Sequence record: MF158044
Direction: 5' to 3' (one strand)
DNA length: 64,000 nucleotides
Origin: Shigella phage Sf18
Part shown: piece by piece, positions 1 to 64,000 of the stretch
How positions within the stretch are numbered: position 1 is the first letter of the stretch
Layout of the letters: each line of letters starts with the position of its first letter
Notes under the pieces: generated by a model
Databases searched by the model: none
The model's input: only the letters and a program-made list of their open reading frames with translations
Told to the model about the DNA's origin: nothing
Program-made: the position numbers and the translations under genes

Positions 1-2
1 CA

Positions 3-860
3 ATGTTTAAAAAGATTGAAAACTTTTATGAGAAAACATTGGACGAAAGAACTGTAACTCAATTCAAAGATAAGTTTATTTACACAAGTCTATTGAAATC
101 TATCACAGATGAGTTACAATTATTAGAGGATATCAGTAATCAGTTATATACTGAAAGAAATATTCGTGTAGGTGTTGGCACACAACTTGATAACATCGGG
201 GCTTTGATTAAAGTCCCTAGACCTATTGGTGCTGATGATGACACTTACAGAGCTATCCTCTACATTCAAATTTTCTTAAGACGTTCTGACACCACACCAA
301 GCTTCTTACAAAGAGCTGTTATGACTCTTTACAACGCATCATTCAGCCAGATTTTTGAGCACATTACGCCAATGACTGGTGGAATTGTTATCCGTGTAAA
401 CACTCGTAATAACGTGTTAGATACAGCATACACACTTTCTAAGATTGCTGCAACAACTATTGGTTCAGCAGTTATCCTTAGAGATGTTACCTTAAATGGT
501 ACTGCTTGGACTCCTGTAGAGGTTGCTGATTCATCTCTGGCAATTACTGATGAGAACAATAACTGGTTTGTAACAAACACTAACAAGGGTCTTATTACGA
601 ACAACACAGGTGGCTCTCTAGAAGCAAATAAATTAGGTAGTTTTGCAGATGCAGGTGTAAGGGATGGTTATGTAAGAGTGGATAAAACTGGTGGAAGTAC
701 CAGTAAAGATTATTTAAAAGTCAGCAAAACAAACAATAGCAACGACTATTTCATTGCTGGTAAAGAAACAGTAGCAGGTGGTGATTATGGGATTATGGCA
801 GAAGTCGCCCAAATCGTCAAAGGCAGAAAAGATAAATCTCAACAAGAAGGAAGTTCATAA
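3..860 (+). CDS. tail/baseplate-associated structural protein (possibly 5'-truncated at window edge)
   Basis: 285-aa ORF opening 2 nt from window start, directly upstream of two tail-fibre genes; no catalytic motifs; call by synteny only. Confidence 0.35.
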
Positions 861-1159
861 TGTCTCTTTCATGGTCTACAGATACAGTTGATGCTGATGG
901 TAACCAGCTTAAAGTTTTACCACCTCCAGAAATTCAAGCCACTGGCCTATTAAGGGGTGAGCCTATGGGTCGTCAGTGGTTTAACTATATTATCAACTAT
1001 TTGCTTAACAAAGTAAATGGTACGGTTGGAGAGGTTCGTTCATTTGCTACGGAGCAACCTGATTTAGTTTCCAATGGTTGGGAATTAATTGACACAGTAA
1101 CAGGAACTGCACCCACTAGCACGACTAACCTTTACACATACGAATATAAAGGGAGCTAA
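860..1159 (+). CDS. hypothetical protein in tail-fibre module
   Basis: 99-aa ORF, start overlaps upstream stop (TAATG); sits between structural genes. Confidence 0.35.
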
Positions 1160-1161
1160 TA

Positions 1162-2337
1162 ATGCCAGTAGGTGAAATTCAAATTAGTGCATTGCCTCAA
1201 GCCTCGTTGCCTATTGATTTAAGTGATATCTTTCACCTTAAGCAAGGTATTGAGGATAAACGATGCACACTTGAGCAATTACTTGCTCCACACGCATCTT
1301 TAAGAAATAACCCACACGGTGTTACAAAGGTTCACGTAGAACTTGGTAATGTTGTTAACGCACTCCAATTAGTGGCTGCTAATAACTTGTCAGACGTGGT
1401 TAGTGTTGAAGAGGCTAGGCAGAACCTTAATATTCTATCAAGTGATGAAGTTAATGCTCTTATCCAGAATCACATTAATGACAAGAATAACCCTCACAAC
1501 ACTAACAAGATTCAAGTAGGTTTGTCTAATATTCAAAACTGGACATATTCAAACTCTTACTCTGAAGACGCTGATAAGTATGCTACTGCAAAAGCTGTGA
1601 ATGCTTTATATAGAGCTATCCAGAATAGCTATCCAATCGGTACTATTCATTTGTCAGTTAACCCTGCAAACCCATCTACATATTTACTTTGTGGTGGTAC
1701 TTGGGAGTTAGTTTCTAAAGGAAGGTCTCTTGTCGGTTATGACACAGATACAAGACCTGTAGAATCAGTATTTGGTTCTGCTACTGTAACACTTACACAA
1801 AATAACATTCCAAGTCACACACACTCTGTATTACTAACTGGTGGTGGACACTCCCACAATGCAACAGTAGTAATTTCTAACTTTGACTATGGGACTAAGA
1901 GCACATCAAGTTTTGATTATGGTTCTAAGGCCACAAACGACTCTGGAAGCCACGCTCATAACGTTAATGGTTCTGTAAGCAGTGCTGGTAGTCACAGCCA
2001 CAGGATTCCATTGAGGGGTTCTGACAGGGGTGGTGTGAATGCTATTACGGCAACGGCTGATGCAGGTGTTGGTAATGCGTCATATACAGACTTTGATGGG
2101 GTTCACACACATACCTTCAACGTTAATTCTTCAGTTGGTGGTAACCACTCTCACAGTGTGTATATCGGAGCACATGGACACAGTGTTGCAATTGGTTCAC
2201 ATGGACACTCAGGTACTGTGACAGTTCAATCTTCTGAGCACACTCACTCAGGTACAACTGGTGCATTTGGTGCTGGACAAGCATTTAATATTGAGCAACC
2301 TTCTTATGTTGTATATGTTTGGAAGAGAACTGCGTAA
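1162..2337 (+). CDS. tail fibre protein with His-x-His repeat tip
   Basis: Good SD (GGGAG); N-terminal NPHxxTK.QVGL repeats typical of phage fibres; C-terminal run of HxH motifs (HTHS, HSHN, HAHN, HSHR, HTHT, HSHS, HGHS, HGHS, HTHS); ends WKRTA. Confidence 0.65.
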   Translation: MPVGEIQISALPQASLPIDLSDIFHLKQGIEDKRCTLEQLLAPHASLRNNPHGVTKVHVELGNVVNALQLVAANNLSDVVSVEEARQNLNILSSDEVNALIQNHINDKNNPHNTNKIQVGLSNIQNWTYSNSYSEDADKYATAKAVNALYRAIQNSYPIGTIHLSVNPANPSTYLLCGGTWELVSKGRSLVGYDTDTRPVESVFGSATVTLTQNNIPSHTHSVLLTGGGHSHNATVVISNFDYGTKSTSSFDYGSKATNDSGSHAHNVNGSVSSAGSHSHRIPLRGSDRGGVNAITATADAGVGNASYTDFDGVHTHTFNVNSSVGGNHSHSVYIGAHGHSVAIGSHGHSGTVTVQSSEHTHSGTTGAFGAGQAFNIEQPSYVVYVWKRTA

Positions 2338-2382
2338 TTATTTTATAAGGGGCTACACAGCCCCTAGAAAGAGGATTTATAA

Positions 2383-4761
2383 ATGGCTGAATATAAGCTA
2401 AGTGAGCTAAACAGTATTGATACAGTTCGCTCAGAAGATTTACTTCACCTAAGAATTATCAAAAGGTCTGATATGCTAGGTGATGAAGACCGTAAAATGA
2501 CCTATGCAAATTTCCTTGCCTCTTTCAAACTAGAAAGATTCTTACAACTAACTGGTGGGGATATGACAGGGAATCTTGGCATCGTCAAATTAAGATACGG
2601 TGGAAAAGACTTATTAGACCCAACAGGTTCTTCTGAGGTTATTCTCGGTGACACTGCCAAGACCTTTAGAATTAATGCAAGTGCTTTAAGACTAACTGTA
2701 AATGATGCCACAAGGTCTGCAACAGTTTACCACACACTTAATAAACCATCTCCTAATGAATTAGGTATGAGAACTAACACTGAAAATGATGCAAGATATG
2801 CTATGAAAGAAACTGAAAATACTTTCTTGGCAAGACAAATCATTAATATCAACGGTGTTGGTTTAACACTTAAAAGTATCTTACCAGATGGTGGAGCATA
2901 TATTGAAGCAAGAGACTCAAATAATGCTTTGAGATTCACAGTTGGTAACTTGACTTCTGGTACTGATGTTACATTAGTTAACAGCAAAGGTGCTACGTTG
3001 ACTCTTGGTACAAACTCTGTTAGTGTTGACAAGAACTTTGAAATCAATGGTCAGGTTCAGCCTAATAACTGGAATAACCTTGATGCAAGATTCTTTACAC
3101 AGACTGCTGCTGACCAGAGATTTGCAAGACTTAATGCAAGTAATAACTTTGTTGGGGTTAACAACTTCAACGGGAAGACTTATGTTATTGCAGATAGTAA
3201 TGCACTTAACTTAAGAGCGGCTACAGAGAATGCTGCATTATTTATGCGTGGTTACAACAGTGCTGGGACAGGTGCTTGGTATGTGGGTCAACCAGATGGT
3301 ACGCAGTCTGAGATTGTTTTAGCAAACCAGATGACAAATGTTAACTTGAAAATTGCTACAGAGTTTTCATTTAACAAAGCTATCAACGTAACTGGTCAGG
3401 TAAAACCAAGTGACTTTGCAAACTTTGATACAAGATATGTTCCAAGCTCTTTAACGAACGTTCTTGCAAGAACTAATGCTGCAAACGTTTTTACTAACCC
3501 ACAAACTATTGTTACTACAGATGCTGCTTTCACATTGCAAAGTGGGACAGCTAATTCATCACTGTATATTGTTGGCGCTAATGCAGACGGCAACAGACGT
3601 TGGTATATTGGTAACGGTGAAGGCAGTAGGCCAAATTCTCTGTTCCTGTACAACTATTCAAGTGGTGGTGTACAGTTAGAAATTGCTGACACTTTCATGT
3701 TCAACAGAAGCGTATCAGTAACTGGTCAGGTTCAGCCTACAGATTGGACAAACTTCGACTCAAGATACTACACACAGTCTGCTGCAAACTCTAGATATAT
3801 GTTATCTGGTGTATCTGGAACTGGAACCGAAGTCGGTGATGCAACAGGTATTGCTTGGAATGCAAAAACAGGTTTGTACAATGTTACAAGTGCAAGTGGT
3901 GGTTCAACTCACTTAGTTTACCAAATGTACCTTGGAATTGGCGCATCCACACCTTCTGCACAGCTTAGGTTCGAATACAAAAATGGTGGAATCTACTATA
4001 GAACAGCAAGAGATAGTTTTGGCTTTGAAGAGTCTTGGGCTAAAATCTATACAGATAAGGCTAAGCCTACACCTTCTGAACTTGGTGCTTACACCAAGGC
4101 TGAAGTAGACCAACGTATTGCTTCTGCTGTAACTGATTCTACAGACCTCAAGAAAGTGTATCCAGTTGGTATTGTGACGTTCTTTGCTTCTAATGTCAAC
4201 CCAAATACAGCTTTCCCAGGCACTACTTGGACTTACTTGACAGAGGGTGCAAACAGAACCATTAGAATCGGTTCTGCAAATGGTTCCGATGTGAAAGGGC
4301 TTGGTGGTGCTGATACAGTTGCATTAAGTGTTGGTCATATCCCTGCGCACACTCACAGCTTCTCTGGAACAACCACTACCTTTGATTATGGAACTAAGTA
4401 CACAGACGCTCAAGGTGCTCACGACCATGACAGAGGTAACATGGAAATCTCTGGTGACTTTGGTTTCTTCAGAAGTGACGCAAACAGCTTTTATACAGCA
4501 AGTGGGGCGTTTGCTATCTCAGGTTCACAAGCCTCTAGAGGTTATACTGGTTCACAGTTCACTTATGGTACACCAGTTAACTTCTACGCATCAAGAACTT
4601 GGACAGGGAGAACAAGTTGGGTAGGTGCTCACGGTCACGGTGTAGGCATTGGTGCTCACAACCACACATTCAGTGGTAACACTGGTGCAACTGGTTCTGG
4701 TACAGCATTCAGTGTTCTTAACACTTACATTAAATTAATGGCTTGGGTAAGAACTGCATAA
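2383..4761 (+). CDS. long tail fibre protein
   Basis: 792 aa; GGDMTGNL motif; three internal repeats of (V/N)(T)GQV.P.D..NFD.RY; C-terminal HxH block (HTHS, HDHD, HGHG, HNHT); ends WVRTA like preceding gene. Confidence 0.7.
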   Translation: MAEYKLSELNSIDTVRSEDLLHLRIIKRSDMLGDEDRKMTYANFLASFKLERFLQLTGGDMTGNLGIVKLRYGGKDLLDPTGSSEVILGDTAKTFRINASALRLTVNDATRSATVYHTLNKPSPNELGMRTNTENDARYAMKETENTFLARQIININGVGLTLKSILPDGGAYIEARDSNNALRFTVGNLTSGTDVTLVNSKGATLTLGTNSVSVDKNFEINGQVQPNNWNNLDARFFTQTAADQRFARLNASNNFVGVNNFNGKTYVIADSNALNLRAATENAALFMRGYNSAGTGAWYVGQPDGTQSEIVLANQMTNVNLKIATEFSFNKAINVTGQVKPSDFANFDTRYVPSSLTNVLARTNAANVFTNPQTIVTTDAAFTLQSGTANSSLYIVGANADGNRRWYIGNGEGSRPNSLFLYNYSSGGVQLEIADTFMFNRSVSVTGQVQPTDWTNFDSRYYTQSAANSRYMLSGVSGTGTEVGDATGIAWNAKTGLYNVTSASGGSTHLVYQMYLGIGASTPSAQLRFEYKNGGIYYRTARDSFGFEESWAKIYTDKAKPTPSELGAYTKAEVDQRIASAVTDSTDLKKVYPVGIVTFFASNVNPNTAFPGTTWTYLTEGANRTIRIGSANGSDVKGLGGADTVALSVGHIPAHTHSFSGTTTTFDYGTKYTDAQGAHDHDRGNMEISGDFGFFRSDANSFYTASGAFAISGSQASRGYTGSQFTYGTPVNFYASRTWTGRTSWVGAHGHGVGIGAHNHTFSGNTGATGSGTAFSVLNTYIKLMAWVRTA

Positions 4762-4847
4762 TTACCTTGTTGACTAACTGTCAAGATGGTGTTAATATTT
4801 CTTAGTAGGTATTCTCACCATCTTGGCTCAAGAAGTAAGGTGATTAA

Positions 4848-5042
4848 ATGCCAACCATTCTAGCAATCCTCATGAAAAACCTTGGGGCATTCTTTTGGAA
4901 GCTTCTTTTTTCTCTTCTCAGTGAATACATGATTGAAAAAGTGTTCTTTAAGCTTGCAAGATACCTTGCGAGTAAAACAGATACACCTATTGATGATGAA
5001 TTTGTAGATACCTTGGAAAAGGCTTTTAAAGGTGAGAAATAA
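4848..5042 (+). CDS. small membrane protein
   Basis: 64 aa, hydrophobic N-terminal half, SD AAGGTG upstream. Confidence 0.35.
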   Translation: MPTILAILMKNLGAFFWKLLFSLLSEYMIEKVFFKLARYLASKTDTPIDDEFVDTLEKAFKGEK

Positions 5043-5416
5043 TGAAGTGGCTTGAAGATGCTTTTAAGAATAATATTGGTGCAATCGTTGTAGGTATTTT
5101 CAGTGTAATTGGTATGTACACTACAATGCAGGTCTCTGATGGTAAACAGGAAGTGTCTATCACAAATAAGTTACAACAGTTGGATGGTTACTCAAAAGGT
5201 AACTATTCAGCTATTCGTGACTTACAATCTGATATGAAGCTCCTACAATTAGGGATGGAGAACCAGAAAGTTCAGCTAGAGAATGTTAAGGGAGAAAACG
5301 CTAAGTTGACTAAGACCCTTGATAAGTTCTCTGACAGTGTTAACAACTTAGCACAATCTGTATCAGCTTTGCAAGCAATTACAGAACAAAATACCCAAAG
5401 CACTAAAAAGAAATAA
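5042..5416 (+). CDS. membrane-anchored coiled-coil protein
   Basis: 124 aa; N-terminal TM helix (IGAIVVGIFSVIGMY) then heptad-like polar region; ATGA overlap with upstream ORF. Confidence 0.4.
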   Translation: MKWLEDAFKNNIGAIVVGIFSVIGMYTTMQVSDGKQEVSITNKLQQLDGYSKGNYSAIRDLQSDMKLLQLGMENQKVQLENVKGENAKLTKTLDKFSDSVNNLAQSVSALQAITEQNTQSTKKK

Positions 5417-5420
5417 TTCT

Positions 5421-5448
5421 AAGGCTCCTTTTTACGGGAGCCTTTTTT
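5421..5448. terminator. bidirectional intrinsic terminator between convergent genes
   Basis: AAGGCTCC-loop-GGGAGCCTT hairpin followed by TTTTTT on + strand; lies between + strand ORF ending 5416 and - strand thyA ending 5453. Confidence 0.45.
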
Positions 5449-5452
5449 GTTT

Positions 5453-6352
5453 CTACTTACCTACTGATAAAGGTGCTTCAATCTTACCAGCATGTTTATA
5501 CCCTTTCAACCCACCTAGGAAGTCATCTGCTGTCATATGTCTCAAATCTTCAAGAGACTTTAAATCTTGATGAATTTCAAACTTAGGTGCTGGAAACTCT
5601 TCATTGCCAAGAAGCTGAAAAACCTGCGACATATGGTTCTGATAGATTTGAGTATCACCATAAGTCCCTACCAGATATCGCGGTGTATATCCCGTCAGTT
5701 TACACAACACCTCCAAGATAAAGGCATAGGAAGCAATGTTAAATGGTAACCCTAAGAACGTATCACAAGAGCGCTGATACCATTTCAAATCCACCTCATT
5801 AGTATTCGAGATGTAAATCTGAAAAAGTACATGGCAAGGTGCTAATGCCATATAGTTACTTGATATATCTGCTGCATTCCATGCGTTAACGAGCATGTAA
5901 CGGTCTGTAGGAGACTTTCTCATCTTCTCTACAAGATTACTCAACTGGTCTACAACAACTCCACCATGACCTTCGTAGGCTCTCCATTGGACTCCATAGA
6001 TTCTTCCTCCAGCGTCCTCCAGCCAATCATTCTCTGTAGCATAGGTTGTTTTCAACCAACGTTTAAAATCATCTGTCCAGATAGTCCAACGCTCTCCGTC
6101 GTTCTCTCCCCAAGTTCTGTAACGCAAATGGCCTAGTTGGTTTTCACCGTTCATAAACCATAATGCTTCACCGAGGACTTGACGCATAAATGTTTGTTTT
6201 GAGGTGATTAATGGAAATCCACTACGCATATCAAAACGGAACTCAGGTGGAGCAAAGGTCGAAATCACTGAGCCAGTTCTGGTTTTACGCAACTCACCAA
6301 CTGATAAAACATGGTTTAAAATAGCTTTGTAGCTTACATCTGCTTGTGACAT
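5453..6352 (-). CDS. thyA: thymidylate synthase
   Basis: 299 aa; conserved ThyA blocks (FPLIT.K, WNAADI, ALAPCH active-site Cys, DTFLGLPFNIASYA). Confidence 0.9.
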   Translation of the reverse strand: MSQADVSYKAILNHVLSVGELRKTRTGSVISTFAPPEFRFDMRSGFPLITSKQTFMRQVLGEALWFMNGENQLGHLRYRTWGENDGERWTIWTDDFKRWLKTTYATENDWLEDAGGRIYGVQWRAYEGHGGVVVDQLSNLVEKMRKSPTDRYMLVNAWNAADISSNYMALAPCHVLFQIYISNTNEVDLKWYQRSCDTFLGLPFNIASYAFILEVLCKLTGYTPRYLVGTYGDTQIYQNHMSQVFQLLGNEEFPAPKFEIHQDLKSLEDLRHMTADDFLGGLKGYKHAGKIEAPLSVGK

Positions 6353-6353
6353 A

Positions 6354-6899
6354 TTAGAAACGTCCTCTTACTTGTGGAACATAGGTATCAAAAACCACAG
6401 ACTCATCTTCTGAGGGTTTGGACTGTACTTTAGCAAATAATTCTGTGTCATACAAGTACTGGAAGAAACCCTCATAAGGTAGCTTGACAGTAGCCTCTTC
6501 AGTAACTTCCTTAATAACACTGTGGAAAACTACGTCAGCATACGGCAAAGCTGAGATTAAGATATTGGCTCCACCGATTACTAAAACATCTTCATCAATA
6601 GAGCTATCAATATACTTCAGGAAAGCCCCAAAAGCTTCAGGCTTAACTCTTGCTTTACAATGAGAGTCATCTTTAAAATCCAGACCATAAAAGTCAAGAG
6701 AGTTTGTCAAGACAATGTTCTCACGGTTTGGCAAAGGCTTGCTCCCAAGAGTCTTCCAAGTTTCGCTACCCATCAAGACTAACTGGTTAACAGTCTGCTT
6801 CTTAAACTCTGCCATATCTTGTTTATTACGAGGCCAAGGCATTCCAGTAGCTGTGCCAAACTCCCCGTTAATACCACTTGCAAAAATTAACTTAATCAT
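6354..6899 (-). CDS. dihydrofolate reductase
   Basis: 181 aa; DHFR-like N-terminus (IFASGINGEFG..GMPW) and GG dinucleotide-binding region (LVIGGANI); adjacent to thyA as in T4 td/frd. Confidence 0.75.
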   Translation of the reverse strand: MIKLIFASGINGEFGTATGMPWPRNKQDMAEFKKQTVNQLVLMGSETWKTLGSKPLPNRENIVLTNSLDFYGLDFKDDSHCKARVKPEAFGAFLKYIDSSIDEDVLVIGGANILISALPYADVVFHSVIKEVTEEATVKLPYEGFFQYLYDTELFAKVQSKPSEDESVVFDTYVPQVRGRF

Positions 6900-7168
6900 T
6901 TTGTAAATCCTTTGATAATGAACCAGTTCAGAACACGCTTCACAATCCTGTTTGGATGGTAAATAAGGTGGGGTTGTGGTTCATAACTTCCATAAGCCCA
7001 AAAAGATAAAATCTTTCCACATCCACAGCAACGGGTGTACTCTTCAGCGATGTTGCCAGAGACAATCTCTGAAACTTCACCTTGGAAGTTCTCACCTCCA
7101 CAATGGCAGCATTTAACTGGCTCACCATCATTCATGTAACACTGTGATACTCCGCTTAAGATTTTCAT
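6896..7168 (-). CDS. Cys-rich zinc-ribbon protein
   Basis: 90 aa with CCHCGG and CCGCGK cysteine clusters; ATGA overlap with DHFR. Confidence 0.4.
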   Translation of the reverse strand: MKILSGVSQCYMNDGEPVKCCHCGGENFQGEVSEIVSGNIAEEYTRCCGCGKILSFWAYGSYEPQPHLIYHPNRIVKRVLNWFIIKGFTK

Positions 7169-7680
7169 TTTTTGTTTACCTTAAAAGTACGTTCAAATTT
7201 TAGTATGAAATCAAGGTCATCAACTTCACTTGACAAAAAATCTTCAAAGTGTTTTGGAACAAAGTCTAAGAAACTCATAGAACCAAAGTCACCTGTCAGT
7301 TTGATAGTGCCTTGTTCATACTCAGCAGTTACTACATGACCACCTTCAGTCTGCTTAACAATCTCTACAATATCAGCTATGAAGATGTTTAGCAATGCTT
7401 TAAAACTTCTTGGATACTGTGTATCTGAGTACAGTTCAATACTTGGCTCCAGATTAACTTCAATAGAACGGCTATCCCGTAGCTCTGGAGTAAATAAGTG
7501 AGCAGGAAGAACACACAGAGAGTCAGCAGTGTCTTCATCAATGAACTCAATAGTTCCTGCATCATAGTTAGTGTCAATCAAGAATGTCTTCTCAGTATGA
7601 TTTGTGGACTTCATATGCTCAGACAACATTGATTTCAAGAACTCTGCTTCAGGCTGGCAAAGGGTAATTCCAATTTTCAT
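7165..7680 (-). CDS. hypothetical protein
   Basis: 171-aa ORF, operon-like packing, no recognisable motif. Confidence 0.4.
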   Translation of the reverse strand: MKIGITLCQPEAEFLKSMLSEHMKSTNHTEKTFLIDTNYDAGTIEFIDEDTADSLCVLPAHLFTPELRDSRSIEVNLEPSIELYSDTQYPRSFKALLNIFIADIVEIVKQTEGGHVVTAEYEQGTIKLTGDFGSMSFLDFVPKHFEDFLSSEVDDLDFILKFERTFKVNKK

Positions 7681-7681
7681 G

Positions 7682-8185
7682 TTAAACCTCTACAAAAGTA
7701 TCTTTGTCATTATCGTACTTGAAGAATTTTATACACTTTTGTGTATTCCAGTCAACCTTTTCATCATAAGCAATACCTTTTGCTACACGCTTTCCAATGG
7801 TCTGTATAATGATTTCACGGAGCTTTCCATACTCCTTCCAAGGTCTTGAGCCAATAGTTATATTATATTTGTTATAGCTATCAATTGCTTGTTCGTTATA
7901 GCGTATCTCCATAGGACTTGCAGGTTTGTACAGATGGGGTAGTAAATTCCAACCCATATGACCTTCTTCTTTGGCTAGTTCTAGTTGGTGAAGATATTCA
8001 TTCAACCGTCCATCTTCCTCAAGCCACCTGTGAAGTGTCTGCAAGCCTAAGATGTTGTTGTTAAAGTGTGATGCACGTTTCACAGAACCTAAATCACAAC
8101 GATAATCTGACTTTGGTAGTGACAGTATGCTGCCTTGCAATACACTGTACCCAAAGTATAAATTGAGTTTTAAGGGAAGAGACAT
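7682..8185 (-). CDS. hypothetical protein
   Basis: 167-aa ORF, no recognisable motif. Confidence 0.4.
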   Translation of the reverse strand: MSLPLKLNLYFGYSVLQGSILSLPKSDYRCDLGSVKRASHFNNNILGLQTLHRWLEEDGRLNEYLHQLELAKEEGHMGWNLLPHLYKPASPMEIRYNEQAIDSYNKYNITIGSRPWKEYGKLREIIIQTIGKRVAKGIAYDEKVDWNTQKCIKFFKYDNDKDTFVEV

Positions 8186-8529
8186 TTGATATCCTCATTT
8201 TTAAACACAAAAGTTGTGTAGTTGTGACCATCAACATCTAACCAGACAGCCTTAACATCAACACCATCTAGGTTCTCTGACAACTCTTTGATGAAGTGGT
8301 CTCGCACCTTTTTAGCACTTGTAGTTTCAAGTTTGATGTTAGAGATTGCAGAGCCAATTGCCATATAACCTCTTACACGGTTTGCTTCAGTATGTTTCAT
8401 ACCACCAGTTGTGTAAACCTCTTTCAAGGTCTCCAGAATTGCATTACCATAAAGCTTCTCTGCTGGAGTTGGTTTACCATAGAAGCCAATTGCAAAGTTA
8501 TCGTTAAAGATTGCATTTTCACGTTTCAT
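8170..8529 (-). CDS. hypothetical protein
   Basis: 119-aa ORF, no recognisable motif. Confidence 0.4.
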   Translation of the reverse strand: MKRENAIFNDNFAIGFYGKPTPAEKLYGNAILETLKEVYTTGGMKHTEANRVRGYMAIGSAISNIKLETTSAKKVRDHFIKELSENLDGVDVKAVWLDVDGHNYTTFVFKNEDIKCLFP

Positions 8530-8530
8530 A

Positions 8531-8830
8531 TTAATCTGCCAGCCTTAAGTTAAAGTTTACACCAAGTTTTGTACAAGCATTAAGCATGTACTCTAAAGAA
8601 ATCTTCTGAGGGTCGTTAATGATATTTGACACACGACTCTGTGAGATTTCACAAACAGTTGCTACTTGAGCCTGAGAAAGTTTTAGCTTCTCAATCTCTT
8701 TAGAGAATCTGAAAGATACAAAGTCTTTCATCTCTTCTATATCCATTGGACAGACATAACTCTCCATTTCAGCCTCTCTATCAGCCTCCCAAGAATCTTG
8801 AGGTGCATATGGGTCAAAGACTTCATTCAT
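8531..8830 (-). CDS. HTH (XRE-like) DNA-binding protein
   Basis: 99 aa; acidic N-terminus then helix-turn-helix-like segment QAQVATVCEISQSRVSNII. Confidence 0.4.
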   Translation of the reverse strand: MNEVFDPYAPQDSWEADREAEMESYVCPMDIEEMKDFVSFRFSKEIEKLKLSQAQVATVCEISQSRVSNIINDPQKISLEYMLNACTKLGVNFNLRLAD

Positions 8831-9026
8831 CTTTCTTTCTCCGTTTTCGAGAAGTGTCTATTAACGAATCAAGATTAGTTGCTCTGACGTTTTCACGAGT
8901 CCCATTAATGTAGTTATCTAAAGACTCTACAACGGTTGCAAAATCATTAGCCCAAACTCTGTAAATAACTACTCCGTCATCATCGACCACTTCACCATAG
9001 TCTGTTCTACAGATGTTCTTCTTCAT
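8823..9026 (-). CDS. hypothetical protein
   Basis: 67-aa ORF overlapping upstream stop; basic C-terminus. Confidence 0.3.
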   Translation of the reverse strand: MKKNICRTDYGEVVDDDGVVIYRVWANDFATVVESLDNYINGTRENVRATNLDSLIDTSRKRRKKDE

Positions 9027-9028
9027 GA

Positions 9029-9409
9029 TTATAAACCCATGCAGTGACGATTTTCAATAAAGTATTGAACACCTTTGAAAGACTCACGCATAAAGTTGTC
9101 TTTCACATCTTCTACAGTCTCAATACCTTTGCTATCAAGAAGGTCAACGTTCTGAGTAACCATCTCATCTGCTAATCTGTCATAGTAATCTCCCATAAAA
9201 TGGTAGTTGTAGTCAACCATCTTATCAGTCATTTCTTGAACAGTCTGAGCAGACAACGGTTTAGTCAACTCTCCAGCATTTGATGCAATTTTCTGTACAA
9301 TCTTACAAGATTCTAAAGCAACACCACTAAAGTTTGCTTCAGGCATCTTCATAGCCACTGCACTAAAACTCATACCAAGAGCAATGACACCAACAAGTAA
9401 CTTTTTCAT
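9029..9409 (-). CDS. secreted/periplasmic protein with signal peptide
   Basis: 126 aa; N-terminus MKKLLVGVIALGMSFSAVA is a classic Sec signal; strong SD TAGGAGGTAG and own promoter upstream. Confidence 0.45.
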   Translation of the reverse strand: MKKLLVGVIALGMSFSAVAMKMPEANFSGVALESCKIVQKIASNAGELTKPLSAQTVQEMTDKMVDYNYHFMGDYYDRLADEMVTQNVDLLDSKGIETVEDVKDNFMRESFKGVQYFIENRHCMGL

Positions 9410-9439
9410 AACTACCTCCTATATAAAATTTTGTATACA

Positions 9440-9478
9440 TTTGAGTATAAAAATAAGCTATAACACCTGACTTGTCAA
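9440..9478 (-). promoter_or_regulatory. sigma70-like promoter for signal-peptide gene
   Basis: On - strand TTGACA, about 17-nt spacer, AT-rich -10, about 60 nt upstream of the 9409 start. Confidence 0.35.
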
Positions 9479-9485
9479 CAGATTT

Positions 9486-9744
9486 TATAGCTTATTTGGC
9501 AGATTTTTTATAAGGCTACTGCCATCCTTCCGCACCCGACCTGACCTCGCCCAACCTTACCTGACTGAACCACACCCGACCAAACATCACTTAAAAACCC
9601 TTTTCAAAGACTCTTAAGTGATGTAATCGAATTTTTATGTAGCTCCGATTAACTACCCATACCTAACCCCACCTTGCCACACCGAACCAGACCAAACCCA
9701 GCCTCATTAAAAGACCCTTTTAAAGACCTTTTAAAAAGGAGCCT
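9486..9744. repeat. composite repeat module A (pentamer NNACC tracts plus two hairpin modules)
   Basis: Two tracts of about 10 tandem 5-bp units with ACC every 5 nt; inverted repeat CATCACTTAA-N19-TTAAGTGATG; palindromic TTTTAAAAG-rich block; paralogous to 10886-11170. Confidence 0.6.
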
Positions 9745-9758
9745 CCGAAGAGGCTACC
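9734..9758 (-). terminator. intrinsic terminator
   Basis: On - strand AGCCTC-UUCG-GAGGCT hairpin followed by T-run, immediately downstream of the 9767 gene end. Confidence 0.45.
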
Positions 9759-9766
9759 TAGTCAAC

Positions 9767-10207
9767 TTAGAAAGGTTTTCTACGTTGCTTGTTAATGTTA
9801 GCTTTCATGGCAGCTAAATGGTTTTGCTGTTCAATCAGTCGTGAACGTTCTTGATGACTAAGTGCCATAGTGTTCACATTCTCAATCGCTTGAGTGGCTT
9901 GTTTTAAAGCACGACCAATCTTACTAGACATTTTACGTTTTGCAATAGTTGCTTGATGTTTAGGTTCCACCACACGATAACCAACACCCATTGAAGTGAC
10001 CAGATAAATCTTCTCTTCTTTAAGAAGCTTCTCAATAAACTTCTCAAGTCGATTTAGGCGTGTAAGTGCGTAAGCTTTCATTTCATCTTCGTACTTAACA
10101 ATGTCACCTTGATAAGTCGGCTTCACAATACCTAAGAAGGTGTCCATCTCAGAGTGTGATACAGTATCACCGTAACTGAACTTTGCTGCTAATGCTTTTG
10201 TATTCAT
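9767..10207 (-). CDS. hypothetical protein (cassette gene 2)
   Basis: 146-aa ORF; flanked with 10210-10812 by paralogous repeat modules. Confidence 0.4.
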   Translation of the reverse strand: MNTKALAAKFSYGDTVSHSEMDTFLGIVKPTYQGDIVKYEDEMKAYALTRLNRLEKFIEKLLKEEKIYLVTSMGVGYRVVEPKHQATIAKRKMSSKIGRALKQATQAIENVNTMALSHQERSRLIEQQNHLAAMKANINKQRRKPF

Positions 10208-10209
10208 AA

Positions 10210-10815
<606 letters not shown>

Positions 10816-10885
10816 TTAGTTGATTGTTAAGTTGTTTGTAAAGAACCCTCAACAGAAGACTCTTTAGAAACTTGGTAGATTTTTA

Positions 10886-11170
10886 ACGTGGCTACTACCA
10901 TCCACCCTTACCTCACTTTACCTAACCTGACCTTACCAGACCCAACCGGACACTACCCTACCTAGCGAAACCTCATTAAAAGACCCTTTTAAAGACCTTT
11001 TAAAAAGGTGAGTCTCATTTTAATGTAGCTGAGACTAACTACCCTCACCAAACCGGACCAGACCCAACCCAGCCATACCAGACCATACCACACCCAACCG
11101 AACCGAACCTTACCGAGCATCACTTAAAAACCCTCTTAAAAGACTCTTAAGTGATGCTGGTGAGTACCCG
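10886..11170. repeat. composite repeat module B (paralogue of module A)
   Basis: Same components as 9486-9744 (NNACC pentamer tracts, CATCACTTAA inverted repeat, CCTCATTAAAAGACCCTTTTAAAGACCTTTTAAAAAGG block) but with the two hairpin blocks in swapped order. Confidence 0.6.
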
Positions 11171-11377
11171 TTGGTTTATGCTGCTCAGTATACTCACCAA
11201 ATTTTCTATGTCAACAACTTTATATTAAAAATTCTCTGACTACTGCATTTACTACAAATGATAACAGAGTAAGGGCTAAGGCTGATTTGTATGTTATGCT
11301 TAACAGTTTACTTATGAAGTAAGATAATGATAAAACAACAAAAACAAACAGGATAATTGCGCTAAACATGCTAACCT

Positions 11378-12478
11378 CTATTCATAATCTCGTATAACAA
11401 GCCCAACAGGGAACTGTAAAGACCCCTTACGAGTCATCTTCTGGAACTGAACCGTTAAAGGCTTCCCGATAAACTCTTCAGGATGTTCAGCAAGATACTT
11501 TTTCTTCTCGTGTGTAGTTTTCCATGAAACATCTACAAAGACGTTAGGAAGAGTCTCTACAACGAACTTACCATGACCACGTTTATCAGTCTTTACACCA
11601 GTTACTTTAAATTCCTGTGTGTGCATCTTCTTGTGCTTAATCAGGAAGTAAGAGCGATGACCACACTCATAGAACGAATCTGGTGAGATTGACCGATACA
11701 TTGCCCCTTCAAACTTGAGTTTAACCCAGTTGTCATGAGCATTATCAAATTCTTCCCAAGAGTTAACACGGATTGTCTGAACAGGTACAACCCTGCAAGC
11801 ATCACCGAGTTCAACGATTGGTGAATTATCAATAACTTCACGACGCTCAGGCCAAGATTTAGTCTTGTCACAGATATCATACCAGTAGAATTTAAGAAGG
11901 TGACGGTCTGGATTGTCAGCATTCTTAATCATAGATACAATATCTTCCAAGTCCCAACCATGAGCATAAATCTCCCCGTCGAAATCCTCAACATCTTTGT
12001 GCAGTTTCAGCATAAGAAGAACATCAGGAATCAACTCTACAGGAATGTTGTATACCGTGTTCTCACGAGAATATGCCGTAAAACTTTCTGAGTCAGCATC
12101 TCTTGAAATCCTGCAACGAACACCATCAAGTTTAGGTTGAGCATCGGCAGGGAATACCAGATACTTCTTGTGACTTATCTTGGAAGCATCCTGAGCAAGC
12201 TGTACACCAACCTTCTCAACATTCTCTGCTTCAGATTTTGTGTAAGCATATCCTTTACGGTCAACCTGCTTCTTGTACTTAGCAGCAACTTCAAAGAGAG
12301 CTTGCTGTTCAGCATTACGCTCATTCTTTTTACCGATGTTCTTAGGTTCTGCTGTGTACTCTTCAAACATCATCTTGCCATTTTCTTTACCATAAGTTGT
12401 GACGACTTTATCACCTACAGCAACACATGACCAGACGTTGAAAGAACCATCTTTATTTTGTTTGTACAGAATTGTCAT
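11378..12478 (-). CDS. ATP-dependent DNA ligase
   Basis: 366 aa; adenylation motif KLDGVR (KxDG) and downstream nucleotidyltransferase-like blocks. Confidence 0.8.
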   Translation of the reverse strand: MTILYKQNKDGSFNVWSCVAVGDKVVTTYGKENGKMMFEEYTAEPKNIGKKNERNAEQQALFEVAAKYKKQVDRKGYAYTKSEAENVEKVGVQLAQDASKISHKKYLVFPADAQPKLDGVRCRISRDADSESFTAYSRENTVYNIPVELIPDVLLMLKLHKDVEDFDGEIYAHGWDLEDIVSMIKNADNPDRHLLKFYWYDICDKTKSWPERREVIDNSPIVELGDACRVVPVQTIRVNSWEEFDNAHDNWVKLKFEGAMYRSISPDSFYECGHRSYFLIKHKKMHTQEFKVTGVKTDKRGHGKFVVETLPNVFVDVSWKTTHEKKKYLAEHPEEFIGKPLTVQFQKMTRKGSLQFPVGLVIRDYE

Positions 12479-12681
12479 TTACGTTTCCCACCAATTTCTA
12501 CATCAATAACTTGTGTGTCTCCACAAACATCAAACTTATGAATGATATTCTCTACAGTGTAAGTCCAACCATCAATCCTTACCCATTCACCTTCTCGTGG
12601 CACTATTGGGTTACGTTGTGCTACAGTTGTAGTTGAGTGAACAACGTCATACTTATAGATAAAATTTACCAGAACCTGCAT
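12475..12681 (-). CDS. hypothetical protein
   Basis: Start moved to internal Met (MQVLVNF) preceded by GGAGGAT SD; avoids overlap with upstream lipoprotein gene. Confidence 0.35.
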   Translation of the reverse strand: MQVLVNFIYKYDVVHSTTTVAQRNPIVPREGEWVRIDGWTYTVENIIHKFDVCGDTQVIDVEIGGKRK

Positions 12682-12682
12682 A

Positions 12683-12928
12683 TCAATATCCTCCATCAAA
12701 AACTGTGGTGTGTGACTGACTATTCTTCCCATACTTGTAAGAAGTTGTAGTCTGAGAATTTGGGCAGCGAACTACAATAACATCCCTGCTAATGGCATCA
12801 CCATTAAGCTTATAAATCTTGCAGTCTTGCATTTCTGGAGGAAGTCTGTAAGAGGCATCCTTATTCTCATAAGAAGGGTTGCACCCCACCAGTAAGACTA
12901 CTAAAGCTGGTATCAATAATTTTAACAT
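12683..12928 (-). CDS. small lipoprotein
   Basis: 81 aa; signal peptide ending in lipobox LLVGC (MLKLLIPALVVLLVGC). Confidence 0.4.
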   Translation of the reverse strand: MLKLLIPALVVLLVGCNPSYENKDASYRLPPEMQDCKIYKLNGDAISRDVIVVRCPNSQTTTSYKYGKNSQSHTTVFDGGY

Positions 12929-12938
12929 TTTAAACCTC

Positions 12939-13190
12939 TCAATAAAATAAGTCTGAAGCTTTTGAATTTACAGGATTCAAAGAACCTTCGTAATGTTCTT
13001 CATAACCCTCTTGGCAGATATTATACAGTTCTTTGAATCGGGTTTCATCAACTGGTTTAACATCTTTCTTAGCGCATAAGAAGAGATACCAATCATACCC
13101 CAAATCCCTGCACCAAGCCTCTGAGACAAAAGCTATTGATTTGTCTTCGCTCTTGAAGATTGCTAAAGCTTCTTGCTCTTTATTGCTCAC
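12939..13190 (-). CDS. hypothetical protein
   Basis: 83-aa ORF, no recognisable motif. Confidence 0.35.
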   Translation of the reverse strand: MSNKEQEALAIFKSEDKSIAFVSEAWCRDLGYDWYLFLCAKKDVKPVDETRFKELYNICQEGYEEHYEGSLNPVNSKASDLFY

Positions 13191-13323
13191 GATACTCTAC
13201 CTCTCTAAAAGTTTTATGGTAATAGATTTTGTAGTAAGCTATCTCGTTACTTTTAACATTTGTTTTAAGAAGAGTCCAGTCATAACCTTCACCAACTCTT
13301 CCCCAAATGCTATAAAGTTTCAT
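13180..13323 (-). CDS. hypothetical small protein
   Basis: Start moved to internal Met (MKLYSIW) with GGAG SD; the longer track ORF would overlap the upstream gene. Confidence 0.3.
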   Translation of the reverse strand: MKLYSIWGRVGEGYDWTLLKTNVKSNEIAYYKIYYHKTFREVEYREQ

Positions 13324-13501
13324 TAAAGATACTCCATCCAGTTTTCTGCCAAGGTTCCCCCTTGTACCATGCAGCCATTGGGTAACCCATTTCACATACA
13401 ACCTTTCCGTCTTTTATTTCAAAGAACTCATCAGATGTGAAATTTTCATTTCGAACTTTCTTGCCCTGTTTCATAGCTTCGAGAGCTTCTTCGTATGTCA
13501 T
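13310..13501 (-). CDS. DUF2829-like small protein (possible Tad2-like anti-Thoeris sponge)
   Basis: 63 aa starting MTYEEALEAMKQGKKVRN, matching from memory the N-terminal signature of DUF2829/Tad2 proteins; GGAG SD; track start is a TTG extension. Confidence 0.35.
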   Translation of the reverse strand: MTYEEALEAMKQGKKVRNENFTSDEFFEIKDGKVVCEMGYPMAAWYKGEPWQKTGWSIFNETL

Positions 13502-13707
13502 TTTTGGTGTCTCCAAAATTCGATGTCAATAAGTTCCTGTGCAATACTCTTCAGATTCCCTTTCAAGAAAACCTTTTCAGAGTTAGGTAGGCTTGCATTA
13601 TCAATGAGTCTATTCATTCTGTCAAAAAGAGTTTTCTTCCGATTCTTGATAGTCTCTTTTGAAGCACCTTGCATCATGGCAAGATGAGTTCTTCCACGGT
13701 GGCTCAT
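13498..13707 (-). CDS. hypothetical protein
   Basis: 69-aa ORF, ATGA-coupled to neighbours. Confidence 0.3.
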   Translation of the reverse strand: MSHRGRTHLAMMQGASKETIKNRKKTLFDRMNRLIDNASLPNSEKVFLKGNLKSIAQELIDIEFWRHQK

Positions 13708-13904
13708 AGACGTTCACCTTTAAGGTAACCTGTCTTATCCTTGATAATCTTACCTCCAGCAATAAAAATATCAACCTTGCGAAGATTTTCATTAGAAAGC
13801 TTGAGGTGCTTATGGCTACTGCAAATGATGATGCACATAGTCTCAATCTCACTTTGAGAATATCCAGCACATTGCAGTTGAACTTCAATTTCTGAAATAG
13901 TCAT
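13704..13904 (-). CDS. hypothetical protein
   Basis: 66-aa ORF immediately downstream of DNA polymerase. Confidence 0.3.
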   Translation of the reverse strand: MTISEIEVQLQCAGYSQSEIETMCIIICSSHKHLKLSNENLRKVDIFIAGGKIIKDKTGYLKGERL

Positions 13905-13965
13905 ACAAGTCTCCTATACAATATATAGTATAAGGTACTCTTCCATGAGCACCTTGTCAACACTA

Positions 13966-16665
13966 TTAGTGGACTTCAAGCCACGATTTACCAACTTTCC
14001 CTGCACCTGTGACCAATGTCTCTTTTCTTAGCCCAAGGTTCTTAGATGCTTGACCATAATACCAGTCAGTTACTGCTTTCACATCTGCTGTCATGCTCTC
14101 TGGACATTCCCAGCTTGTTTCATCGTGGTAAGCACAGAGTAAGCGAGCACCAATAGCTGGTTTACGACCATTCAACTTCATCAAACCTTCGTCAATCATA
14201 CGACGACATGCAAGGTTGATTGCTTCATTCTGAACTTGTGCTTCTGAACCCATCAGCAAATAGTTCAAGAGTTTGTGTGGAGACTTACACCACAGCCAAG
14301 CCCCAGCAACCTTCACAAAACCACCTTTAGAGATTGCAGCAGTTTTACCAAACACCTCTTCAAGTGCTTTCTTAGTTGCTTTGAAATCAGCTTCCAAGTT
14401 GTCTAACAGTTTCTTAATCTTCGGCAAACGCACAAAGTAAGTCTGCTTAGTCAATGCACCTTCCTGAGTAGTTGCTGCTTTAATTGTCTTGGCAAACTTC
14501 TCATCACCTGCACCGAACAACAAAGCATAGATACCATTCTTAGCTTTCTTACGTCCCTTGCTAATCTCATGAAGAAGATTCTCATCCTGAGTAGCACGAC
14601 AAGTCAAGATATCTTGCTCATCATTAAGGCTGAAGTAGATACTGTTCAGAGTGTGAGCATCAGTCCCTGAGTAAACTACGTACAAATCGTTTTCAGAGTC
14701 GTAACGCAGATACTTGTCAATCTCTGGATTCAGATACTGGTCAAAGTGTTTACAGTAGTATCTTCCATCCTCTTGACGGACAAACTCAATCTCTTCTTTA
14801 CCCTCTGTTACCGCTTTGGTGAAGTCTTTATCACCCATGAAGTTACAGAGTAGTACAAGCTGTGCAGAGTTCATATCAACAGATACTACGTTGGTTCCCT
14901 CTTCACAAATCCACACTGCCCTCATTGGCTCACCGTACACGGCAGCACCAGAAGGTACGTTTACAATACCATACTGAGTCATACGTCCAGTAGAAGTACC
15001 AAACACCATTGCACCTGCACTCAAACGACCATCTGGACGAATCTGGTTCAGCCAACCTTTCTCATCATCCTTTGAGTTCTCAATAGTCCTGCGTCGGTGC
15101 ATCAAAGTATAGTACTTCGCAATCTTCTGTCCAAGCTCACCTTCGATTGTATCATAAGAAGACTCTGTAAGCTTTGGTGAAGTCCTAATCAAGCAAGGCT
15201 CAAGCACATCTGTGTACTTCTTAACAGACCAGTTATGCTCAATGTAATAGACACCTTCATGCTCAATGTAATTCAATCCACAACGTTCAACCATCTCATC
15301 CCACTTAGGATGTTTGCGAATCATCTTTTTGTTGTCTTTGAATCTGCAAACCTTGATAGGACGACCATCAGAATCTTTTTTATAGTTCCAATCATCAGGA
15401 ATCCAACCAACGGATTTTAAGTAATCCTTCACCACAGCTACCTGAGTCATTCGTGAAACTTCAAACTCAATTGGTGTAAATGGTGCATCAATCAAACCAG
15501 TGTAGCGACTAGACTCTAACTCAAAGTGATTAACAACGTGAACGTTGTAGTACTTCACAGTTTTCACAGTCTTAACTGGCTTCCAATCTTTACACTTCTT
15601 GCCAATCTTCTCATTCAGTTCATTACAAACTGCACGAGCATCTTTCATTGCTACAAAACCTTCAGGGTACTCTTCTTTTGTGACCGTGTTAGTTGGAGTG
15701 TAGCAGTTGCGCTTCTCAACATTAAAAATCTTTGTGGTTGGCTTACCATATGGCTTGATAGGGTACTGCTTCAACTCACCTTCACGCATCTGTTCACGAT
15801 ACTTTGTCTTAGGGTACTTGGTAATCCTTTTTAAACCGTCAACGTGACCAAATGTATCTACATACTCGTTCCAAGACTTGGCAAATTCTTCACCTGTAAC
15901 TTTACCTTTTGTCTTAATAGTTGGTGGAAGGTGTGGTTCAACCTCAGCAGCCAACTCATTAGTTAACTTGTCAAGCTCTTTAACGTGGAACTGCATAAGT
16001 TCTACATCAGCTTTCCAACCGTTGATAGCTTGCTGACTCATCCAGAAAGATGTTTCTTTAGCTCGCATGTAGGTTTCATAAGTGTCAACACCACACTTCT
16101 TAAGCTTGAGGTACTCATTATCAAGAGCACGTTTAGTTTTGGCGTTAATCTTAATATCTTCTACAACACGAGTAAGAATCTCTGCATTCCAGACACCCCA
16201 CTCTTCAATCTCTGGTTTACGAACACCAACACGAGCACCCCATGCAGCCAAACCATGAGCACCTTTGTAACCTTTTGGTGTAGGTCTATCCATCCACTGT
16301 ACGCGAGATTGGATAAGTGAATCCTGAAAGAAGTCACTCCAAGGCTTGCACTTAGGATTCTCAAAGTTCCACAGGTCAGGTGCAATGTGATTAAACACCC
16401 ACCAGTCATAACCAAGACCATTGTGGATACAAAGACGTTTAGCTTTCAGTGCAAACTCAACACCTTCACGCAGACCACCTTTGATGTATTTTGTATACTT
16501 GTGACCAAGAATAGGCTCATCAGTGAACACCCACACAGCAGGTTCATCACTGTCATCTTTATAGTCTGCGAAAGCCATTACGTGTGCTTTTGTAAACTCA
16601 AGGAGCAACCCATCAGTTTCTGTATCACCAACCAAATGTAATTTTTCGAAATCTACATTGTCCAT
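13966..16665 (-). CDS. DNA polymerase, family A, with 3'-5' exonuclease domain
   Basis: 899 aa; Exo I motif DTETDG; pol motif A (VDMNSAQL), motif B (KKAKNGIYALLFGAG), motif C (YHDE). Confidence 0.9.
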   Translation of the reverse strand: MDNVDFEKLHLVGDTETDGLLLEFTKAHVMAFADYKDDSDEPAVWVFTDEPILGHKYTKYIKGGLREGVEFALKAKRLCIHNGLGYDWWVFNHIAPDLWNFENPKCKPWSDFFQDSLIQSRVQWMDRPTPKGYKGAHGLAAWGARVGVRKPEIEEWGVWNAEILTRVVEDIKINAKTKRALDNEYLKLKKCGVDTYETYMRAKETSFWMSQQAINGWKADVELMQFHVKELDKLTNELAAEVEPHLPPTIKTKGKVTGEEFAKSWNEYVDTFGHVDGLKRITKYPKTKYREQMREGELKQYPIKPYGKPTTKIFNVEKRNCYTPTNTVTKEEYPEGFVAMKDARAVCNELNEKIGKKCKDWKPVKTVKTVKYYNVHVVNHFELESSRYTGLIDAPFTPIEFEVSRMTQVAVVKDYLKSVGWIPDDWNYKKDSDGRPIKVCRFKDNKKMIRKHPKWDEMVERCGLNYIEHEGVYYIEHNWSVKKYTDVLEPCLIRTSPKLTESSYDTIEGELGQKIAKYYTLMHRRRTIENSKDDEKGWLNQIRPDGRLSAGAMVFGTSTGRMTQYGIVNVPSGAAVYGEPMRAVWICEEGTNVVSVDMNSAQLVLLCNFMGDKDFTKAVTEGKEEIEFVRQEDGRYYCKHFDQYLNPEIDKYLRYDSENDLYVVYSGTDAHTLNSIYFSLNDEQDILTCRATQDENLLHEISKGRKKAKNGIYALLFGAGDEKFAKTIKAATTQEGALTKQTYFVRLPKIKKLLDNLEADFKATKKALEEVFGKTAAISKGGFVKVAGAWLWCKSPHKLLNYLLMGSEAQVQNEAINLACRRMIDEGLMKLNGRKPAIGARLLCAYHDETSWECPESMTADVKAVTDWYYGQASKNLGLRKETLVTGAGKVGKSWLEVH

Positions 16666-16924
16666 TTTTACTCCCTCTCAAATCATTCTGGATAATACCC
16701 TACAGCAATTTTCTTCAAAAAGCAAGTTGACAAACTACTTGACAAGGTGTTAGTCTTTTCGAAGTGGGTTTTATCTTAATAGACTCCCTTTATAGATTAA
16801 CTATACAGTTTCTTTAAAAGTCTTAAAAGATTTTTAATAGCTTTTAAAAAGCTTTAAAGTTATATGTATAACATACATAAAGATAAGAGATTAAAATCTT
16901 TATAGATACTTAACAGAGGCAATC
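16666..16924. promoter_or_regulatory. divergent promoter/control region
   Basis: 259-bp AT-rich gap between divergently transcribed polymerase and + strand genes; tandem TTGACA boxes (TTGACAAACTACTTGACAAGG) and clustered CTTTTAAAAG palindromes. Confidence 0.4.
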
Positions 16925-17365
16925 ATGCAGAGGATGTACGTTCACCCAGATATCAATAACCTTGTCCAAGCTTTAGAAAGAGTTGAAGCACTTTACATCG
17001 AGGCTCAGAAGGAGTATGCTTATCAACATCGTCGAATGGTTGATGTTCAGCATGAGATAGAACTATCAAGTGGATATGACGAAGGTTTAAAGTGCTCGGT
17101 ATTTGAGCACATGAAAGAGATATCTTCAGAAAGACGTAAAGCGAAAGACACAATCTTTTTGATAGATACCTTAAAAAATAAGTTGCAAAATGGAACGGAC
17201 TTAGATAGTCTATCCCAACTGCTTCAGGATGCAGAGAATACATGGGACAGAAATTACTTCCCACGGTCTGAAAAAGGGCTTGACTTCTCTTCACAAGAAA
17301 GCTTAAGATTATCACGACTTACTATTAACAAAATGAGAGAGATTAAAGATGAAAACTGTAAATGA
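16925..17365 (+). CDS. hypothetical protein
   Basis: 146-aa ORF, first gene of rightward unit, SD AGAGG. Confidence 0.4.
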   Translation: MQRMYVHPDINNLVQALERVEALYIEAQKEYAYQHRRMVDVQHEIELSSGYDEGLKCSVFEHMKEISSERRKAKDTIFLIDTLKNKLQNGTDLDSLSQLLQDAENTWDRNYFPRSEKGLDFSSQESLRLSRLTINKMREIKDENCK

Positions 17366-18143
17366 GATTCTGGAAGAAAAAGGTATTGACGAAGCATTCA
17401 TGCTGAACACCGTTGAGACTCTTGCTATCATTATGCGTAGCAACTCACTGTCAGGAAAATTTATCCCTGAATCTCTGCGTGTTGTAAAAAACGCTGTAGA
17501 GAATGACGAAGATTTCCGTAAAGAGGTTGAATACCTGCTGTCTAATAAGACTGATGCTCTGAAGACCATCTTCATTGGTGTTGATGCCTTTGCAGCATAC
17601 ATCTTTGATGAAATGTATTCAGGTGGATACATCCAGATTACTGAGAAGGGTATTAAAGAGCTTGATAACATGAGTGATGAAGACCTTCTGAAAGCTATTT
17701 GTACGCCAGTTGCTGCGGTAATGGCATCACTAGAGAAGCGTATGAATGATAAGTCACCACGTTATGCAAAACTGGATTGGGGCTTTGATGAAGTATCTGA
17801 CAAGGCAATTCAGTATGCTGATGAGACAATGAATAAGCTGTCAGAGATTACTAATGGTCTCTCTTTAGACCCTATTCAGGTTAAAGTGACTTCAATGTTA
17901 AATGCTATCTTTAGCATCATGGGTATCCACGCTTTACTTGAAGTTTCAAAGATGTTAGAGTCTGACCCAAGCTTTGTAGAGAGCATGTCACAAGGTGCTC
18001 ATACAGCAGCACTCGGAGAAGTATTTAGTCAAACTGGTGCAGCAGTTCTTAGCACTAAGATTGCAATTAACTTCGGTGAAGAGTTTGTTCAGCAGCTAGA
18101 AGCAATGTCTGAGCGTGAACTCACTGGTTCTAAACTACAATAA
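17349..18143 (+). CDS. hypothetical protein
   Basis: 264-aa ORF, no recognisable motif. Confidence 0.4.
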   Translation: MKTVNEILEEKGIDEAFMLNTVETLAIIMRSNSLSGKFIPESLRVVKNAVENDEDFRKEVEYLLSNKTDALKTIFIGVDAFAAYIFDEMYSGGYIQITEKGIKELDNMSDEDLLKAICTPVAAVMASLEKRMNDKSPRYAKLDWGFDEVSDKAIQYADETMNKLSEITNGLSLDPIQVKVTSMLNAIFSIMGIHALLEVSKMLESDPSFVESMSQGAHTAALGEVFSQTGAAVLSTKIAINFGEEFVQQLEAMSERELTGSKLQ

Positions 18144-18159
18144 TTGTGGCATACCCTTA

Positions 18160-18184
18160 AGCCTCCTTAATTGGGGGCTTTTTA
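18160..18184 (+). terminator. intrinsic terminator
   Basis: AGCCTCC-TTAATT-GGGGGCT hairpin followed by TTTTT. Confidence 0.4.
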
Positions 18185-18200
18185 TTATGGAGTGACTTAT

Positions 18201-18941
18201 ATGAAAAGTGTTATTGCATTTACTGGAAAAGCTCGTTCTGGAAAGGATACGTCTTGCAGCATTGTAAAAAATCTATTGAATGAGGCAGGATACACTGTTA
18301 AAGTGTTTGCGTTTGCCGATAACTTAAAAGCAACTGCTGGATTTATCTTTGACTTAAACTGGCACGACCTATACGGTGATACGAAAGAAACGCCTAAAAA
18401 GTTTAGCTTAGATTTTGACAACCTTAACTCTCGTGTGGCATGGGCTTTCAATATAAACATGAAAAGCAAGGGTATACAAGATGATGCAAAACTTTGTGGG
18501 GAAATCACAGACAGGCTTATCAAAGAGTTAAAGAAAGTTGGTAAACCTACATTGCTTACAAAGCTTGGTTTGAAAAATGAATATATAATTTCCTCAAGAC
18601 AAATACAGCAGGTATGGGGTAGTGAGGTTATCCGTAAAATTCTTGGAGAGCGTTTCTGGATTACAGATTTGGCAGAACGTATTGAAAAATTCTATGGTGA
18701 TTGCGTTAAGAAAAGTCACATAGGTATTGCACTGGTATGTGATTTAAGGTTTGATATTGAAGCTGAGTTCCTTCAAAGCTATGATAGTCAGATAATTGAG
18801 ATTACAAGAAAAGATGCTATTCAGGTGGCTTCCCATAGCTCTGAACGTGGTATCTCCACTAACTTCTCTCGTGATATTATCCAGAATAATGGAACGATGG
18901 AAGAATTAGAGAGCAAACTTAAAACCATTATCAATCTGTAA
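18201..18941 (+). CDS. deoxynucleoside monophosphate kinase
   Basis: Start at internal Met (MKSVIAFTGKARSGKDT) with GGAGTGA SD; P-loop context resembles T4 gp1 dNMP kinase N-terminus. Confidence 0.6.
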   Translation: MKSVIAFTGKARSGKDTSCSIVKNLLNEAGYTVKVFAFADNLKATAGFIFDLNWHDLYGDTKETPKKFSLDFDNLNSRVAWAFNINMKSKGIQDDAKLCGEITDRLIKELKKVGKPTLLTKLGLKNEYIISSRQIQQVWGSEVIRKILGERFWITDLAERIEKFYGDCVKKSHIGIALVCDLRFDIEAEFLQSYDSQIIEITRKDAIQVASHSSERGISTNFSRDIIQNNGTMEELESKLKTIINL

Positions 18942-18944
18942 AAG

Positions 18945-19145
18945 GTGTTGAAGATGAGAGAGAATAACTTTAAAGTAATTGACCACCGTACAGTGGAACT
19001 CTCATCTCTTTCCAAAGAAGTTATGATGGAGCGACTTGAAAGGGTCGCTTCAAGAAGGAAAGAGATTGCAGAAGAAATCCATGAGCTTGATAAGATTGAA
19101 AACGGTCTTAAGGCAGAACTACAACGAAGAGGTGTGAATGGCTAA
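18945..19145 (+). CDS. hypothetical coiled-coil protein
   Basis: 66-aa charged ORF immediately upstream of primase-helicase. Confidence 0.3.
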   Translation: MLKMRENNFKVIDHRTVELSSLSKEVMMERLERVASRRKEIAEEIHELDKIENGLKAELQRRGVNG

Positions 19146-21129
19146 ACAGAGAAAACTGAAAGATGCTGGAACATTTGTAGGTCACTGTGCATGTCCACGC
19201 CCTCAATGTTTATCTTCAGATGCAGGTTCTATATATCGTCATGATGACGGTTCATATTCAATGACATGTTTCAGTTGTGGAAAAGGTTTTCCAGAGTGGG
19301 ATTTTGATAAAGGGCAGATTGTGAGTACTCATACTTCAGGTTCAGAGAATAAAAACCGTACATTTCGTGGTATGGATTTGGATGATGTGAAAGAAAACCT
19401 AGAAGCAATGGATTTAAAAGACAGGAAGATTCCTGCAAAAGTCCTTGAGCGCCTTGGTATTAAAGTTGATATTGATGATAACGGTGATATTGATGCACAT
19501 TTCTATCCAACATACAAAAAAGATGAAGATGGTAAGTTGCAACATGTAGGTTATCGTGTTCGTCACAAATATCCAGATGACTATCACAAAGAGCACTTAC
19601 GTGGGAAGTTGAAAGACTTTTCTGGTGGTGTTGGAGATATTAAAGGTGAACTGGCTATGTTCGGTTCATGGATTGCTCCAGAAGGTGGTAACCGTCTTTT
19701 CATCTGGGAAGGTGAGATGGAATGTGCTACAGCAATCTACATGACTTCTTTAGCAATTAAAGATAAGTCTAGACGTAAGAATTACTGCCACGTTTCTGTA
19801 CCATCTGGTGCTAATGTTAAGTCTATCAAAGAGAACTATCAGTATATTACTTCCTTTGATGAAATCTACCTGTGCTTTGATAATGATGAAGCAGGGGCTA
19901 AAGCAACTAAGGAAGCTGCTGGTATCTTACCTATTGAGAAAGTAAGACTGTTCCAGTATCCTGAAGGTATTAAAGACCTTAGTGAGTGGTGGACTAAGTT
20001 CTTCAAAGACAAAGATACAGTCTTAGAAGGATTTAAACAACGAATCTACAATGCACCTCGTTACTGTCCTGCTGGTATCAAGAACTTTGCAGATGGTTTC
20101 GATGCTATGAAGAATCGTGGTCAGATTCCTTTAATTCCTTTCCCAGATTCTTTCGGGGATTTGAATAAGCTGACTTATGGCGGGTATGGTTTAGGTGAGA
20201 TTACAACCCTTGCTGCACCTTCATCTGTAGGTAAATCTGCATATACTCGTGAGATGATTTACAAAGCATGGAAAGATACTGAGTACAACATCGGTGTGAT
20301 TCCTGTAGAGGATACTTACGAAGAACTTATGGAAATGCTCTGTGCAATCCATCTTAGTAAGCAGATTTCAGAGATTCCTTACGATGAGCGTAATTGGGAT
20401 GAGATTAAGGTTGCACATGCTGAGTTATCAAAAGGTCGTCGTATTCACATCGTAGACCACCAAGGGGCAATTGACCAAGATAACCTGCTGGAGTTTGTTG
20501 ACTATCTGGTTAACAGCCTTGATTGTAAGATTATCATTCTTGACCCTATTACATTGGCGCTGTCACGCTCTGATACAGATGAAGAAGAAGTTCTGTCTGA
20601 GTTACTTCGTCGCTGTAAGCGTTATCAGTATGCTCAGGTAAACGTGTGTCACGTTCGTAAGAGTGCAGGTGGTCAAAAGGCCAACTCTGAAGGTGGTGAT
20701 ATTTCTGAAGAAGATATCAAGGGTTCTGGTGCATACTTCCAGATTTCCATGAACAACATTTTGCTTATGCGTAACAAGGTTGACCCAGACCCTGTTAAAA
20801 AGAACTTGACAAAAATCAAGTTAACAAAATGTCGTCGTCATGGTAAATCAACTGGTATTGCTGGTCACACTTGGTATAATCCAGATACAGGTCGTCTTGT
20901 AAAGGCTGCTGGATGTGGTGTTGATATTGATGGTGCAGCAGAGAATATTCGTCAGCAGTTTGGTATTGGTGAGGCTGAAGACCATTACGATGACTCTATG
21001 CCACACTATGAAGATGTTGATTTTGACCGTGAATCTGGAGAGATTTACACACAAGAACAACGTGAAAGTTCCACCATTCCACCTGTGATTAACGAGGATA
21101 ATGATGACTGTCCGTTCGAAACTGATTGA
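19138..21129 (+). CDS. bifunctional DNA primase/helicase (T7 gp4-like)
   Basis: 663 aa; N-terminal Cys4 zinc finger (CACPRPQC...CFSCG), TOPRIM acidic motif (FDNDEAG), DnaB-family Walker A (APSSVGKS). Confidence 0.85.
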   Translation: MAKQRKLKDAGTFVGHCACPRPQCLSSDAGSIYRHDDGSYSMTCFSCGKGFPEWDFDKGQIVSTHTSGSENKNRTFRGMDLDDVKENLEAMDLKDRKIPAKVLERLGIKVDIDDNGDIDAHFYPTYKKDEDGKLQHVGYRVRHKYPDDYHKEHLRGKLKDFSGGVGDIKGELAMFGSWIAPEGGNRLFIWEGEMECATAIYMTSLAIKDKSRRKNYCHVSVPSGANVKSIKENYQYITSFDEIYLCFDNDEAGAKATKEAAGILPIEKVRLFQYPEGIKDLSEWWTKFFKDKDTVLEGFKQRIYNAPRYCPAGIKNFADGFDAMKNRGQIPLIPFPDSFGDLNKLTYGGYGLGEITTLAAPSSVGKSAYTREMIYKAWKDTEYNIGVIPVEDTYEELMEMLCAIHLSKQISEIPYDERNWDEIKVAHAELSKGRRIHIVDHQGAIDQDNLLEFVDYLVNSLDCKIIILDPITLALSRSDTDEEEVLSELLRRCKRYQYAQVNVCHVRKSAGGQKANSEGGDISEEDIKGSGAYFQISMNNILLMRNKVDPDPVKKNLTKIKLTKCRRHGKSTGIAGHTWYNPDTGRLVKAAGCGVDIDGAAENIRQQFGIGEAEDHYDDSMPHYEDVDFDRESGEIYTQEQRESSTIPPVINEDNDDCPFETD

Positions 21130-21382
21130 TAGTTATCTGAAGGAGGGTTTTGAACCCTTCTATTCAGAAGAAAGTAGAAAAAATTTTGTAAAAGAGTGCT
21201 TGACTAAGATAGAGCAGTTCGGTAAAGTACTCATCAACAAGGGACATGAAGTAAAGTTTGAACACTTATCAAAAGATAATGTTGAGCAGTTTGCATTAGC
21301 GATTGATGGTTTATCTACAGTTTACATCTTTACCTTGACTAATAAACATTTTGAATATGAAATATATCGGAGAGATTCATGA
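21101..21382 (+). CDS. hypothetical protein
   Basis: 93-aa ORF overlapping primase-helicase 3' end. Confidence 0.3.
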   Translation: MMTVRSKLIDSYLKEGFEPFYSEESRKNFVKECLTKIEQFGKVLINKGHEVKFEHLSKDNVEQFALAIDGLSTVYIFTLTNKHFEYEIYRRDS

Positions 21383-21516
21383 AACATTCTAAAGCATTCG
21401 AGAAAGTATTTGGCGATTCCATGAGAGCAACCACTGGTCACTCTGCTGAGTACTATGTACAGAAGCGAGTTCGTACAGGTAAGACGGCTCGTAAAGCAGC
21501 TAAGAAATCTGCTTAA
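21379..21516 (+). CDS. small basic protein (below 60-aa track cut-off)
   Basis: 45-aa ORF found by eye, ATGA-coupled to upstream ORF, SD GGAGAG; Lys/Arg-rich C-terminus. Confidence 0.25.
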   Translation: MKHSKAFEKVFGDSMRATTGHSAEYYVQKRVRTGKTARKAAKKSA

Positions 21517-21601
21517 AGTGTTTGACAAGGGAGTACGAAGTCTGTAAGATTGTACTCCTTGATAGTTGAGTTGAAAGTTAATTTGAGAAAGAGGTATTAA
21601 A

Positions 21602-22462
21602 ATGTCTAAAGTTGTTAAAATGAAAGCTCCGGTAGAGAAGTACAATGGTCAAGAACGTGAGACTCTTCGTTACCTGCTGAAAGATGTTTGGTTCTATTAC
21701 CTGAACACTATTCCACGTCCTCAAAAGGGTAAATCTGTGGATAAGCATTTTCCGGGCAAAGATTGTAACTACAGCGTTTCAATTCTGGCAAAAGATGGTA
21801 ACAAGCTCTTTAAAGAGTTCACCAAGTCTAAAAAGAGTCCTGAAGGTTGGGATAAAGTTACTACAGAGGCTGTTGATGCAGACGACTTCGAAGAGAAGTT
21901 TGGTTGTGAGCCTCCGTTTGAAGCTGACACCTATCACATCCTGAAGGTTAGCCGTTCAGCAGCATATAAAGACGGTGCTGTGTGGTCAGCAAAACAGAGT
22001 TTCCCTGTAATGCTGGTTGAAGAAATCAATGGTAAGCGTGTTGCAGTTAAGCAGCCTATGAAGAAAATCAAGGCAGCAAAATCTGATAAGCACGATGATG
22101 ATAAGACTTACGATGTAATTCATCCAGATATTGCAGTTGGTAACGGCTCATTTGGTAGTGTGATTCTGGCGACTCACTTCTACACATTTGAAGGTAACGT
22201 TCTGACCAAGCCAATTCAGGAACAATTTATCATTGATACTCTGGTTCCTTACACTGGTGGTACTGGTGGTGCTACTGAAACTGAACTGGATGAAGATGAA
22301 CTGGCAATGCTTGGTCTTGCAGGTGTTGAAGACAACGGTGAAATCACTGAAGAAGATGCAAAAGATTCTGGTGATGAAGGTAAAGGTGGTGATGACGATG
22401 ACGACGACCTGCCAAACCCAGATGATGACGACGAAGATGATTTCGAAACTGACGACGAGTAA
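21602..22462 (+). CDS. single-stranded DNA-binding protein (T7 gp2.5-like)
   Basis: 286 aa; strongly acidic C-terminal tail (DDDDDDLPNPDDDDEDDFETDDE); sits between primase-helicase and exonuclease. Confidence 0.5.
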   Translation: MSKVVKMKAPVEKYNGQERETLRYLLKDVWFYYLNTIPRPQKGKSVDKHFPGKDCNYSVSILAKDGNKLFKEFTKSKKSPEGWDKVTTEAVDADDFEEKFGCEPPFEADTYHILKVSRSAAYKDGAVWSAKQSFPVMLVEEINGKRVAVKQPMKKIKAAKSDKHDDDKTYDVIHPDIAVGNGSFGSVILATHFYTFEGNVLTKPIQEQFIIDTLVPYTGGTGGATETELDEDELAMLGLAGVEDNGEITEEDAKDSGDEGKGGDDDDDDLPNPDDDDEDDFETDDE

Positions 22463-22479
22463 TAGTCAGTAACTACTAC

Positions 22480-22510
22480 AAAGCCCTGTACAGACGTATG
22501 GGGCTTTTTC
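22480..22510 (+). terminator. possible terminator/attenuator hairpin
   Basis: AAAGCCC-loop-GGGCTTT followed by T-run, downstream of the SSB gene; loop is long so efficiency uncertain. Confidence 0.3.
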
Positions 22511-22524
22511 GTATGGAGAGTACA

Positions 22525-23565
22525 ATGGAACAATACACCTTAACAAAGCTCCCAGAGAGCGTTACACACGTCTTTATTGACTCTGATAGCATTGCTTACA
22601 AAGGTGCTTGTGTAGTTGAAAAAGCAAAGTACAAGTATGTGAATAAAATCACTGCTGAAGAATCCGATGCTTTTGATAGTGCAAAACTGGCAGCACAATG
22701 GTTGTCTGACCAAAGAGTTTTAACTGAAGAGTTAGGACTTGACTTTGATGAAGATGAATGGGAAAGACAGACTTGGAAGGAGGCTAAGAGTGAAGCTGAA
22801 GCAATTATGGCTACACAGCAAGTTCTTCAGGAGTGGTTGAAAGTCGTTGGTAAAGAACGCAAATGGATGGGTTACCTTACTGAGAAAGGTGTTCACAAAC
22901 ACAAGGATATCAAAGGTCTTGAACACCAATATCAAGGTAACAGAAAAGAAGCTGTAACACCTACACACCTAGTTGCTTGTCGTGAGTATCTTCTGTCACG
23001 ACCAGAGTTTAAGCTCCTAAAGGGGGGCTTCGAAGCAGACTCTATCGTTATTGCAAAAGCTGAGAAGATGGGTAAAAAAGCTGCTCTGATGAGTATTGAT
23101 AAAGACCTTCGTCAAGCTGAAGGAACTTACTGTATTGATATGACTTATGAGAAAGCTCCATTAATTTTCATTGCAGATAATAACGTTGGTGAGATTTGGG
23201 ATTGCCCTATCAAATCTAAACCGAAAGCTAAGAAGACAGTCGGAGTAGGTTTTAAATTCCTCTGCTATCAAGTTGTAGCAGGTGATAATGCAGACAACTA
23301 CTTCGGTTTAAAAGGTGCTGGTAAGGTTGCGGTGATGAATGCACTGGAAGGTAAAACTACCTACAAAGAGTGCTTAGACGCAATCTATGAACTTTATGCT
23401 AAGAAAGAATCTTACACTTATGAATCGTGGGATGGTCAGATTGTGACAAGAACTCCACTAGAACTGATGGAGCAACACTTCTGGATTGCTTATCAAGAAC
23501 GAAATCCTAAAGATGATTTTACGTTTAAAAAATACAATTGGGAGCCAGTTATGAATGAAGATTAA
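22525..23565 (+). CDS. 5'-3' exonuclease / flap endonuclease
   Basis: Start at Met preceded by GGAGAG; acidic cluster FIDSDSIAY near N-terminus and H3TH-like segment GDNADNYFGLKGAGKVAV. Confidence 0.55.
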   Translation: MEQYTLTKLPESVTHVFIDSDSIAYKGACVVEKAKYKYVNKITAEESDAFDSAKLAAQWLSDQRVLTEELGLDFDEDEWERQTWKEAKSEAEAIMATQQVLQEWLKVVGKERKWMGYLTEKGVHKHKDIKGLEHQYQGNRKEAVTPTHLVACREYLLSRPEFKLLKGGFEADSIVIAKAEKMGKKAALMSIDKDLRQAEGTYCIDMTYEKAPLIFIADNNVGEIWDCPIKSKPKAKKTVGVGFKFLCYQVVAGDNADNYFGLKGAGKVAVMNALEGKTTYKECLDAIYELYAKKESYTYESWDGQIVTRTPLELMEQHFWIAYQERNPKDDFTFKKYNWEPVMNED

Positions 23566-24055
23566 AGGATTTGGAAATTGCCATGTTTATGGACATTGGA
23601 TTTCACTGTGCGGGGAAATTGACCCCGCTAACTATTTTGGTTTTGTCTATTTAGTATACTGTAAGAAAACTGGACAATATTATATTGGAAAGAAACAATT
23701 TAATAACGTCACTAAGAAAAAGGTTGCTGGAAAGACCAGACGTAAAGTCGTGACAAAAGAAAGTGATTGGATGACTTACCAAACATCTTCTGAGTACATT
23801 AAGAAGGATATTGAATCTTTTGGTGAAAAAGAGTTTGACTTCTACATCATCCAGACTTACTATACGCGAGGTGGCTTAGTTTATGGCGAAGCTAACCTAC
23901 AGCATAAGTTTGACGTCATGACAAAAAGGATTGACTCTAAGCTTCGACTCTTCTACAATGCGAACATTGCAGCAATCAAGTTTCTTACAAAAGAGACTTA
24001 TGATGAAGCTGAGAAGAGAATCACTAAAATCATGAAACTTAATGAGAGAGTTTAA
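23555..24055 (+). CDS. GIY-YIG homing endonuclease (Seg-like)
   Basis: 166 aa; GIY-YIG-like motif VYLVYCKKTGQYYIGKK, conserved Arg (GKTRRK) and Glu downstream. Confidence 0.5.
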   Translation: MKIKGFGNCHVYGHWISLCGEIDPANYFGFVYLVYCKKTGQYYIGKKQFNNVTKKKVAGKTRRKVVTKESDWMTYQTSSEYIKKDIESFGEKEFDFYIIQTYYTRGGLVYGEANLQHKFDVMTKRIDSKLRLFYNANIAAIKFLTKETYDEAEKRITKIMKLNERV

Positions 24056-24056
24056 A

Positions 24057-24272
24057 ATGTTTAATAAAATCAAAAATGACCATGTTTCTAAAATCCAGAG
24101 TGGCGTAGCAGCACTGAAGGAAACTATCAGCAAAGCTAAGTCAGCTACAGAAGCTGAGATGGATGCTCTGGAATCACAAATTCAACATCTGTTAAGCAAA
24201 CGTGTTGAACTCAAAGAACGAATGGACTATATCGAGTCTCAACAAAAGTTGTTTGAAGATAAGGAGGCTTAA
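24057..24272 (+). CDS. hypothetical coiled-coil protein
   Basis: Start moved to Met after GAGAG SD (MFNKIKN); 71 aa. Confidence 0.35.
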   Translation: MFNKIKNDHVSKIQSGVAALKETISKAKSATEAEMDALESQIQHLLSKRVELKERMDYIESQQKLFEDKEA

Positions 24273-25027
24273 TGTTTAATTCCAGAGAATCCGTAAGAAA
24301 TTGGAATCTACGTTGTGGCAATAATCCAAAAGAACCATACAGCACAGAGTATTGGGAATCACTGAAAAGCCAATCTCTGTGTATGCTTGAAGAAGCTAGA
24401 GAGTTAGTCGCAGCAGTAGAAGCCAAAGACCCTGTTGAGACCCTTGATGCTCAAGCTGATTTACAGTATGTACTTGATGGTTTAATTTTCCTGACACAAC
24501 ATGACCATGATGGTGCTATCAAGGCTGTTTGTGAAAACAACAACCTCAAATACACAGATGACTATCAAGAAGCTCTACAGCGAATGTTTGATATTGAGAA
24601 ACGTACTGGTGATGAATGTTACCTGCGTCAATCAATCATCGAAGGTAAAGAGTGGTTTGCGATTATTCGCAAGTCTGATGGTAAGATTATGAAACAGTCT
24701 AATCTTCCAAAAGTTCAACTTGAAAGTTTTATTGCAGAAGTTGACGCAAAAGAATTATTTGTGGTAACATCTGACACATGCGTTATCTGCCAAGGACTGA
24801 TTGGAAGTCTTGGTAGTCTTGGCATTAAAATCTTTTCTAAAGTTGAACCAATCTCTTCAAAAGCAGATAAAGATTTCTGCCGTGAGAATGGATTATGGCT
24901 TGCGGATATTGTGTACTATGATGGTGAGAAGTTCCATGTAACCTCATATCCGAAATTGAATTATGATGCAATCAACCTCAAGCAGTGGTTGAAAGGAGTC
25001 GGTTATAATGGATTCACAGAACATTAA
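24272..25027 (+). CDS. hypothetical protein, N-terminal MazG-like nucleotide pyrophosphohydrolase fold (tentative)
   Basis: 251 aa; segment EEARELVAAVE...DLQYVLDGLIFL...NNNLKY resembles the EExxE...D helical signature of MazG-type NTP-PPases. Confidence 0.3.
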   Translation: MFNSRESVRNWNLRCGNNPKEPYSTEYWESLKSQSLCMLEEARELVAAVEAKDPVETLDAQADLQYVLDGLIFLTQHDHDGAIKAVCENNNLKYTDDYQEALQRMFDIEKRTGDECYLRQSIIEGKEWFAIIRKSDGKIMKQSNLPKVQLESFIAEVDAKELFVVTSDTCVICQGLIGSLGSLGIKIFSKVEPISSKADKDFCRENGLWLADIVYYDGEKFHVTSYPKLNYDAINLKQWLKGVGYNGFTEH

Positions 25028-25334
25028 TAAAGGTGAAGAAGTGGTGGCAAAAAGCCACTTCTCCAACTACAACCTCTCTATGACAGTGTTTATGAATGAT
25101 TCACTGTTAGACAAGTACGGAGAGAAGCCAGAAACGATTCTGGATAATGAACAAGTGTTAGCAGCAGTGTTGTATAAGTATGGCTTAAATATTGATAAAC
25201 CGTACTCTTACGAGATTTGCCAGCACAGAAATACTTTTGGTAAAGTTGTTGTAGCCCCCCTGTTCATGGGTGTAGAGCGCACAGATGACCAGTGGATTTA
25301 CTTGAAACGAAACTTGGATAGATATCATGTCTAA
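25008..25334 (+). CDS. hypothetical protein
   Basis: 108-aa ORF. Confidence 0.35.
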   Translation: MDSQNINKGEEVVAKSHFSNYNLSMTVFMNDSLLDKYGEKPETILDNEQVLAAVLYKYGLNIDKPYSYEICQHRNTFGKVVVAPLFMGVERTDDQWIYLKRNLDRYHV

Positions 25335-25662
25335 AATTAAAAAGTTAACTAAAGAAGAAATCAAAGCTGGTGAAGAACTAGGCAATGATAAGTTTGGTGA
25401 GACATTACATCATGGTGACTTTGTAATGTACACTGAAGATTGCAAAGGTCGCAGCGATATCAAATTTGGACGAGTTGTCTGCAAAGTACGTGGTAACTTT
25501 TCAATTGCAAGACTTGAAGAAGATATTAGTGAGAAACTTGACATGGCATTCGATGAAGGTAAACGTTACTGGTACATGAATACAATGTCTAAAGGTTCAC
25601 TAACAAAAGTGTCACAGAAGTTCATTGAACTCTGGGAAAGTAAAAAGATTTTTAGCATTTAA
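25327..25662 (+). CDS. hypothetical protein
   Basis: 111-aa ORF. Confidence 0.35.
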   Translation: MSKIKKLTKEEIKAGEELGNDKFGETLHHGDFVMYTEDCKGRSDIKFGRVVCKVRGNFSIARLEEDISEKLDMAFDEGKRYWYMNTMSKGSLTKVSQKFIELWESKKIFSI

Positions 25663-25670
25663 TCTCTAAG

Positions 25671-25693
25671 GGGTCTCTTCGGAGACCCTTTTT
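25671..25693 (+). terminator. intrinsic terminator
   Basis: GGGTCTC-TTCG-GAGACCC hairpin followed by TTTTT. Confidence 0.55.
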
Positions 25694-25713
25694 CACCTGT
25701 AGGATTTAATATA

Positions 25714-27948
25714 ATGATTACTACTATTCGCAAATCAGACGGTACAATCGTACCATTCGAACCAGAACGTTTAAATAAATGGGCTTCATGGGCTGACAAG
25801 AGAGGAATTATCTGGTCAGAAGTTGTAATGGAAGCTATGAAGCGTGTCTATGAAGGTTGTACAACAAAAGAAATGCACCAAGCTATGATTGACGTTTGTA
25901 TTGATAAACAAACTCAAGAGTACTCTGATATGGCTGGGAGACTACTTCTTGGCATTATCTACAAAGAAGCTTTTGGTGGATTTACAAAGGTTCCTCAGTT
26001 ACTTCCATTTGTGATGAAGATGGAGCAGATGGGGCTTTGGGAACACATGGATTACACACCTGAAGAGATTGACTACTTACAAGGTCACATCGTACATTCG
26101 AAAGATATCTCTTATGGGTATGCAGTGCTGAAGCAGTTCCGTGATAAGTATGGAATCCGTGACATTAAAAGTGGTAAGCTGTTTGAGTCTCCACAGTTTA
26201 TGTTCATGGGTATGGCTATGAAAGCCTTTGAAAGACAGCCTAAACAGCGTCGTTTAGATGATGTTATTAAGCTCTACACATATCTATCTGACCTGAAGAT
26301 TAATGCCCCTACACCGTATCTGAATGGTCTGAGAGCTACAAAATCTGGCTACGCTTCATGCTGCCTAATTAAAGCAAATGATACTGCTGAATCTCTTGGC
26401 ATTGCTACAAAAGTAGCTTATGACATGACAACTAAGCAAGCAGGTATTGGTATGCTGATGGAGACCAGAACAATTGGTGATGGAATCCGACAAAACACTA
26501 TTGAGCATATGGGAAAACTCCCTTATTATAAGCTTGTACGTGCTGCTGTAGAGGCTAATAAGCAGAAGAGTCGTGGTGGTTCAGCTAATAACTTCTTCAC
26601 TGCATTAGACCCACAGATTGAGGATTTGCTACGCTTGAAGCACCCTACAACGGTTCCTGCAAAGCGTATTAATGAAATGGATTACTCATTTGGTGCAAAT
26701 GATTACTTCTGGCAATGTGTACAGTACGATACAGATTGGTTGCTATTCTCTTACAAAGATGCACCAAGACTGTATGATATGTTCTACACAGCAAGTGCTG
26801 ATGAATTTGCTATGGCAGTAGGTCACGCAGTTCATACAGGTGTTAAACATAAACGTGTAAAGGCTCGTGAAGTTGCCAAGTTGTTTATCCAGCAACGTTA
26901 TGCTACAGGGCGTATTTACCCGTTCTTTACTAACAACGCAAACTATCATACACCTTTCAAAGAACCTTTGAAAATGTCAAACCTGTGTATGGAGATTGTC
27001 TTACCAGTTCACGGTTTTGAGGATGAAAGAGACCTGTATAGCTACACAGCCAAGAAAGAAGACGGTGAAGTTGCTCTTTGCTTCTTAGCTAGTTTGGTTG
27101 CAGGGAGAATCACAGAAGATGAATACGCTGACGTTGCTTATTATGCTCTTGCAATGGTTGACTCCGTTATTGACCTTATGGATTATCCGTATCCGTCAAT
27201 GCGTAACCATGTTCAGAAACGTCGTTCTGTTGGTATTGGTCTTACTAATGTGGCTCATTACCTTGCGAAGAACTATGTGAATTACTCATCAAGGGCTGGT
27301 AAAACTAAACTTCATGAGTTGGCTGAGATGCACTCTTACTTCTTGCATGAAGCATCTTTAAGACTCGCAAAAGAGCGTGGTGTACCAGAGTACATGCAGT
27401 TTACTAAGTACCCTGACGGTTGGGTTCCACCAAAGACTGCTAACAAGAAAATTGATGAAAAGCACGATGCAAAACTTCGTTATGATTGGGATGACCTGTC
27501 ACATCGAATTAAAGAAAATGGTGGTATTCGTAACTCTGTGTTAGAGGCTTACATGCCTAATGAGAGTTCTTCTCTGGCAACTAACACGACAAACGGCCTG
27601 TACCCTATTCGTGACTTCATCTTAACTAAGAAGTCTGCAACTGGTAACGTTCTGTTTATTGTACCTGACTATGAAGAGTTGAAGTATGTATATGAAATTG
27701 CTTGGGATATTGACACATTTGATATGATTGATTGCTATGCAATTGTTCAAAAATTCACTGGTCAAGCTATCTCTTCAGATTTCTATGTTGACTACTCGAA
27801 GTCTAAGAAGGTATCATTAGAGCAAGCTTTGAAGTACATGATTTATGCAAACCTTGTTGGTTTGAAAACTATGTACTACCTTAACAGTCGTATCGGTGTT
27901 GGTAAATCAGCACTACAAGATGCCTACTGTGAGGGTTGCGGCGTTTAG
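25714..27948 (+). CDS. nrdA: ribonucleotide reductase class Ia large subunit
   Basis: 744 aa; N-terminal ATP-cone-like region, active-site Cys blocks (NLCMEI), C-terminal redox Cys pair (CEGCGV). Confidence 0.9.
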   Translation: MITTIRKSDGTIVPFEPERLNKWASWADKRGIIWSEVVMEAMKRVYEGCTTKEMHQAMIDVCIDKQTQEYSDMAGRLLLGIIYKEAFGGFTKVPQLLPFVMKMEQMGLWEHMDYTPEEIDYLQGHIVHSKDISYGYAVLKQFRDKYGIRDIKSGKLFESPQFMFMGMAMKAFERQPKQRRLDDVIKLYTYLSDLKINAPTPYLNGLRATKSGYASCCLIKANDTAESLGIATKVAYDMTTKQAGIGMLMETRTIGDGIRQNTIEHMGKLPYYKLVRAAVEANKQKSRGGSANNFFTALDPQIEDLLRLKHPTTVPAKRINEMDYSFGANDYFWQCVQYDTDWLLFSYKDAPRLYDMFYTASADEFAMAVGHAVHTGVKHKRVKAREVAKLFIQQRYATGRIYPFFTNNANYHTPFKEPLKMSNLCMEIVLPVHGFEDERDLYSYTAKKEDGEVALCFLASLVAGRITEDEYADVAYYALAMVDSVIDLMDYPYPSMRNHVQKRRSVGIGLTNVAHYLAKNYVNYSSRAGKTKLHELAEMHSYFLHEASLRLAKERGVPEYMQFTKYPDGWVPPKTANKKIDEKHDAKLRYDWDDLSHRIKENGGIRNSVLEAYMPNESSSLATNTTNGLYPIRDFILTKKSATGNVLFIVPDYEELKYVYEIAWDIDTFDMIDCYAIVQKFTGQAISSDFYVDYSKSKKVSLEQALKYMIYANLVGLKTMYYLNSRIGVGKSALQDAYCEGCGV

Positions 27949-28003
27949 TTTGAATAACTATGAGGGTCGTAAAAGACCCTCTAAAATTAACTTGGAGAAA
28001 GGT

Positions 28004-28279
28004 ATGCTAGATTTAATTCGCAATGCGAGAATACGTAGCAAAGATAACTCACTATATTTATTTTATATTCCAAGACGGTCTTTGTATTATATTGCAGACT
28101 TAGACTTAAAAGTTAAGATGCCAGATGGTTCTTGGAAAGAACATATACGATATATTGATTGTTTTAATCCAAAGCAAACATATGCAAGACCACTTGATAT
28201 GTTCAACAAGGACAAATGGGTTGTTATGACAACAACTGAAGCCAGAAACTTTCTAGATACAGGAATCTTACCAGAATGA
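28004..28279 (+). CDS. hypothetical protein inserted between nrdA and nrdB
   Basis: Start at Met with GGAGAAAGG SD; 91 aa; position matches the nrdA-nrdB gap occupied by mobE in T4. Confidence 0.35.
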   Translation: MLDLIRNARIRSKDNSLYLFYIPRRSLYYIADLDLKVKMPDGSWKEHIRYIDCFNPKQTYARPLDMFNKDKWVVMTTTEARNFLDTGILPE

Positions 28280-29349
28280 TTAACCCACATCCAATTTTCT
28301 TAGGCGGTGAACGAAAAACTTTCGATTCACTGAATAAACACTATCCAAAAATCTTTGAACTGTATAAGCAGCAGAAAGCACAAGACTGGTCTGAAGATGA
28401 GTTCCCATTTGAACAGTCACGTTTAGACTTTGAGAGTGTCCCTCAGTCAATGTCTGGTGTAATGCTTGAGATTCTGAAATGGCAATGGGAAGCAGATACA
28501 CAGGTTGCTAAGAGTTTAGCTTTTGCCTTTGCACCATTCATCTCTGATGATATCTATGCAACTGCTATCATGAAGCAATCAGAAATTGAGAACCTTCATG
28601 CACTAACTTATTCAGAGATTGTTCGTCAGTGTATCAAGAACCCTGAAACAATCCTTGATGAGATTAACCAGAATGCTGCTGTTCAGGACAGATTGAAGAC
28701 TGTGAACAGAGCACTGGCAGAATTACTTGACGAAGGTATTAACTATCGTTTAAGCTATGTTCGTCAAGAGTTAATGGAGAAAGACCCTTTACACTTCCAC
28801 AAAGTAATCTTGAAAGGTCTCTTTGCAGTAACAGCACTTGAGGGTATTTCCTTCATGGCATCCTTTGCATGTACCTTTGCACTTGATGCACAAGATAAAT
28901 TCCAAGGGATTGCACAAGCAGTACAGAAAATTATGCTTGACGAAATCATTCACACAAAGATTGATATCGAAGCATTAAAAGAAACTTTGAAAGATGAAGA
29001 GTGGCAAGAAGCTTTCCGTCAAGTACTCCCAGAAATTAAAGTAATTCTGGATGAAGTAGTTGAAAGTGAAGAGAAATGGTCTTATTATATCTTCTCTGAA
29101 GGACGTGCTGTTGTAGGTTTGAATACAAAACTTCTTCACGAATGGGTTTACTACAACGCTGCTCCATTGTATGATATGTTTGGTATTCCAAGAGACTTTG
29201 TAGCTCCTAAAGAACCACCTTTGAAATATATGATTAAGAAGATGGAAATTGATAAAGAGCAAAACGCTAACCAAGAACAACAAAATGGTGCGTACCTTTT
29301 GAATACTGTTGTTGATGATTTAAATTCAGGATTTTTAGAGGTTCCTTAA
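28276..29349 (+). CDS. nrdB: ribonucleotide reductase class Ia small subunit
   Basis: 357 aa; ferritin-like fold with E/H di-iron ligand blocks (EIENLHALTYSEI; LDEIIHTK). Confidence 0.85.
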   Translation: MINPHPIFLGGERKTFDSLNKHYPKIFELYKQQKAQDWSEDEFPFEQSRLDFESVPQSMSGVMLEILKWQWEADTQVAKSLAFAFAPFISDDIYATAIMKQSEIENLHALTYSEIVRQCIKNPETILDEINQNAAVQDRLKTVNRALAELLDEGINYRLSYVRQELMEKDPLHFHKVILKGLFAVTALEGISFMASFACTFALDAQDKFQGIAQAVQKIMLDEIIHTKIDIEALKETLKDEEWQEAFRQVLPEIKVILDEVVESEEKWSYYIFSEGRAVVGLNTKLLHEWVYYNAAPLYDMFGIPRDFVAPKEPPLKYMIKKMEIDKEQNANQEQQNGAYLLNTVVDDLNSGFLEVP

Positions 29350-29591
29350 TGACTTATGTAATTTACTCAAAAGATGGATGCCCACAGTGTGTGACTGCTA
29401 AGAACTTTGCTCAGGCTCGTGGCTTAGACCATGTTGTAAGAATGCTTGGGAAAGATTATGAGCTAAGTGACCTGATGGATATTGCAAAGATACCTGTTCG
29501 TCAGATGCCTTTCATTATGAAGGTTGAAGACAATGAAATGAAACCTGTTGGAACACTACAGAACTTTATGGCAGAGGTGAATAATGCTTAA
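29349..29591 (+). CDS. nrdH: glutaredoxin-like protein (NrdH-type)
   Basis: 80 aa; CPQC redox motif in SKDGCPQCV; directly downstream of nrdB. Confidence 0.6.
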   Translation: MTYVIYSKDGCPQCVTAKNFAQARGLDHVVRMLGKDYELSDLMDIAKIPVRQMPFIMKVEDNEMKPVGTLQNFMAEVNNA

Positions 29592-29784
29592 ACGTTTATG
29601 GGATGGTTTTGTTGAAGATGCTCCGATGATTGCTCTGGCATTCATGGTTACTAGCCTGTTTACTGATTTAAAACAAGGTGCTCTATTTGGAGCTATGCTA
29701 GTATGGGTTATCTTTGAGATATTAGATATCAAACATGATTTGAGTGGAAAGCTTAAAAAGCTTATTGAAAAGTTTTCTAAGTAG
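29584..29784 (+). CDS. small membrane protein
   Basis: 66 aa with hydrophobic core (MIALAFMVTSLF...AMLVWVIF). Confidence 0.3.
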   Translation: MLKRLWDGFVEDAPMIALAFMVTSLFTDLKQGALFGAMLVWVIFEILDIKHDLSGKLKKLIEKFSK

Positions 29785-29795
29785 AATTAATATAA

Positions 29796-29818
29796 GGGTC
29801 TCTTCGGAGACCTTTTTT
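29796..29818 (+). terminator. intrinsic terminator
   Basis: GGTCTC-TTCG-GAGACC hairpin followed by TTTTTT; same stem as terminator at 25671. Confidence 0.55.
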
Positions 29819-29833
29819 GCATTAGGAGTCAGA

Positions 29834-31978
29834 ATGGTTAAAGTACAAATTATTAAGAAAGACGGTTCACTGGAAAACCCAAATGTAAATAAAATCGTCG
29901 AAGCAGTTACCAAGTCAGCTAATAGAGTTGGCTACAAAGAGTTACCACTAGAAGTTATCCATGCTCTTGAATCAGCCTTTATGAGACTGCTTGTCAGAGC
30001 AACTAATCAGAATGCTATGCTCATCTCTGTAGATGATGTTCACAGTATTGTGGAAGGAACTCTGGCAGAGGTAAACCATGAAATCTATGAGTCATATTCA
30101 ACCTACAGAAACTATCGTAAAGAGGTTGCACAGAATTGGGATGAACTTTACCAGAAAACTAAAGACACACTCTTCTTAGGTGACCGTGAGAATGCTAACT
30201 TTGATAGTAGCTTAATCTCTACAAAAGGTTCAATCATCCGTGGGTATCTGACAAAAGAAATCTTTAAGCAGTATCACTTGACACCAGAAGAAGCAAGTGC
30301 TATTGAAGATGGTTTCATTTATATCCATGACTTAAGAGATTTAATCTTCGGTGGTATTAACTGTTGCTTGTTTGACATTGGAAGCGTCTTGAAAGGTGGT
30401 TTTGAAATGTCCGGCATTGAATACTGCGAACCAAAGTCTGTACTTTCAGCTTTACAGGTTATTGGTGACGTTGTACTCTCAGCAACTGCACAGCAATTTG
30501 GTGGATTTACTATCCCAGAGATTGACAAGGTTCTTGTGCCATATGCTAAGAAGTCTTTTGAGTATCATCTGGAGAAAGCAAAGCAGTATAATATCACAGG
30601 GAGAGGTGGTGCATACCACTATGCTAAAGAGCAACTCCAGATTGAACTGACCCAAGGTTTCCAATCTCTGGAAATGAAGCTAAACACTGTCCCTTGCAGC
30701 CGTGGTGACTTTGCATTTACAACATTAACATTTGGTTTACTTGAACCAGATATGGCTAGTGAAGACAACCGATTGCAATTTATGATTGCGAAGACTATTC
30801 TTGATGTGAGAATGAATGGTCAAGGTAAGTCTAAGAAGCCTGTTGTATTCCCTAAACTGGTTTACATTTATGATGAGACAAGACATATGCTAGACCCTTG
30901 GCAGGGAACTCTTTATGACAAAGCTATTGAGTGCTGTTCTAAAGCTATGTACCCAGACTTCTTAAGTGTTTCTGGTCATGGTTCTGTTGCAGAAGCTTTT
31001 GAGCGTTCAGGTGCAGTCATCTCTCCAATGGGTTGCAGAGCTTTCTTATCACCATATTATGATGAAGATGGTAAAGAGTTCTACACAGGGCGAGCAAACA
31101 TTGGTGCAGTATCTCTTAATCTGCCAATGATTTACAAGTATTCTGAAGAGAATTGTTTAGACTTCTGGACAGAACTTGACAAGTATCTTGAGATGATTAG
31201 AAGCTTCCATAAAAAACGTTATGAGATGATTGCTAATATGCCAGCAAGCTCTAACCCTCTAGCATTCACACAAGGTGGTTTGTATAAAGGTCATAAGAAG
31301 CCAACTGACAAGATTGGTTGGGATACTGTGAAATCTTTTACAGCCTCTTTTGGTGTCACTGCATTGGATGAGTTAACAGTACTTGCACAAGGTAAAAGAT
31401 TACATGAGTCAGACGGTGATATTGCAAGTAAGGTTTTAAACTACCTGAATGGCAAACTGGAGCAGTTTAAACAGGAAGATGGTTTCTTGTATGCCCTCTA
31501 TGGTACACCTGCTGAGAGCCTTTGTGGTACGCAATTGAAGCAGTTTAGAAACATGTTTGGAGTTGTTAAAGGTGTATCTGATAAAGAATACTTTACAAAC
31601 AGCTTCCACATGAATGTTGGTGCAGATATTACACCATTTGAAAAGCAAGACTTAGAAGAACCTTTCTTCCATGCTTGTAATGGTGGTCATATCCAGTACG
31701 TTCGTATTGCTAATCCAGAGAATCATAAAGCTATTAGGGCTTGTGTGACAAGAGGTATGGGTAAAGGTTTCTATCAAGGTGTTAACTTTGACTTGGCAAT
31801 CTGTGAGAATTGTGGTCACCGTCCAAGTGCAGATGTTGAATTGTGTCCTAAGTGCAACTCACACGATATCTCTGTGATTAACCGTGTTTGTGGTTATCTT
31901 GGCTGGACTAAGATTAAAGGTACTTCCAGAATGAATGATGCAAAAATTGCTGAAATTCAGGATAGAAAATCTATGTAA
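29834..31978 (+). CDS. nrdD: anaerobic ribonucleoside-triphosphate reductase (class III)
   Basis: Start at Met with GGAG SD (MVKVQIIKKDG); C-terminal Cys4 cluster (CENCGH...CPKCN) and glycyl-radical motif RVCGYLG. Confidence 0.9.
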   Translation: MVKVQIIKKDGSLENPNVNKIVEAVTKSANRVGYKELPLEVIHALESAFMRLLVRATNQNAMLISVDDVHSIVEGTLAEVNHEIYESYSTYRNYRKEVAQNWDELYQKTKDTLFLGDRENANFDSSLISTKGSIIRGYLTKEIFKQYHLTPEEASAIEDGFIYIHDLRDLIFGGINCCLFDIGSVLKGGFEMSGIEYCEPKSVLSALQVIGDVVLSATAQQFGGFTIPEIDKVLVPYAKKSFEYHLEKAKQYNITGRGGAYHYAKEQLQIELTQGFQSLEMKLNTVPCSRGDFAFTTLTFGLLEPDMASEDNRLQFMIAKTILDVRMNGQGKSKKPVVFPKLVYIYDETRHMLDPWQGTLYDKAIECCSKAMYPDFLSVSGHGSVAEAFERSGAVISPMGCRAFLSPYYDEDGKEFYTGRANIGAVSLNLPMIYKYSEENCLDFWTELDKYLEMIRSFHKKRYEMIANMPASSNPLAFTQGGLYKGHKKPTDKIGWDTVKSFTASFGVTALDELTVLAQGKRLHESDGDIASKVLNYLNGKLEQFKQEDGFLYALYGTPAESLCGTQLKQFRNMFGVVKGVSDKEYFTNSFHMNVGADITPFEKQDLEEPFFHACNGGHIQYVRIANPENHKAIRACVTRGMGKGFYQGVNFDLAICENCGHRPSADVELCPKCNSHDISVINRVCGYLGWTKIKGTSRMNDAKIAEIQDRKSM

Positions 31979-32047
31979 GTAGTTGACAAGGTGGTGTAGG
32001 TCTTGATAGGCTTACATCACCTTTTTTATTGAGTATGGAATTAACGT

Positions 32048-32305
32048 ATGAGCTATGATTTTTGGCCTAAATTTTGGTTATGGTTTCTTGGGATTGCATT
32101 AGTAATTCTGATAGGTTTTGCTGTGTATGACAGTTACCACACTAAGCTTTGGATGACTGCAAACCATTGTCAGCAAACGTCACAGAGTAGAAATTACCTA
32201 TACTATATGACAGTCATATCAGGCAACACTACAATCATCGTCCCACAAATCGGGACAGAGTACCTGTATGTTTGTGATAACAACCAAACAATATGGTGGT
32301 ATTGA
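32048..32305 (+). CDS. small membrane protein
   Basis: 85 aa; N-terminal TM segment (FWLWFLGIALVILIGFAVY); weak SD. Confidence 0.3.
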   Translation: MSYDFWPKFWLWFLGIALVILIGFAVYDSYHTKLWMTANHCQQTSQSRNYLYYMTVISGNTTIIVPQIGTEYLYVCDNNQTIWWY

Positions 32306-32401
32306 TGATGATTAAGACATTCTTGTTAGTCACCTTAGTAGGCTCTGTCTTACTAGGTTTCTTGTTAGGGCTTTTATACAACACATTGAAAGGAAAGAGA
32401 A

Positions 32402-32794
32402 ATGACTAAATTAAATAAAAATCAAATGAACTGGCTTAAAGACTATGCTTTAGAGTGTGGCTCTTGTGAGAAAACTCACAGAAAATACTCAGAGTTTTAC
32501 ATAGCATGTACCCTTTTAATAACTGATTCTGTTATTGATGATGCAAAGGATGATGACATTGAACTCCCTGCGGAGTTGAGTGATAAAGTCTTAGTAGTAA
32601 CTGGAACATGGTCAGATTCATATGGTACAGAGATTGGTGACCTGTCATTCTACAGCATTGAACAAACAATGAATCCTAAGTACGTTGCTTTGATGACTCG
32701 TGCTCAGGAAGATGAACTGCTTCAGGAATTTATTAAAGAGCATTGTGAAGAGTACGTCACAAAACATGTAAGTTTTGAAGTTGAGGTGTGCTAA
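32402..32794 (+). CDS. hypothetical acidic protein
   Basis: 130 aa, SD AGGAAAGAG; stop overlaps nrdG start (TAATG). Confidence 0.4.
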   Translation: MTKLNKNQMNWLKDYALECGSCEKTHRKYSEFYIACTLLITDSVIDDAKDDDIELPAELSDKVLVVTGTWSDSYGTEIGDLSFYSIEQTMNPKYVALMTRAQEDELLQEFIKEHCEEYVTKHVSFEVEVC

Positions 32795-33279
32795 TGAACT
32801 ACATGGAAATACGAAAATTCGATACAGCAAACGGGGAAGGTGCTCGTGTCAGTCTTTTTGTAGCTGGCTGCAAGCATCACTGTGAAGGTTGTTTTAACAA
32901 GGAATCTTGGAAGTTTAATGCTGGTAAAGAGTTTACTTATGCAAACCTTTATGGCATTATGCAGATAATGAATGATGATGGAATCAGTGGTCTATCTATC
33001 CTTGGTGGAGAGCCACTTGATGATAGGAATGTTCAGACAGTAACAAATATCTGTAAGCGGATTAAAACCGTATACCCAGACAAATCTATATGGTTATGGA
33101 CAGGTTACCAGCTACATGAAAAAATTAACTTAGAAGTGATGAAATATGTTGACGTGGTAATAGATGGCAAGTATGATGCTTCTAAACCAACACACAAACC
33201 ATATCGTGGGTCTGACAATCAAATACTTTGGAGAAAAGAATATGGCTGGCAAGGCGACTGTCAATGGAGAGCAGAATAG
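32794..33279 (+). CDS. nrdG: anaerobic RNR activating protein (radical SAM)
   Basis: Start at ATG after GAGGTG SD (MNYMEIRKFD, like E. coli NrdG MNYHQY); Cys cluster CKHHCEGC. Confidence 0.85.
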   Translation: MNYMEIRKFDTANGEGARVSLFVAGCKHHCEGCFNKESWKFNAGKEFTYANLYGIMQIMNDDGISGLSILGGEPLDDRNVQTVTNICKRIKTVYPDKSIWLWTGYQLHEKINLEVMKYVDVVIDGKYDASKPTHKPYRGSDNQILWRKEYGWQGDCQWRAE

Positions 33280-33304
33280 AGCGGGTTTTCGAAGAGGTGA
33301 GATT

Positions 33305-33562
33305 ATGACCATCTCTTGCAATAGCTCACTGTTTGGAGAGTATAAGGTTAACCCTAACACTCTTGAAGATTGGCAGAAGTACACAAAGAGTCTTTTTGAT
33401 ACAACTGGATTAGACGCTTTAAAAAAGCTTGCAGAAGTTGAAGTTTTCAGAGTAAAATATAAGTCACACATGTCAAACTTCTACGCAACAAATATTGTTG
33501 AAGATGACAAAGTGGTTTCCGTAACAGAAGAAGAACTGAAGCAGTTCTGTATTAAACTTTAA
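33305..33562 (+). CDS. hypothetical protein
   Basis: Start at Met with GAGGTGA SD; an alternative start at 33242 (MAGKAT) also has a GGAG SD. Confidence 0.3.
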   Translation: MTISCNSSLFGEYKVNPNTLEDWQKYTKSLFDTTGLDALKKLAEVEVFRVKYKSHMSNFYATNIVEDDKVVSVTEEELKQFCIKL

Positions 33563-33579
33563 TAGAGAGAGATATTAAA

Positions 33580-33843
33580 ATGGGAATTTTTTCAAACATG
33601 AAAGCAGGTTTCTTAGCAGCTCTGGCAAAAGCAGCAGCTATCGTTTCAATGACTGGTAAGCAGGTTGGAGTAGACGCTTCAGCAGTTGCACAGGTTCTTG
33701 CAAGCCAGATTGAACAGCAACCTTACATCCATGTTGGACGTGGTAAAGGTGGTAAGAAGCAAGCTCATCGCCAAACTGGTGCAGCAGCAATTAAACGTGC
33801 AGCTAAAAAAGCTCGCAACCGCAACCGTAAACGTAGCAAGTAA
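33580..33843 (+). CDS. small basic protein
   Basis: 87 aa; Ala-rich N-terminus, Lys/Arg-rich C-terminus (KRAAKKARNRNRKRSK) suggests nucleic-acid binding. Confidence 0.4.
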   Translation: MGIFSNMKAGFLAALAKAAAIVSMTGKQVGVDASAVAQVLASQIEQQPYIHVGRGKGGKKQAHRQTGAAAIKRAAKKARNRNRKRSK

Positions 33844-33854
33844 GGATTATTAAA

Positions 33855-34166
33855 ATGGAAAAGATTTATAACACTCGTAAAATTCAGATTTCTATCCTGT
33901 GCCAGTTTATGGCTGATAAACACAACTCCCACTATTGTGGTACAGGTTTCCTTACTCTAGGTGGTGGCTACATTAGCTTCAAAGAAGCTGTGAAGATATA
34001 TAATGAGCACCCTGAAGATGATAAAGAGTTAAAACAACTGAAGCTTACTTATGACAAGAAGCGTAAGAAAATCATTTGTTTAAACAACCTTATCAAGCCA
34101 ACTGAAAACGTTTATGATGCAATTGGTGAAGAAGGTTTCTTAAAAGTCTTGAAAATAGCTCAGTAA
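33855..34166 (+). CDS. hypothetical protein
   Basis: 103-aa ORF with SD AAGGA. Confidence 0.4.
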   Translation: MEKIYNTRKIQISILCQFMADKHNSHYCGTGFLTLGGGYISFKEAVKIYNEHPEDDKELKQLKLTYDKKRKKIICLNNLIKPTENVYDAIGEEGFLKVLKIAQ

Positions 34167-34218
34167 ACGTATATGATTAGGGAACTGTAAAAGGTTCCCT
34201 TTTTATTTTGGAGAAATC

Positions 34219-34734
34219 ATGTACCATTCAAATCTGAAACGTGCTGCTGCAATGTCTGTTCTTCGTCTTGATTTTGATGAGCGTCAAGAGTTCATCGAGT
34301 CACATCAGTATGACCCCTCAAATTCTAATCACATGGTGCTTTGGAACCGTGGTAAGTTCCGTGATAGTGCCTTGTTCCAGTACTACCCTCATTACACTAT
34401 TGACAACCTCTATGAATACTGCGTTGTCAAGAACACTATTGCAACCCTTAATAAGCTTTGTAGATATTCTGGAAAGAAAGCTTTCACATTAGGCCACCAT
34501 AAGCCCGTGACAAAAGGTGGAGAGCACCATTGCTCTAACTGGTTTATCCAGACTCAAGAGGATAACCAGAAGCAGGGAGAGAAGCTTCCAGAAGCCCCTA
34601 AGATGACTTGGGAAGAACAGAAAGCATATCTTAAAAATAATATGCCACCAATGCTTGACAGAGAATACGCATTTCTGGCAATATCACTCTTGTTGAAGCT
34701 TGAGACAGTTTATGAGGCAACTTATCATGGCTAG
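34219..34734 (+). CDS. HNH endonuclease
   Basis: 171 aa; HNH signature GHHKPVTKGGEHHCSNWFIQTQEDNQKQ (HH...GG...N...N..K). Confidence 0.55.
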   Translation: MYHSNLKRAAAMSVLRLDFDERQEFIESHQYDPSNSNHMVLWNRGKFRDSALFQYYPHYTIDNLYEYCVVKNTIATLNKLCRYSGKKAFTLGHHKPVTKGGEHHCSNWFIQTQEDNQKQGEKLPEAPKMTWEEQKAYLKNNMPPMLDREYAFLAISLLLKLETVYEATYHG

Positions 34735-35005
34735 AGAACAATGGGATATCAAAGAGCTTATTAGCGAAGCTGGAAATGGTAGTGAGATGTATATGATACG
34801 TGGTCACGTCCCAGATGCACTTGCTATTGAGATGATAGACCACTACTCCAACGGATTCTATAAAGAGTTTGGAGAGCCAAATATTGAACGTACTTGGACA
34901 AAACCAGTACCAGACGGAACAGGAAACTGTTCAGTTATCTACCACATTGTAGACCCAAAGAAATGTAAATCAGCTATGGCTGTAACATTTGTAACTTTTG
35001 ACTGA
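34727..35005 (+). CDS. hypothetical protein
   Basis: Start moved to Met (MAREQW) with GAGGC SD. Confidence 0.3.
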   Translation: MAREQWDIKELISEAGNGSEMYMIRGHVPDALAIEMIDHYSNGFYKEFGEPNIERTWTKPVPDGTGNCSVIYHIVDPKKCKSAMAVTFVTFD

Positions 35006-35017
35006 GAGAGAGATATT

Positions 35018-35899
35018 ATGAAAACTACTATTCGAGTTCTACTTAATTCAAATTCCAAAGGTTCTCATCAAGAGACCTTCAACATTATCCAGTTCCCTTC
35101 TGGGGAGATTGGTGGTAACTTCTCAGAAGACTTAGTAGACTTTGCTGAACATGCTGCTGGTAAGATTGAAAACGTAATATTCACTGTACAAGGTTATGAC
35201 AAAGACACACTCTTTGCATTGGCTATGGCTAAAGAGGCTATTGACCGTTTGATTCCTCAGAAAGCAACCATGAAAACTGTTCTTTTTGGATTCTTACCAA
35301 ATGCTCGCTATGACCGTCACATGTTTAAAGGCGATTCAGCAGCACTTAAAGTCTTTGCAAATCTTGTAAATGCTATGGGGTTTGATGCAGTATGTGCTCT
35401 GGATACTCACAGTAATGTAGCAGAGAACTTGTTTAAGTGCTTCTACAACATCCCTCAAAAAGAGGCAGCAGTCCACTTTGCAAGTGACCCACGCATTGAT
35501 TACTTAGTGGCTCCAGATGCAGGTGCAGCTAAGAAGACTGAAGAGGCTGCTAAAGAGGTTGAGAAACCTTATATCACAATGGCAAAGGTACGAAACCTGA
35601 AAACTGGTGAAATCACTGGTATGCGAATCCTTGATGATGTAGACTTAACAGGTAAGACTGTTATGATTCTGGATGATATCTGTGATGGTGGTCGAACCTT
35701 TATCGAGGCTGCAAAGTATCTTCGTGAAGCTGGAGCAGAACGTGTAGAGCTTTATGTTACTCATGGGATTTTCTCTAAAGGTGTTGAAAATCTTCTTGAC
35801 AATGGCATCGACCATATCTACACTACAGACTCACTAGGGGATGAAAAAGACCGTGGTCTTTCCCACTTCTCACAAGTGACAGTAGCAAATATTGAATAA
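35018..35899 (+). CDS. ribose-phosphate pyrophosphokinase-like protein (Prs family; candidate ADPR-pyrophosphokinase)
   Basis: 293 aa; two PRTase-type lobes with phosphoribosyl-binding loop (VMILDDICDGGRT); directly upstream of NadV-like gene. Confidence 0.75.
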   Translation: MKTTIRVLLNSNSKGSHQETFNIIQFPSGEIGGNFSEDLVDFAEHAAGKIENVIFTVQGYDKDTLFALAMAKEAIDRLIPQKATMKTVLFGFLPNARYDRHMFKGDSAALKVFANLVNAMGFDAVCALDTHSNVAENLFKCFYNIPQKEAAVHFASDPRIDYLVAPDAGAAKKTEEAAKEVEKPYITMAKVRNLKTGEITGMRILDDVDLTGKTVMILDDICDGGRTFIEAAKYLREAGAERVELYVTHGIFSKGVENLLDNGIDHIYTTDSLGDEKDRGLSHFSQVTVANIE

Positions 35900-35943
35900 C
35901 AACTTTAGGGGCTGAAAAGCCCCACTTTGAGAGAGATAAAAAG

Positions 35944-37761
35944 ATGACTAAATCAATCTATGCAGTACCAGCAGGTCTTAATGCAGATGCTTATAAAGCG
36001 GGTCATATCTATCAGTATCCAGATGCTACACAGTATCTTATGTTGAACTTAACACCTCGTGGAGATAAATGGTTTAACTCTCCGTTAGAGATTGATGGTG
36101 TTGTAGCTTTTGGTATTCAGCGTTTTGTAAAAGACTATCTGGTAGACCACTGGAATGCAACGTTCTTTGAACGTGATAAGAAAGAAGCCATTGACGAAAT
36201 CTTGGAAATCATGAATGGTGTCCTTGGTGCAGATGCTATTGGTCGTCAACATTGGGAAGAACTTCATGACTTGGGTTACCTGCCTGTTGAAGTCTACTCT
36301 GTAGAGGAAGGTACAATTGTCCCTATGCGTGTCCCGATGATTGTCTTCAAAAACACTGTAGAAGGATTCCATTGGGTAGCTGGTTATCTTGAAGATGCTT
36401 TCTCTGCTGAAATCTGGAAGGCTTGTACGATTGCAACTATTGCACTGCATTACAAACGTATCTGTAAGCAATGGGCTGATAAGACCTGTGACAATGACTT
36501 CCATTTACCTTGGCAGTGTCATGACTTTGCAATGCGTGGTATGTCTGGCTTCACAGATGATGCGTTTAACGCAGTAGGTCACCTGACAAGTTTTAAAGGT
36601 ACTGACAGCTTCCCTGCTGTATATACAGCTAAACGTGCATATGGTCAGTTTATGAATGTAGGTGAGATTGGTAACTCTGTCCCAGCTACTGAGCACTCTG
36701 TGATGTGTGCAAACATCTCATGGAACAGTCTTAACAAAGAGGTAAGTGATTGGCATCTATCGCATTCTGACAACTTACTTGATGCAATGCGTTGGCGTGG
36801 TGAGGTAGAAACTTTCCATCGCCTTCTGACAGAAGTTTACCCAACTGGTATTGCAAGTGCCGTATCAGATACTTACAACTTCTGGCGTACTGTTACACAG
36901 ATTCTGCCAGAGCTACGTAATGTAATTCTGAATCGTGATGGTAAGTTGGTAATTCGTCCAGACTCTGGAGACCCTGTTCACATTGTTACAGGTTACAAAG
37001 CCATTGAATGGGAAACTGCTAAGTCAATGTTCTATAAGCACATGAAAGAGCTTGCACCGAACAATACACATCTGCATGACACAATCTTGAATTGTGAAAT
37101 GTCTGATATTGGCTTTGGGTTCTCTGCTTGGCTAATCTCTGAAGGTTATGAGATGGTTGTTGATAAAGAAGATTTTGAATCTGCTGATACAATCAACCTT
37201 ATTACTGCTCAGAAGACTGGACAGTTTACTGTGAAGCGTATGCTGACAGCAGAAATTGACGGAGCTATCCACACGCTGTATAACATCTTTGGTGGCACTG
37301 TTAACTCCAAAGGGTACAAAGTACTGGATGAGCACATTGGGCTAATCTACGGTGATTCTATCACTCTGGAAAGGGCTAATGATATTCTGTCACGTCTTGC
37401 TGATAAAGGTTTTGCAAGTTCTAACGTAGTGTTTGGTGTAGGTTCATACACCTATCAGTACCTGACTCGTGACACCTTTGCATTTGCTGTTAAAGCAACT
37501 CTTGCACAGATGGATGGTCAAGAAATTATGCTGGCTAAAGACCCTAAAACTGACAGCGGTCTTAAGAAGTCTGCTTTTGGTGGAGTTGTCCCTATGTGGG
37601 ATGGTGACAAGCTGGTAGCTGTAGATGGTTTTGGCTTTGCAGAGTTTGAAGGTGCAATTGACAATTGTCATAGTGCTTTGAAACTGGTATTTAGCAACTC
37701 GCAACCTTATGGTTACGTTAACCTGCGTGATGTTCGAAATACTATTGACAAGCAACTTTAA
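35944..37761 (+). CDS. nadV: nicotinamide phosphoribosyltransferase family protein (NadV/Nampt-like)
   Basis: 605 aa; Nampt-like N-terminus (AVPAGLNADAYKAGHIYQYP) and conserved core (GDSI, VFGVGSY blocks). Confidence 0.8.
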   Translation: MTKSIYAVPAGLNADAYKAGHIYQYPDATQYLMLNLTPRGDKWFNSPLEIDGVVAFGIQRFVKDYLVDHWNATFFERDKKEAIDEILEIMNGVLGADAIGRQHWEELHDLGYLPVEVYSVEEGTIVPMRVPMIVFKNTVEGFHWVAGYLEDAFSAEIWKACTIATIALHYKRICKQWADKTCDNDFHLPWQCHDFAMRGMSGFTDDAFNAVGHLTSFKGTDSFPAVYTAKRAYGQFMNVGEIGNSVPATEHSVMCANISWNSLNKEVSDWHLSHSDNLLDAMRWRGEVETFHRLLTEVYPTGIASAVSDTYNFWRTVTQILPELRNVILNRDGKLVIRPDSGDPVHIVTGYKAIEWETAKSMFYKHMKELAPNNTHLHDTILNCEMSDIGFGFSAWLISEGYEMVVDKEDFESADTINLITAQKTGQFTVKRMLTAEIDGAIHTLYNIFGGTVNSKGYKVLDEHIGLIYGDSITLERANDILSRLADKGFASSNVVFGVGSYTYQYLTRDTFAFAVKATLAQMDGQEIMLAKDPKTDSGLKKSAFGGVVPMWDGDKLVAVDGFGFAEFEGAIDNCHSALKLVFSNSQPYGYVNLRDVRNTIDKQL

Positions 37762-37775
37762 AACAGTATGATAAG

Positions 37776-37798
37776 AGGCTCCTACGGGAGCCTTTTTA
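37776..37798 (+). terminator. intrinsic terminator
   Basis: AGGCTCC-TACG-GGAGCCT hairpin followed by TTTTT. Confidence 0.55.
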
Positions 37799-37814
37799 AT
37801 TTGTGGAGAAGAGT

Positions 37815-38030
37815 ATGAGATTTAACACGGATTTATTTTATACAGATAGCACTGGATTCTTTGGGGGATATTGTGTAGCATCTTGGCAGCTATGGTTCTC
37901 AGAAGAGTACAGAGGTGATATGCAGGTTTTTGTAGAAGATTATAAGTTTCCTGCAAAACCTACTAAACGCCAGATTAGAAAGCTTCGCAGAGAGTTTCGT
38001 AAAACTTGCAAAAGGATTAACAAACTATGA
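37815..38030 (+). CDS. hypothetical protein
   Basis: Start at ATG after GGAGAAGAG SD (track begins at upstream GTG). Confidence 0.35.
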   Translation: MRFNTDLFYTDSTGFFGGYCVASWQLWFSEEYRGDMQVFVEDYKFPAKPTKRQIRKLRREFRKTCKRINKL

Positions 38031-38362
38031 AAATTAAACAGATGAATGTTAATTTAATCATTGAAGAACGTTGGGAAAACATCAAGCGCCCTGAAGATGG
38101 CCATAAGTTTATCAATGAACTGTTTCAAGCAGCACAATCAGAGTTAGCTTCTGAGATTTATACAACGGTTACTTTGAAGGTCTATATCAAAGGTCTTCCA
38201 CAGAACCATCAAGAAGCTCTTGATTTGTTTCAAGAAAGGTTTTACAATCCAAACAAAAAGATACTTGAGAATAGTTTTGCAGTATCTTCGAGTATTGTTC
38301 ATGACAGGAGTTTTGTCCTATTCAGAACTATAGGAGATAAGGTATGCAAGGTTATTGGTTAG
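38027..38362 (+). CDS. hypothetical protein
   Basis: 111-aa ORF, ATGA-coupled. Confidence 0.35.
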   Translation: MKIKQMNVNLIIEERWENIKRPEDGHKFINELFQAAQSELASEIYTTVTLKVYIKGLPQNHQEALDLFQERFYNPNKKILENSFAVSSSIVHDRSFVLFRTIGDKVCKVIG

Positions 38363-38523
38363 AAATTGTTCTTTCACTCGGTTGTATAGTTGCTATTGCA
38401 GTGTTACTATGCAAGTACTTCTCAGAGACTGAACCTTGTGATGAGTGTGAAGGTTCTGGGGTAGTTGGTATAGGGCATTGTTGCCCTTACTGTAATGGAA
38501 CTGGAAAGAAATTTAAAAAGTAA
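38344..38523 (+). CDS. small membrane protein with DnaJ-type zinc-finger motif (below track cut-off)
   Basis: 59-aa ORF found by eye; TM helix (LEIVLSLGCIVAIAVLL) then CDECEGSG...CCPYCNGTG; SD GGAGATAAGG. Confidence 0.3.
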   Translation: MQGYWLEIVLSLGCIVAIAVLLCKYFSETEPCDECEGSGVVGIGHCCPYCNGTGKKFKK

Positions 38524-38585
38524 CTTGACAGTGGCATCTATAAAATTATATAGTTTGCCACATCGACAACTAAGGAGATATTCTT

Positions 38586-40958
38586 ATGCGCATGGTAAAT
38601 GACCACGCAACGGTAATTAAAAGCTCAAGTACACTGGAAACCTCTCAGGCTCAGATTAAGATGACACCTGAAATGTTCAGTCTTCTAAGCTCAGGTGTTT
38701 ACACATATAAAGAACGTGCTGTAATTCGTGAATTGTCATGTAACGCAGTAGATGCTCACATTGATTCTGGTAACGTTGATAAACCTTTCTTGGTTCACTT
38801 ACCAACTCGTTTCGAGCCATTCTTTGAAGTTCGTGACTTTGGTACAGGGCTGACTCATGATAAAGTTATGAAACTTTACATGACCTATGGAGAATCTACA
38901 AAGAACGATTCAAACGACTACATTGGTGCTATGGGTATCGGTTCAAAGTCACCTTTTGCAATTGCTCAGTCATTCACTGTATCAAGCTATGTTGATGGTG
39001 TAGTTAACAAATACTCAGTTTACCTTGAGAATGGCATCCCTCAAGTAACTAAGTTGACTACTAACCCAACTACAGAGCCAAATGGTTTAGCTGTTCGAGT
39101 AGCGGTATCCGATAACCGTATCAACAAGTTTCATGAAGAAGCGAGCAATGTATACTCGTACTTTAAAGTTAAGCCAGAGTGTAATGTTGAGTACTATGAC
39201 ATTCTTGAAGCAATGACTTCCATTTCTCGTGAAGATGGTGTCTATGATGCAATGAAGTACAAAGAGAACTGGCGTTCAAATAGTAACAGTGTCCATTTCA
39301 ATGTAATCATGGGTAATATTGCTTATCCTGTTGAAATGGGTGAGTTGCTTGGTTCAGAGTTTACAAGCATTCTGCCTCAGTTCTTCCGTAGTGCTGTAGA
39401 CCTTGTTAACATCTACATGCCAATTGGTTCAGTGGCTATTGCTGCATCTCGTGAAGCATTGCAGATGAATGAGACCACTAAGACCAAGATTGTTGAAGCT
39501 GTGAAGAAAATCACTAAGACAATCGTAGAAGATGTGGTAAAAGAGATTGCTAACAAGCCAACTCTGATTGATGCTGCTCAAGCCTATGATACCATGAGGA
39601 AGGAGGCTCGTGAAATCTTTATTCACGTCCAAGATTCTCTGGAATGGCAAGGCCAGAACTTGAAAAAGCTTGAACAAAAACTGTTAGGTATCCGTCGTGG
39701 TCAGTTAACTGAAGCAGATGGTTCTCCATCATTCTTGAAAGATGATGCAGGTAACTTGAGGCTTGACAAAGATGGTAATCCAGTTCCTAATATTGGTAAT
39801 CTGTATGAACCTGTAGCATACTACAAGTACAGCAGTCTGGAGAACCGTATTCGAGCAACTTCAGCAACTTATTCACAAGATTCAGCAATGTTTAGTATCT
39901 TTGGTGCAATGAGTAAAGATAAGTTGAGCAACTATTTGTTCCTTATCAATGACCGTCGAAACAAGAACGGGTCTGAGAAGACAACTGGTAAAAACCAGAT
40001 TATCCGTGGAGCTTGCCGTGACCGTGAACAGGAAGACTCTAACTTCCGTCGCTACAACGGTATTGCTTTCTTGTTCAGCAGTCAGCAGCAATTCGATGAG
40101 TTTGTAGATTTGCATATGCTTGACAAGAGTCTGTTAAGTGTGCATACAATGTCATCTAAAGAGCACCACTATGAGAAACGTACTATTGTACGTGGTGTTG
40201 TAAAACTGTATAAAGCATTTATATGTCCAAATACCGACATAATTCGCTATACAGAGGTTAAAGAGAACTTTGATGAGATTGAAGAACCACAACTGTATAT
40301 CAAAGCACAGAGTGATGAAGTGATTGGTGGAATCTTCTCATGTTCACCAGAACGTGCTGCAACGTTGATGACAGAGTTAACTGGACAGTCAGTTTATGTC
40401 TTCCGTAAAGCCAACTGGAAAAAGATTCCTGAAGATTGGACAGAAGTCAATGAACAAGTATTGAAAGATTTTATTGATGCCACACATTGGATTGAGTATC
40501 ATCGTTTCTTGACTCACCAGTATATGACAAATAATCACGATATCACTGATTGTAATGTTATTTCTCGAAACTTTACGTTTGCTGATAAGCGTAAGTCCAG
40601 AGGCCACATTTACAGTAAAGATTTTAAGAAGACTATTTTCTTAGAAGGGAATGAAGAAGCTATAGAAGCAATGTTTGGACGCTTGGCATACACTGCTGCA
40701 CCAGTTGCTTACAAAGATATTACCAGCACTCTTGATACCATTCGTAGGAATATGAGAGGTTCTTGTAAGCCAAGAAAGGTTCTGGATAACGCTAAGAAGC
40801 GTCTTGAAAGCAAGTTCAAAGATTACTTTGAGAAACGCCGTAAAGAAAACTTCTTGCTTTCTAATCTGGATTGGAATAAAGTATCACCAGTCGAAGTTGG
40901 TAAGTTCTTAGGTTTTGATACTAAGAGCATTCCAGAAGACACTGTATGCTGGGATTAA
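38586..40958 (+). CDS. rIIA: rIIA-like protein
   Basis: 790 aa; N-terminal GHKL/Hsp90-like ATPase signature (RELSCNAVDAH...DFGTGL...GIGSKSPF); size and pairing with downstream gene as in rIIA/rIIB. Confidence 0.6.
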   Translation: MRMVNDHATVIKSSSTLETSQAQIKMTPEMFSLLSSGVYTYKERAVIRELSCNAVDAHIDSGNVDKPFLVHLPTRFEPFFEVRDFGTGLTHDKVMKLYMTYGESTKNDSNDYIGAMGIGSKSPFAIAQSFTVSSYVDGVVNKYSVYLENGIPQVTKLTTNPTTEPNGLAVRVAVSDNRINKFHEEASNVYSYFKVKPECNVEYYDILEAMTSISREDGVYDAMKYKENWRSNSNSVHFNVIMGNIAYPVEMGELLGSEFTSILPQFFRSAVDLVNIYMPIGSVAIAASREALQMNETTKTKIVEAVKKITKTIVEDVVKEIANKPTLIDAAQAYDTMRKEAREIFIHVQDSLEWQGQNLKKLEQKLLGIRRGQLTEADGSPSFLKDDAGNLRLDKDGNPVPNIGNLYEPVAYYKYSSLENRIRATSATYSQDSAMFSIFGAMSKDKLSNYLFLINDRRNKNGSEKTTGKNQIIRGACRDREQEDSNFRRYNGIAFLFSSQQQFDEFVDLHMLDKSLLSVHTMSSKEHHYEKRTIVRGVVKLYKAFICPNTDIIRYTEVKENFDEIEEPQLYIKAQSDEVIGGIFSCSPERAATLMTELTGQSVYVFRKANWKKIPEDWTEVNEQVLKDFIDATHWIEYHRFLTHQYMTNNHDITDCNVISRNFTFADKRKSRGHIYSKDFKKTIFLEGNEEAIEAMFGRLAYTAAPVAYKDITSTLDTIRRNMRGSCKPRKVLDNAKKRLESKFKDYFEKRRKENFLLSNLDWNKVSPVEVGKFLGFDTKSIPEDTVCWD

Positions 40959-40965
40959 AAATAGT

Positions 40966-40994
40966 TTGACAGGGGCTGAAAAGCCCCTTAGAAT
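40966..40994 (+). promoter_or_regulatory. sigma70-like promoter with hairpin in spacer
   Basis: TTGACA, 17-nt spacer GGGGCTGAAAAGCCCCT (perfect GAAA-loop hairpin), TAGAAT; 44 nt upstream of the rIIB-like start. Confidence 0.45.
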
Positions 40995-41037
40995 ACGAAC
41001 CACTAAGTAATTTTAAACAACAAAGAGAGATATTGAA

Positions 41038-42159
41038 ATGACTACTAAGACTAAAGCACAAATCGACGCAGAAATCTATGCACTGGTTAAAGAAGGTAAA
41101 CTGACCAAAACTGCAATTGCTCTGAAGTATAACACTTCAACCCGTTCAGTAGGTCGTGCTGTAGAGCGTCATGAAGCAACACTGCTGTCAGGGAAAACCA
41201 AAGCAAAACCTGCAAAGACTCTGAAAGATATTGCAAAGAATGCTAAGAAAGCTAAAGCGACCAAGAAAGTATCTAAGCAGAAACCTGTTGCAAAAGCTGT
41301 TAAAGAAGCAGTCAAAGCAGAGCCTGTAAATGCTCTGCATGAAGCAATGCAGAATAACAGCCAGATTGAATACATGATTACTGGTGATTCTGTTATCATG
41401 ACTTTCGGTGCAGAGTCTGAGATTGTTGAGTCAACTCATCCTAACTACACTGATATTGTAATGGCTGTTGTTTCAGGTGAGTACAAGAAAGCTTTTGAAC
41501 TGATGAACATTCGCAAGTCTATTGAGAACTTCACTCAAGGTGCTGTAACCATCAAAGGTGACAACCTGTATTACGGTGCTGTTCAGATGCGCTCAACTCT
41601 GGTAGACCGTATTCTGGATATGATGAAGAAAGGTGATAATGGTTTTGTTCGACTGATTGAATTCTTTGAAAAACTGATGGAAAACCCATCAAAAGATTCT
41701 GTAGAACAACTTTGGGGCTTTGTATCACACCTTGATGTTGAAATTGATGAAGAAGGTTATATCATCGGCTGGAAGAAAGTCACAACTCGTGGTGGTAAAC
41801 TGTTTGACTCTCGTACCTGCAAAGTTCCAAATGATTTGGGTAACATTGTAGAGATGCCACGTTGGATGGTTGATAATAACCGTCATGTAACCTGCTCTCA
41901 GGGTCTGCACGTTGGTGCTTGGGATTATGTAACTAGCTTCTCTGGTGACACTATCCTGAAAGTTCGTGTTCATCCTCGTGATGTTGTTTCAGTACCAACT
42001 GACTACAACGACATGAAAATGCGAGCTTCCCGCTATGAAGTTGCAGCGATTGTAAATAGTCGCCGTGAAGTCATCAAAGAGTGGGATGGTTCAGAAGCAC
42101 TCCACGTAGTTGTAGGTACTGCTGGTGAACTGATTTCTCAGCGTAAACGTGAAGTTTAA
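41038..42159 (+). CDS. rIIB: rIIB-like protein
   Basis: 373 aa; call rests on position immediately downstream of rIIA-like gene and size; no independent motif. Confidence 0.4.
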   Translation: MTTKTKAQIDAEIYALVKEGKLTKTAIALKYNTSTRSVGRAVERHEATLLSGKTKAKPAKTLKDIAKNAKKAKATKKVSKQKPVAKAVKEAVKAEPVNALHEAMQNNSQIEYMITGDSVIMTFGAESEIVESTHPNYTDIVMAVVSGEYKKAFELMNIRKSIENFTQGAVTIKGDNLYYGAVQMRSTLVDRILDMMKKGDNGFVRLIEFFEKLMENPSKDSVEQLWGFVSHLDVEIDEEGYIIGWKKVTTRGGKLFDSRTCKVPNDLGNIVEMPRWMVDNNRHVTCSQGLHVGAWDYVTSFSGDTILKVRVHPRDVVSVPTDYNDMKMRASRYEVAAIVNSRREVIKEWDGSEALHVVVGTAGELISQRKREV

Positions 42160-42176
42160 TAAGTAAATTCCTAAAG

Positions 42177-42199
42177 GGGCTGCTTCGGCAGCCTTTTTT
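42177..42199 (+). terminator. intrinsic terminator
   Basis: GGCTGC-TTCG-GCAGCC hairpin followed by TTTTTT. Confidence 0.55.
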
Positions 42200-42260
42200 A
42201 TTTGAAAAATGTGCAGGTTAGTGTATAATTGTCTGCATGTTTAACAAAATAGGAGTGCAA

Positions 42261-42809
42261 ATGAAGAAATTTGTTTTAGGTTTGTGCTTATTCTTTACAG
42301 CACATTTAGCTACAGCATCTGACTGTCCAGAGCTTACAATCAGCCAGAAAGTTAATATGTTAAAAGCATATAACTATGGCGAAGGGCAGATGGGAAAAGG
42401 TTGGGGAATCCCTTTAGCAGCTATAGCCTTACAAGAGTCACAATTAGGTGTCATGTTAGAAAATAAAAAGACTCATGATTATGGTGTTTTCCAGAATCAC
42501 TTGAAGACTGTTGTAAAGCGTAACAAGGTATCTCCAAAGGTTGCTAAGAAGAAGCTAGTAAGTGACTTCCATTACTCAGCGAAAGAGGCTCATAAAGAGC
42601 TATTATTCTGGACTAAGGTTCATGGCAACCCAGATGGAAAGTACTCTATGAAGCGTGTCCTAGCTTCTTATAATGCTGGTTACAAATACAAGATTCCAAA
42701 GGCTAGACAATACTCTCAAGATGTGTACAATAACATGAAACTGCTTGCTCAATGTGAGTTTGCAACAAACATTAAAAAGGTAAAATATGAGCGAATCAAA
42801 ACAATTTGA
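42261..42809 (+). CDS. secreted lytic transglycosylase-like protein (GH23/SLT-like)
   Basis: Start at Met after AGGAG; signal peptide MKKFVLGLCLFFTAHLATA; E-S motif (ALQESQLG), G-x-x-Q (YGVFQ) and YNAG (LASYNAGY). Confidence 0.5.
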   Translation: MKKFVLGLCLFFTAHLATASDCPELTISQKVNMLKAYNYGEGQMGKGWGIPLAAIALQESQLGVMLENKKTHDYGVFQNHLKTVVKRNKVSPKVAKKKLVSDFHYSAKEAHKELLFWTKVHGNPDGKYSMKRVLASYNAGYKYKIPKARQYSQDVYNNMKLLAQCEFATNIKKVKYERIKTI

Positions 42810-43482
42810 CATGGTTCTGTGTCATGCTTATGATATTAAGCCACTTGATTTAGATATCAGTTCTGCAAGTTGGTCAGATATTACTAAAGCTGACTTTGCA
42901 GATACAGCAAGAAATGTTGTATGTAGTTTTGAAGACTTTCATTCAACAAAGACACAGGTTCCTTGTCAGGATTTGCTAACAGGTAAAACTGTGTATGTTG
43001 GTCGTAACAGCCTTATCTTGGTTGCAAAGAACTTGGAAGAAAAACGTAAAATGGTCTTAGCAGACATTGACGGTGTTCTTACAAGCTTTAATAAGGAGCT
43101 TAATGCAACTCTGCTAACTGATGGTACTTACTCACAGTACACTGATTTGGTAGAATCTTGCAGAGCTAAACCAACATATGTTTTTAACATTCTGTGTGGT
43201 ATATCAAGAAATGCTGATATAGGATTCTTAACTGCTCGTGGTGAATCACAAAGAGTTGTCACACATCTTTTCCTGAATGAGAATGTAGACAGTGATTTCC
43301 TACTGTTTATGCGTGGATTTGGTGACAATGAGATTAGTGCAGAAAGTTTGAAAGTTCGTATGCTTCAGTCTTGCATTCTACCTTACTATGATGTAGTATG
43401 CTTTATAGAAGATACAGTGAAGAACGTGGCAAAGGTAGAAAGAATCTTACCACACATCAAAACAATGCTTGTTAAAAACTGA
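42787..43482 (+). CDS. hypothetical protein, possible HAD-family phosphatase
   Basis: 231 aa; motif VLADIDGVLT resembles HAD motif I (DxDG[TV]); otherwise unassigned. Confidence 0.3.
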   Translation: MSESKQFDMVLCHAYDIKPLDLDISSASWSDITKADFADTARNVVCSFEDFHSTKTQVPCQDLLTGKTVYVGRNSLILVAKNLEEKRKMVLADIDGVLTSFNKELNATLLTDGTYSQYTDLVESCRAKPTYVFNILCGISRNADIGFLTARGESQRVVTHLFLNENVDSDFLLFMRGFGDNEISAESLKVRMLQSCILPYYDVVCFIEDTVKNVAKVERILPHIKTMLVKN

Positions 43483-43493
43483 GAGAGTAAACC

Positions 43494-43958
43494 ATGCAAA
43501 ACATTATTACAGTAGCTATCGATGCTTCCGGTAACAAATCACAGGTAGTTCGTGAGATTATCAAGAGTAATTTCGATGGTAAAATCTTTCGTGCAGTAAA
43601 CGTGAAAGCTGATGGTAACATTCGTGAGTATCGTGCAATGTTGAATGTCACAAAACACGTTAAGGGTGTCGGTTCAACTACTGCTCATAAAGAAAATCTG
43701 ATGACTATCTATGATATGGGTATGGCTTCAGAGTTAGGTGCAAAAGGGATTGTACAATCCGGTGCTCCTTACCGTTCTTTCAATCTGGAAACTGCTCTTA
43801 TGCTTTCCTTTACAAGTGGTTCTCAAACTACCACTTACCTCTTCACAGATACTGCAACGGTTTCTGCGATTAAGGACAATACCATTAAGGCTGGCGTAGC
43901 TGCCGCTTCAAAAGCCTCAACAATGGCAGCAAATGTCCTTGCGAAAGTTCTTGGTTAA
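43494..43958 (+). CDS. hypothetical protein
   Basis: 154-aa ORF, SD GAGAG. Confidence 0.4.
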   Translation: MQNIITVAIDASGNKSQVVREIIKSNFDGKIFRAVNVKADGNIREYRAMLNVTKHVKGVGSTTAHKENLMTIYDMGMASELGAKGIVQSGAPYRSFNLETALMLSFTSGSQTTTYLFTDTATVSAIKDNTIKAGVAAASKASTMAANVLAKVLG

Positions 43959-43969
43959 AGTTATTATAG

Positions 43970-43992
43970 AGGCTCCTTCGGGAGCCTTTTTC
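43970..43992 (+). terminator. intrinsic terminator
   Basis: AGGCTCC-TTCG-GGAGCCT hairpin followed by TTTTT. Confidence 0.55.
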
Positions 43993-44010
43993 ATTTCTAG
44001 GAGAAGTTAA

Positions 44011-44358
44011 ATGACGTTTAAAGAATTTTGTCAAGCAGCTTTTGCAATCATTTTCTTAACAGGTGTTGGTGCTTGGGGAGGCTACACTTACAAGACCAGC
44101 CAAGTTAATGAAAAGGAGTTAACTAACCAGAGACTTGTGAGTGTTGCTAAAGATGCTTATCAAGAGGGTTTATCAAATCTTAGCTCCAATTACAAAAATG
44201 ATTTGAAAGATGTGCTTGCTAAAAACAAACACACCAAAGAGGTATTGAACTATGAAAAAACTAAGACAGTCTTTATTAATGATTGTGCTACTGAGCCTTA
44301 TGTCAGGGTGTTCAACGAACAAAGTGAACAGTACCTTCAAAAACTCCCAAGTAAGTGA
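44011..44358 (+). CDS. type II membrane protein, candidate i-spanin
   Basis: 115 aa; single N-terminal TM (AAFAIIFLTGVGAWGG) then polar, partly helical domain; overlapped at 3' end by a lipoprotein ORF in another frame. Confidence 0.35.
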   Translation: MTFKEFCQAAFAIIFLTGVGAWGGYTYKTSQVNEKELTNQRLVSVAKDAYQEGLSNLSSNYKNDLKDVLAKNKHTKEVLNYEKTKTVFINDCATEPYVRVFNEQSEQYLQKLPSK

Positions 44359-44518
44359 GAGTGACAAGTACACTCAAGAAGAAGCACGGTATGAGGTTAA
44401 AGGTACTAAAGGTGAAGACCTTGCAAGTGCTCTTGAGTTTTATCGTGATGGTTACTATGAATGTACTATTAAGGCAAACAATTTAATTGATATGATTTTG
44501 TTAGGGAATAAGCAGTAA
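44252..44518 (+). CDS. lipoprotein, candidate o-spanin
   Basis: 88 aa; signal peptide with lipobox LMSGC; own SD AGAGG; overlaps preceding ORF by 107 nt out of frame. Confidence 0.35.
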   Translation: MKKLRQSLLMIVLLSLMSGCSTNKVNSTFKNSQVSESDKYTQEEARYEVKGTKGEDLASALEFYRDGYYECTIKANNLIDMILLGNKQ

Positions 44519-44787
44519 TGACAGAGAAGAATGAAACATTTTTTGTGGAAGGTTATCTTCTGTTACCAAGACCAAGTAACACTTACATGAGATTTGACAT
44601 TATGCCAACGGTTATGGATGATGTAACTTGTCACATCTTTATGCAGGGTGTTTCTGCACAACTTAAACATGTTGGAAGAGATTGCAAAATACGTGTTGAC
44701 AACCATCCTGAAATCAACGAGAATCACTACACATGGTTCGGGGAAGATTCTAAAGAAATCTATGCAGTCCTTAAAACGAGGAAGTGA
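44518..44787 (+). CDS. hypothetical protein
   Basis: 89-aa ORF. Confidence 0.35.
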   Translation: MTEKNETFFVEGYLLLPRPSNTYMRFDIMPTVMDDVTCHIFMQGVSAQLKHVGRDCKIRVDNHPEINENHYTWFGEDSKEIYAVLKTRK

Positions 44788-44796
44788 GGTTTAGTG

Positions 44797-45123
44797 ATGC
44801 AACTAGATGGTAAGAATTATGTAGCCGTCTTTTCAGACGGTGAGAAAGAAATTGGTACAGCACAAGTCTGTCACAGTGGTAAAGAGTTTCTCTATGGGGT
44901 TGTTGCATTCATTGGTACTCGTGGAGATATGAAATCTTTTAAAGATTGTGTTGACAAGCTTGAAGAATCCATAGAGAATCATTGGTGTCTGATATGGCTT
45001 AATGCAGAGAATGTTAAAGAACGCTATGCAAAAGTTGGTATCCATATTGAAAGCATCGAACATGTTGACCTGTTTGAGCTAACTGAAAAGGTGATGTATG
45101 AAAGCAATTCTGGTAAGAAGTAA
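44797..45123 (+). CDS. hypothetical protein
   Basis: Start at ATG after GAGGT SD (track begins at GTG). Confidence 0.35.
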   Translation: MQLDGKNYVAVFSDGEKEIGTAQVCHSGKEFLYGVVAFIGTRGDMKSFKDCVDKLEESIENHWCLIWLNAENVKERYAKVGIHIESIEHVDLFELTEKVMYESNSGKK

Positions 45124-45334
45124 AGTTACACGTCAAGTGTTAGTAGGGGCTATATTTGTTGGACGGGATGAGGTAATACCATTCATGAACCCCTTGATTC
45201 ACTACAACTTCAAGATAGGGGATTTTAAACACTACCTGAATCCTCTGCTTACAAGATTAAGCTTAGAAGAGTTTAAGTGTAATTACTCTTATGAAGGTGA
45301 TACATACTTCCAAGAGGTAATATCAAATGGCTGA
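45098..45334 (+). CDS. hypothetical protein
   Basis: 78-aa ORF. Confidence 0.3.
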   Translation: MKAILVRSKVTRQVLVGAIFVGRDEVIPFMNPLIHYNFKIGDFKHYLNPLLTRLSLEEFKCNYSYEGDTYFQEVISNG

Positions 45335-45527
45335 TTTCTGCACTAAGTGTTCTGTTGAGATGTTTGGAAAAGACACAGGGGACTTAAAAGGCCTCTTTAC
45401 AAAAGCAGAGTTTGAAGCTGGTTCAGCAATGCCAGTAATCTGTGAAGGTTGTGGTGCTTTATGGGTAGACCATGAAGGTAACCGAGTTAAACCATCTGAA
45501 GATAACGAACGTTGGGAGCATTACTAA
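45327..45527 (+). CDS. small zinc-ribbon protein
   Basis: 66 aa with CxxC...CxxC (CTKCS...CEGCG). Confidence 0.35.
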   Translation: MADFCTKCSVEMFGKDTGDLKGLFTKAEFEAGSAMPVICEGCGALWVDHEGNRVKPSEDNERWEHY

Positions 45528-45528
45528 T

Positions 45529-46323
45529 ATGGGTATCGTAAAAATTATTAAAGGTGATATCTTTAAAGACTTTGATGGTAAGAAATTTGATATCATTGGT
45601 CACGGTTGTAACTGCATGAACTTGATGGGTGCAGGTATTGCAGCAACAATTGCTAAACGCTACCCAAAAGCTTATGAAACTGACGCTGAAGTTTATGCTA
45701 CAGTAGGTGGTGAAAATCATAACCCTAAGCATCTAATGCTTGGTAACATCTCTGTAGCACGTTTTAAGCAGGGTCGAATTGCTAACCTTTACACTCAGGT
45801 TATCACTGGCAAAGATGCACGATACAACGCCTTAGAAGCAGCTTTACAGCGTCTTAACAACTACTGTAAAGTTAATCAACTTAAGAAAGTTGGGCTTCCG
45901 ATGATTGGTGCAGGGATTGGTGGTCTTGATAGCATGGCTGTACTGTCCATTATCAACCAGACTATGAAGGATGTTGACGTTTATATGTATGTCTATGAAG
46001 ATAAGATGTACAGTCAGTTGACTAGTCCTGTTACTGGTTGGGAGAACTTCAGTGAGCCTCAATACTTTGATGGTGTTGCTGTGGTAGGCAAGGATAAAGT
46101 TACCCTCAAGGTGAAGCGTAATGGCAAGGTACACACCAGTTACCCTCCGGTTGAGAAGTACAATCGAAGTAACGCTCAAGTTACCCACCCGTTACAAGGT
46201 CACCACCACAGAGCGGTAACGTTTAGCGATGATGCAAGTGTATATATCAATGCGACTACAGAAGAGTTTGCAGAAGATTATATCACACATGAAAACGTAA
46301 ACTATGTTGAAGCACGTAACTAA
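45529..46323 (+). CDS. macro-domain protein (ADP-ribose binding/hydrolase family)
   Basis: Start at Met (MGIVKIIKGDIF); macro signatures GDIF, DIIGHGCNCMNLMGAGIAATI, VGLPMIGAGIGGL; C-terminal 120 aa unassigned. Confidence 0.55.
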   Translation: MGIVKIIKGDIFKDFDGKKFDIIGHGCNCMNLMGAGIAATIAKRYPKAYETDAEVYATVGGENHNPKHLMLGNISVARFKQGRIANLYTQVITGKDARYNALEAALQRLNNYCKVNQLKKVGLPMIGAGIGGLDSMAVLSIINQTMKDVDVYMYVYEDKMYSQLTSPVTGWENFSEPQYFDGVAVVGKDKVTLKVKRNGKVHTSYPPVEKYNRSNAQVTHPLQGHHHRAVTFSDDASVYINATTEEFAEDYITHENVNYVEARN

Positions 46324-46391
46324 TAAGTTACCCAGATAAACATAGACAAGCCCTCCAAAGTTTGAGTTTAAAATCTCAGGTAAGGGGGGCT

Positions 46392-46576
46392 TTTTCATTT
46401 TAAATTTGTGCAGGTATAGTTGCATAGAACTCTGGACAGATTTCTTTAGCTGAACTCCAAAGGGAAAATTCATTTCAAATTTGTGCAGGTTTAGACTCCA
46501 AAGGGATTTTTCATTTTCAATCTGTGCAGATGCAGTTGGACTCCAAAGGGAAAATTCATTTTCAGTTTGTGCAGGT
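46392..46576. repeat. tandem array of four ~42-bp repeats with TTTGTGCAGGT core
   Basis: Units (CTCCAAAGGG)(A/T)TTCATTT(Y)MARTYTGTGCAGRT at about 46392, 46466, 46507, 46552; followed by C-rich tract 46596-46630; related motif upstream of SLT-like gene at 42203-42230. Confidence 0.55.
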
Positions 46577-46749
46577 AGGTAGCTGTAGGAAACCAGCCCC
46601 ACCACCCCCTCTTACTCCCCTTCCTCCCAAAAGTCAAGAGAAAAATTTGTAGAGAACTCAAAAATAATTCTTGACTAGATTCCTGTTTTAGTGTATCCGC
46701 ATACGTGCGTTCTATTCACGAAGCATCGAAAATATTTTTAAAAATTTTG

Positions 46750-46778
46750 TTGACTTCATAAATCCAGTCTTATAGTAT
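46750..46778 (+). promoter_or_regulatory. type-B early promoter (first of array)
   Basis: TTGACT, spacer, TATAGTAT, then ATTTGCATCAACGGGAAACATCCC and conserved leader AACAATCCTAAACTGGAG. Confidence 0.4.
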
Positions 46779-46827
46779 TTGCATCAACGGGAAACATCCC
46801 AACAATCCTAAACTGGAGAATCTAAAA

Positions 46828-47034
46828 ATGTTATATCAACGTGAGTTAATGATTGTTGACAACAACAAAACAAATAAACGTCGTTTCTATATGCTAATTT
46901 GTGATGTTTGGCAACGTATCTCAGAAAAGGATTTTGATGAATATGTTGATACGTCAATCAGGTCTGATTGTTATTTGACAACTCACACAAGGCATTACAC
47001 AAGGCATACAGCCATTTATTACTATAACGTTTAA
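46828..47034 (+). CDS. small hypothetical protein (array gene 1)
   Basis: 68 aa; preceded by conserved leader CCTAAACTGGAGAATCTAAAAATG. Confidence 0.45.
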   Translation: MLYQRELMIVDNNKTNKRRFYMLICDVWQRISEKDFDEYVDTSIRSDCYLTTHTRHYTRHTAIYYYNV

Positions 47035-47045
47035 AAGGCTTGACA

Positions 47046-47204
47046 ATGGTTAAAGAAAACGATGTAATACAATACAAAGATTTAGACGGATACCCAAAAA
47101 TTGGTAAAGTCTTCTATCTCTATAAGTCTGCTATGGGTAATGATTGTATAGCCCTTACAAATGGCGACAAAATAACCATGAAAGATTTTATAAAAATTAA
47201 TTAA
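47046..47204 (+). CDS. small hypothetical protein (below track cut-off)
   Basis: 52-aa ORF found by eye; stop TAA fused to the type-A cassette; weak SD. Confidence 0.25.
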   Translation: MVKENDVIQYKDLDGYPKIGKVFYLYKSAMGNDCIALTNGDKITMKDFIKIN

Positions 47205-47293
47205 ATAAAGTGCTTTACATGGGGTTTAAAAGCTAGTATCTTAAGCCCCCAGATAAAGAGCTTTACCAACAATCCTAAACTGGAGAATCTAAA
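47205..47293 (+). promoter_or_regulatory. type-A cassette copy 1
   Basis: TTTACA-N17-TATCTT promoter-like hexamers embedded in 9-bp hairpin GGGGTTTAA/TTAAGCCCC, then CCCCAGATAAAGAGCTTTACCAACAATCCTAAACTGGAGAATCTAAAATG. Confidence 0.5.
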
Positions 47294-47674
47294 ATGAAAT
47301 ATCGTGCGCCTAAATTTATCAACAAAGAAAACTTTCGTAGTATCTTAGAGGAAACTATGAAAGAAAACTTCAAAGGAAAAATAATTGTTGTTCACGCTTA
47401 CAATTTTAAGTATGATGTTAATGGTAACCGTATTAACCACTACAAAGCTACTATGCTTGACGGTACATTATCCGGTGAAAAAGCTATCATAAATGCTATT
47501 GCAGGACGTGGTAAAACTGTGATACGCTGTGAAAAAAGACGCTATCAAGGCGGTAAATATGGGTATGAAGATGCAATGTACCATCTTGATAAAATGGGGT
47601 ATGATGTAGAGAAAGCTGGAGTATCTCAAACTATTGGTAGTGACGGCTACGTTACAGTTTTCAAAATTAACTAA
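47294..47674 (+). CDS. small hypothetical protein (array gene)
   Basis: 126 aa; conserved cassette leader and SD. Confidence 0.5.
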   Translation: MKYRAPKFINKENFRSILEETMKENFKGKIIVVHAYNFKYDVNGNRINHYKATMLDGTLSGEKAIINAIAGRGKTVIRCEKRRYQGGKYGYEDAMYHLDKMGYDVEKAGVSQTIGSDGYVTVFKIN

Positions 47675-47765
47675 ATAAAGTCCTTTACATGGGGTTTATA
47701 GTTAGATAAGATAAGCCCCAGATAAAGAGCTTTACCAAACAATAACCTAAACTGGAGTATCAAAA
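47675..47765 (+). promoter_or_regulatory. type-A cassette copy 2
   Basis: TTTACA-N17-TAAGAT with hairpin GGGGTTTAT/ATAAGCCCC; leader variant CCTAAACTGGAGTATCAAAAATG. Confidence 0.5.
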
Positions 47766-48023
47766 ATGGCTACTATCAAAAACATCATTGTATCTGCAAA
47801 ATCTCGTGATGACGCTCGCGCAACTGCTAAAAAACTAAATGGTAAAGTGGTTGACAACGGAAAAGAATCTGCTGTAAGATGGGGCGTAAAATGTGATAAG
47901 GAAATTACTTTAAAACGTAGTTCCTATGACCTTTTCAAAGGTGTAAAAGCAATCGGTAGAACTAACGTCTACACGAAGAAAGGTTATAAAATGCACTTAT
48001 CATTAACTGACAATTTAATCTGA
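47766..48023 (+). CDS. small hypothetical protein (array gene)
   Basis: 85 aa, basic; cassette leader. Confidence 0.5.
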   Translation: MATIKNIIVSAKSRDDARATAKKLNGKVVDNGKESAVRWGVKCDKEITLKRSSYDLFKGVKAIGRTNVYTKKGYKMHLSLTDNLI

Positions 48024-48114
48024 TAAAGTGCTTTACATGGGGTTTATAGTTAGATAATATAAGCCCCAGATAAAGAGCTTTACTAACCAATAGTCCTAAA
48101 CTGGAGAATCTAAA
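48024..48114 (+). promoter_or_regulatory. type-A cassette copy 3
   Basis: TTTACA-N17-TAATAT with hairpin; conserved leader. Confidence 0.5.
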
Positions 48115-48627
48115 ATGAATTTTGTTGAAGCTACCTTTGAAGTCCAAAAAGAAAAATTCACTATCATCTATGAAGCTGTTAATATTTGTGAAGCATCCCA
48201 TTGTGTGGAGAATTGGAAGTTTACCGATGAGCACAAAGGCGGGGTTACAATCAAACTTAAAAATCCAGAGCGTAACGGGTACAAATATGCAATTCCACAG
48301 CATTACAGCCTTTCACAATTGATGAGTGATTATGCTAAACAAGGCCGCGAAAATCCATCTATAGAGGCTTACAAGAGCTTACAAGATGAATTACAAAGAG
48401 ATTTAGAGGCTAACAGCTACGTGCTATTTGCAAAGGTAGAAGATAAAGAAGGTAATACAGTATTAAATAGCTTTTCTCTTGCTTATGGCTTCGATTGGTG
48501 CTATCTTGACGGGGAAGATTTAGATTCACGATTAGAAGAGGAAGTGTCGAACTCCGATGGAGAATCTGAAGTAATGGAACGTTTAGAAGCCTTGAAAGAT
48601 TCTGTTATGAATATCTTTAATATCTAA
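48115..48627 (+). CDS. hypothetical acidic protein (array gene)
   Basis: 170 aa; cassette leader; acidic C-terminal third. Confidence 0.5.
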   Translation: MNFVEATFEVQKEKFTIIYEAVNICEASHCVENWKFTDEHKGGVTIKLKNPERNGYKYAIPQHYSLSQLMSDYAKQGRENPSIEAYKSLQDELQRDLEANSYVLFAKVEDKEGNTVLNSFSLAYGFDWCYLDGEDLDSRLEEEVSNSDGESEVMERLEALKDSVMNIFNI

Positions 48628-48711
48628 AAGTGCTTTACATGGGGTTATCAAGTTGATAAGATAGCCCCAGATAAAGAGCTTTACAAACAATCCTAAACTG
48701 GAGAATCTAAA
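48628..48711 (+). promoter_or_regulatory. type-A cassette copy 4
   Basis: Hairpin variant GGGGTTATC/GATAGCCCC (compensatory change keeps pairing); TTTACA-N17-TAAGAT. Confidence 0.5.
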
Positions 48712-49008
48712 ATGTTTATTGCCGCAAACGTTAGAACTAAATTAAGCCAGCTATTAAGTAATATCCAATTCATTGAATCTATGCGCCGTACATCTGAAGC
48801 CGTAGAGTGGTATCATGGAAAGATTAACAAAAAGGAAGTAATAATTTGTGTATGGAACTTTTGTAAAGAATACAAAAAACCATTGCTTCAGGTTGATATC
48901 TATGATAACACTAATAAGTCATCGATTAAGACCACTAGAGATATGGTTGATTCATATGAAATTAGTCACACTGGTAAACTATTCCACAAAGGTAAAAACA
49001 AATGTTAA
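48712..49008 (+). CDS. small hypothetical protein (array gene)
   Basis: 98 aa; cassette leader; stop overlaps next start (ATGTTAA). Confidence 0.5.
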   Translation: MFIAANVRTKLSQLLSNIQFIESMRRTSEAVEWYHGKINKKEVIICVWNFCKEYKKPLLQVDIYDNTNKSSIKTTRDMVDSYEISHTGKLFHKGKNKC

Positions 49009-49349
49009 TCACATACGTTGCAATTTTTATCTCTATTGTGGCGCTCTATAAAGCCTTACAAGCGCACAGTATAGCTAATAAGGCACTTACAAGGGATTTA
49101 AAAATAAACCTTGTACGGGGCTTTCTAGAGCGTTTAAGCTTAGAACAATTGAAACGCTTAGAGATGAGCTTTCGATTCAAAGCAGAAACATACCGGATTG
49201 ATAACATCCTAGACGGGGATTTTAAATTAATCAGTGATTATGACATACTTCTTGAGTCAATTCAAGATATAAACCTGAAAGATTATTATATCGTGATAGC
49301 GCAAGAAATTAATAAAAAAGAGCTTGCAATGCAGAATCAAAACAAGTAA
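49002..49349 (+). CDS. small membrane protein (array gene)
   Basis: 115 aa; N-terminal TM (ITYVAIFISIVALY); last 11 codons (KKELAMQNQNK) lie inside a type-B promoter and are shared with ORF 52598-52738. Confidence 0.45.
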   Translation: MLITYVAIFISIVALYKALQAHSIANKALTRDLKINLVRGFLERLSLEQLKRLEMSFRFKAETYRIDNILDGDFKLISDYDILLESIQDINLKDYYIVIAQEINKKELAMQNQNK

Positions 49350-49352
49350 AGT
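49324..49352 (+). promoter_or_regulatory. type-B promoter overlapping gene 3' end
   Basis: TTGCAA-N17-TAAAGT; the TAA of the -10 hexamer is the stop codon of ORF 49002-49349. Confidence 0.45.
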
Positions 49353-49629
49353 ATTCATCAACGGTACTAATGACGGTCGAACTTTGAACGTAACTTTAAA
49401 ACACTATATAGACGGTGTATTAAACTTTGAAGAGTTAAGAGCAGAACAGCACCTATTAGATTGGCAAGTAGCAGGTTTACAAAAAACCGCCACAGGATAT
49501 GGAAAGAAAATTCCTACATCTTGGAAAGTTCGATACCTTGGAAAGTTACGCAGAATTTATCAAGATGTTTACAGTAATAGCGGCGTAAGTTACATTATTG
49601 TTAGTGGTAAAAAATTGTATTTAGTCTAA
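49324..49629 (+). pseudogene. ORF without canonical start or leader (possible 5'-truncated gene)
   Basis: 101-aa frame open only from TTG at 49324; no in-frame ATG and no CTAAACTGGAG leader; begins inside the type-B promoter; ends at a normal type-A cassette. Confidence 0.25.
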
Positions 49630-49718
49630 TAAATTGCTTTACATGGGGTTATCAAGTTGCTAAGATAGCCCCAGATAAAGAGATTTATCTAAAACTAACC
49701 TAAACTGGAGACTAGAAA
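49630..49718 (+). promoter_or_regulatory. type-A cassette copy 5
   Basis: Hairpin variant GGGGTTATC/GATAGCCCC; leader variant ACCTAAACTGGAGACTAGAAAATG. Confidence 0.5.
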
Positions 49719-50126
49719 ATGACTAATGTTAATCACAAAGAAGTTGCAATTTTGAAAGCACGTTTGACCATTAACCGCATCAACATTGTAACATCAGCAG
49801 CACCAGACGAAACACTACATAATATCATCGGTAAAATTCAGGGCGCAGTAGTAGACACAAAACAGCTTAAAGAATCCTTGCAAGATGTAGCAGCAGGAGC
49901 TATAATTGACGGTGCTCAATATGAGATGAAGGAAATGCTGTCAAAGTCAAAAGTAATGAATAAAGAACTTGACTTGAAAATGTTTAGATTTGCTGTTAAA
50001 GTGTGGCTATGTGTTGATTTTGATGCAAACTTTGCAATTGCTGATTTCTTTGCAACATGGTTACAGCGTAACTTACCGGTTGAAGTTTTCCGTGAAATCT
50101 GCGATGCAATTTATTCAGAAATTTGA
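49719..50126 (+). CDS. hypothetical protein (array gene)
   Basis: 135 aa; cassette leader. Confidence 0.5.
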   Translation: MTNVNHKEVAILKARLTINRINIVTSAAPDETLHNIIGKIQGAVVDTKQLKESLQDVAAGAIIDGAQYEMKEMLSKSKVMNKELDLKMFRFAVKVWLCVDFDANFAIADFFATWLQRNLPVEVFREICDAIYSEI

Positions 50127-50155
50127 TTGACACTGCAAAAGCATAGTAGTAAAGT
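50127..50155 (+). promoter_or_regulatory. type-B early promoter
   Basis: TTGACA-N17-TAAAGT starting on the base after the upstream stop codon; followed by conserved leader. Confidence 0.5.
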
Positions 50156-50198
50156 ACTCATCAGACAACGAAACAACCCTAAACTGGAGATTCAAAAG

Positions 50199-50447
50199 AT
50201 GAAAACAAAAACACAACTCAAAAGTATGATGAAAAATGGTTTTCTCGATGATGTATACAAAGAATGTAGACGGTATGGGGAAATAAAAAGTAATTTCGAT
50301 TTTGAGTACACGTATACAGTGAATTTCAAAACTAACGAACGAAAAACAGACCTTGTAACTGAGATTCAAATAGAATACAAAGATTTATTATGGACTTTTG
50401 AACTTGTAAAAGGTTTATGCACATCGGCAGGTTATAAAAACATCTAA
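50199..50447 (+). CDS. small hypothetical protein (array gene)
   Basis: Start at internal Met (MKTKTQLK) after CTGGAGATTCAAAAG; the track N-terminal extension would translate the promoter. Confidence 0.45.
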   Translation: MKTKTQLKSMMKNGFLDDVYKECRRYGEIKSNFDFEYTYTVNFKTNERKTDLVTEIQIEYKDLLWTFELVKGLCTSAGYKNI

Positions 50448-50532
50448 AAGTGCTTTACATGGGGTTTATAGTTAGATAAGATAAGCCCCAGATAAAGAGC
50501 TTTACCAACAATCCTAAACTGGAGAATCTAAA
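50448..50532 (+). promoter_or_regulatory. type-A cassette copy 6
   Basis: Consensus copy: TAAAAGTGCTTTACATGGGGTTTATAGTTAGATAAGATAAGCCCCAGATAAAGAGCTTTACCAACAATCCTAAACTGGAGAATCTAAAATG. Confidence 0.5.
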
Positions 50533-51090
50533 ATGAAATGCTTTCATGGTACTACACAAGAAAACTTTGTAAACCTTATCAATGGCGGTGATAAACCATC
50601 AGGAGCTTGGAATTGCTCTGATATGGATGGATGTTTTTACGTCTACCCTGTTAACAAGTTCTATGATGTAGAGAATCTGGATGACGAACAAATCACAGAT
50701 GAAGGTATTAGAAACGCGCTTGATAGCGCAAGCATTACAGCAGCCTATCAAATGAAGTCACAAAAGCTTGTTATCTTGGAACTGGATATTCCAGAAGATG
50801 ATTTACAAGATGACTGGAGCTGTGAGAACATGAGCGACGTAGCAAGCTTTACAGAATATTTCGATAAAGAATGGATTAAAAAGGTTTACACAACTGAATT
50901 TAATGCTATGTATGCGCCTTTCTTTGTCCCTAACCTAAACAATAGAAATTTAGGATATGTACCAGACGAACTACGCAACATTGCAGAAATAGTCCAACGT
51001 AGTGATGGGATGAGCAATGTATATTGTGATATCTTTGACACCATGCAATGCAACGTAACAGAAACGGTTATAAACGACTTAACAGCATAA
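50533..51090 (+). CDS. hypothetical protein with ADP-ribosyltransferase-like N-terminal motif (tentative)
   Basis: 185 aa; N-terminal CFHGTTQENFVNLI resembles the HG[ST]...N..I signature of H-Y-E class ART folds (PARP/Tpt1-like), followed by Tyr cluster FYVYPVNKFY; cassette leader. Confidence 0.3.
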   Translation: MKCFHGTTQENFVNLINGGDKPSGAWNCSDMDGCFYVYPVNKFYDVENLDDEQITDEGIRNALDSASITAAYQMKSQKLVILELDIPEDDLQDDWSCENMSDVASFTEYFDKEWIKKVYTTEFNAMYAPFFVPNLNNRNLGYVPDELRNIAEIVQRSDGMSNVYCDIFDTMQCNVTETVINDLTA

Positions 51091-51153
51091 ACCATAGAAT
51101 CACACCAGTTCACTAGAAAAGCCCCGCACAGGGGCTTACAAGAGGCTTAAAAC

Positions 51154-51384
51154 ATGCTTACTACAATCTATCTTATTCTATCTATCTGCAATGGTTCACA
51201 GTGTGACTTTAAAGGTTTAGAAGAGTTTACAGGTAGCGAAAATAATGCTATTGTTGCCTGTCAGATAGCAAGGCAAGACTACCCAACATCGGATGATATC
51301 CAATGTTACTATAAGTCAGAAGATGATGAAGGTATTTACTTTGATAGTGTGAATGGTGAATATGAGATTCTTATAGAAAAGTAG
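51154..51384 (+). CDS. small hypothetical protein (array gene)
   Basis: 76 aa; SD CAAGAGG; preceded by GCCCC-GCACA-GGGGC hairpin. Confidence 0.4.
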   Translation: MLTTIYLILSICNGSQCDFKGLEEFTGSENNAIVACQIARQDYPTSDDIQCYYKSEDDEGIYFDSVNGEYEILIEK

Positions 51385-51413
51385 TTGACACTGAAAACGC
51401 AAGAAAGTAAAGT
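51385..51413 (+). promoter_or_regulatory. type-B early promoter
   Basis: TTGACA-N17-TAAAGT immediately after upstream stop; then ATTCATCAACGGGAAACATCCC and leader. Confidence 0.5.
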
Positions 51414-51462
51414 ATTCATCAACGGGAAACATCCCAACAATCCTAAACTGGAGATTCAAAAA

Positions 51463-51684
51463 ATGTTGCAAGTTCTTAACGTAAAAACCATTGATTTTAA
51501 ATTCTCAAATGTTCGTCGTACCTATTTACAGCCGTTTAGTAAACCTGTTAGGATTCCCAACGATGACGCTAAAAAGTTGATTGATGAAATTCTAGCTAAT
51601 GGCGGTTATCTGGCTAGTCATAAGCAGTATAATGATGAGGATGGAAGCCTGATAAATGAGTTTACATATTATTACTACAAATAA
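51463..51684 (+). CDS. small hypothetical protein (array gene)
   Basis: Start at internal Met (MLQVLNVK) after CTGGAGATTCAAAAA. Confidence 0.45.
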   Translation: MLQVLNVKTIDFKFSNVRRTYLQPFSKPVRIPNDDAKKLIDEILANGGYLASHKQYNDEDGSLINEFTYYYYK

Positions 51685-51775
51685 CTAATAAAGTGCTTTA
51701 CATGGGGTTTATAGTTAGCTAAGATAAGCCCCAGATAAAGAGCTTTACCAACAATCCTAAACTGGAGAATCTAGA
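51685..51775 (+). promoter_or_regulatory. type-A cassette copy 7
   Basis: TTTACA-N17-TAAGAT with hairpin; leader CTGGAGAATCTAGAATG. Confidence 0.5.
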
Positions 51776-51973
51776 ATGTTATCACTGATGCAAAAACTTT
51801 CTACCTTGTGGTGTTTAAAAGGTGTAGAGTGTAACCTTAACATGGAAGGTTCAAAGATAGACCTAAAAATAGTATACAATGGAGAAATACTATTCTCACA
51901 GAATAGCAGTCATCCACACTTCAAAGATAATGCAATTATGGCCGTGAATAATCTGATGGATAGAATTTATTAA
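51776..51973 (+). CDS. small hypothetical protein (array gene)
   Basis: 65 aa; cassette leader. Confidence 0.45.
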   Translation: MLSLMQKLSTLWCLKGVECNLNMEGSKIDLKIVYNGEILFSQNSSHPHFKDNAIMAVNNLMDRIY

Positions 51974-52058
51974 AGTGCTTTACATGGGGTTTAAAAGCTA
52001 GTATCTTAAGCCCCAGAGAAAGAGCTTTACCAACAATCCTAAACTGGAGAATCTGAAA
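51974..52058 (+). promoter_or_regulatory. type-A cassette copy 8
   Basis: Hairpin variant GGGGTTTAA/TTAAGCCCC; -10-like TATCTT. Confidence 0.5.
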
Positions 52059-52400
52059 ATGGCCTATGTAACAATTATCACCGATAAAGAAAATTCGTCA
52101 TGGTCTACCCAAGTTAACGACAAAATGAAACCTATGCAGTGTCTCAAGTACTTTGAGCAATGGAACAGGGGAGAAGATGTAAGCCCCTTTCAAGTGATGC
52201 AGATTGTACATGTTGACAATGAAGGGAATAAAACTACCCTTAACACTGAATACTATGCTACACGTTTCGAAACTCGCAAATCAGCTATGCAGGAGTTAAG
52301 AGAAAAGGGATATAGTCACATTGCCGCGCTCATTTGGTCTGATTTGCTTAAAAAACAGTCATTAACCTATGTTAAGCCAGAAAAAATCTTTATAAGCTAA
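52059..52400 (+). CDS. hypothetical protein (array gene)
   Basis: 113 aa; cassette leader. Confidence 0.5.
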   Translation: MAYVTIITDKENSSWSTQVNDKMKPMQCLKYFEQWNRGEDVSPFQVMQIVHVDNEGNKTTLNTEYYATRFETRKSAMQELREKGYSHIAALIWSDLLKKQSLTYVKPEKIFIS

Positions 52401-52597
52401 TCAACAACTTATAAAAAATCTTTTGAAAAACTATTGACAATGCCCCTTGACAAGTGTAACTTTGTTCGAGGGGGTTTATCTAAAAGGGGTTAACTTAATA
52501 GATTCTTTATAGATAAGCGTAAAAAGTACTTGCAAAGGTCTAATCATATCTATATAGTATCTTCAAAAGGCAACTTCCTAAACTGGAGAATCACTAA
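52401..52597 (+). promoter_or_regulatory. intergenic control region with stacked promoter-like boxes
   Basis: TTGACAATGCCCCTTGACAAG (two -35-like boxes) and TTGCAA-spacer-TATATAGTA, then leader CCTAAACTGGAGAATCACTAAATG. Confidence 0.35.
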
Positions 52598-52738
52598 ATG
52601 TTAGATATCATTAAAAACCCTATCCTTTGCGGTATGATTGTTTCTGTTGTGTTGCCATTAGCAATGCTCATCATTGGTGAAATCTCAGATAAACTTTTTG
52701 ATAAAAAACTACTTGCAATGCAGAATCAAAACAAGTAA
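52598..52738 (+). CDS. small membrane protein (below track cut-off)
   Basis: 46-aa ORF found by eye; TM core (ILCGMIVSVVLPLAMLIIG); conserved leader; C-terminal KKLLAMQNQNK encoded by the type-B promoter sequence. Confidence 0.4.
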   Translation: MLDIIKNPILCGMIVSVVLPLAMLIIGEISDKLFDKKLLAMQNQNK

Positions 52739-52741
52739 AGT
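52713..52741 (+). promoter_or_regulatory. type-B promoter overlapping gene 3' end
   Basis: TTGCAA-N17-TAAAGT; identical over about 45 nt to 49324-49362; followed by hairpin GGGGAGG-GAGA-CCTCCCC and leader. Confidence 0.45.
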
Positions 52742-52802
52742 ATTCATCAACGGGGAGGGAGACCTCCCCACTAAACAAAATTCCTAAACTGGAGAATCTA
52801 GA

Positions 52803-53330
52803 ATGAATAAGTTTAATGCTGTTAATGCAATCCGTAGCCGTGAAGTGATGAGCAAGCCTTGTAAAGATACTTGGGAATTTACCTTAAAGAGCAAAGTTTT
52901 TGCAGTTATCACAAAAGGGGAAGATAAGCAGTTTTATGTACACCGACCAAATGTAAAAGCGGTAACAGCCAACAACTTTATGGGGGCTATTTCTCTTATT
53001 CTGAATGATTATATGGCTATAGTCGCAGAAATTCACGAAATGGCTATTAAGGCAACTAAAAACGAGTTAAACCGCTTTAAAATGGCTTATGAGCGCTCTA
53101 TTAAGTCCCATAATCTTTTTATTGCAATCCACTATACAGGCATGTATGCTATGGGAACGGGTAACCAACAATACCCACTCTATGAAGTGGAAAACATCTT
53201 TACAAGTGACTACCCAACAACTAATTTTAAAATTACGTTAGGGGAAGCATTAAATAGGGGAATTAGGCTTTACGAACAATCTTTAAAAAACTTAGAAAAT
53301 TCCCTTGACGAAATCATCACAAATCTATAA
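52803..53330 (+). CDS. hypothetical protein (array gene)
   Basis: 175 aa; cassette leader. Confidence 0.5.
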   Translation: MNKFNAVNAIRSREVMSKPCKDTWEFTLKSKVFAVITKGEDKQFYVHRPNVKAVTANNFMGAISLILNDYMAIVAEIHEMAIKATKNELNRFKMAYERSIKSHNLFIAIHYTGMYAMGTGNQQYPLYEVENIFTSDYPTTNFKITLGEALNRGIRLYEQSLKNLENSLDEIITNL

Positions 53331-53333
53331 AGT
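53305..53333 (+). promoter_or_regulatory. type-B early promoter
   Basis: TTGACG-N17-TAAAGT, with TAA as the upstream gene's stop; then CTTATCAACGGGGAGGGAATGACCTTCCCC hairpin and leader. Confidence 0.45.
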
Positions 53334-53390
53334 ACTTATCAACGGGGAGGGAATGACCTTCCCCAACAATCCTAAACTGGAGACTAGAAA

Positions 53391-53654
53391 ATGAATAATC
53401 AAGAAATCACTATCCTGTTACAAATCGGTACTGACAAAGAAGATATCCAACTTTGCAAACGTATTGAAAGTGATTGGTTCAACGGTGAAATCATCGCAGA
53501 ATCTTATGAAGTAGTCGGATTCATGAATGGTGAAATTGTAAGCCATTTCGGTTTAACTAAATCTGAAGCCGTTGCAAAGTATGACGTTTTATCTTGTGAG
53601 ATTCTTACAAAATACAATGAAAAAAGACTTGCAACTTATGCAGCAATGAATTAA
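53391..53654 (+). CDS. small hypothetical protein (array gene)
   Basis: 87 aa; leader CCTAAACTGGAGACTAGAAAATG. Confidence 0.5.
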   Translation: MNNQEITILLQIGTDKEDIQLCKRIESDWFNGEIIAESYEVVGFMNGEIVSHFGLTKSEAVAKYDVLSCEILTKYNEKRLATYAAMN

Positions 53655-53657
53655 TAT
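53629..53657 (+). promoter_or_regulatory. type-B early promoter
   Basis: TTGCAA-N17-TAATAT, with TAA as the upstream stop; then TTTCAACGGGGAGGGAGACTTCCCC hairpin and leader. Confidence 0.45.
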
Positions 53658-53719
53658 TACTTTCAACGGGGAGGGAGACTTCCCCACTAACCTAAATTCC
53701 TAAACTGGAGAATCTGAAA

Positions 53720-53971
53720 ATGGCTACTATCCACGCAACTGTTAACAATTTTGGCTTCCATGTATTAGATGTTAAATTTGATATGGTTGGAACTGGCGAT
53801 GTTTTTGGCATGGTTGATATGTGTCTAAAAGCAACTATTCAGGACTACAATCAATCTGAGTGGTTCTGGAAAGAAGTAAAACAAGAAGTCTTAAAGGATG
53901 GCAAATCCTCTTACTATTGGGGTGATTCTCTTATCACGCTTTACTATGAAGTTGACGGCTTCAATAACTAA
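53720..53971 (+). CDS. small hypothetical protein (last array gene)
   Basis: 83 aa; cassette leader. Confidence 0.5.
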   Translation: MATIHATVNNFGFHVLDVKFDMVGTGDVFGMVDMCLKATIQDYNQSEWFWKEVKQEVLKDGKSSYYWGDSLITLYYEVDGFNN

Positions 53972-54012
53972 CAAGTCGCCGCAACGGGGCAAATAGCCCC
54001 AGACACCTTTAC

Positions 54013-54035
54013 AGCCCCTTAGATGGGGCTTTTTT
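54013..54035 (+). terminator. intrinsic terminator closing the rightward unit
   Basis: AGCCCC-TTAGAT-GGGGCT hairpin followed by TTTTT; a second hairpin CGGGGC-AAATA-GCCCC sits just upstream. Confidence 0.55.
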
Positions 54036-55581
54036 ACGTCTTCCTAGAATCTTACCATTGATTCGATAGAATCTATCCCATACATTTAGAATAATAACTC
54101 TATAGCTTACTCTATATCCTCTTATCAAATCAACTTAAATATAAGCCCATAACCCGAAAGGGAAGGGCAATCCCTAAAACGCTCTATAACGCTCTATACG
54201 GGCTTATCATCTCATCTTAAGCAATCATATTAACCTGCTCTTAAAAGCCCTTTATAGAGCTTTCTAGAGCCTTAAAAGAATCTTATAAGGGTATAAGCTT
54301 TATTATCTCGTTAGTATCTTGTGAATGGTTAAACAGGGGCTTGATAATAGCTTTAAAGTATGTTATGGAGTCTTCAAAGTAACGTAAAAGAACCTTAAAA
54401 GTAACGTAAAAGTTAGCCCCCTTTACATTCTCTTAACAAAATCTTAACAAATGCTACATAGTTATGCTTGTTAGCCCCTTGTTAAATCCTTGTTAGAGGT
54501 ATGTTAAGAGCTTGTTAGCCTCTTTGAAGTCCCTGTATAAGCCCCTAGAAAGCCCTATAAAGAGCTATACAGGTAGTTGGGGTGTAGTTACTAGGGAGAA
54601 CCTTAGAAGAGGCTATATAGAGCTATACAGAGCTTTTAAGAGGGCTTTATAGAGAATCACTAAGAAGGGAAGGGAACTATAGACCAAGAGATAGTGACCA
54701 TGTTAATAGCTTGTTAAAAAGGTTTAGAACTTGTTAGCACCTTGTTAATTATCTTAACAAAATAACTCTTAAGATTTAACTATTTAGCAACTTATAAGCA
54801 ACTTGTTAGACCCTTGTTAGTAGTGTTACAGACTGGTTAAGCTCTTGTTAGTTCTGTTAAGAGGCTGTTAAGAACTTTGAAGAGATGTTAAGAGCTTGAG
54901 AGAGTTGTTAAGAGATTGTTAATGATATTTTAAGATTTTGCAAAGGGGATGTTACAGGGCTGTTTAGGGCTACCAAGCAGATATACACCCTAAGTAGATA
55001 TTTTTCAGATTCTCCAAAGACCCTAAAAAGTAACCTACCTAGTCTATTTTATAAAAATTTTATAATTCTGAATAACTATCTATACACTATCTTATATAAA
55101 ACAGGAATTAACAGGCTTATAAGATACCTTGTTAGTACCGTGTTAGACCTTGTAGGATAAGCCTAAGAGGTTGATTCTTAAGAACAACCGAATCAACTAG
55201 AAGGGAATACCTGTTTAGTGTTATATAACAGTCTATATAGAGGCTTAGTAATACCTAGTGATTCTGCTATATAGGGTACTATCGTTTACCTAGAGATTAA
55301 GATGGCTATAGGGGCTTCTAAGGGGCTAGGAAGAGGTTAGGAAGGTGATTGTATAGGGTTGATTAATGGTAGGCTTAGAAGGCTTTATAGAGGGCTATAT
55401 AGAGAGCACTATTTAGGGACTAAGAGGTTATATAGATACTATATAATACTATATAGAGATGATGCTTAGAGAGGGTGTTTAGAAGGGTATAGATATTTTA
55501 TCACATATCATGGTGACCCAAGATGAACGGAGTGAATCCCAAATTTTATAAAAATTATAAATTTCGTAAATTTTACTCAAT
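54036..55581. repeat. ORF-free repeat-dense region (candidate origin, packaging or terminus region)
   Basis: No ORF of 60 aa or more on either strand across about 1.6 kb; dense short degenerate repeats (CTTGTTAG, GTTAAGAG, TATAGAGC, TTAGAAGG, AGTAACGTAAAAG x2) and AT-rich palindromes ATTTTATAAAAAT. Confidence 0.6.
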
Positions 55582-55602
55582 AAAAAGCCCCAATTAAGGG
55601 GC
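55582..55602 (-). terminator. intrinsic terminator closing the leftward unit
   Basis: On - strand GCCCC-TTAATT-GGGGC hairpin followed by TTTTT, directly after the stop of the 55612 gene. Confidence 0.5.
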
Positions 55603-55611
55603 TGTATAGTT

Positions 55612-56283
55612 TTACATCACTTCACTAAGCATAGTTTGCAATGAAGTTTTAGAAGTCTGGAAGAAGTGTGTGAACCCATTATGACGTTCTCTTACCTGAA
55701 TCATTATCTGGTCACCCTTAATCGGGTGTGAACTAATATGGTATTCATTCATGTTCAGTACAACACCCAAACCATCTATAATGTGTCTGAGTATGTCATA
55801 TTCAACAAATTCTTCTTTACCTGTGACCTTGATACAAACACCCTTGTTAGTTCTTTTAGGGTTTATATCTTCCATAACCAGCATTTGTTGTCCACCAAGA
55901 GAAATCATAGAGAACTCTTTACGGTTCTGCTGCTTAACATACATCTCGAGTTTCTTCAAAGTATCTTCATAGAACGGGTAAGACTTCTTGACAAAGATAC
56001 CTTCAAGTGGCTCTTTACCTGTTAGATTTCTACGATAATTCATCCGATGAATAAGACGATACAGGTCACTTTTCTCATCTTTGGTAAAGTGTCTGTCTAC
56101 ATCTTTAACACTAAATGTGATATAATTACTCTCAAGTTCAAACTTTTTCATCTCTATCAAATCCTTAAAGCATTTCTTAGTAATCGCTTCCCATTCTTCG
56201 GAGTTCTTTCTCTTCCTCTTCAGATGGGGAACCATATCTGCTAAGTTCTTCCAACTCTTCTTCAGTAGGTGTCCCATAATCAC
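55612..56283 (-). CDS. hypothetical protein
   Basis: 223-aa ORF, last gene of the leftward unit. Confidence 0.4.
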   Translation of the reverse strand: MIMGHLLKKSWKNLADMVPHLKRKRKNSEEWEAITKKCFKDLIEMKKFELESNYITFSVKDVDRHFTKDEKSDLYRLIHRMNYRRNLTGKEPLEGIFVKKSYPFYEDTLKKLEMYVKQQNRKEFSMISLGGQQMLVMEDINPKRTNKGVCIKVTGKEEFVEYDILRHIIDGLGVVLNMNEYHISSHPIKGDQIMIQVRERHNGFTHFFQTSKTSLQTMLSEVM

Positions 56284-56714
56284 ATCTTAAGTTTGAAAGT
56301 GTTTTTACCATTGACCTGAATATACCCATCATTTTCAACTATCCAGTGTGCGGTTGAGAATGCACTATATGCGTTTGCTTCACCATAACCAAGGAACTTA
56401 CCATCACACATACTTTCAATATGTATTGTGCCTACTGGTTCACCTGTATCAACGGTTTCTACAATATAGAGTGTGTTTAGCTTTATGGAACTAGCCTTAG
56501 TCTCTTCTTTGAAGCGTTCAGGTAGAGACATATCAAGCCCTTCAGTTATTACAGATTGCATGTAAGCTTCTGAACACTCCCAGATAAAGCTATGAAGAAG
56601 AACCTTTGCAGCATGTCTTGAACAACCAAGGTCTTCGACGATATCTTTATACATATCATCTTTAGTACCGTTGTTAAGCAAAGCTTTACGCACTACCTCT
56701 TTAACATTCTTCAT
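56280..56714 (-). CDS. hypothetical protein
   Basis: Start moved to internal Met (MKNVKEVV) with GAGGA SD; the longer track ORF overlaps the upstream gene by 65 nt. Confidence 0.35.
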   Translation of the reverse strand: MKNVKEVVRKALLNNGTKDDMYKDIVEDLGCSRHAAKVLLHSFIWECSEAYMQSVITEGLDMSLPERFKEETKASSIKLNTLYIVETVDTGEPVGTIHIESMCDGKFLGYGEANAYSAFSTAHWIVENDGYIQVNGKNTFKLKM

Positions 56715-57003
56715 CTTTCCAATCCTCATCTCTCTCAATTTGAAACTCATCAGGTAACTCTGCAATAGCTTTCAAGTAATAAGCTTCTTGAATACTGCAA
56801 AGTTCTTCATAACCACCATTCATAAGCCAGTTGTAACCAGCAGGTACACCATTATCATCGCAGAACCCTGTGTAGAACATTGCTTTATGAATCATGTTAA
56901 GTGGCTTGTAAGCAACTTCAACGATGTAGAAAGTGTTATCTTTCCAACCACCCTTTGGAGGATGGATACCTTTAACACCTCTGGATTGTGGAGTCATAGT
57001 CAA
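56701..57003 (-). CDS. hypothetical protein
   Basis: 100-aa ORF. Confidence 0.4.
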   Translation of the reverse strand: MTMTPQSRGVKGIHPPKGGWKDNTFYIVEVAYKPLNMIHKAMFYTGFCDDNGVPAGYNWLMNGGYEELCSIQEAYYLKAIAELPDEFQIERDEDWKDEEC

Positions 57004-57443
57004 CCTTTAGAAATTTTTATATCAATGATATTCAAAAGTGCTTGTCTAGATAACTTACCAGATTTTAAGTATGGAAGCAATGGTTCTAGTGCATTATCAA
57101 TCTTAACAGACATTTCTAAGATTTCTTTTGCAATATCTTCTTGAAGGATACTGTATGTGCAAACCCCACTTACATCTTTCTCATCAAACATTGCAATCTG
57201 GATATCAAAAACTTTGTGGTCAGCATGTGCTATGCCTCTGTACAAGAAGTTTTTATCAAACGTGATAATCTCCCCGCACTTAAATGTCATTCCTTTATCA
57301 CCTTCACCAATGATGAAATCATTAGTGAGTTCTACTGAGAATGGATAACGGCCTTGTTCAATGTTTCTGACTGTACCAAATGCTACACGCTCTCTCGTTG
57401 CATAGTTTACAAGCTCTACTACTTCATACTTCTTAAGTTCCAT
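57000..57443 (-). CDS. hypothetical protein
   Basis: 147-aa ORF. Confidence 0.4.
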   Translation of the reverse strand: MELKKYEVVELVNYATRERVAFGTVRNIEQGRYPFSVELTNDFIIGEGDKGMTFKCGEIITFDKNFLYRGIAHADHKVFDIQIAMFDEKDVSGVCTYSILQEDIAKEILEMSVKIDNALEPLLPYLKSGKLSRQALLNIIDIKISKG

Positions 57444-57485
57444 TTTCGCTACCTCTAAACAGGGGCTTTTACACCCCTTGACAGA

Positions 57486-57695
57486 TTACTCTTCAGCAGA
57501 TTCTTTATCTTTCTTTGAAGAAGTCTTTTTATCTTTCTTCTTAGTCTCAGTTGCTGCAATAGCAATGTCAACAAGCTGTGCTAAGTCAGATTTAATCACT
57601 GTTACTGGTTGTTCGTTGTAGAAACCTTTCTCAAGGTACTCTTTGAACTCTTCCAGAGTGTTAAAGCCAAAAGGCTTGACAGGTGTTCTAATCAT
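57486..57695 (-). CDS. small hypothetical protein
   Basis: 69 aa; Lys-rich C-terminus (KKDKKTSSKKDK). Confidence 0.35.
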   Translation of the reverse strand: MIRTPVKPFGFNTLEEFKEYLEKGFYNEQPVTVIKSDLAQLVDIAIAATETKKKDKKTSSKKDKESAEE

Positions 57696-57765
57696 TTACC
57701 CTCCGAGATATCTTTTAAGATTTTCTGGTTAATCATTTCCGCAATAGCATAGCGGATACAAATTA

Positions 57766-58272
57766 CTAAAATTTTAGGTTGCATTCTTTACTTACCTCTT
57801 CAAACTTACTCTCAAACTCTACAATCTTCTTCTTGTAAGTCGTCATTCTCCAATATGAAAGTATGATACCAACTATTGGCAGTACAAACAAGTACCAAAT
57901 CTCAGAAATCTTCTTCTCAGCTTGGTTAAAGGTTAAATCTTGCATGTACACACTTCCAAAAGAGATGATACAAATCATAGCAAGAACTACAGAGACCATA
58001 ATTGCTAGACCTGCCCATCCTCTGGTGTTATACTCAGCATTTCTACGCTTATTTTCAAGATTGATAAGTTCATTGTAGTCTGCTGAGAAGTCTCTGTAGA
58101 AAGCTTTCAAGTACTCTCTGCTGTAACCTTCAAAGCATCCTGTGCCAAACCAATTTTCACCTCCGAAGTGTGAAATAGTTCCTGCGTCACCGTTTGCTTT
58201 CACAATCTTGAAAGATACATGGTGCTTAGATTGCTCATAAGAAATCTGGTCTCTTGAATCTTCATAAATCAT
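57766..58272 (-). CDS. membrane protein
   Basis: 168 aa; two predicted TM helices (LAIMVSVVLAMICIISFGSVY; LFVLPIVGIILSYW). Confidence 0.4.
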   Translation of the reverse strand: MIYEDSRDQISYEQSKHHVSFKIVKANGDAGTISHFGGENWFGTGCFEGYSREYLKAFYRDFSADYNELINLENKRRNAEYNTRGWAGLAIMVSVVLAMICIISFGSVYMQDLTFNQAEKKISEIWYLFVLPIVGIILSYWRMTTYKKKIVEFESKFEEVSKECNLKF

Positions 58273-58487
58273 TGTTCAATCCTCTTTAATCGTGCATTCC
58301 ACTCTCTATCAATCATTCTCTGGAATGTCTTACCTCTGGGAGTAACGTTCTTAAGTGATTCTTCAGTACATACTAAGATATCACCTCTGGCAAACTTGCC
58401 ATAACACTGTTTAGTCTTCTTAGCTCGTCTGTACTGCTCAGAAACAGAGAGCTTCCAGTATTCACCTAAAGTTGTAAACTTTTTCAT
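58269..58487 (-). CDS. small hypothetical protein
   Basis: 72-aa ORF, ATGA-coupled. Confidence 0.35.
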   Translation of the reverse strand: MKKFTTLGEYWKLSVSEQYRRAKKTKQCYGKFARGDILVCTEESLKNVTPRGKTFQRMIDREWNARLKRIEQ

Positions 58488-59299
58488 TCTTTCACCATTG
58501 CGTTGTAGAATTGCCTTTGAATCTCTTCAGCAATCTGATAAGGTGTGAAACCAGCTTTTAACATCATTCTTACTGTGTACTCAATGTCATTCTTATTAAC
58601 CACATGGTCTGTGACACTGATTGCTTCTTTTAACTCTTCCACATTCTTTTTAGCATCTTCACAAGCGCTGGTCAACATGGAGTTAAATTTCTTTTGTGGT
58701 GTAGTCCAAGCATGACTATGTGGATTTGCATCACAGAAATACTTGAAGTAATCTCTGACGTTATCTACAACCAGAGTTTGATGACCGTCCTCTTTAGTTG
58801 TGTATCGAGACTCTTGCTCAGGTAAGTCTGCAAGTCTGTGTGTAGGAGCCTCAATAGTAACATCAATCGTTCTAACCTTTGGAGTTACCTCTTTCTTCAG
58901 AGTCGGAGTTGCCTCAAAAGTTGCCTTTTCAGTTTCTTCTTCATCCCCTACCACAGTATCTTGTAAAGAAATACCCAGAAGCTTTCTGAAGCTTCCTGTG
59001 AAGGTTAAGTTTTCAATATCAGTGGTCGAATAGACTTTACCAGCCCATAAGTGTGCTTCTGGACCAAGTGATGTTGCTGGATAAATCTTGAAATGTAATG
59101 TCTTCATAGGTCGGAAGTACACAACCCCGCTATCAGACACATACGTAACAAATGCCTTAGTTCTTTGGGCTGGTGAAGCCTTTACATAAATGTAAATTGT
59201 GTCTGTCTCTTTAACTTTAACCATTTTATCTCTCCAATAAAAAAAGGGAACCACCTTTCGATAGCTCCCATCATACAAAATTCTAGATATTACTGTCAA
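58484..59299 (-). CDS. hypothetical protein
   Basis: 271-aa ORF. Confidence 0.4.
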   Translation of the reverse strand: MTVISRILYDGSYRKVVPFFYWRDKMVKVKETDTIYIYVKASPAQRTKAFVTYVSDSGVVYFRPMKTLHFKIYPATSLGPEAHLWAGKVYSTTDIENLTFTGSFRKLLGISLQDTVVGDEEETEKATFEATPTLKKEVTPKVRTIDVTIEAPTHRLADLPEQESRYTTKEDGHQTLVVDNVRDYFKYFCDANPHSHAWTTPQKKFNSMLTSACEDAKKNVEELKEAISVTDHVVNKNDIEYTVRMMLKAGFTPYQIAEEIQRQFYNAMVKE

Positions 59300-59889
59300 G
59301 TATATTTTCTAGGCAGTAATTTACTTTTTCTGCTTCGAACATCTTCAAGGATAGCTATGAAGTCATCAGAAGCACCCTTCCAAGGGCTGAAGTTTGGGAT
59401 ATGCTGACGAATAGCTTCAATAATCGTCTTCATTCCTGTGTTCTTCATCCACCAATCTGAGCTTGAAGCAGTCATAACAAAGAACTGCTCATCATCGGTT
59501 AAGATGACCTCTTTAGTGAATGGGGAAGTGTACGTAGTGATAACTGAACCACCATTCATGTAATATGTACGCTTGTGGACTTTATCAAGCATATCATGTA
59601 GGTCACCAAACAGTTTCACAACCTCTTGGTGGTTAATGTCTTTCTCAAGGTCTAAACGATACTTCAGAAGTGCTTCATCAACTTCTTTAGATGAGAACTT
59701 AAAGTACTGTACATCTTCAATGATACATGCAGAGATGTTGTTCACATCCATAGTCAATTTGACAACTTTTGCTGGTGAGTTAATGTTTGGCTGGAACGCA
59801 GCAAGCACACCCTGAACATTACCGTAGTGTTGGACTAATGCAACTTGTGGAGAATCAACTCCACCCTTTTCTTTAATGTGTACACTCAT
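59296..59889 (-). CDS. hypothetical protein
   Basis: 197-aa ORF. Confidence 0.4.
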   Translation of the reverse strand: MSVHIKEKGGVDSPQVALVQHYGNVQGVLAAFQPNINSPAKVVKLTMDVNNISACIIEDVQYFKFSSKEVDEALLKYRLDLEKDINHQEVVKLFGDLHDMLDKVHKRTYYMNGGSVITTYTSPFTKEVILTDDEQFFVMTASSSDWWMKNTGMKTIIEAIRQHIPNFSPWKGASDDFIAILEDVRSRKSKLLPRKYT

Positions 59890-59890
59890 A

Positions 59891-60241
59891 CTATAACTTC
59901 CTCACTAAATACTTTTTAAGTGGTGTCTTTGGTTTTTCAAAGACCTCAATAGAATCTATTTTGATGCCCTCACCACGCATACCTGTGGATTGGTAGATGT
60001 AGAACTCAAGCATCCCTATATTTTTAGCTGGCATATCATGCTTAACAAAGATGGTCACTGACTCTTCACTTTTAAAGATTACTGTACCATCTTTATACAC
60101 AAGCTTATCAGGTTGTTTATAGTCAAGCATATCAAACATCAGAAATAGTCTTTGCTGACATTTGTCCAGCCTTGTTGACAGGGCTTCTTGTATATCTGCA
60201 AAATTCTTATAAACAACGATGTGGAGCTTAAGCATCTGCAT
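59891..60241 (-). CDS. hypothetical protein
   Basis: Start moved to internal Met (MQMLKLH) to limit overlap with upstream ORF. Confidence 0.3.
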   Translation of the reverse strand: MQMLKLHIVVYKNFADIQEALSTRLDKCQQRLFLMFDMLDYKQPDKLVYKDGTVIFKSEESVTIFVKHDMPAKNIGMLEFYIYQSTGMRGEGIKIDSIEVFEKPKTPLKKYLVRKL

Positions 60242-60521
60242 ATTCTCTGACGAAGAAGTAGTTGATTTTGTTATCAGATACCAGAAGGTCATAGCAAGTA
60301 ATTTCGAACTTACTCTTTTCAGCATCATAGCTTGTGTATGGCTCGGAAACTTGCTTTGTTGACACTTTTGGGTTATTAGGGTTTAAAAGGCCACCATAAA
60401 GTTTCTTAATGGCCTTTGTCACCACACTCCAGATAACATCATCAGTGAGTTCTTCGTACAGGTCAAACTCAGCTTCATAGCTGAAGTCATTAATTGGAAA
60501 GATAACCTGTACTTTACTCAT
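60228..60521 (-). CDS. hypothetical protein
   Basis: 97-aa ORF. Confidence 0.35.
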   Translation of the reverse strand: MSKVQVIFPINDFSYEAEFDLYEELTDDVIWSVVTKAIKKLYGGLLNPNNPKVSTKQVSEPYTSYDAEKSKFEITCYDLLVSDNKINYFFVREYADA

Positions 60522-60522
60522 A

Positions 60523-60903
60523 TCAAACTACCTGTGTAACTTGCAACGCTTCTGTTACGGAGATATCACCGACTTTTTCTTCTTTGATGAAGGTGAAAGT
60601 TAGAAGGGTTGGTTCTGAAACCTCATCTTCCAAAGGTACACCATTCAGTTCATCAAAGATAGCCTGTGTAGTCCAATCTTCCTGACCGTCTGGGTAGTGG
60701 TAAGCATATTTGTGAAAATTCAGGTCAAACCATCCAAAAATTGGACAACCATCTGCATCATCACCACGGTATGATAGTATGCTACCTGACTCAAACTGCA
60801 ATTTCAGTCTTCCATTGTCTTGGAAAATAATTGCTTTTGCAAAATCACCAGACTCATCTAAATCGTGACCGGATGTGTCAACCAATACATCAATCTTATT
60901 CAT
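60523..60903 (-). CDS. hypothetical protein
   Basis: Start moved to internal Met (MNKIDVLV) with GAGAGAGG SD. Confidence 0.35.
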   Translation of the reverse strand: MNKIDVLVDTSGHDLDESGDFAKAIIFQDNGRLKLQFESGSILSYRGDDADGCPIFGWFDLNFHKYAYHYPDGQEDWTTQAIFDELNGVPLEDEVSEPTLLTFTFIKEEKVGDISVTEALQVTQVV

Positions 60904-61306
60904 AATAACCTCTCTCAGCTTTCTCAATTTTATCCAGAAGTTTGATACACTCATTGTTATGGTATGTAGCCTCACTCTGGTGTAACTTCTTCTTCTGCTC
61001 AAGTAGAAATTTATAGTAACCTGATAACTGCTCTCTTGTCAAGGGGTGTTCTGAAATAATATCAAGAGAACTTTCACCTAAAGGTGAGAACATACCATTG
61101 TCATCCACGTTGTACAGTTCACCAGCAAAGAAGCCTTTGTTAGCCATTGTGATAGGTGAGCGTTCAATGACCTCAACAACAAACTTTGTGAGCACCTTGT
61201 CACCCATAGTAATCAACTTGGTTCCTGCAATACGAACCTTCATACCACTTCTTGTGTACTTGAAAGTACCATTATCATTCGCCCAAAGCTTCATAGTTTT
61301 CTCCAT
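60896..61306 (-). CDS. hypothetical protein
   Basis: 136-aa ORF immediately downstream of the terminator after the endolysin. Confidence 0.4.
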   Translation of the reverse strand: MEKTMKLWANDNGTFKYTRSGMKVRIAGTKLITMGDKVLTKFVVEVIERSPITMANKGFFAGELYNVDDNGMFSPLGESSLDIISEHPLTREQLSGYYKFLLEQKKKLHQSEATYHNNECIKLLDKIEKAERGYYE

Positions 61307-61312
61307 AGAAAT

Positions 61313-61335
61313 AAAAAAGGCTCCCGAAGGAGCCT
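61313..61335 (-). terminator. intrinsic terminator after endolysin gene
   Basis: On - strand AGGCTCC-TTCG-GGAGCCT hairpin followed by TTTTTT. Confidence 0.5.
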
Positions 61336-61344
61336 CTTAATCTA

Positions 61345-61815
61345 CTATTTTGGATAAACAGCGTCAAGGTAAATCTTGGCTTCCAAACTACGTCTATTTT
61401 GTAGACCCTTGGAAGTTACTTTTTGACCATTCACTGTAATCTTGTTCCACCACTGCATAGCTTCTGCACAACCAGCTTTGTTACCAGCATTGTGACGCTT
61501 GATAAAAGTTGAATCCTGCATAGCACCGATGCCAATGTTGTAAGTCTCTACAACAAGTGCGTCAAATTCGTTCTGCGTAGTTGGAACCTTAATTGCTCTG
61601 TTTACTGCACCTACATAGTTCTCAACATCTGCAAGGAGATATTGTTCAGCTTGCTCGGCAGTAATCTTCATCCCCATCGTAACAGGTCTTCCGTTGATAC
61701 GAATTGTACCATAACCAATTGTAGGGATTCCAGCAGAGTCTTTATAGGCTTCTAAACGAAGCCCTTCAAAGAACTTAATGGCTTCTAAGCCTTTACTTGA
61801 GAGTTGCATTATCAA
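61345..61815 (-). CDS. endolysin, T4 e-type lysozyme (GH24)
   Basis: 156 aa; catalytic-region signature FEGLRLEAYKDSAGIPTIGYG and downstream blocks typical of phage lysozymes. Confidence 0.7.
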   Translation of the reverse strand: MIMQLSSKGLEAIKFFEGLRLEAYKDSAGIPTIGYGTIRINGRPVTMGMKITAEQAEQYLLADVENYVGAVNRAIKVPTTQNEFDALVVETYNIGIGAMQDSTFIKRHNAGNKAGCAEAMQWWNKITVNGQKVTSKGLQNRRSLEAKIYLDAVYPK

Positions 61816-62696
61816 CCTCCTACTGCGTTAATAACCACCTTGGCAGATTGGGATGTGATTGAGCCACCTACACCAGTTACAACACAAGAGTAAGTACCTT
61901 CATCATCAGCTTTAGAAGTCGGTGTCTTTTCATATGTTGCAGATGTTGCTGAAGGGATATCTACATCATCTTTCTTCCACTGATAACCAGTTGCACCAGT
62001 GGCTACGATGCTAAGGGTGAGTGTATCTCCCTCTGTAATCTCTTGGTTAGTAGGTTGCTGTGTAATCACAGGCAGTGCATTCACAGTTACTGTGGCAGCG
62101 TTGGAATTAACACTTGAGCCACCTTCACCAGAAACTACACAGGTGTATGCGCCAGCATCAGTAGGGACTACGCCATTCTTAGTATATGTTGCAGAGGTTG
62201 CTCCAGAGATGTTTGATGCACCTTTCTTCCACTGATAACCAGTTGCACCAGTAGCAACAACTGAAAGTGTAAGTGTTCCACCCTCGTTAACAGTTTGGTC
62301 AGTTGGCTGCTGTGTAATAACTGGAGGTGTGATTGCATCCTTCAACTTTGCATTAAGCATGGAGAAAGGTTTAACCCTTGCCAACCATTCACAATAAACT
62401 GTGTCAACATCCTTCCCATTGATGATTGCATACTGCAAGTCCATGAAGAAGTCAGCAGTCCTCATCTGAGCACCAACTGAATATAAAAGTTCTTCACTAA
62501 ATGGAACTGTGTAGTCTGGTGTGTAATTGAAGTCAGTAACTTCTGGAATATCAGACTCAGGCCACGGTGAGCTATATGTCAGAGGCAGAACGGCCTCTTG
62601 ATACTTTCTGAAGTCGTATCTTTTGCCAGCTTTAACATTCGCTACAAAGTCTTTAACGAACTCTTTAAAATCTGGATATGTCTTTGCTTTAATCAT
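61812..62696 (-). CDS. Ig-like domain protein (possible virion decoration protein)
   Basis: 294 aa; N-terminal domain paralogous to the upstream ORF; two C-terminal Ig-like repeats (PVITQQPT...YQWKK...G.Y.C.V). Confidence 0.45.
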   Translation of the reverse strand: MIKAKTYPDFKEFVKDFVANVKAGKRYDFRKYQEAVLPLTYSSPWPESDIPEVTDFNYTPDYTVPFSEELLYSVGAQMRTADFFMDLQYAIINGKDVDTVYCEWLARVKPFSMLNAKLKDAITPPVITQQPTDQTVNEGGTLTLSVVATGATGYQWKKGASNISGATSATYTKNGVVPTDAGAYTCVVSGEGGSSVNSNAATVTVNALPVITQQPTNQEITEGDTLTLSIVATGATGYQWKKDDVDIPSATSATYEKTPTSKADDEGTYSCVVTGVGGSITSQSAKVVINAVGG

Positions 62697-63061
62697 TTCT
62701 TAGCCTCTAATCTTGCATTTAGTCTAAAATAACCTTTGTGCTGCGGTGAAACATCACCTACAACAACTCCGTCAATCTTATAGCCTTTACCCATCACATA
62801 TTGAATATCCATCAAAAATGTACCAAGACCAACGATATGAAACATTGGGTAAAGAAGTTCTTCAGTATCTGGTAGAGGAATTTTAGGTGTGTATTCGGAA
62901 TATGTTTCGGTAGGGTTGATATCCTTCTCAGGCCATTTGCTATCACGCCATGTTAAGGGTGTCGGAAGTACATCATCAAGATTATACCTGTCACCTTCTT
63001 GAACACTTTGGACATAAGATTGTAGGAAGCAATAAAAGTCTTTTCCACTCTTTGCCTTCAT
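62693..63061 (-). CDS. hypothetical protein, paralogue of N-terminal domain of 61812-62696
   Basis: 122 aa; aligns by eye with the neighbour's N-terminus (KAK..DF...VQ.V..G.RY...LP..L...WPE.DI...YTP...P..EELLY...F.MD.QY). Confidence 0.4.
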   Translation of the reverse strand: MKAKSGKDFYCFLQSYVQSVQEGDRYNLDDVLPTPLTWRDSKWPEKDINPTETYSEYTPKIPLPDTEELLYPMFHIVGLGTFLMDIQYVMGKGYKIDGVVVGDVSPQHKGYFRLNARLEAKK

Positions 63062-63075
63062 TATCTATCCTTAAC

Positions 63076-63097
63076 AAATAAAAGGGGCTTTCGCCCC
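63076..63097 (-). terminator. intrinsic terminator
   Basis: On - strand GGGGC-GAAA-GCCCC hairpin followed by T-run, between 63105 gene end and 63061 gene start. Confidence 0.45.
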
Positions 63098-63104
63098 ATA
63101 AAAC

Positions 63105-63695
63105 TTAAGCCATAGTCTTAAGCATGTTTTTAAGTTTTTTGAGATTCATTGTCTCATCCAACTTAAATCCAAATCCATTGACGTACTCAATGAAATCAGA
63201 TTTCTTACTCAGAGATAACGCATAGTTCATGTCGAAGTCATTACTTGGAGTGGACTCTGGAGAGGTGTTCACATCGAAAGAAATCTCTGTGGAAGTATCT
63301 TCAGACTCTCTGAGGTTATCAATCACAACACATGTGTAGTTTGCTGGAGAGAATGATGTTGAACCAGCTACATAACTGTATTTAGCATTGTGGATAAGAT
63401 TTGAGAATACTTTGAAGAATGTTTCTGAATCATGACACACCAGTTTAAATTCACTATTAGCACCTAAAGACATAAGTGAATATGGGCTTTCACCATCAAT
63501 GTTATAATCTGGGTTCATTGACTGAACAGTAACACGCATCAAGTTATTTGCAATTGTTTTCTGTTTAAATGAATTAGGTACGTAGTGCATACCTCTTTCA
63601 CATTGATTGACCAACTCTTTAAGAAGGTCATCAGAATATGGTGAAGTGATTGATACAGACCCATCACCATTATAATTAAAACTCACGTTTAACAT
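63105..63695 (-). CDS. hypothetical protein
   Basis: 196-aa ORF. Confidence 0.4.
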   Translation of the reverse strand: MLNVSFNYNGDGSVSITSPYSDDLLKELVNQCERGMHYVPNSFKQKTIANNLMRVTVQSMNPDYNIDGESPYSLMSLGANSEFKLVCHDSETFFKVFSNLIHNAKYSYVAGSTSFSPANYTCVVIDNLRESEDTSTEISFDVNTSPESTPSNDFDMNYALSLSKKSDFIEYVNGFGFKLDETMNLKKLKNMLKTMA

Positions 63696-63922
63696 TTATC
63701 AGTTCTCCTACGATTGATAATCTTGCTGCAATAGAGAAATGAAGCAAATTCACTGGAAGAAACCATTAGAACCTGTTCACTAGATTGAGCTATTGCTCTG
63801 AAATACATACCAGTTAGTGCATCATAGTGCTTATTCTTTCCAATTGAAGTGATATACCCATGACTCTTTGCAGTTTGGTATAAATCAATAATATCTGTGA
63901 TTTCTAGTTGGGAGCTACACAT
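63689..63922 (-). CDS. hypothetical protein
   Basis: 77-aa ORF. Confidence 0.35.
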   Translation of the reverse strand: MCSSQLEITDIIDLYQTAKSHGYITSIGKNKHYDALTGMYFRAIAQSSEQVLMVSSSEFASFLYCSKIINRRRTDKC

Positions 63923-64000
63923 AAATAATCCTCTTGTCGTCTATAATTTTGAAAGTATAGGTACAAACCAATTTCAGAGGATTTGTAATAGAGTAATTCT

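What the first reader, a model, noticed from the sequence alone, without database searches (positions are those of the whole stretch)
45529..46323. Macro-domain protein with an unassigned C-terminal extension
The first 160 residues carry macro-domain signatures (GDIF; DIIGHGCNCMNLMGAGIAATI; VGLPMIGAGIGGL), implying ADP-ribose or ADP-ribosyl-protein binding or hydrolysis. Phage macro domains can reverse host ADP-ribosylation or consume ADP-ribose-derived signals; here one is encoded in a genome that also has the NAD-related pair. The extra 120 C-terminal residues have no recognisable motif.
Basis: partly seen in the sequence, partly recalled or inferred. Interest (0 to 1): 0.5.

Follow-up and report, generated by a model that had tools for sequence, protein, structure and literature searches.

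The report
Phage macro-domain enzyme with orphan tail
This Felix-O1-type phage gene encodes an ADP-ribose-processing (macro-domain) enzyme of a family that other phages use to undo bacterial NAD/ADP-ribose-based immunity; it is fused to a small extra domain found only in this phage group, and that domain's role is unknown.

Summary
Window 45529-46323 (+) is a real 264-aa gene in an Ounavirinae (Mooglevirus-like) phage. Residues 1-157 form a confident macro domain. Residues 158-264 form a beta-rich extension with no detectable relative outside this protein family.

The macro domain belongs to the TARG1/DarG/Poa1p branch, within the widespread phage family of T4 Tk.4. Two members have been characterised recently:
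- T4 Tk.4 (AdfM) is needed to resist the DarTG2 DNA-ADP-ribosylating defence.
- Vibrio phage Gary Adpp is an ADP-ribose-1''-phosphate phosphatase. It lets the NAD+ rebuilding pathway NARP1 overcome the aRES defence.

The window protein is about equally distant from both. It keeps the ADP-ribose-binding loops and the His needed by Adpp. Like both relatives, it has Gln where DarG and TARG1 have their catalytic Lys. The same genome carries NARP1 (35018-37761), 7.7 kb upstream, and this arrangement is conserved across the subfamily.

I rank an unlinked Adpp role slightly first and an AdfM role a close, non-exclusive second. The extension is under purifying selection but changes about 2.5 times faster than the macro domain, so it may be a specificity or partner-binding module.

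Relatives are already annotated as "phosphatase, macro domain". This is a new variant of a known kind, of moderate interest.

The parts
45529..46323 (+). Complete gene: 264 codons plus the TAA stop, encoding the two-domain macro protein
   Evidence: ORF listing and sequence. There are 96-36% identical full-length homologues, all starting at the same Met. The matching CDS is annotated 'phosphatase; contains macro domain' in Citrobacter phage Mordin and Shigella phage Sf13. phrog_335 matches at E 2e-106.
45514..45518 (+). Shine-Dalgarno-like GGGAG, 10 nt upstream of the ATG. The start codon sits one base after the stop of the upstream ORF, suggesting translational coupling.
   Evidence: Read directly from the sequence.
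45529..45999 (+). Macro domain, residues 1-157. Key residues are D10 (adenine contact), H25, N28, loop 1 M33-G-A-G-I-A38, N86-L-Y-T-Q90, and loop 2 P124-M-I-G-A-G-I-G-G132.
46000..46320 (+). C-terminal extension, residues 158-264. A conserved linker motif N-[FY]-[SG]-x-P-x-x-F-D-G (residues 172-182) is followed by six short beta strands and one helix.
   Evidence: The full-length model predicts this region confidently (pLDDT about 76-92) and places it against the macro domain (pTM 0.89). In a 1.84-billion-protein library it occurs only in macro proteins of Ounavirinae-type phages: 4 representatives plus 1 fragment. No family or fold match was found. dN/dS is 0.09-0.55, and dN is about 2.5 times that of the macro domain.
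46348..46401 (+). Terminator-like hairpin (AAGCCCUCC ... GGGGGGCUU) followed by a U-rich run, 25 nt after the stop codon. It is the probable 3' end of the early gene block that the macro gene closes.
   Evidence: RNA fold: dG -20.5 kcal/mol, z -2.5 against shuffles. The simple terminator scan missed it, probably because the hairpin has an interior loop rather than a single 3-8-nt loop.
35018..35899 (+). Prs-like gene, a probable Adps (ADP-ribose pyrophosphokinase of NARP1). Listed as an inferred functional partner, not as part of the gene itself.
   Evidence: Pfam Pribosyltran and Pribosyl_synth, and phrog_619. Felixounavirus proteins are 77-83% identical. NARP1 was defined on genes 79-80 of the Felixounavirus Bas63.
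35944..37761 (+). Nampt-like gene, a probable Namat (nicotinamide ADP-ribose transferase of NARP1). Listed as an inferred functional partner.
   Evidence: Pfam NAPRTase and NAMPT_N, and phrog_448 at E 2e-199. It is adjacent to the Prs-like gene, as in Bas63. The same pair lies upstream of the macro gene in the Kolesnikvirus record.

Best explanation
The gene encodes the Ounavirinae form of the phage Poa1p-like macro enzyme family, which includes T4 Tk.4/AdfM and Vibrio phage Gary Adpp.

What is shown: it sits in the early-type gene block downstream of rIIA/rIIB. Its N-terminal macro domain has an intact ADP-ribose pocket.

What is inferred: the domain hydrolyses whatever is attached to C1'' of the distal ribose.

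The role I rank first is ADP-ribose-1''-phosphate phosphatase, that is, Adpp acting from an unlinked position:
1. A RES-type defence such as aRES splits NAD+ into nicotinamide and ADPR-1''-P. The phage's own NARP1 enzymes cannot use ADPR-1''-P.
2. The macro enzyme removes the phosphate.
3. The Prs-like Adps (35018-35899) and Nampt-like Namat (35944-37761) rebuild NAD+ from the resulting ADPR and nicotinamide.

The same active site may also remove DarT2-type ADP-ribose from thymidine in single-stranded phage DNA, as inferred for T4 Tk.4. I treat that as a close and non-exclusive second.

The 105-residue C-terminal domain is a lineage-specific beta-rich module predicted to pack on the macro domain. 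I infer that it tunes substrate or partner specificity rather than catalysing anything itself.
For: Family membership:
- Macro fold and pocket residues are conserved.
- 40% identity to T4 Tk.4 (E 2e-19). 31% identity over 164 aa to the Gary-type Adpp of Vibrio phage Morian (E 8e-20). Morian's gene sits between Adps and Namat.
- The NARP1-linked macro proteins of Table S1 in the Adpp preprint share the same H-x-x-N-C and N-x-[YH]-x-Q signature.

Support for the Adpp chemistry:
- The His whose H24A mutation inactivates Gary Adpp is H25 here, and it is invariant in the family.
- Purified Gary Adpp converts ADPR-1P to ADPR and is required to beat aRES.
- Gln replaces the Lys that DarG and TARG1 use for glycohydrolysis, which fits a phosphatase better than a DarG-type mechanism.

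Context:
- The genome carries the Prs-like/Nampt-like pair. That pair was shown to be NARP1 in the Felixounavirus Bas63.
- The order NARP1 ... rIIA-rIIB ... PNK ... spanins ... macro is seen in Mooglevirus and in the most divergent genus sampled, Kolesnikvirus. Two uncultured relatives show its rIIB-to-macro part.
- The gene is full length in 200 of 201 Felixounavirus records, including Felix O1.
- Each phage record almost always holds a single copy of the family: 2796 places in 2789 records.
Against: - The gene is not in the NARP1 operon. It lies 7.7 kb and 13 genes downstream. No Escherichia, Salmonella, Shigella, Citrobacter or Erwinia phage appears in the preprint's list of NARP1-associated macro genes.
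- T4 has the same family. As far as I know it has no NARP1 (my own knowledge, not tested here), and there the gene protects against DarTG2.
- The neighbour-joining tree puts the Ounavirinae proteins in their own clade (70% bootstrap), equidistant from T4 Tk.4 and from the NARP1-linked proteins. Sequence therefore does not decide between the two roles.
- A small-molecule phosphatase has no obvious need for an extra domain.
- There is no biochemical or genetic work on any Ounavirinae member in the library I searched.
Confidence: 0.42

Rival explanations
1. AdfM role. The macro domain removes ADP-ribose that the DarT2 toxin places on thymidine in single-stranded phage DNA. This restores replication in hosts that carry DarTG2. 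The C-terminal domain would direct the enzyme to ssDNA or the replisome, or would bind DarT itself. This role is not exclusive of the Adpp role.
For: - The highest pairwise identity to a characterised protein is with T4 Tk.4 (40% over 136 aa). Its knockout sensitises T4 to DarTG2.
- DarG is the best NCBIfam hit and the only PADLOC hit (E 1e-14 and 6e-15).
- PhiKZ AdfM shows that orphan phage macro proteins can strip DarT2 marks from DNA.
- An extra domain makes more sense for a macromolecular substrate or partner.
Against: - The DarG catalytic Lys (K80; K78 in PhiKZ AdfM) is Gln here.
- T4 Tk.4 has no biochemistry yet.
- The verified phosphatase-type protein, the Gary-like Adpp of Morian, scores higher on the DarG profile than T4 Tk.4 does (46 against 36 bits). 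DarG-likeness therefore does not discriminate between the roles.
- The C-terminal domain has no consistent charge (pI 4.8-9.8 across homologues) and no OB- or SH3-like fold match.
Confidence: 0.35
2. A housekeeping or RNA-repair-linked role. The enzyme would dispose of ADP-ribose-1''-phosphate or O-acetyl-ADP-ribose produced by host or phage RNA-repair or sirtuin reactions, or would remove mono-ADP-ribose from proteins. In this reading it has no specific anti-defence function.
For: - Similarity to yeast Poa1p, the enzyme that clears the tRNA-splicing by-product.
- A polynucleotide-kinase-like HAD gene lies 2 kb upstream in the same block.
- Iyer et al. 2022 note that phage macro genes often sit with RNA-repair and host-manipulation genes.
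Against: - No RNA ligase or 2'-phosphotransferase (Tpt1/KptA) is annotated in the parts of the Sf13 genome I inspected, about 72 of its 87.6 kb. The by-product source is therefore missing.
- The TARG1 catalytic pair K84/D125 is absent; the window protein has Q90 and G131 at those positions.
- Both characterised relatives act in counter-defence.
Confidence: 0.1
3. A non-catalytic binder. The protein would sequester ADP-ribose-derived immune signals such as Thoeris cyclic ADPR isomers, or free ADPR. The C-terminal domain would close over the ligand or mediate oligomerisation.
For: - The loss of the Lys used by DarG and TARG1 could indicate a binding-only macro domain.
- Phage sponges for ADPR-derived signals are known (mentioned in the abstract listed).
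Against: - A family member with the same residues, Gary Adpp, is a demonstrated enzyme, and its conserved His is essential.
- N28 and H25 are invariant across the family, as expected for catalysis.
Confidence: 0.06

Closest known systems
T4 Tk.4 = AdfM (anti-DarT factor, macro; HIDEN-SEQ preprint 10.1101/2025.11.20.689424)
   Same: Same phage macro family. 40% identity over 136 aa. Shared motifs KGDI, HGCNC, MG-x-G, NLYTQ and IGAGIG. Both are orphan genes in a lytic myovirus, located among early-type genes.
   Different: T4 Tk.4 is 155 aa and has no C-terminal domain. Its role against DarTG2 rests on genetics only. As far as I know T4 lacks NARP1 (my own knowledge). The Ounavirinae proteins form a separate clade.
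Adpp of Vibrio phage Gary (NARP1-AP; preprint 10.64898/2026.01.28.702374)
   Same: Poa1p-like macro protein with the same signature: His (H24 in Gary, H25 here) and N-x-Y-x-Q. The near-identical Morian homologue is 31% identical over 164 aa. Both phage genomes carry Adps and Namat.
   Different: Adpp is about 158 aa, is a single domain, and sits between Adps and Namat. The window gene is 7.7 kb from NARP1 and carries an extra domain. The activity has been measured for Gary only.
DarG antitoxin macro domain (M. tuberculosis 5M3I, T. aquaticus 5M31/5M3E, T. africanus 7OMU)
   Different: - Catalytic K80 is Gln.
- Only the N-terminal half of the DarG profile matches: 54.6 bits against a cut-off of 250.
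- There is no DarT-binding domain and no adjacent darT gene.
- Sequence identity is 24-25%.
PhiKZ gp104 AdfM (Cell Rep 2026, PMC13309987)
   Same: An orphan phage macro protein of the DarG-like branch used as a counter-defence.
   Different: PhiKZ AdfM keeps the DarG-type Lys (K78) and has been shown to remove DarT2 marks from DNA. The window protein has Gln at that position. I made no direct sequence comparison.
Human TARG1/OARD1 and yeast Poa1p
   Different: TARG1 K84 and D125 correspond to Q90 and G131 here. Both are cellular single-domain proteins with different biology.

Membership tests
Macro domain superfamily (Pfam PF01661) | Profile score above the curated cut-off | tested here: met
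   32.9 bits against a cut-off of 22, E 7e-8, profile positions 2-117 of 118.
Macro domain superfamily (Pfam PF01661) | Three-layer alpha/beta macro fold | tested here: met
Macro domain superfamily (Pfam PF01661) | ADP-ribose pocket: N-terminal Asp plus two Gly-rich loops | tested here: met
   D10, M33/G34/G36/A38 and P124/G127/G129 are invariant or at least 90% conserved in 32 homologues. They align with the same loops of DarG and TARG1. Binding itself was not measured.
DarG antitoxin (NCBIfam NF048014 / PADLOC DarG) | Whole-protein profile score at the equivalog cut-off | tested here: not met
   54.6 bits against a cut-off of 250. Only profile positions 2-153 of 338 are matched. PADLOC matches positions 5-147 of 329.
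DarG antitoxin (NCBIfam NF048014 / PADLOC DarG) | Catalytic Lys (K80 in T. aquaticus and M. tuberculosis DarG) | tested here: not met
   NFPTK in DarG aligns with NLYTQ here, placing Q90 at the Lys position. Q90 is invariant in the phage family.
DarG antitoxin (NCBIfam NF048014 / PADLOC DarG) | C-terminal DarT-binding domain and an adjacent darT gene | tested here: not met
   The C-terminal half of the DarG profiles is unmatched. The neighbours are small phage ORFs with no ART-domain match or annotation.
AdfM (phage anti-DarT macro factors) | Homology to a validated AdfM | tested here: met
   40% identity, E 2e-19 to T4 Tk.4. No direct comparison with PhiKZ gp104 was made.
AdfM (phage anti-DarT macro factors) | [quoted passage not shown] | not testable with these tools
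   Requires plaque assays and an oligonucleotide de-ADP-ribosylation assay.
Adpp / NARP1-AP (ADPR-1''-P phosphatase) | Poa1p-like macro protein with the essential His (H24 in Gary Adpp) | tested here: met
   H25 is invariant. The H24A construct is listed in the preprint's Table S4. Poa1p similarity is shown.
Adpp / NARP1-AP (ADPR-1''-P phosphatase) | Adps and Namat present in the same genome | tested here: met
   Prs-like gene at 35018-35899 and Nampt-like gene at 35944-37761. Orthology to Bas63 NARP1 is inferred from 77-83% identity to Felixounavirus proteins and from taxonomy.
Adpp / NARP1-AP (ADPR-1''-P phosphatase) | Gene lies within the NARP1 operon (the preprint's criterion: within two genes) | tested here: not met
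   13 genes and 7.7 kb separate Namat from the macro gene. No enterobacterial or Erwinia phage name occurs in Table S1.
Adpp / NARP1-AP (ADPR-1''-P phosphatase) | Converts ADPR-1''-P to ADPR | not testable with these tools
   Requires purified protein and LC-MS.
TARG1/OARD1 | Catalytic dyad K84 / D125 | tested here: not met
   These positions align to Q90 and G131.

The most novel reading that the evidence does not exclude
The Ounavirinae protein may be a two-pronged counter-defence factor. In this reading, a generalist C1''-hydrolase processes both ADPR-1''-phosphate from RES-type NADases and DarT2 marks on DNA. Both reactions would release free ADPR that the phage's NARP1 recycles into NAD+. 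This hydrolase is fused to a fast-evolving, structurally new domain that binds a defence protein directly (for example DarT or aRES) or tethers the enzyme to the replisome. That would be analogous in logic, though not in ancestry, to DarG's macro plus toxin-binding architecture.
Probability: 0.15. Interest if true: 0.65.

Novelty: new variant of a known kind. Interest (0 to 1): 0.4.

Why it matters
NARP1 was discovered in a Felix-O1-type phage. A later preprint showed that NARP1 alone fails against RES-type NAD+ phosphorylases unless a macro-domain phosphatase is added. That survey counted only macro genes adjacent to NARP1, and no enterobacterial or Erwinia phage appears in its table.

If the conserved but unlinked macro gene of Ounavirinae supplies that activity, the founding NARP1 phages are already NARP1-AP phages. 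The frequency of this counter-defence would then be underestimated.

If the gene is instead an AdfM, it extends anti-DarTG2 macro factors to a large group of phage-therapy-relevant Salmonella, E. coli and Shigella phages.

Either way, this family poses a mechanistic question. T4 AdfM, Gary Adpp and this protein all have Gln where DarG has its essential Lys, so how T4 AdfM counters DarT2 is unexplained. The orphan C-terminal domain is a candidate new specificity or inhibitor module.

Tried and rejected
- Alternative start at 45472: rejected. It overlaps the upstream ORF, and all aligned full-length homologues start at the 45529 Met.
- DarG membership: rejected on score, catalytic Lys and the missing C-terminal half.
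- C-terminal domain as a DarG-like toxin-binding domain: no profile match.
- C-terminal domain as a mobile domain found elsewhere: an exhaustive HMMER search of 1.84 billion representatives found it only in this macro family, plus one N-terminally truncated fragment. There were also weak multi-repeat hits (E 2e-6 to 6e-4) to large proteins; the four I scanned are PQQ-type beta-propellers. I read these as a shared beta-hairpin motif, not homology.
- Similarity to the aRES inhibitor aRad1 (about 70 aa): none by inspection of the published sequences.
- Consistent charge suggesting a DNA mimic or DNA binder: none.
- Phylogeny to choose between Adpp and AdfM: unresolved. The Ounavirinae clade is equidistant from both (the first attempt timed out).
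- DarG-profile scores to discriminate: uninformative.
- Rfam on the downstream repeat region: no match.
- The AFDB50 fold library was unavailable.

Full report
**What the window is**

The region around the finding is 97-98% identical to Shigella phages Henu11, KPS64 and Sf13, and 92% identical to Citrobacter phages Mordin and Michonne. These are Ounavirinae of the genus Mooglevirus. The finding lies in a long rightward block of mostly small genes. In relatives this block is annotated as rIIA, rIIB, a RegB/lysozyme-like protein, a HAD-type polynucleotide kinase, spanins, four small hypothetical genes and then a 'phosphatase; contains macro domain'.

**The observation**

The gene runs from 45529 to 46323 on the + strand and encodes 264 aa.
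- ORF listing offers a longer frame from 45472. The ATG at 45529 is the real start. It lies one base after the upstream stop, has GGGAG ten bases upstream, and is the start of all aligned full-length homologues.
- Pfam Macro is matched above its cut-off.
- phrog_335 ('phosphatase') matches end to end at E 2e-106.
- An AlphaFold2 model built on 32 homologues is confident throughout (pLDDT 91.5, pTM 0.89).
- A hairpin followed by a U-run begins 25 nt after the stop (dG -20.5, z -2.5). The gene therefore probably closes its transcription unit.

**Which macro subfamily**

- Sequence profiles against the PDB rank TARG1 (2e-17), M. tuberculosis DarG (7e-15), BT1257, Poa1p (6e-14) and T. aquaticus DarG.
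- DarG is the best NCBIfam hit and the only PADLOC hit, but only through its N-terminal half and far below the equivalog cut-off.
- Alignment with DarG sequences confirmed against the PDB shows that the adenine-binding Asp, the two Gly loops and the Asn equivalent to T. aquaticus DarG N22 are kept.
- The catalytic Lys of DarG (K80) and TARG1 (K84) is Gln90, inside an invariant N-L-Y-T-Q motif. TARG1 D125 is Gly.
- The protein is therefore not a DarG or a TARG1, although it shares their fold.

**The phage family and its characterised members**

tblastn finds relatives of the macro domain in 2,789 of 50,697 phage records, almost always as a single copy. These include the tk.4 genes of T4-like phages.
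- T4 Tk.4 is 40% identical. A 2025 preprint named it AdfM because transposon and clean knockouts sensitise T4 to DarTG2. No enzymology was reported.
- A different, Lys-containing macro protein, PhiKZ gp104, was shown to strip DarT2 marks from DNA.
- A 2026 preprint showed that a Poa1p-like macro protein, Adpp, is an ADPR-1''-phosphate phosphatase. It is encoded between the two NARP1 genes of Vibrio phage Gary. It lets NARP1 overcome aRES, a RES-domain NAD+ phosphorylase, and an H24A construct was among its inactivated variants.
- The near-identical Morian homologue is 31% identical to the window protein.
- The NARP1-linked macro proteins in the preprint's Table S1, T4 Tk.4 and the window protein share the His and the N-x-[YH]-x-Q signature, with Gln at the DarG Lys position.
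- A neighbour-joining tree places the Ounavirinae proteins in their own clade (70% bootstrap). That clade is equidistant from T4 Tk.4 and from the closest NARP1-linked proteins (distance about 1.4 to each). It is well separated from DarG and TARG1.
- DarG-profile scores do not discriminate either.

**Context**

- The 'NAD-related pair' is a Prs-like gene (35018-35899) and a Nampt-like gene (35944-37761).
- The same pair in the Felixounavirus Bas63 (genes 79-80) is where NARP1 (Adps plus Namat) was discovered. Felixounavirus homologues of the window's Prs-like protein are 77-83% identical.
- The macro gene lies 7.7 kb and 13 genes downstream on the same strand. This is outside the two-gene window used by the Adpp preprint. 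No Escherichia, Salmonella, Shigella, Citrobacter or Erwinia phage appears in that preprint's table.
- The order NARP1 ... rIIAB ... PNK ... spanins ... macro is seen in Mooglevirus and in the most divergent genus sampled, Kolesnikvirus. Two uncultured relatives show its rIIB-to-macro part.
- The gene is full length in 200 of 201 Felixounavirus records, including Felix O1.
- No RNA ligase or Tpt1-type enzyme is annotated in the parts of the Sf13 genome I inspected, about 72 of its 87.6 kb. This weakens an RNA-repair by-product role.

**The C-terminal extension**

- Residues 158-264 begin with a conserved linker motif, N-[FY]-[SG]-x-P-x-x-F-D-G. Six short strands and a helix follow.
- The full-length model predicts the extension confidently and packs it on the macro domain (pTM 0.89). 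Modelled alone it is less confident (pLDDT 78.7).
- An exhaustive profile search of 1.84 billion representative proteins found it only in these macro proteins and one truncated fragment. The remaining weak hits were multi-repeat matches to large proteins; the four I scanned are PQQ-type propellers. I regard these as motif-level resemblance.
- All carriers I examined are Ounavirinae-type phages with the same synteny.
- Codon analysis shows purifying selection (dN/dS 0.09-0.55). Non-synonymous divergence between genera is about 2.5 times that of the macro domain (0.47-0.51 against 0.18-0.20).
- Net charge is not conserved.
- The extension is therefore a real, maintained, faster-evolving, lineage-specific domain of unknown fold class.

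**Mechanism**

What is shown:
- a conserved gene in an early-type gene block;
- an intact ADP-ribose pocket;
- membership of a phage family with two counter-defence members;
- co-residence with NARP1.

What is inferred: hydrolysis at ribose C1''.

I rank the Adpp role slightly first (0.42). The active-site signature is exactly that of the one biochemically verified member, the DarG-type Lys is absent, and the pathway that would use the product is encoded in every genome examined. The AdfM role is a close second (0.35) and is compatible with the first. The main arguments against Adpp are the lack of operon linkage and the presence of the family in T4, which as far as I know lacks NARP1. The extra domain fits a macromolecular substrate or partner better than a small molecule. 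That keeps the AdfM reading and the direct-binding reading alive.

**Novelty and verdict**

The macro domain is already annotated in RefSeq relatives, and its family now has known functions, so the core of the finding is ordinary. Three things are new. The first is the two-domain Ounavirinae architecture with an orphan domain. The second is the hypothesis that the founding NARP1 phages carry an unlinked Adpp; it can be tested with existing Bas63 tools. The third is that T4 AdfM, Gary Adpp and this protein all lack the Lys that DarG needs. I score interest at 0.4 and class it as a new variant of a known kind.

Noticed in passing
window 46373-46576: Four copies of a direct repeat of about 43 nt lie in the intergenic region just downstream of the macro gene. 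The core is TTCATTTYMAATYTGTGCAG, which occurs nowhere else in the window (0.11 expected by chance). The first copy overlaps the terminator-like hairpin. There is no Rfam match and no significant fold. Relatives align here in two pieces, suggesting variation in copy number. Sf13 and Mordin annotate a minus-strand ORF across the repeats that is probably spurious.
   Followed up: partly
window 46594-46630 and 46750-46778: A C-rich tract (CCAGCCCCACCACCCCCTCTTACTCCCCTTCCTCCC) is followed by a sigma-70-like TTGACT-17-TAGTAT site ahead of the next block of small genes. This is probably the start of a new early transcription unit.
   Followed up: no
window 23555-24055: This 166-aa ORF matches the SegE-type GIY-YIG endonuclease domain (Pfam E 1e-27). 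The corresponding gene is annotated 'NAD synthetase' in Shigella phage Sf13 and in an Erwinia Kolesnikvirus record, which is likely a propagated misannotation.
   Followed up: partly
window 35018-37761: The Prs-like and Nampt-like pair corresponds to NARP1 (Adps + Namat), first characterised in the related Felixounavirus Bas63. Public records still annotate the genes as ribose-phosphate pyrophosphokinase and nicotinamide phosphoribosyltransferase.
   Followed up: partly
L002 5923-6390 (T4 tk.4) and L010 3932-4408 (Vibrio phage Morian gp169): T4 AdfM and the Gary-type Adpp are 34% identical homologues, and both have Gln at the position of DarG's essential Lys. The two preprints describe them independently with different functions. 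How a Lys-less macro domain counters DarT2 in T4 is unexplained.
   Followed up: partly
window 42237-43482: A lysozyme/SLT-like protein (annotated as RegB-like in Mordin) and a HAD-type polynucleotide-kinase-like protein overlap by 23 nt upstream in the same block. The PNK-like ORF has no Pfam hit at E <= 0.01. In two uncultured relatives its homologue carries only weak or faint HAD_PNKP hits.
   Followed up: no

What the first reader, a model, noticed from the sequence alone, without database searches (positions are those of the whole stretch)
46392..46576. Four tandem ~42-bp repeats with a TTTGTGCAGGT core ahead of the small-gene array
Between the macro-domain gene and the first array gene lie four head-to-tail units, each with a CTCCAAAGGG-like start, TTCATTT and (T/C)TGTGCAG(G/A)T, followed by a 35-nt polypyrimidine tract. 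A related sequence (TTTGAAAAATGTGCAGGTTAGTGTATAATTGTCTGCA, with TGCAG/CTGCA flanking a TATAAT) precedes the secreted SLT-like gene at 42203-42236. Tandem copies of a motif that elsewhere overlaps a -10 box suggest an operator array or stacked promoters for a phage-specific regulator.
Basis: seen in the sequence. Interest (0 to 1): 0.5.

Follow-up and report, generated by a model that had tools for sequence, protein, structure and literature searches.

The report
Conserved repeat array in FelixO1-like phages
The four repeats are real: they are copies of an 18-base two-part motif, TCATTT-7 bases-GTGCA, kept at the same non-coding junction in every Felix-O1-like phage examined and almost nowhere else in the genome, so they look like docking sites for one sequence-specific factor rather than promoters for a class of genes; what they do is not known.

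Summary
The window is a Mooglevirus (Ounavirinae, Felix-O1-like). The four units exist at 46373-46576.

**What is conserved**
- The conserved core is T(C/T)ATTT-N7-GTGCA(GG)TA.
- Only unit 1 is a stable hairpin. It is the intrinsic terminator that ends the long rightward operon (replication genes through rII and lysis genes to the macro-domain gene).
- A fifth copy follows the rIIB terminator (42198-42218).
- Three or four units, in the same order and at the same junction (macro-domain gene to early small-gene array), occur in 28 distinct Moogle-, Felix- and SUSP-type sequences.
- Arrays of four units also occur in Erwinia Kolesnikviruses and in a metagenomic relative whose macro protein is only 39% identical.
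- In those distant phages the core is TCATTT-N7-GTGCATAG. The N7 spacing is kept, but promoter-like spacing is not.

**What it is not**
- In two complete genomes the motif occurs only in the array, plus the rIIB site in Sf14, so it does not mark a promoter class.
- The array is not the genome end; the terminal-repeat homologue lies at 54425-54976.
- It is not protein-coding and is not a conserved structured RNA.
- It shows none of the replication-origin hallmarks tested.

**Best reading (about 0.4):** an array of binding sites for an unidentified, probably phage-encoded factor. It would form a boundary or switch element between the terminator and the early promoters.

The mechanism is unproven and I found no published description. 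Interest is moderate.

The parts
46348..46403 (+). Intrinsic terminator of the upstream operon, forming the left part of unit 1: hairpin GCCCTCC...GGGGGGC followed by CTTTTTCATTTT
   Evidence: Folds at -20.7 kcal/mol, z-score -3.45 on the plus strand. It is homologous to terminator t13 of Felix O1 (PMC3185647). The stem shows compensating changes between lineages and G-U pairs that fit only the plus-strand RNA.
46373..46415 (+). Unit 1; core TCATTT(46395)-N7-GTGCAGGT(46408-46415)
46448..46490 (+). Unit 2; core TCATTT(46470)-N7-GTGCAGGT(46483-46490); no stable hairpin
46489..46531 (+). Unit 3; core TCATTT(46511)-N7-GTGCAGAT; no stable hairpin
46534..46576 (+). Unit 4; core TCATTT(46556)-N7-GTGCAGGT(46569-46576). 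This is the best-conserved unit: TTGTGCAGGTAG is almost invariant in the coliphage types.
46596..46630 (+). C-rich, G-poor tract; on the minus strand it reads as a G-quadruplex-type run. Present in Moogle types, Felix lineage 1 and Erwinia types, but replaced in Felix lineage 2.
   Evidence: GC 0.59 against a window mean of 0.39; lineage comparison
46609..46637 (-). Candidate leftward promoter pointing into the array: TTGACT (46637-46632), 17-base spacer, TAAGAG (46614-46609)
   Evidence: Read from the sequence. The TTGAC of the -35 hexamer is invariant in the 28 coliphage-type sequences. The -10 is weak here (G at the last position), TAGCCT/TAGTCT in Felix lineage 2, and TTGACC-18-TATACT (10 of 12) in the Erwinia phage. 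Whether it is active is unknown.
46630..46686 (.). Most conserved non-coding block of the junction, AAAAGTCAA.AGAAAAATTTGTAG.G.A.T.AAAAATAATTCTTGA; it holds two back-to-back -35 hexamers and the A/T-rich DNA between them
   Evidence: GC 0.30-0.31
46671..46699 (+). Weak rightward promoter-like site: TTGACT, 17-base spacer, TATCCG
   Evidence: Read from the sequence; the -35 hexamer is conserved; below the scan threshold
46750..46778 (+). First strong early promoter (an A/T-rich upstream stretch, then TTGACT-17-TAGTAT) ahead of the first small gene (ATG at 46828)
   Evidence: a promoter is annotated at the homologous place in phage ASO1B
42173..42229 (+). Outlying fifth copy: the rIIB terminator hairpin, then TTATTT(42198)-N7-GTGCAGGT(42211-42218). 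The GTGCAGGT lies inside the spacer of the strong promoter TTGAAA-16-TATAAT of the SLT-like gene.
   Evidence: Conserved as TTATTT-N7-GTGCAGAG in Felix types; absent from the Erwinia phage.

Best explanation
The four units are tandem, same-orientation copies of an 18-22 bp two-part recognition site, T(C/T)ATTT-N7-GTGCA(GG)TA. An unidentified sequence-specific DNA-binding factor, most likely phage-encoded, would bind them.

The array begins at the tail of the intrinsic terminator that ends the roughly 30-kb rightward operon (replication genes, then rII, lysis genes and the macro-domain gene). It fills the non-coding junction in front of the promoters of the early small-gene array.

When occupied, the array would act as a boundary or switch element in two ways:
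- It would stop polymerases that read through the terminator, backed up in most lineages by a C-rich, Rho-loading-type tract.
- It would cover the weak promoter-like sequences that overlap the units.

The single outlying copy does the same job at the rIIB-to-lysis-gene junction. There it sits inside the spacer of a strong promoter.

**Shown:** the motif, its fixed internal spacing, its confinement to these two loci, its conservation across genera, the terminator in unit 1, and the absence of coding capacity or conserved RNA structure.

**Inferred:** that a protein binds the units, that the protein is phage-encoded, and that the outcome is insulation or repression.
For: 1. Purifying selection acts on two short blocks separated by a variable spacer of fixed length. 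Information content is near the maximum at TCATTT and GTGCAG and low elsewhere, across 81 distinct units from 28 distinct sequences.
2. The array sits at the same place (macro-domain gene, terminator, array, early genes) in all lineages examined. Three or four units are found in Moogle, Felix and SUSP types. Four are found in Erwinia Kolesnikviruses, spaced 37, 37 and 39 bases. Four clear units occur in an 88-kb metagenomic relative whose macro protein is only 39% identical.
3. The 3' half-site changed in all units together (GTGCAGGTA to GTGCATAG) while TCATTT-N7-GTGCA stayed fixed. This is what a co-evolving binding partner predicts.
4. Genome-wide, the motif is confined to the array plus one terminator/promoter junction.
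5. At both loci the motif directly follows a genuine terminator. At 42.2 kb it lies inside a promoter spacer scoring 11 of 12.
6. There is no conserved RNA structure on either strand beyond unit 1. There is no conserved reading frame.
7. Mosaic replacement of the unit flanks and of the C-rich tract leaves the cores intact.
Against: - No binding protein is identified. The neighbouring genes give no DNA-binding signal. The only annotated HTH protein is missing from the Erwinia phage.
- Spacing between units is not kept in helical phase (37-45 and 73-77 bp), so cooperative binding on one face of the DNA is not indicated.
- An array 130-380 bp upstream of the first early promoter cannot by itself control the roughly 15 further early promoters.
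- Concerted change of all units could also result from gene conversion among the repeats, without any co-evolving protein.
- There are no expression or binding data for this region. The Felix O1 RT-PCR table is not strand-specific and is uninformative here.
Confidence: 0.4

Rival explanations
1. Replication origin. The four direct repeats are iteron-like sites for an initiator. The adjacent A/T-rich block with back-to-back promoters supplies the unwinding region and transcriptional activation. The C-rich/G-rich tract favours an R-loop primer for the T7-like replisome (family A polymerase plus primase-helicase).
For: - Direct repeats lie next to a block with GC 0.30 and next to promoters.
- Apart from the terminal-repeat zone, this is the largest conserved non-coding junction I noted in the genomes examined.
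- The candidate leftward promoter is followed at once by a G-rich transcript in three lineages.
- The replisome is of the T7 type, which can use RNA-polymerase transcripts as primers (annotation; the mechanism is from general knowledge of T7).
Against: - There is no GC- or AT-skew inflection at the site; the skew simply follows gene orientation.
- There are no DnaA boxes, IHF sites or GATC clusters.
- No initiator gene is recognisable nearby.
- The G-rich/C-rich tract is replaced in Felix lineage 2.
- A fifth copy at the rIIB junction is hard to explain for an origin.
Confidence: 0.15
2. Tandem host-polymerase promoters, or terminator-promoter cassettes. Each unit would be a weak sigma-70 promoter (xxxTCA-17-TAnnnT) firing rightward into the early genes, possibly needing a phage factor that recognises GTGCAGG just upstream of the -10.
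For: - Unit 1 scores TTTTCA-17-TATAGT, 9 of 12. TTTTCA is one base away from the phage's own early -35, TTTACA.
- In Felix O1, units 1, 2 and 4 carry TAGAGT, TAATCT and TAGGTT at the correct distance.
- The 42.2-kb copy overlaps a promoter scoring 11 of 12.
Against: - Units 2-4 of the window fail the scan, and unit 3 has no -10 in any lineage.
- The -35-like to -10-like distance falls to 15 bp in the Erwinia and L095 lineages, although the motif is fully conserved there.
- At 42.2 kb the motif sits about 5 bp further from the -10 than in unit 1, so it is positioned relative to the terminator tail and not to the promoter.
- The best-conserved bases (GTGCAG, TCATTT) are not the bases sigma-70 reads.
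- The motif is absent upstream of any other gene.
Confidence: 0.12
3. RNA-level element. A leftward transcript from the conserved promoter right of the array carries four unstructured repeats, UGCAC-N7-AAAUGA. These resemble the shared translation-initiation region of the early genes with its Shine-Dalgarno sequence removed. The RNA would act as a decoy or sponge for a factor that recognises early mRNAs. Alternatively, rightward read-through RNA acts as a partial antisense to those regions.
For: - A minus-strand promoter is present at the homologous place in three lineages and is strong in the Erwinia phage (TTGACC-18-TATACT, 10 of 12).
- The minus strand of all six units tested aligns better than the plus strand to the early-gene consensus CCTAAACTGGAGAATCTAAAATG. 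That consensus has 15 copies in the window, and shuffle p-values are 0.001-0.05.
- The repeats are predicted to be unstructured, as protein-sponge RNAs often are.
Against: - In the window's own lineage the -10 is TAAGAG, lacking the key last T (read from the sequence).
- The similarity is driven largely by the low-complexity AAAATGA.
- In the Erwinia phage the early-gene consensus changed (ACCCTTAnAAAGGAATCAAAAATG) without a matching change in the units.
- Complementarity to the early mRNAs breaks exactly at the Shine-Dalgarno bases.
- There is no terminator-quality signal for a leftward RNA in Felix types (sequence reading).
Confidence: 0.1
4. Decayed tandem duplications of the terminator tail with no function of their own, kept similar by gene conversion. 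At most they would act as weak back-up terminators together with the C-rich Rho-loading tract.
For: - Units 2-4 look like unit 1 with the inside of the hairpin deleted: CTCCAAAG-GGG-(A/T)5-TCATTTT.
- TTTTTCATTT is the usual terminator tail in this phage; another terminator at 43968 has it without GTGCAG.
- Exchange between units and between lineages is visible.
Against: - Neutral repeats would not keep the same number, order and core in lineages whose flanking macro protein has diverged to 39% identity, nor across three or more genera.
- The conserved bases lie downstream of the U-tract (GTGCA), not in the hairpin. Units 2 and 4 have A-runs rather than T-runs before TCATTT, so they cannot act as terminators.
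- Units 2-4 have z-scores of 0 or above for folding.
Confidence: 0.08

Closest known systems
Iterons of phage and plasmid replication origins (lambda ori O-binding repeats, P1/F/R6K iterons, T4 oriE repeats) - compared from general knowledge
   Same: Three to five same-orientation direct repeats of a roughly 20-bp site in a non-coding stretch, next to an A/T-rich segment and to promoters. The cores are conserved and the spacers are free to vary.
   Different: Spacing is 37-77 bp rather than about 22 bp. There is no neighbouring initiator gene, no DnaA or IHF sites, and no skew signal. One extra copy sits at an unrelated terminator/promoter junction.
Bacillus phage phi29 early/late switch region (four p4 binding sites between promoters A2c/A2b and A3) - compared from general knowledge
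   Same: A compact non-coding junction holds several sites for one phage regulator, placed among divergent promoters at the border between temporal gene classes. Binding to a site that overlaps a promoter represses it.
   Different: p4 sites are inverted repeats (CTTTTT-N15-AAAATG). The sites here are asymmetric direct repeats. No p4- or p6-like protein is identified. There is no sequence relationship beyond the chance resemblance of CTTTTT and CATTTT.
Phage T5 injection-stop-signal repeat region (Davison, bioRxiv 10.1101/866236)
   Same: A large untranslated, repeat-rich region marks the inner border of the block of first-expressed genes near one genome end. Here the array lies about 7.9 kb (about 9% of the genome) from the terminal-repeat homologue. 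The early genes between them are transcribed toward that end.
   Different: The T5 region is defined by eight DnaA boxes, palindromes and inverted repeats, and none of these is present here. Two-step DNA entry is not known for Felix-O1-like phages. The resemblance is positional only.
T4-type PeSL cassettes (promoter-early stem-loop repeats between small early genes) - compared from general knowledge
   Same: Short conserved regulatory repeats in the plastic early region, and signs of recombination between copies. The true PeSL-like modules of this phage are the promoter + hairpin + shared translation-start repeats in front of about 15 early genes.
   Different: The units of this finding lie upstream of that array, are not attached to genes, and lack both the promoter and the stem-loop of those modules.
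Intrinsic (Rho-independent) terminators, including tandem terminators
   Same: Unit 1 and the 42.2-kb site are canonical: a G+C-rich hairpin followed by TTTTT(C/T)ATTT (t13 and t2 of Felix O1).
   Different: Units 2-4 have no hairpin. Units 2 and 4 have an A-run where the U-tract should be. The conserved GTGCA lies 13 bp beyond the tail, outside any known terminator element.

Membership tests
Sigma-70 promoter | -35 and -10 hexamers close to TTGACA and TATAAT, separated by 16-18 bp | tested here: not met
   Only unit 1 passes (TTTTCA-17-TATAGT, 9 of 12). Units 2-4 are not reported.
Sigma-70 promoter | Promoter geometry conserved in relatives | tested here: not met
   The distance from TCA to TA is 17 bp in coliphage types and 15 bp in the Erwinia and L095 types, while TCATTT-N7-GTGCA is invariant.
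Phage-specific (middle or late) promoter class | The same motif upstream of many co-regulated genes across the genome | tested here: not met
   Complete Sf14 genome: the motif occurs only in the array, plus one site. Complete Fifi318 genome: array only.
Intrinsic terminator | Stable G+C-rich hairpin followed directly by a U-tract | tested here: inconclusive
   Met for unit 1 (-20.7 kcal/mol, z -3.45) and for the 42.2-kb site (-15.6 kcal/mol, z -3.41). Not met for units 2-4 (z from +0.1 to +1.0).
Replication origin with iterons | Direct repeats beside an A/T-rich unwinding region | tested here: met
   Four repeats. The adjacent 46631-46760 has GC 0.30, against 0.39 for the window.
Replication origin with iterons | Strand-composition switch, host-factor sites (DnaA, IHF, GATC) or an adjacent initiator gene | tested here: not met
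   No skew inflection. No DnaA, IHF or GATC matches. Neighbouring proteins have no known function.
Replication origin with iterons | Replication starts there | not testable with these tools
   Needs marker-frequency analysis or 2-D gels.
Operator or binding-site array for a DNA-binding protein | Repeated short motif under purifying selection, with fixed half-site spacing and a variable spacer | tested here: met
   Conservation profile from 81 distinct units; alignments; distant lineages.
Operator or binding-site array for a DNA-binding protein | An identified cognate protein that binds the sites | not testable with these tools
   The only candidate, the HTH protein gp095, is absent from the Erwinia phage.
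Genome terminus, terminal repeat or packaging site | Coincides with the physical genome ends | tested here: not met
   The experimentally determined 608-bp terminal repeat of the Felix-like phage UAB_Phi87 (PMC4837284, Fig. S1) aligns to window 54425-54976 (73% identity, E 3e-91). That is 7.85 kb away from the array.
Protein-coding gene (as annotated in several records) | Reading frame conserved across relatives | tested here: not met
   Indels of 2 and 4 bases and unit spacings of 41 against 39 bases shift the frame between lineages. Minus-strand ORFs of 22 to 137 aa end at different places.
Structured non-coding RNA (Rfam family or new) | Match to a known family, or a conserved and covarying secondary structure | tested here: not met
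   No Rfam match at gathering score, and only chance-level hits below it. RNAalifold finds nothing beyond the unit 1 hairpin on either strand.

The most novel reading that the evidence does not exclude
The array is the body of a leftward non-coding RNA, made from the conserved promoter just to its right. The RNA's four unstructured repeats (UGCAC-N7-AAAUGA) mimic the shared translation-initiation region of the roughly 15 early genes, but lack its Shine-Dalgarno sequence. The RNA would therefore titrate a factor that recognises early mRNAs, such as a translational repressor or nuclease in the manner of T4 RegA or RegB, and so help time the shut-off of early gene expression.
Probability: 0.07. 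Interest if true: 0.75.

Novelty: new variant of a known kind. Interest (0 to 1): 0.45.

Why it matters
Felix O1 and its relatives are classical typing phages and are now widely used as therapy and biocontrol phages. How they time transcription is openly described as unknown (PMC3185647).

This array is a sharply defined cis-element conserved across the subfamily. It sits exactly where the long replication/lysis operon ends and the early host-takeover genes begin. The records and papers I examined do not describe it, and several records annotate it as small ORFs that do not hold up.

If the array is a binding-site array, it gives a direct handle for fishing out the unknown regulator, using an 18-bp bait with natural variant controls from the Erwinia phages. 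It also allows a test of how these phages insulate or switch temporal gene classes without their own RNA polymerase. If it is an origin, it would be the first one mapped in the group. In either case it is a region that genome engineers should not disturb unknowingly.

Tried and rejected
1. **Genome end or packaging site.** Rejected. The published terminal repeat of UAB_Phi87 maps to 54425-54976.
2. **Genome-wide promoter motif.** Rejected by scans of the complete genomes.
3. **Known RNA family or structured RNA.** None found.
4. **Coding.** The frames are not conserved.
5. **Origin hallmarks.** Skew, DnaA, IHF and GATC are all negative.
6. **Link to the TATAGAG-type repeats of the terminal-repeat zone.** Only one TGTAGAG lies in the junction, which is no enrichment.
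7. **'Most conserved stretch of the genome' as an explanation for assemblies breaking here.** Not so. Longer exact matches between lineages exist in coding DNA.
8. **DNA-binding neighbours.** Pfam and PHROGs give nothing for ten flanking proteins.
9. **Mimicry of, or antisense to, the early translation-initiation region.** Weakly significant in coliphage types but not mirrored in the Erwinia phage. Kept only as a low-probability rival.
10. **Minus-strand promoters inside the units.** Two such sites appear in the Erwinia phage, but the coliphage types have no matching -35.
11. **Host transcription-factor motifs.** Comparisons from memory (CRP, sigma-54, sigma-E, MarA-type box, OmpR, NtrC, EcoKI site) gave no convincing fit. 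None was tested formally.
12. **Literature.** Searches for transcript maps or any description of this region found nothing. One search was too loose and was wasted.
13. **Two-copy pattern scan of IMG/VR.** It also picked up tail-fibre coding repeats, which are coincidental.
Full report
**Identity of the window.** The 2-kb stretch around the finding is 96-98% identical to Citrobacter phage BSwM KMM2 and to Shigella phages Henu11, Sf13, Sf17 and Sf19. It is 89-93% identical to Citrobacter phages Moogle, Mordin and Michonne. The window is therefore a Mooglevirus (Ounavirinae, Felix-O1-like myoviruses, about 88 kb).

In the fully annotated relative Sf14 a rightward block runs from the genes next to the DNA polymerase through the following genes:
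- primase-helicase and the nucleotide-metabolism genes;
- rIIA and rIIB;
- an SLT-like lysin, polynucleotide kinase and the spanins;
- a macro-domain 'phosphatase'.

A 0.5-kb non-coding junction follows, and then about 20 small genes of unknown function.

- Tandem Repeats Finder gives one array at 46454-46576 (score 147), the best in the window.
- The repeat finder places four in-register copies at 46373, 46448, 46489 and 46534.
- The exact 9-mer TGTGCAGGT occurs four times in 64 kb, three of them in the array and one at 42210.
- The composite TCATTT-N7-GTGCAG occurs four times, all in the array, where about 0.03 would be expected by chance.

**Anatomy of the units.**
- Unit 1 is a genuine intrinsic terminator. 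Its hairpin folds at -20.7 kcal/mol (z -3.45) and is followed by CTTTTTCATTTT. It is homologous to t13 of Felix O1.
- The stem of unit 1 differs between lineages by compensating changes. It contains G-U pairs that fit only the plus-strand RNA.
- Units 2-4 have no significant structure (z of 0 or above).
- Units 2-4 look like unit 1 with the inside of the hairpin removed. Units 2 and 4 have an A-run where a U-tract should be.
- What the four units share, and what is conserved, is a two-part core: T(C/T)ATTT, seven variable bases, then GTGCAG(G/A)T(A).
- The site near 42.2 kb has exactly this geometry. The rIIB terminator hairpin (-15.6 kcal/mol) is followed by TTATTT-N7-GTGCAGGT. That GTGCAGGT lies inside the spacer of the strong promoter TTGAAA-16-TATAAT of the SLT-like gene.

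**Conservation in close and moderately related phages.**
- BLAST of the junction alone finds 255-258 phage records, nearly all Ounavirinae. Felix O1 itself matches at about 75% identity.
- I aligned 28 distinct sequences from GenBank and IMG/VR. Most have four units in the same order, with spacings of 73-77, 39-41 and 43-45 bp. Two (L009, L021) lack unit 2.
- Information content is near the maximum at TCATTT and GTGCAG and low in the N7 spacer and the flanks.
- The flanks are mosaic. The 5' part of unit 4 comes in three forms. The C-rich tract after unit 4 is replaced in a second Felix lineage by an unrelated segment that carries an extra GTGCAGGT. One contig combines a Felix-type unit 1 with Moogle-type units 3 and 4.
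- The fifth copy after rIIB is also conserved in Felix types, as TTATTT-N7-GTGCAGAG.

**Conservation in distant lineages.**
- In Erwinia phage Fifi318 (Kolesnikvirus) the macro-domain gene is followed by a separate terminator, then four units with the core T(C/T)ATTT-N7-GTGCATAG spaced 37, 37 and 39 bp, then again a C-rich tract.
- In the whole Fifi318 genome the motif occurs only there.
- A two-copy pattern scan of IMG/VR found further Kolesnikvirus-type arrays and one more lineage, L095 (an 88-kb contig). Its macro protein is only 39% identical, yet four clear units (GTG(C/G)AT(A/T)G) follow that gene.
- The remaining hits of that scan were coincidental repeats in tail-fibre coding sequence.
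- The half-site spacing therefore never changes, while the 3' half-site changed in all copies together.

**What the array is not.**
- *Not a promoter class.* In complete Sf14 the composite motif is confined to the array. The only other intergenic GTGCAGGT is the rIIB site. Only unit 1 scores as sigma-70-like (9 of 12). The TCA-to-TA distance is 17 bp in coliphage types but 15 bp in the Erwinia and L095 types.
- *Not the genome end.* The experimentally determined 608-bp terminal repeat of UAB_Phi87 (PMC4837284) aligns to 54425-54976.
- *Not coding.* Several records annotate small ORFs here: Sf14 gp039, Moogle gp115, Mordin gp126, Felix O1 ORF31-34, wV8 gp13 and Fifi318 gp93. Indels of 2 and 4 bases and changes in unit spacing shift the frame between lineages, and the ORFs differ in length and end point.
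- *Not a known or structured RNA*.
- *No origin hallmarks.* The skew follows gene orientation only. There are no DnaA, IHF or GATC sites. The flanking proteins have no recognisable function.

**The rest of the junction.**
- After unit 4 comes the C-rich, G-poor tract (46596-46630, GC 0.59).
- Next is the best-conserved non-coding block (46630-46686). It contains two back-to-back -35 hexamers separated by A/T-rich DNA.
- The leftward site is TTGACT(46637-46632)-17-TAAGAG. The rightward site is TTGACT(46671)-17-TATCCG.
- In the window both -10 elements end in G and are weak. The leftward site is TTGACT-17-TAGCCT/TAGTCT in Felix lineage 2 and TTGACC-18-TATACT (10 of 12) in the Erwinia phage. A leftward transcript across the array is therefore possible.
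- The first strong early promoter follows at 46750-46778, and the first early gene starts at 46828.
- About 15 early genes share the translation-start consensus CCTAAACTGGAGAATCTAAAATG.
- The minus strand of the units resembles that consensus with GGAG replaced by GCAC (p 0.001-0.05 per unit). The resemblance rests largely on AAAATGA and is not mirrored in the Erwinia phage, so I give it little weight.

**Interpretation.** Several observations point the same way:
- two short invariant blocks at a fixed distance;
- free spacers and mosaic flanks;
- a conserved copy number and position;
- confinement to one or two loci;
- a concerted change of one half-site in distant genera.

Together these are best explained by recognition by one sequence-specific factor, most simply a DNA-binding protein that co-evolves with the phage.

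Both loci lie directly after real terminators, at borders between gene sets that plausibly need different timing (rII against the lysis genes; the long operon against the early host-takeover genes). At 42.2 kb the site lies inside a strong promoter. I therefore propose a boundary or switch element: the bound factor blocks read-through and covers the overlapping promoter-like sequences. The C-rich tract would act as a Rho-dependent back-up in most lineages.

This is an inference, and I put it at about 0.4. The rivals are:
- an iteron-type origin (0.15);
- tandem weak promoters (0.12);
- an RNA-level decoy or antisense (0.10);
- functionless decayed terminator copies (0.08).

That argues against it as the universal partner.

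**Literature.** The Felix O1 genome paper lists t13 and states that temporal control of transcription is unknown. Its RT-PCR table is not strand-specific. I found no description of this array, and no transcript-start or protein-binding data for any Ounavirinae, in the searchable library. Public annotation of the region is limited to the terminator, one early promoter and the ORFs I consider spurious.

**Verdict.** This is a real, strongly conserved and apparently undescribed cis-element of a well-known phage subfamily. Its kind (a repeat array of binding sites at a regulatory junction) is familiar. Its motif, its seeding on terminator tails and its function are not yet explained. Interest is moderate.

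Noticed in passing
window 54425-54976 (wider zone about 54100-55500): Homologue of the experimentally determined 608-bp direct terminal repeat of the Felix-like phage UAB_Phi87 (73% identity, E 3e-91). It is embedded in a gene-free zone packed with repeats of 10-11 bp period (CTTGTTAGACC, TGTTAAGAG, TATAGAG...). The physical genome ends probably lie here.
   Followed up: partly
window 46780-53720: About 15 small early genes each carry the same upstream module: a TTTACA-17-TAAGAT/TAAAGT promoter, a hairpin (AAGCCCCAGATAAAGAGCTT), and the near-identical translation start CAACAATCCTAAACTGGAGAATCTAAAATG. This resembles the PeSL cassettes of T4-type phages. Mordin annotates part of it as 'repeat_region'.
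   Followed up: partly
window 9640-9745 and 10880-11150: Two or three intergenic tracts among minus-strand genes are C/A-rich on the plus strand (ACC-type repeats such as CCAAACCAGACCAGACCAAACCCAG). Each is next to a duplicated AAAAGACCCTTTTAAAGACCTTTTAAAAAGG element and a hairpin. They are C-rich on the plus strand, like the tract after the array, even though the local genes run the other way.
   Followed up: no
window about 46580-46700; L005/L006 (TH10), MN850610 (Andreotti), L011, L013, L015/L022, L012/L053: Several independent public assemblies start or end within about 120 bases of the array. TH10 has a 74-bp end overlap beginning in the C-rich tract. Andreotti starts just after unit 4. 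Four contigs of IMG/VR metagenome 3300045988 break here, one with a 55-bp end overlap. This could be an assembly-graph artefact of a conserved block or of the repeats, or a real coverage or nick anomaly. It is not resolved.
   Followed up: partly
window 46192-46661 minus strand; Sf14 gp039, Moogle gp115, Mordin gp126, Felix O1 ORF31-34, wV8 gp13, Fifi318 gp93: Public records annotate small hypothetical proteins across the repeat array, on either strand. Frames and lengths are not conserved between lineages, so these are very probably false gene calls.
   Followed up: yes
window 46609-46614 (minus) and 46694-46699 (plus): The two back-to-back promoter-like sites flanking the conserved A/T-rich block both have good -35 hexamers (TTGACT). 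Both also have -10 hexamers of the unusual form TAnnnG (TAAGAG; TATCCG, or TAGTCG in Felix O1). The G at the last position is conserved on the plus-strand site across lineages.
   Followed up: no
L033, L037, L038, L048, L050, L052, L059, L066, L071, L074, L077 (Felix lineage 2), region homologous to window 46577-46630: In this lineage the C-rich tract is replaced by GGTGGGTGCAGGTGGGGATGTCGCCATTTCTCACAAGGCTACC... This adds a further GTGCAGGT copy without a TCATTT partner, and gives the leftward promoter a better -10 (TAGCCT/TAGTCT).
   Followed up: partly
window 8531-8830 minus strand: The Cro/C1-type HTH protein is 100% identical to Sf14 gp095. It has no detectable homologue in the Erwinia Kolesnikvirus Fifi318, where the syntenic stretch between the dihydrofolate reductase and ligase genes is much shorter.
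   Followed up: partly

What the first reader, a model, noticed from the sequence alone, without database searches (positions are those of the whole stretch)
46750..53657. Second cassette family (type B): promoters whose -10 hexamer contains the upstream gene's stop codon
Seven sites have TTGAC(A/T/G) or TTGCAA, an exact 17-nt spacer in six, and TAAAGT/TAATAT/TAGTAT (46750, 49324, 50127, 51385, 52713, 53305, 53629). In six the TAA of the hexamer is the stop codon of the preceding ORF. Each is followed by (A/C)TTCATCAACGG, a short hairpin (GGGAAACATCCC or GGGGAGGGAGACCTCCCC) and the same CTAAACTGGAG leader as type A. Genes are therefore delimited by promoters at the nucleotide level, and the supplied track's longest-ORF starts at 50127 and 51385 would translate the promoter.
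Basis: seen in the sequence. Interest (0 to 1): 0.55.

Follow-up and report, generated by a model that had tools for sequence, protein, structure and literature searches.

The report
Felix O1-type early promoter–hairpin cassettes
These seven repeats are host-type (sigma-70) early promoters of a Felix O1-like phage, each followed by a short hairpin and a standard ribosome-binding leader; they pack tightly against the upstream genes and mark the points where small genes are swapped between related phages, which makes them a useful but fairly ordinary relative of the cassettes already described in T4-like phages.

Summary
The window is a Felix O1-like myovirus (Ounavirinae, closest to Shigella phages Sf13/Sf15). 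All seven sites are exactly where stated and are far above chance: 8 pattern hits against 0.41 expected, all on the + strand.

Three details of the observation are wrong:
- All seven spacers are 17 nt, not six.
- The TAA of the -10 hexamer is the upstream stop codon in four sites, not six. Two ORFs stop immediately 5' of the -35, and one site has no upstream ORF.
- Only five sites carry the full CATCAACGG + hairpin + leader set.

Across eight relatives in three genera, the hexamers and the 17-nt spacing are kept at the orthologous junctions while spacers and flanks diverge. The stop/-10 overlap is kept at the same junctions. A hairpin of varying sequence always starts 10 nt after the -10. That is about 3 nt into the predicted mRNA, which suits a 5'-end stabiliser.

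Synteny breakpoints between phages fall on these cassettes.

Best reading: sigma-70 early promoter/stem-loop/SD cassettes, the Ounavirinae counterpart of T4-type PeSLs. The stop overlap is a by-product of ORFs running into a pre-existing promoter. No transcript start has been mapped. Interest is modest.

The parts
46750..46778 (+). Type-B promoter core 1: -35 TTGACT, 17 nt, -10 TAGTAT. First promoter of the early cluster, with no upstream ORF.
   Evidence: orthologues in all 8 relatives
46789..46800 (+). Predicted 5'-proximal hairpin GGGAAACATCCC, starting 10 nt after the -10.
46808..46830 (+). Leader CTAAACTGGAG (SD GGAG) and ATG 46828.
49324..49352 (+). Promoter core 2: TTGCAA-17-TAAAGT. TAA 49347-49349 is the stop of ORF 49002..49349. 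The hairpin, leader, SD and ATG of the downstream gene have been removed by a 51-nt deletion at 49364/49365.
50127..50155 (+). Promoter core 3: TTGACA-17-TAAAGT. The upstream ORF stops with TGA 50124-50126, abutting the -35. No hairpin. Leader 50179-50189, true ATG 50199.
51385..51413 (+). Promoter core 4: TTGACA-17-TAAAGT. The upstream ORF stops with TAG 51382-51384, abutting the -35.
51424..51435 (+). Hairpin GGGAAACATCCC. Leader 51443-51453, true ATG 51463.
52530..52558 (+). Related promoter TTGCAA-17-TATAGT with leader 52578-52588 and ATG 52598, but without the ATCAACGG motif or hairpin. Conserved in relatives.
52713..52741 (+). Promoter core 5: TTGCAA-17-TAAAGT. TAA 52736-52738 is the stop of the 46-aa ORF 52598..52738.
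52752..52769 (+). Hairpin GGGGAGG-GAGA-CCTCCCC (-16 kcal/mol). Leader 52784-52794, ATG 52803.
53305..53333 (+). Promoter core 6: TTGACG-17-TAAAGT. TAA 53328-53330 is the stop of the 175-aa ORF.
53344..53364 (+). Hairpin GGGGAGGGAATGACCTTCCCC (-15 kcal/mol). Leader 53372-53382, ATG 53391.
53629..53657 (+). Promoter core 7: TTGCAA-17-TAATAT. TAA 53652-53654 is the stop of the 87-aa ORF.
53668..53685 (+). Hairpin GGGGAGGGAGACTTCCCC (-13 kcal/mol). Leader 53700-53710, ATG 53720.
54013..54030 (+). Intrinsic-terminator-like hairpin AGCCCCTTAGATGGGGCT followed by TTTTTT, closing the early cluster.
   Evidence: annotated as a terminator at the homologous place in Mordin, Michonne and Moogle

Best explanation
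The seven sites are host-RNA-polymerase (sigma-70) promoters of the early 'ORFan' cluster (46750-54040, + strand) of a Felix O1-like myovirus. Each belongs to a composite cassette with five parts:
1. An A-tract about 5-9 nt upstream of the -35 (UP-element-like).
2. A -35 hexamer, an exact 17-nt spacer and a TAnnnT -10 hexamer.
3. The conserved initial region (A/T)TCAACGG. Transcription is predicted to start at its C/A, 7-9 nt after the -10.
4. A G/C-clamped hairpin of variable sequence that always begins 10 nt after the -10. That is about 3 nt from the predicted mRNA 5' end, where it would hinder RppH and 5'-end-dependent RNase E attack and stabilise the early mRNA.
5. The common leader CCTAAACTGGAG (SD) and the ATG.

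Upstream ORFs run into the cassette and use whatever stop it offers. That is the TAA of the -10 in one frame, or the TGA/TAG of a TTGACA/TAGACA -35 in a second frame. In the third frame the ORF carries its own stop, flush against the -35.

Because the cassettes are about 60-100 bp of near-identical sequence repeated between most genes, they also serve as homologous-recombination linkers. Single early genes are deleted, replaced or moved through them, as in T4-type PeSLs.

Shown: the anatomy, the conservation, the fixed hairpin position and the breakpoints. Inferred: sigma-70 use, the transcript start, the stabiliser role and the recombination mechanism.
For: Occurrence:
- The motif gives 8 hits against 0.41 expected, all on the + strand.
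- There are 64 sites in the window plus 8 relatives, all on the + strand within the gene clusters scanned, all with a 17-nt spacer.

Conservation at 7 orthologous junction groups:
- Variable columns: -35 12%, -10 21%, spacer 66%, upstream 20 nt 61%.
- TTG and TA...T positions vary in 1 of 42 columns.
- Information content peaks at the A-tract, TTG, TA..T and ATCAACGG.

Hairpin:
- It starts at nt 4 of the predicted RNA in 24 of 27 distinct leaders.
- There are more than 20 different hairpin sequences, with A-U, G-C, C-G and U-G alternatives at stem levels 4-5.
- Mean z-score is -4.45 against shuffles.
- The distance from hairpin to SD is not fixed (two leader variants in the window, others in relatives; leaders listed), whereas the distance from -10 to hairpin is fixed.

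Stop codon positions: 28 in the -10, 12 abutting the -35, 4 inside the -35, 5 just upstream.

The same promoter is non-coding in Felix O1 and HY02 but forms the C-terminal tail of two unrelated ORFs here.

Synteny breakpoints fall on cassettes:
- The 82-aa gene 50199-50447 is bounded by the cassettes. It is unrelated to Sf13's gene in the same slot, but 65% identical to wV8 gene 23, which sits in a different slot.

Literature and annotation:
- In Felix O1, RT-PCR scored ORF21 and ORF22 as maximally expressed at 5 min (PMC3185647). In the record, type-B sites lie just upstream of both.
- No phage RNA polymerase or sigma was found in Felix O1.
- One homologous site is annotated as a sigma-70 promoter in AYO145A.
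- 5' secondary structure stabilises E. coli mRNAs because RppH and RNase E need single-stranded 5' ends (PMC3997798).
- The PeSL description matches: stop codon, AT-rich region, sigma-70 promoter, GGGG..CCCC stem-loop in one of five positions including just downstream of the -10, then SD and ATG (PMC2839356).
Against: - No transcription start has been mapped in any Felix O1-like phage. The searches found none.
- The -10 TAAAGT matches the consensus at only 4 of 6 positions.
- In Felix O1, ORF19 and ORF23, which also have type-B sites just upstream, peaked at 25 min rather than 5 min.
- The same hexamer (TAAAGT/TAAATT) also heads the type-A cassettes, where no -35 lies upstream of it. Part of its conservation may therefore have another cause.
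- Site detection required TAnnnT and at least 4 of 6 matches in the -35, so the conservation figures are partly ascertained.
- With 3 unpaired 5' nucleotides, RppH may still act, so the stabiliser role is uncertain.
- Two window sites (49324, 50127) lack the hairpin.
- The invariant ATCAAC is more conserved than start-site selection alone would require.
Confidence: 0.75

Rival explanations
1. The promoters are real, but the hairpin does not stabilise the 5' end. Instead it works on read-through transcripts from upstream promoters. It could act as an attenuator or pause site, as a 3'-end protector of the upstream message after processing, or as an insulator that keeps each translation-initiation region independent of what lies upstream. 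This is the role proposed for PeSL stem-loops.
For: - PeSL stem-loops were proposed to be terminators or attenuators.
- Nearly every gene has its own promoter, so read-through is expected to be heavy.
- The type-A hairpin spans the spacer and -10, so it can only exist in read-through RNA.
Against: - No U-tract follows any type-B hairpin (the downstream sequence is ACTAAAC or AACAATCC), so it is not a canonical intrinsic terminator.
- Its position is fixed relative to the -10, not relative to the upstream stop or the downstream SD. This points to a function tied to the start site.
Confidence: 0.25
2. The cassettes are read by host polymerase under the control of a phage factor. The invariant ATCAACGG at the start site, or the invariant CCTAAACTGGAG leader, would be an operator or a cleavage site. 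A phage protein would use it to shut off or process all early messages together, as T4 RegB does when it cuts GGAG in early Shine-Dalgarno sequences.
For: - ATCAACGG and the leader are more conserved than a start site or an SD needs.
- The leader is shared by type-A and type-B cassettes.
- The RegB precedent comes from my own knowledge of T4 biology. The T4 post-transcription review appeared in the search list but I did not read it.
Against: - No candidate regulator or nuclease was identified.
- The Felix O1 paper reports no polymerase-modifying proteins.
- All the downstream genes are ORFans, so nothing can be assigned.
- The conservation could simply reflect recent spread of the cassettes by recombination.
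Confidence: 0.1
3. The repeats are inert intergenic direct repeats, spread by duplication and recombination. They only resemble promoters because the DNA is AT-rich.
For: - The wV8 and Felix O1 annotations list them only as direct repeats DR_1-DR_9.
- The simple promoter scan finds 56 promoter-like sites in this region against 38.7 in shuffles, so consensus matches are cheap.
Against: - The footprint pattern: hexamers and spacing are held while spacers diverge.
- All sites are on the + strand.
- Every site lies 45-60 nt upstream of an SD and ATG.
- The hairpin shows compensatory variation.
- Felix O1 genes with these sites just upstream are expressed early.
Confidence: 0.04
4. The overlap of the stop codon with the -10 hexamer is itself selected, for example as a coupling between termination of translation and downstream initiation. 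It would not be a by-product of compaction.
For: The overlap is conserved at three junction types across three genera: 28 of the 49 sites that have an upstream ORF.
Against: - The same promoters occur with the stop abutting or inside the -35, a few nt upstream of it, or with no ORF at all.
- The identical promoter is non-coding in Felix O1 and HY02.
- The overlapping peptide tails vary freely (…EIITNL, …EIIRTL, …QLIESL, …ETIKNL) while the hexamers stay.
- Frame arithmetic alone explains the three observed arrangements.
Confidence: 0.04

Closest known systems
PeSL (promoter-early stem-loop) cassettes of T4-type phages (Arbiol et al. 2010, PMC2839356; Comeau et al. 2014, PMC4122927)
   Same: - Composite intergenic module: upstream stop codon, AT-rich tract, sigma-70-like -35/-10, GGGG...CCCC stem-loop, SD and ATG.
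- Many near-identical copies, concentrated in a cluster of small early ORFans.
- One PeSL subclass has the stem-loop just downstream of the -10 (like type B) and another has it between or over the boxes (like type A).
- Indel and replacement breakpoints between close relatives coincide with the cassettes.
   Different: - The host lineage is Ounavirinae, not T4-like.
- The sequences are unrelated.
- The type-B hairpin has a strictly fixed offset from the -10 and no terminator features.
- The promoter is often embedded in the 3' end of the upstream ORF, not merely downstream of its stop.
- A single invariant leader (CCTAAACTGGAG) is shared by both cassette types.
- Mini-circle formation and promoter activity have not been tested here.
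Bacteriophage T4 early promoters (sigma-70, strong, with upstream A-tracts; review PMC2988021 seen but not read)
   Same: - Host-polymerase promoters with near-consensus -35, 17-bp spacing and upstream A-rich sequence.
- They drive many small early genes of unknown function.
   Different: - This comparison rests on my own knowledge of T4.
- T4 early promoters have a better -10 (TATAAT-like) and are not followed by a fixed hairpin and a uniform leader.
5'-terminal stabilising stem-loops of E. coli mRNAs (ompA, papA; Emory, Bouvet and Belasco 1992, as cited in PMC3997798)
   Same: A short stable hairpin within a few nucleotides of the 5' end. Such structures protect against RppH and against 5'-end-dependent RNase E.
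   Different: Here the 5' end is only predicted. There would be about 3 unpaired nucleotides, which may be borderline. No half-life data exist.
Direct repeats DR_1-DR_9 of phage wV8 and the 39-bp and 57-bp repeats of Felix O1 (GenBank EU877232; PMC3185647)
   Same: They are the same elements. The Felix O1 39-bp repeat TTGACACTGGTTTTTAGATAGATTAAATTACACATCAAC is a type-B core.
   Different: They were recorded only as repeats. Some hairpins were annotated as minus-strand terminators. No promoter, hairpin or shuffling interpretation was given.

Membership tests
sigma-70 (host RNA polymerase) promoter | -35 hexamer close to TTGACA | tested here: met
   TTGACA x2, TTGACT, TTGACG, TTGCAA x3. TTG is invariant in all but one of the 64 sites (TAGACA in HY02).
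sigma-70 (host RNA polymerase) promoter | 17 +/- 1 bp spacer | tested here: met
sigma-70 (host RNA polymerase) promoter | -10 hexamer TAnnnT (A at position 2, T at position 6) | tested here: met
   TAAAGT, TAATAT and TAGTAT here; TAAATT, TACTAT, TATAGT and TAGAGT in relatives. The match to TATAAT is only 4-5 of 6.
sigma-70 (host RNA polymerase) promoter | Phylogenetic footprint: hexamers and spacing conserved while spacer and flanks diverge | tested here: met
   Variable columns: 12% (-35) and 21% (-10) against 66% (spacer) and 61% (upstream). Partly ascertained by the search pattern.
sigma-70 (host RNA polymerase) promoter | Primary transcript 5' end 6-10 nt downstream of the -10; activity with E-sigma70 or in uninfected host | not testable with these tools
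   No TSS data were found. Indirect support only: early RT-PCR signal for Felix O1 ORF21 and ORF22.
PeSL-type mobile regulatory cassette | Composite of upstream stop, AT-rich tract, sigma-70-like promoter, stem-loop, SD and ATG | tested here: met
   compared with the description in PMC2839356
PeSL-type mobile regulatory cassette | Many copies concentrated in a variable cluster of ORFans | tested here: met
   16 promoters (8 type A, 7 type B, 1 TATAGT) for 19 small genes in 46750-54040. The ten ORFs scanned (of the 19) all fall in PHROG families of unknown function.
PeSL-type mobile regulatory cassette | Indel and replacement breakpoints between related genomes coincide with the cassettes | tested here: met
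   Breakpoints at 47035/47206, 49364/5, 50163-50201/50447, 51462/51776/51968 and 52591/52769. One gene is replaced in place and also found in another slot in wV8.
PeSL-type mobile regulatory cassette | Excision as mini-circles during infection; promoter and terminator activity in reporter assays | not testable with these tools
   Needs inverse PCR and lacZ fusions as in PMC2839356.
PeSL-type mobile regulatory cassette | Found in T4-type myoviruses (the family as originally delimited) | tested here: not met
   The window is Ounavirinae (Mooglevirus-like). It is therefore an analogue in another lineage, not a member by descent.
5'-terminal stabiliser hairpin | Stable stem-loop within a few unpaired nucleotides of the mRNA 5' end | tested here: inconclusive
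   The hairpin starts 10 nt after the -10 in 24 of 27 distinct leaders, which means 2-4 unpaired nt if +1 lies 7-9 nt after the -10. The 5' end itself is only predicted.
Intrinsic (Rho-independent) terminator | G+C-rich hairpin followed by a U-tract | tested here: not met
   Type-B hairpins are followed by ACTAAAC or AACAATCC. None is listed by the terminator scan, which does find the true terminator at 54013.
Any curated RNA family (Rfam 15) | Covariance-model match | tested here: not met
   Only a chance-level miRNA hit (E = 0.38) in 46000-56000.

The most novel reading that the evidence does not exclude
Type-A and type-B elements together would form an Ounavirinae-wide 'plug-and-play' early-gene cassette system, evolved independently of the T4 PeSLs. 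Each module would supply:
- built-in stop codons for whatever ORF lands upstream (TGA in the -35, TAA in the -10);
- a host promoter;
- a start-site-proximal stabilising hairpin;
- a uniform translation leader.

The modules would act as the homologous linkers through which anti-host and anti-defence ORFans are exchanged among phages. The invariant ATCAACGG and CCTAAACTGGAG would be handles for a still unknown phage regulator or nuclease that switches the whole early class off together.
Probability: 0.3. Interest if true: 0.55.

Novelty: new member of a known kind. Interest (0 to 1): 0.35.

Why it matters
- Annotation: several public records start genes at the TTG of the -35 (Sf13 gp45) or call the hairpins minus-strand terminators (wV8). 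Recognising the cassette fixes the starts and explains the short shared C-terminal tails.
- Phage engineering: Felix O1-like phages are used for Salmonella, E. coli and Shigella typing and biocontrol. The cassettes are ready-made compact expression units and natural safe sites for inserting or deleting genes.
- Evolution: PeSL-like modular shuffling would not be peculiar to T4-like phages. It would be a convergent solution for the fast turnover of early host-takeover genes.

None of this overturns current understanding.

Tried and rejected
1. MAFFT plus RNAalifold on 27 leaders. The hairpins differ in length and were misaligned, so no consensus stem was returned. I replaced this with per-sequence folding anchored on the -10.
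2. IMG/VR scan for the motif. Multi-copy loci are all on 81-90 kb Felix-like contigs. The single hits I inspected (15 loci, including a recurrent one in ~146 kb phages) are ordinary promoter-like or coding matches without the hairpin/leader architecture. The cassette looks lineage-restricted among the loci examined.
3. The search for related loci with the 175-aa protein returned only six close relatives, so there is no deeper sampling.
4. Literature:
   - No TSS or transcriptome study of a Felix O1-like phage was found.
   - The wV8 paper does not mention promoters or repeats.
   - No paper links PeSLs to Felix O1-like phages.
5. Rfam: nothing.
6. Pfam and PHROGs on the neighbouring genes: all of unknown function.
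7. I considered that the type-A cassette's leading TAAAGT is a second -10. I rejected this because no -35 lies 16-18 nt upstream of it; scores are at chance level.
8. I considered the hairpins as intrinsic terminators on either strand. I rejected this because there is no T-run.

Full report
**Identity of the window.** The region matches 247 phage records, nearly all Felix O1-like myoviruses (Ounavirinae). It is 97-99% identical to Shigella phages Sf13, Sf15 and Sf14 and to E. coli phage 3HA14, and 75-90% identical to Mooglevirus, Suspvirus and Felixounavirus members. The finding lies in a + strand cluster of 19 small genes (46828-53971). This cluster follows the macro-domain gene and ends at a terminator at 54013-54030.

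**Check of the observation.**
- All seven hexamer pairs are at the stated coordinates.
- A pattern that captures the shared features (TTG, 20 nt, TANNNT, 4 nt, WTCAR) has 8 hits in the 64-kb window, all on the + strand. Shuffles give 0.41 expected, and none of 100 shuffles reaches 8.
- Three details are wrong:
  1. All seven spacers are 17 nt, not six.
  2. The TAA of the -10 is the stop of the preceding ORF at four sites (49324, 52713, 53305, 53629). At 50127 and 51385 the stop (TGA, TAG) lies immediately 5' of the -35. Site 46750 has no upstream ORF.
  3. The complete downstream set (xATCAACGG, hairpin, CTAAACTGGAG leader) exists at five sites. Site 50127 has a variant initial region and no hairpin. 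Site 49324 has neither hairpin nor leader.
The real starts are ATG 50199 and ATG 51463, behind the GGAG. These give 82- and 73-aa products, the same lengths as annotated homologues. Sf13 gp45 is in fact annotated from that TTG.
- Two related sites were missed: TTGCAA-17-TATAGT at 52530, and a core-only copy at 21200 inside an ORF.

**Comparative evidence.** I fetched the homologous clusters of Mordin, Michonne, Moogle, Silverhawkium, Sf13 (all Mooglevirus), SUSP1 (Suspvirus), HY02 and Felix O1 (Felixounavirus).
- A both-strand scan finds 64 sites, all on the + strand and all with a 17-nt spacer. Every orthologous junction that exists in a genome has one.
- In seven orthologous groups, the fraction of variable columns is 12% in the -35 and 21% in the -10. 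It is 66% in the spacer and 61% in the 20 nt upstream.
- The TTG and TA...T positions vary in 1 of 42 columns.
- The scan pattern enforces part of this, but no orthologous junction was lost to the filter.
- Information content also peaks at an A-tract 5-9 nt upstream of the -35 and at ATCAACGG after the -10.
- This is the footprint expected of working sigma-70 promoters with a proximal UP-like element.

**External support.**
- The Felix O1 paper reports no phage RNA polymerase or sigma.
- Its RT-PCR table puts ORF21 and ORF22 in the 5-min class, but ORF19 and ORF23 in the 25-min class. In the record, type-B sites lie just upstream of all four.
- The AYO145A record annotates one homologous site as a sigma-70 promoter.
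- No transcript start has been mapped in this phage group in the searchable literature.

**The stop-codon overlap.**
- Among the 49 sites with an upstream ORF, the stop is the first three bases of the -10 in 28. It abuts the -35 in 12, lies inside the -35 in 4 (TGA of TTGACA, TAG of TAGACA), and lies 7-70 nt upstream of the -35 in 5, four of them within 13 nt.
- Frame arithmetic explains this. With a 17-nt spacer, the TGA of TTGACA and the TAA of TAAAGT sit in two different frames. An ORF entering in the third frame needs its own stop, and that stop is found flush against the -35.
- The same promoter (TTGCAA...ATCAAAACAAGTAAAGT/TAAATT) is non-coding in Felix O1 and HY02. In the window it encodes the tail LAMQNQNK* of two otherwise unrelated proteins, the 115-aa ORF 49002..49349 and the 46-aa ORF 52598..52738.
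- The homologue of the 115-aa protein is 110 aa in Felix O1 and HY02, where a TTGACA -35 supplies the TGA. The PHROG profile is also 110 positions long.
- Peptide tails over the promoters vary freely while the hexamers do not.
It is best read as ORFs extending into a pre-existing promoter in a compact genome, not as a delimiting device.

**The hairpin.**
- I folded the first 30-34 nt after the predicted start for every distinct leader. A hairpin begins at nucleotide 4, which is 10 nt after the -10, in 24 of 27.
- There are more than 20 different hairpin sequences. Stems are 4-8 bp and loops mostly 4-9 nt. Examples are GGGA-AACA-TCCC, GGGGC-AAGATAAA-GCCCC, GGGGAGG-GAGA-CCTCCCC and GGGGAGGG-AATGA-CCTTCCCC.
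- Stem levels 4 and 5 show A-U, G-C, C-G and U-G alternatives. Mean z-score against shuffles is -4.45, and 26 of 27 are below -2. The tool's dinucleotide-shuffle z-scores for three window leaders are -2.0 to -3.6.
- The distance from hairpin to SD is not fixed: the window has two leader variants (AACAATC and ACTAAACAAAATTC) and relatives have others (leaders listed). The position is thus fixed relative to the promoter, not the ribosome site.
- From general knowledge of E. coli start-site choice, the start lies 7-9 nt after the -10, with a pyrimidine at -1 and a purine at +1. That makes the A of C-A-ACGG the likely start and leaves about 3 unpaired 5' nucleotides.
- RppH and RNase E both need single-stranded 5' ends, which is why 5' structures stabilise mRNAs (PMC3997798). 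I therefore propose a 5' stabiliser. This step is inferred.
- No hairpin is followed by a T-run, so these are not intrinsic terminators. Rfam has no match.

**Cassettes as recombination boundaries.** BLAST of 46300-54200 against each relative shows collinear blocks whose ends fall on cassettes:
- 47035/47206: one gene is absent in Mordin and Michonne.
- 50163/50447: one gene is replaced relative to every relative. The left breakpoint is just after TAAAGTACTCATCA and the right one is at the first base of the next type-A cassette.
- 51462/51776/51968: genes are present or absent.
- 52591/52769: the 46-aa gene and its promoter are missing in SUSP1 and Moogle, with both ends in the leader.
- The replaced gene (50199-50447) has no similarity to Sf13's gene in the same slot. 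It is 65% identical to wV8 gene 23, which sits three genes further downstream behind another type-B promoter.
- Felix O1 lacks the 87-aa gene between two type-B cassettes.
- Michonne and Mordin contain chimeric or tandem type-A cassettes.

**Comparison with what is known.**
- The closest described system is the PeSL of T4-type phages. A PeSL is a module that runs from the upstream stop codon through an AT-rich tract, a sigma-70-like promoter and a GGGG...CCCC stem-loop to the SD and ATG. The stem-loop lies in one of five positions, including just downstream of the -10.
- PeSLs are concentrated in ORFan-rich plastic regions and mediate insertion, deletion and replacement by homologous recombination (PMC2839356, PMC4122927).
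- Type B matches the 'stem-loop downstream of the -10' subclass, and type A the 'between or over the boxes' subclass.
- Differences: the phage lineage is Ounavirinae, the sequences are unrelated, the hairpin offset is strictly fixed, promoters are frequently embedded in the upstream ORF, and one leader is shared by all cassettes.
- The elements themselves are not new as sequences. Felix O1's 39-bp repeat is a type-B core and its 57-bp repeat is type A. wV8's record lists them as DR_1-DR_9, and some hairpins are annotated as minus-strand terminators.
- Counts of predicted sigma-70 promoters have been published for UAB_Phi87, AYO145A and ASO1A/B.
- I found no paper that interprets them as promoter-hairpin cassettes or links them to PeSLs.

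**Verdict.** The promoter interpretation is well supported by comparison but not by experiment. The stop overlap is a conserved by-product of compaction. The more informative features are the fixed-offset hairpin and the shuffling boundaries. This is a new member (an analogue in another phage subfamily) of a known kind of element. It is useful for annotation and engineering and moderately interesting for phage genome evolution.

Noticed in passing
window 49364/49365: A 51-nt deletion relative to Sf13 removes the hairpin, leader, SD, ATG and first three codons of the 90-aa gene homologous to Sf13 gp50. The remaining ORF (to 49629) has no in-frame ATG. The fourteen best-matching of 50,697 phage records all align in two pieces spanning about 50 extra nt across the junction, so they keep the missing segment. 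The deletion is either private to this phage or an assembly or propagation artefact.
   Followed up: yes
window 47213, 47683, 48031, 48633, 49637, 50453, 51696, 51978 and relatives: Type-A cassettes (CTTTACATGGGG...) are also headed by TAAAGT, TAAATT or AAAAGT, one base before the -35 (52 of 56 copies). This hexamer often supplies the upstream stop, yet no -35 lies 16-18 nt upstream of it. The hexamer is thus shared by both cassette types for a reason other than -10 function. It could reflect common ancestry, a stop signal or UP-element-like A-richness.
   Followed up: partly
window 46373-46576: Directly after the terminator-like sequence homologous to Felix O1 t13 there are about 3-5 tandem copies of a 43-45-nt unit (ACTCCAAAGGGAAAATTCATTTTCAATTTGTGCAGGT...). 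They lie just upstream of the first early promoter. Function unknown; they could be iterons or regulator sites.
   Followed up: partly
window 54040-55600: About 1.5 kb between the early cluster and the convergent minus-strand genes holds no convincing gene (only short ORFs of 95 aa or less). It contains at least 7 degenerate copies of a ~30-nt repeat (CCCTAGAAAGCCCTATAAAGAGCTATACAG-like). The same gene-free gap exists in Mordin, Michonne, Moogle and SUSP1.
   Followed up: no
window 9534-9740 and 10920-11156: Four 90-100-nt repeats sit in two intergenic gaps between minus-strand genes. They have a striking ACC-rich periodic composition (GGT-rich on the minus strand). Two copies end in a hairpin (CATCACTTAAAAACCC...TCTTAAGTGATG).
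   Followed up: no
window 21200-21237: A core-only copy of the type-B promoter (TTGACT-17-TAAAGT ACTCATCAAC) lies inside ORF 21101..21382, with no hairpin or leader. It is about 140 nt upstream of the ATG at 21379-21381 (cggagagattcATGaaacat). It may be an internal promoter or a chance match.
   Followed up: partly
window 52443-52473, then 52530-52558: A conserved hairpin (CCCCTTGACAAG...TTCGAGGGG) is followed by TTTAT and overlaps two TTGACA motifs. Next comes the TTGCAA-17-TATAGT promoter. Together they look like a terminator/restart point inside the early cluster. AYO145A annotates a promoter in the corresponding intergenic region, after the 113-aa gene homologue.
   Followed up: partly
L008 (Sf13) 5986-6285; L010 (wV8) 4778-4822 and 6297-6317: There are public annotation errors caused by not recognising the cassette. 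Sf13 gp45 starts at the TTG of the -35. wV8 has minus-strand 'Rho-independent terminators' drawn over the cassette regions (one over a type-A cassette, one over DR_6).
   Followed up: yes
L003 (Michonne) 2173-2270; L001 (Mordin) 700-800: Chimeric cassettes are present. In Michonne a leader runs straight into a second type-A element (aatctaaaATGCTTTACATGGGG) beside a duplicated 85-aa gene. In Mordin two type-A elements are fused in tandem. These look like footprints of recombination between cassettes.
   Followed up: partly
window leaders, e.g. 51441-51452, 52782-52793: In every fold, the UCC just upstream of UAAACU pairs with the GGA of the Shine-Dalgarno GGAG, giving a 3-bp helix with a 6-nt loop. 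It is weak and possibly meaningless, but it belongs to the invariant leader shared by types A and B.
   Followed up: no
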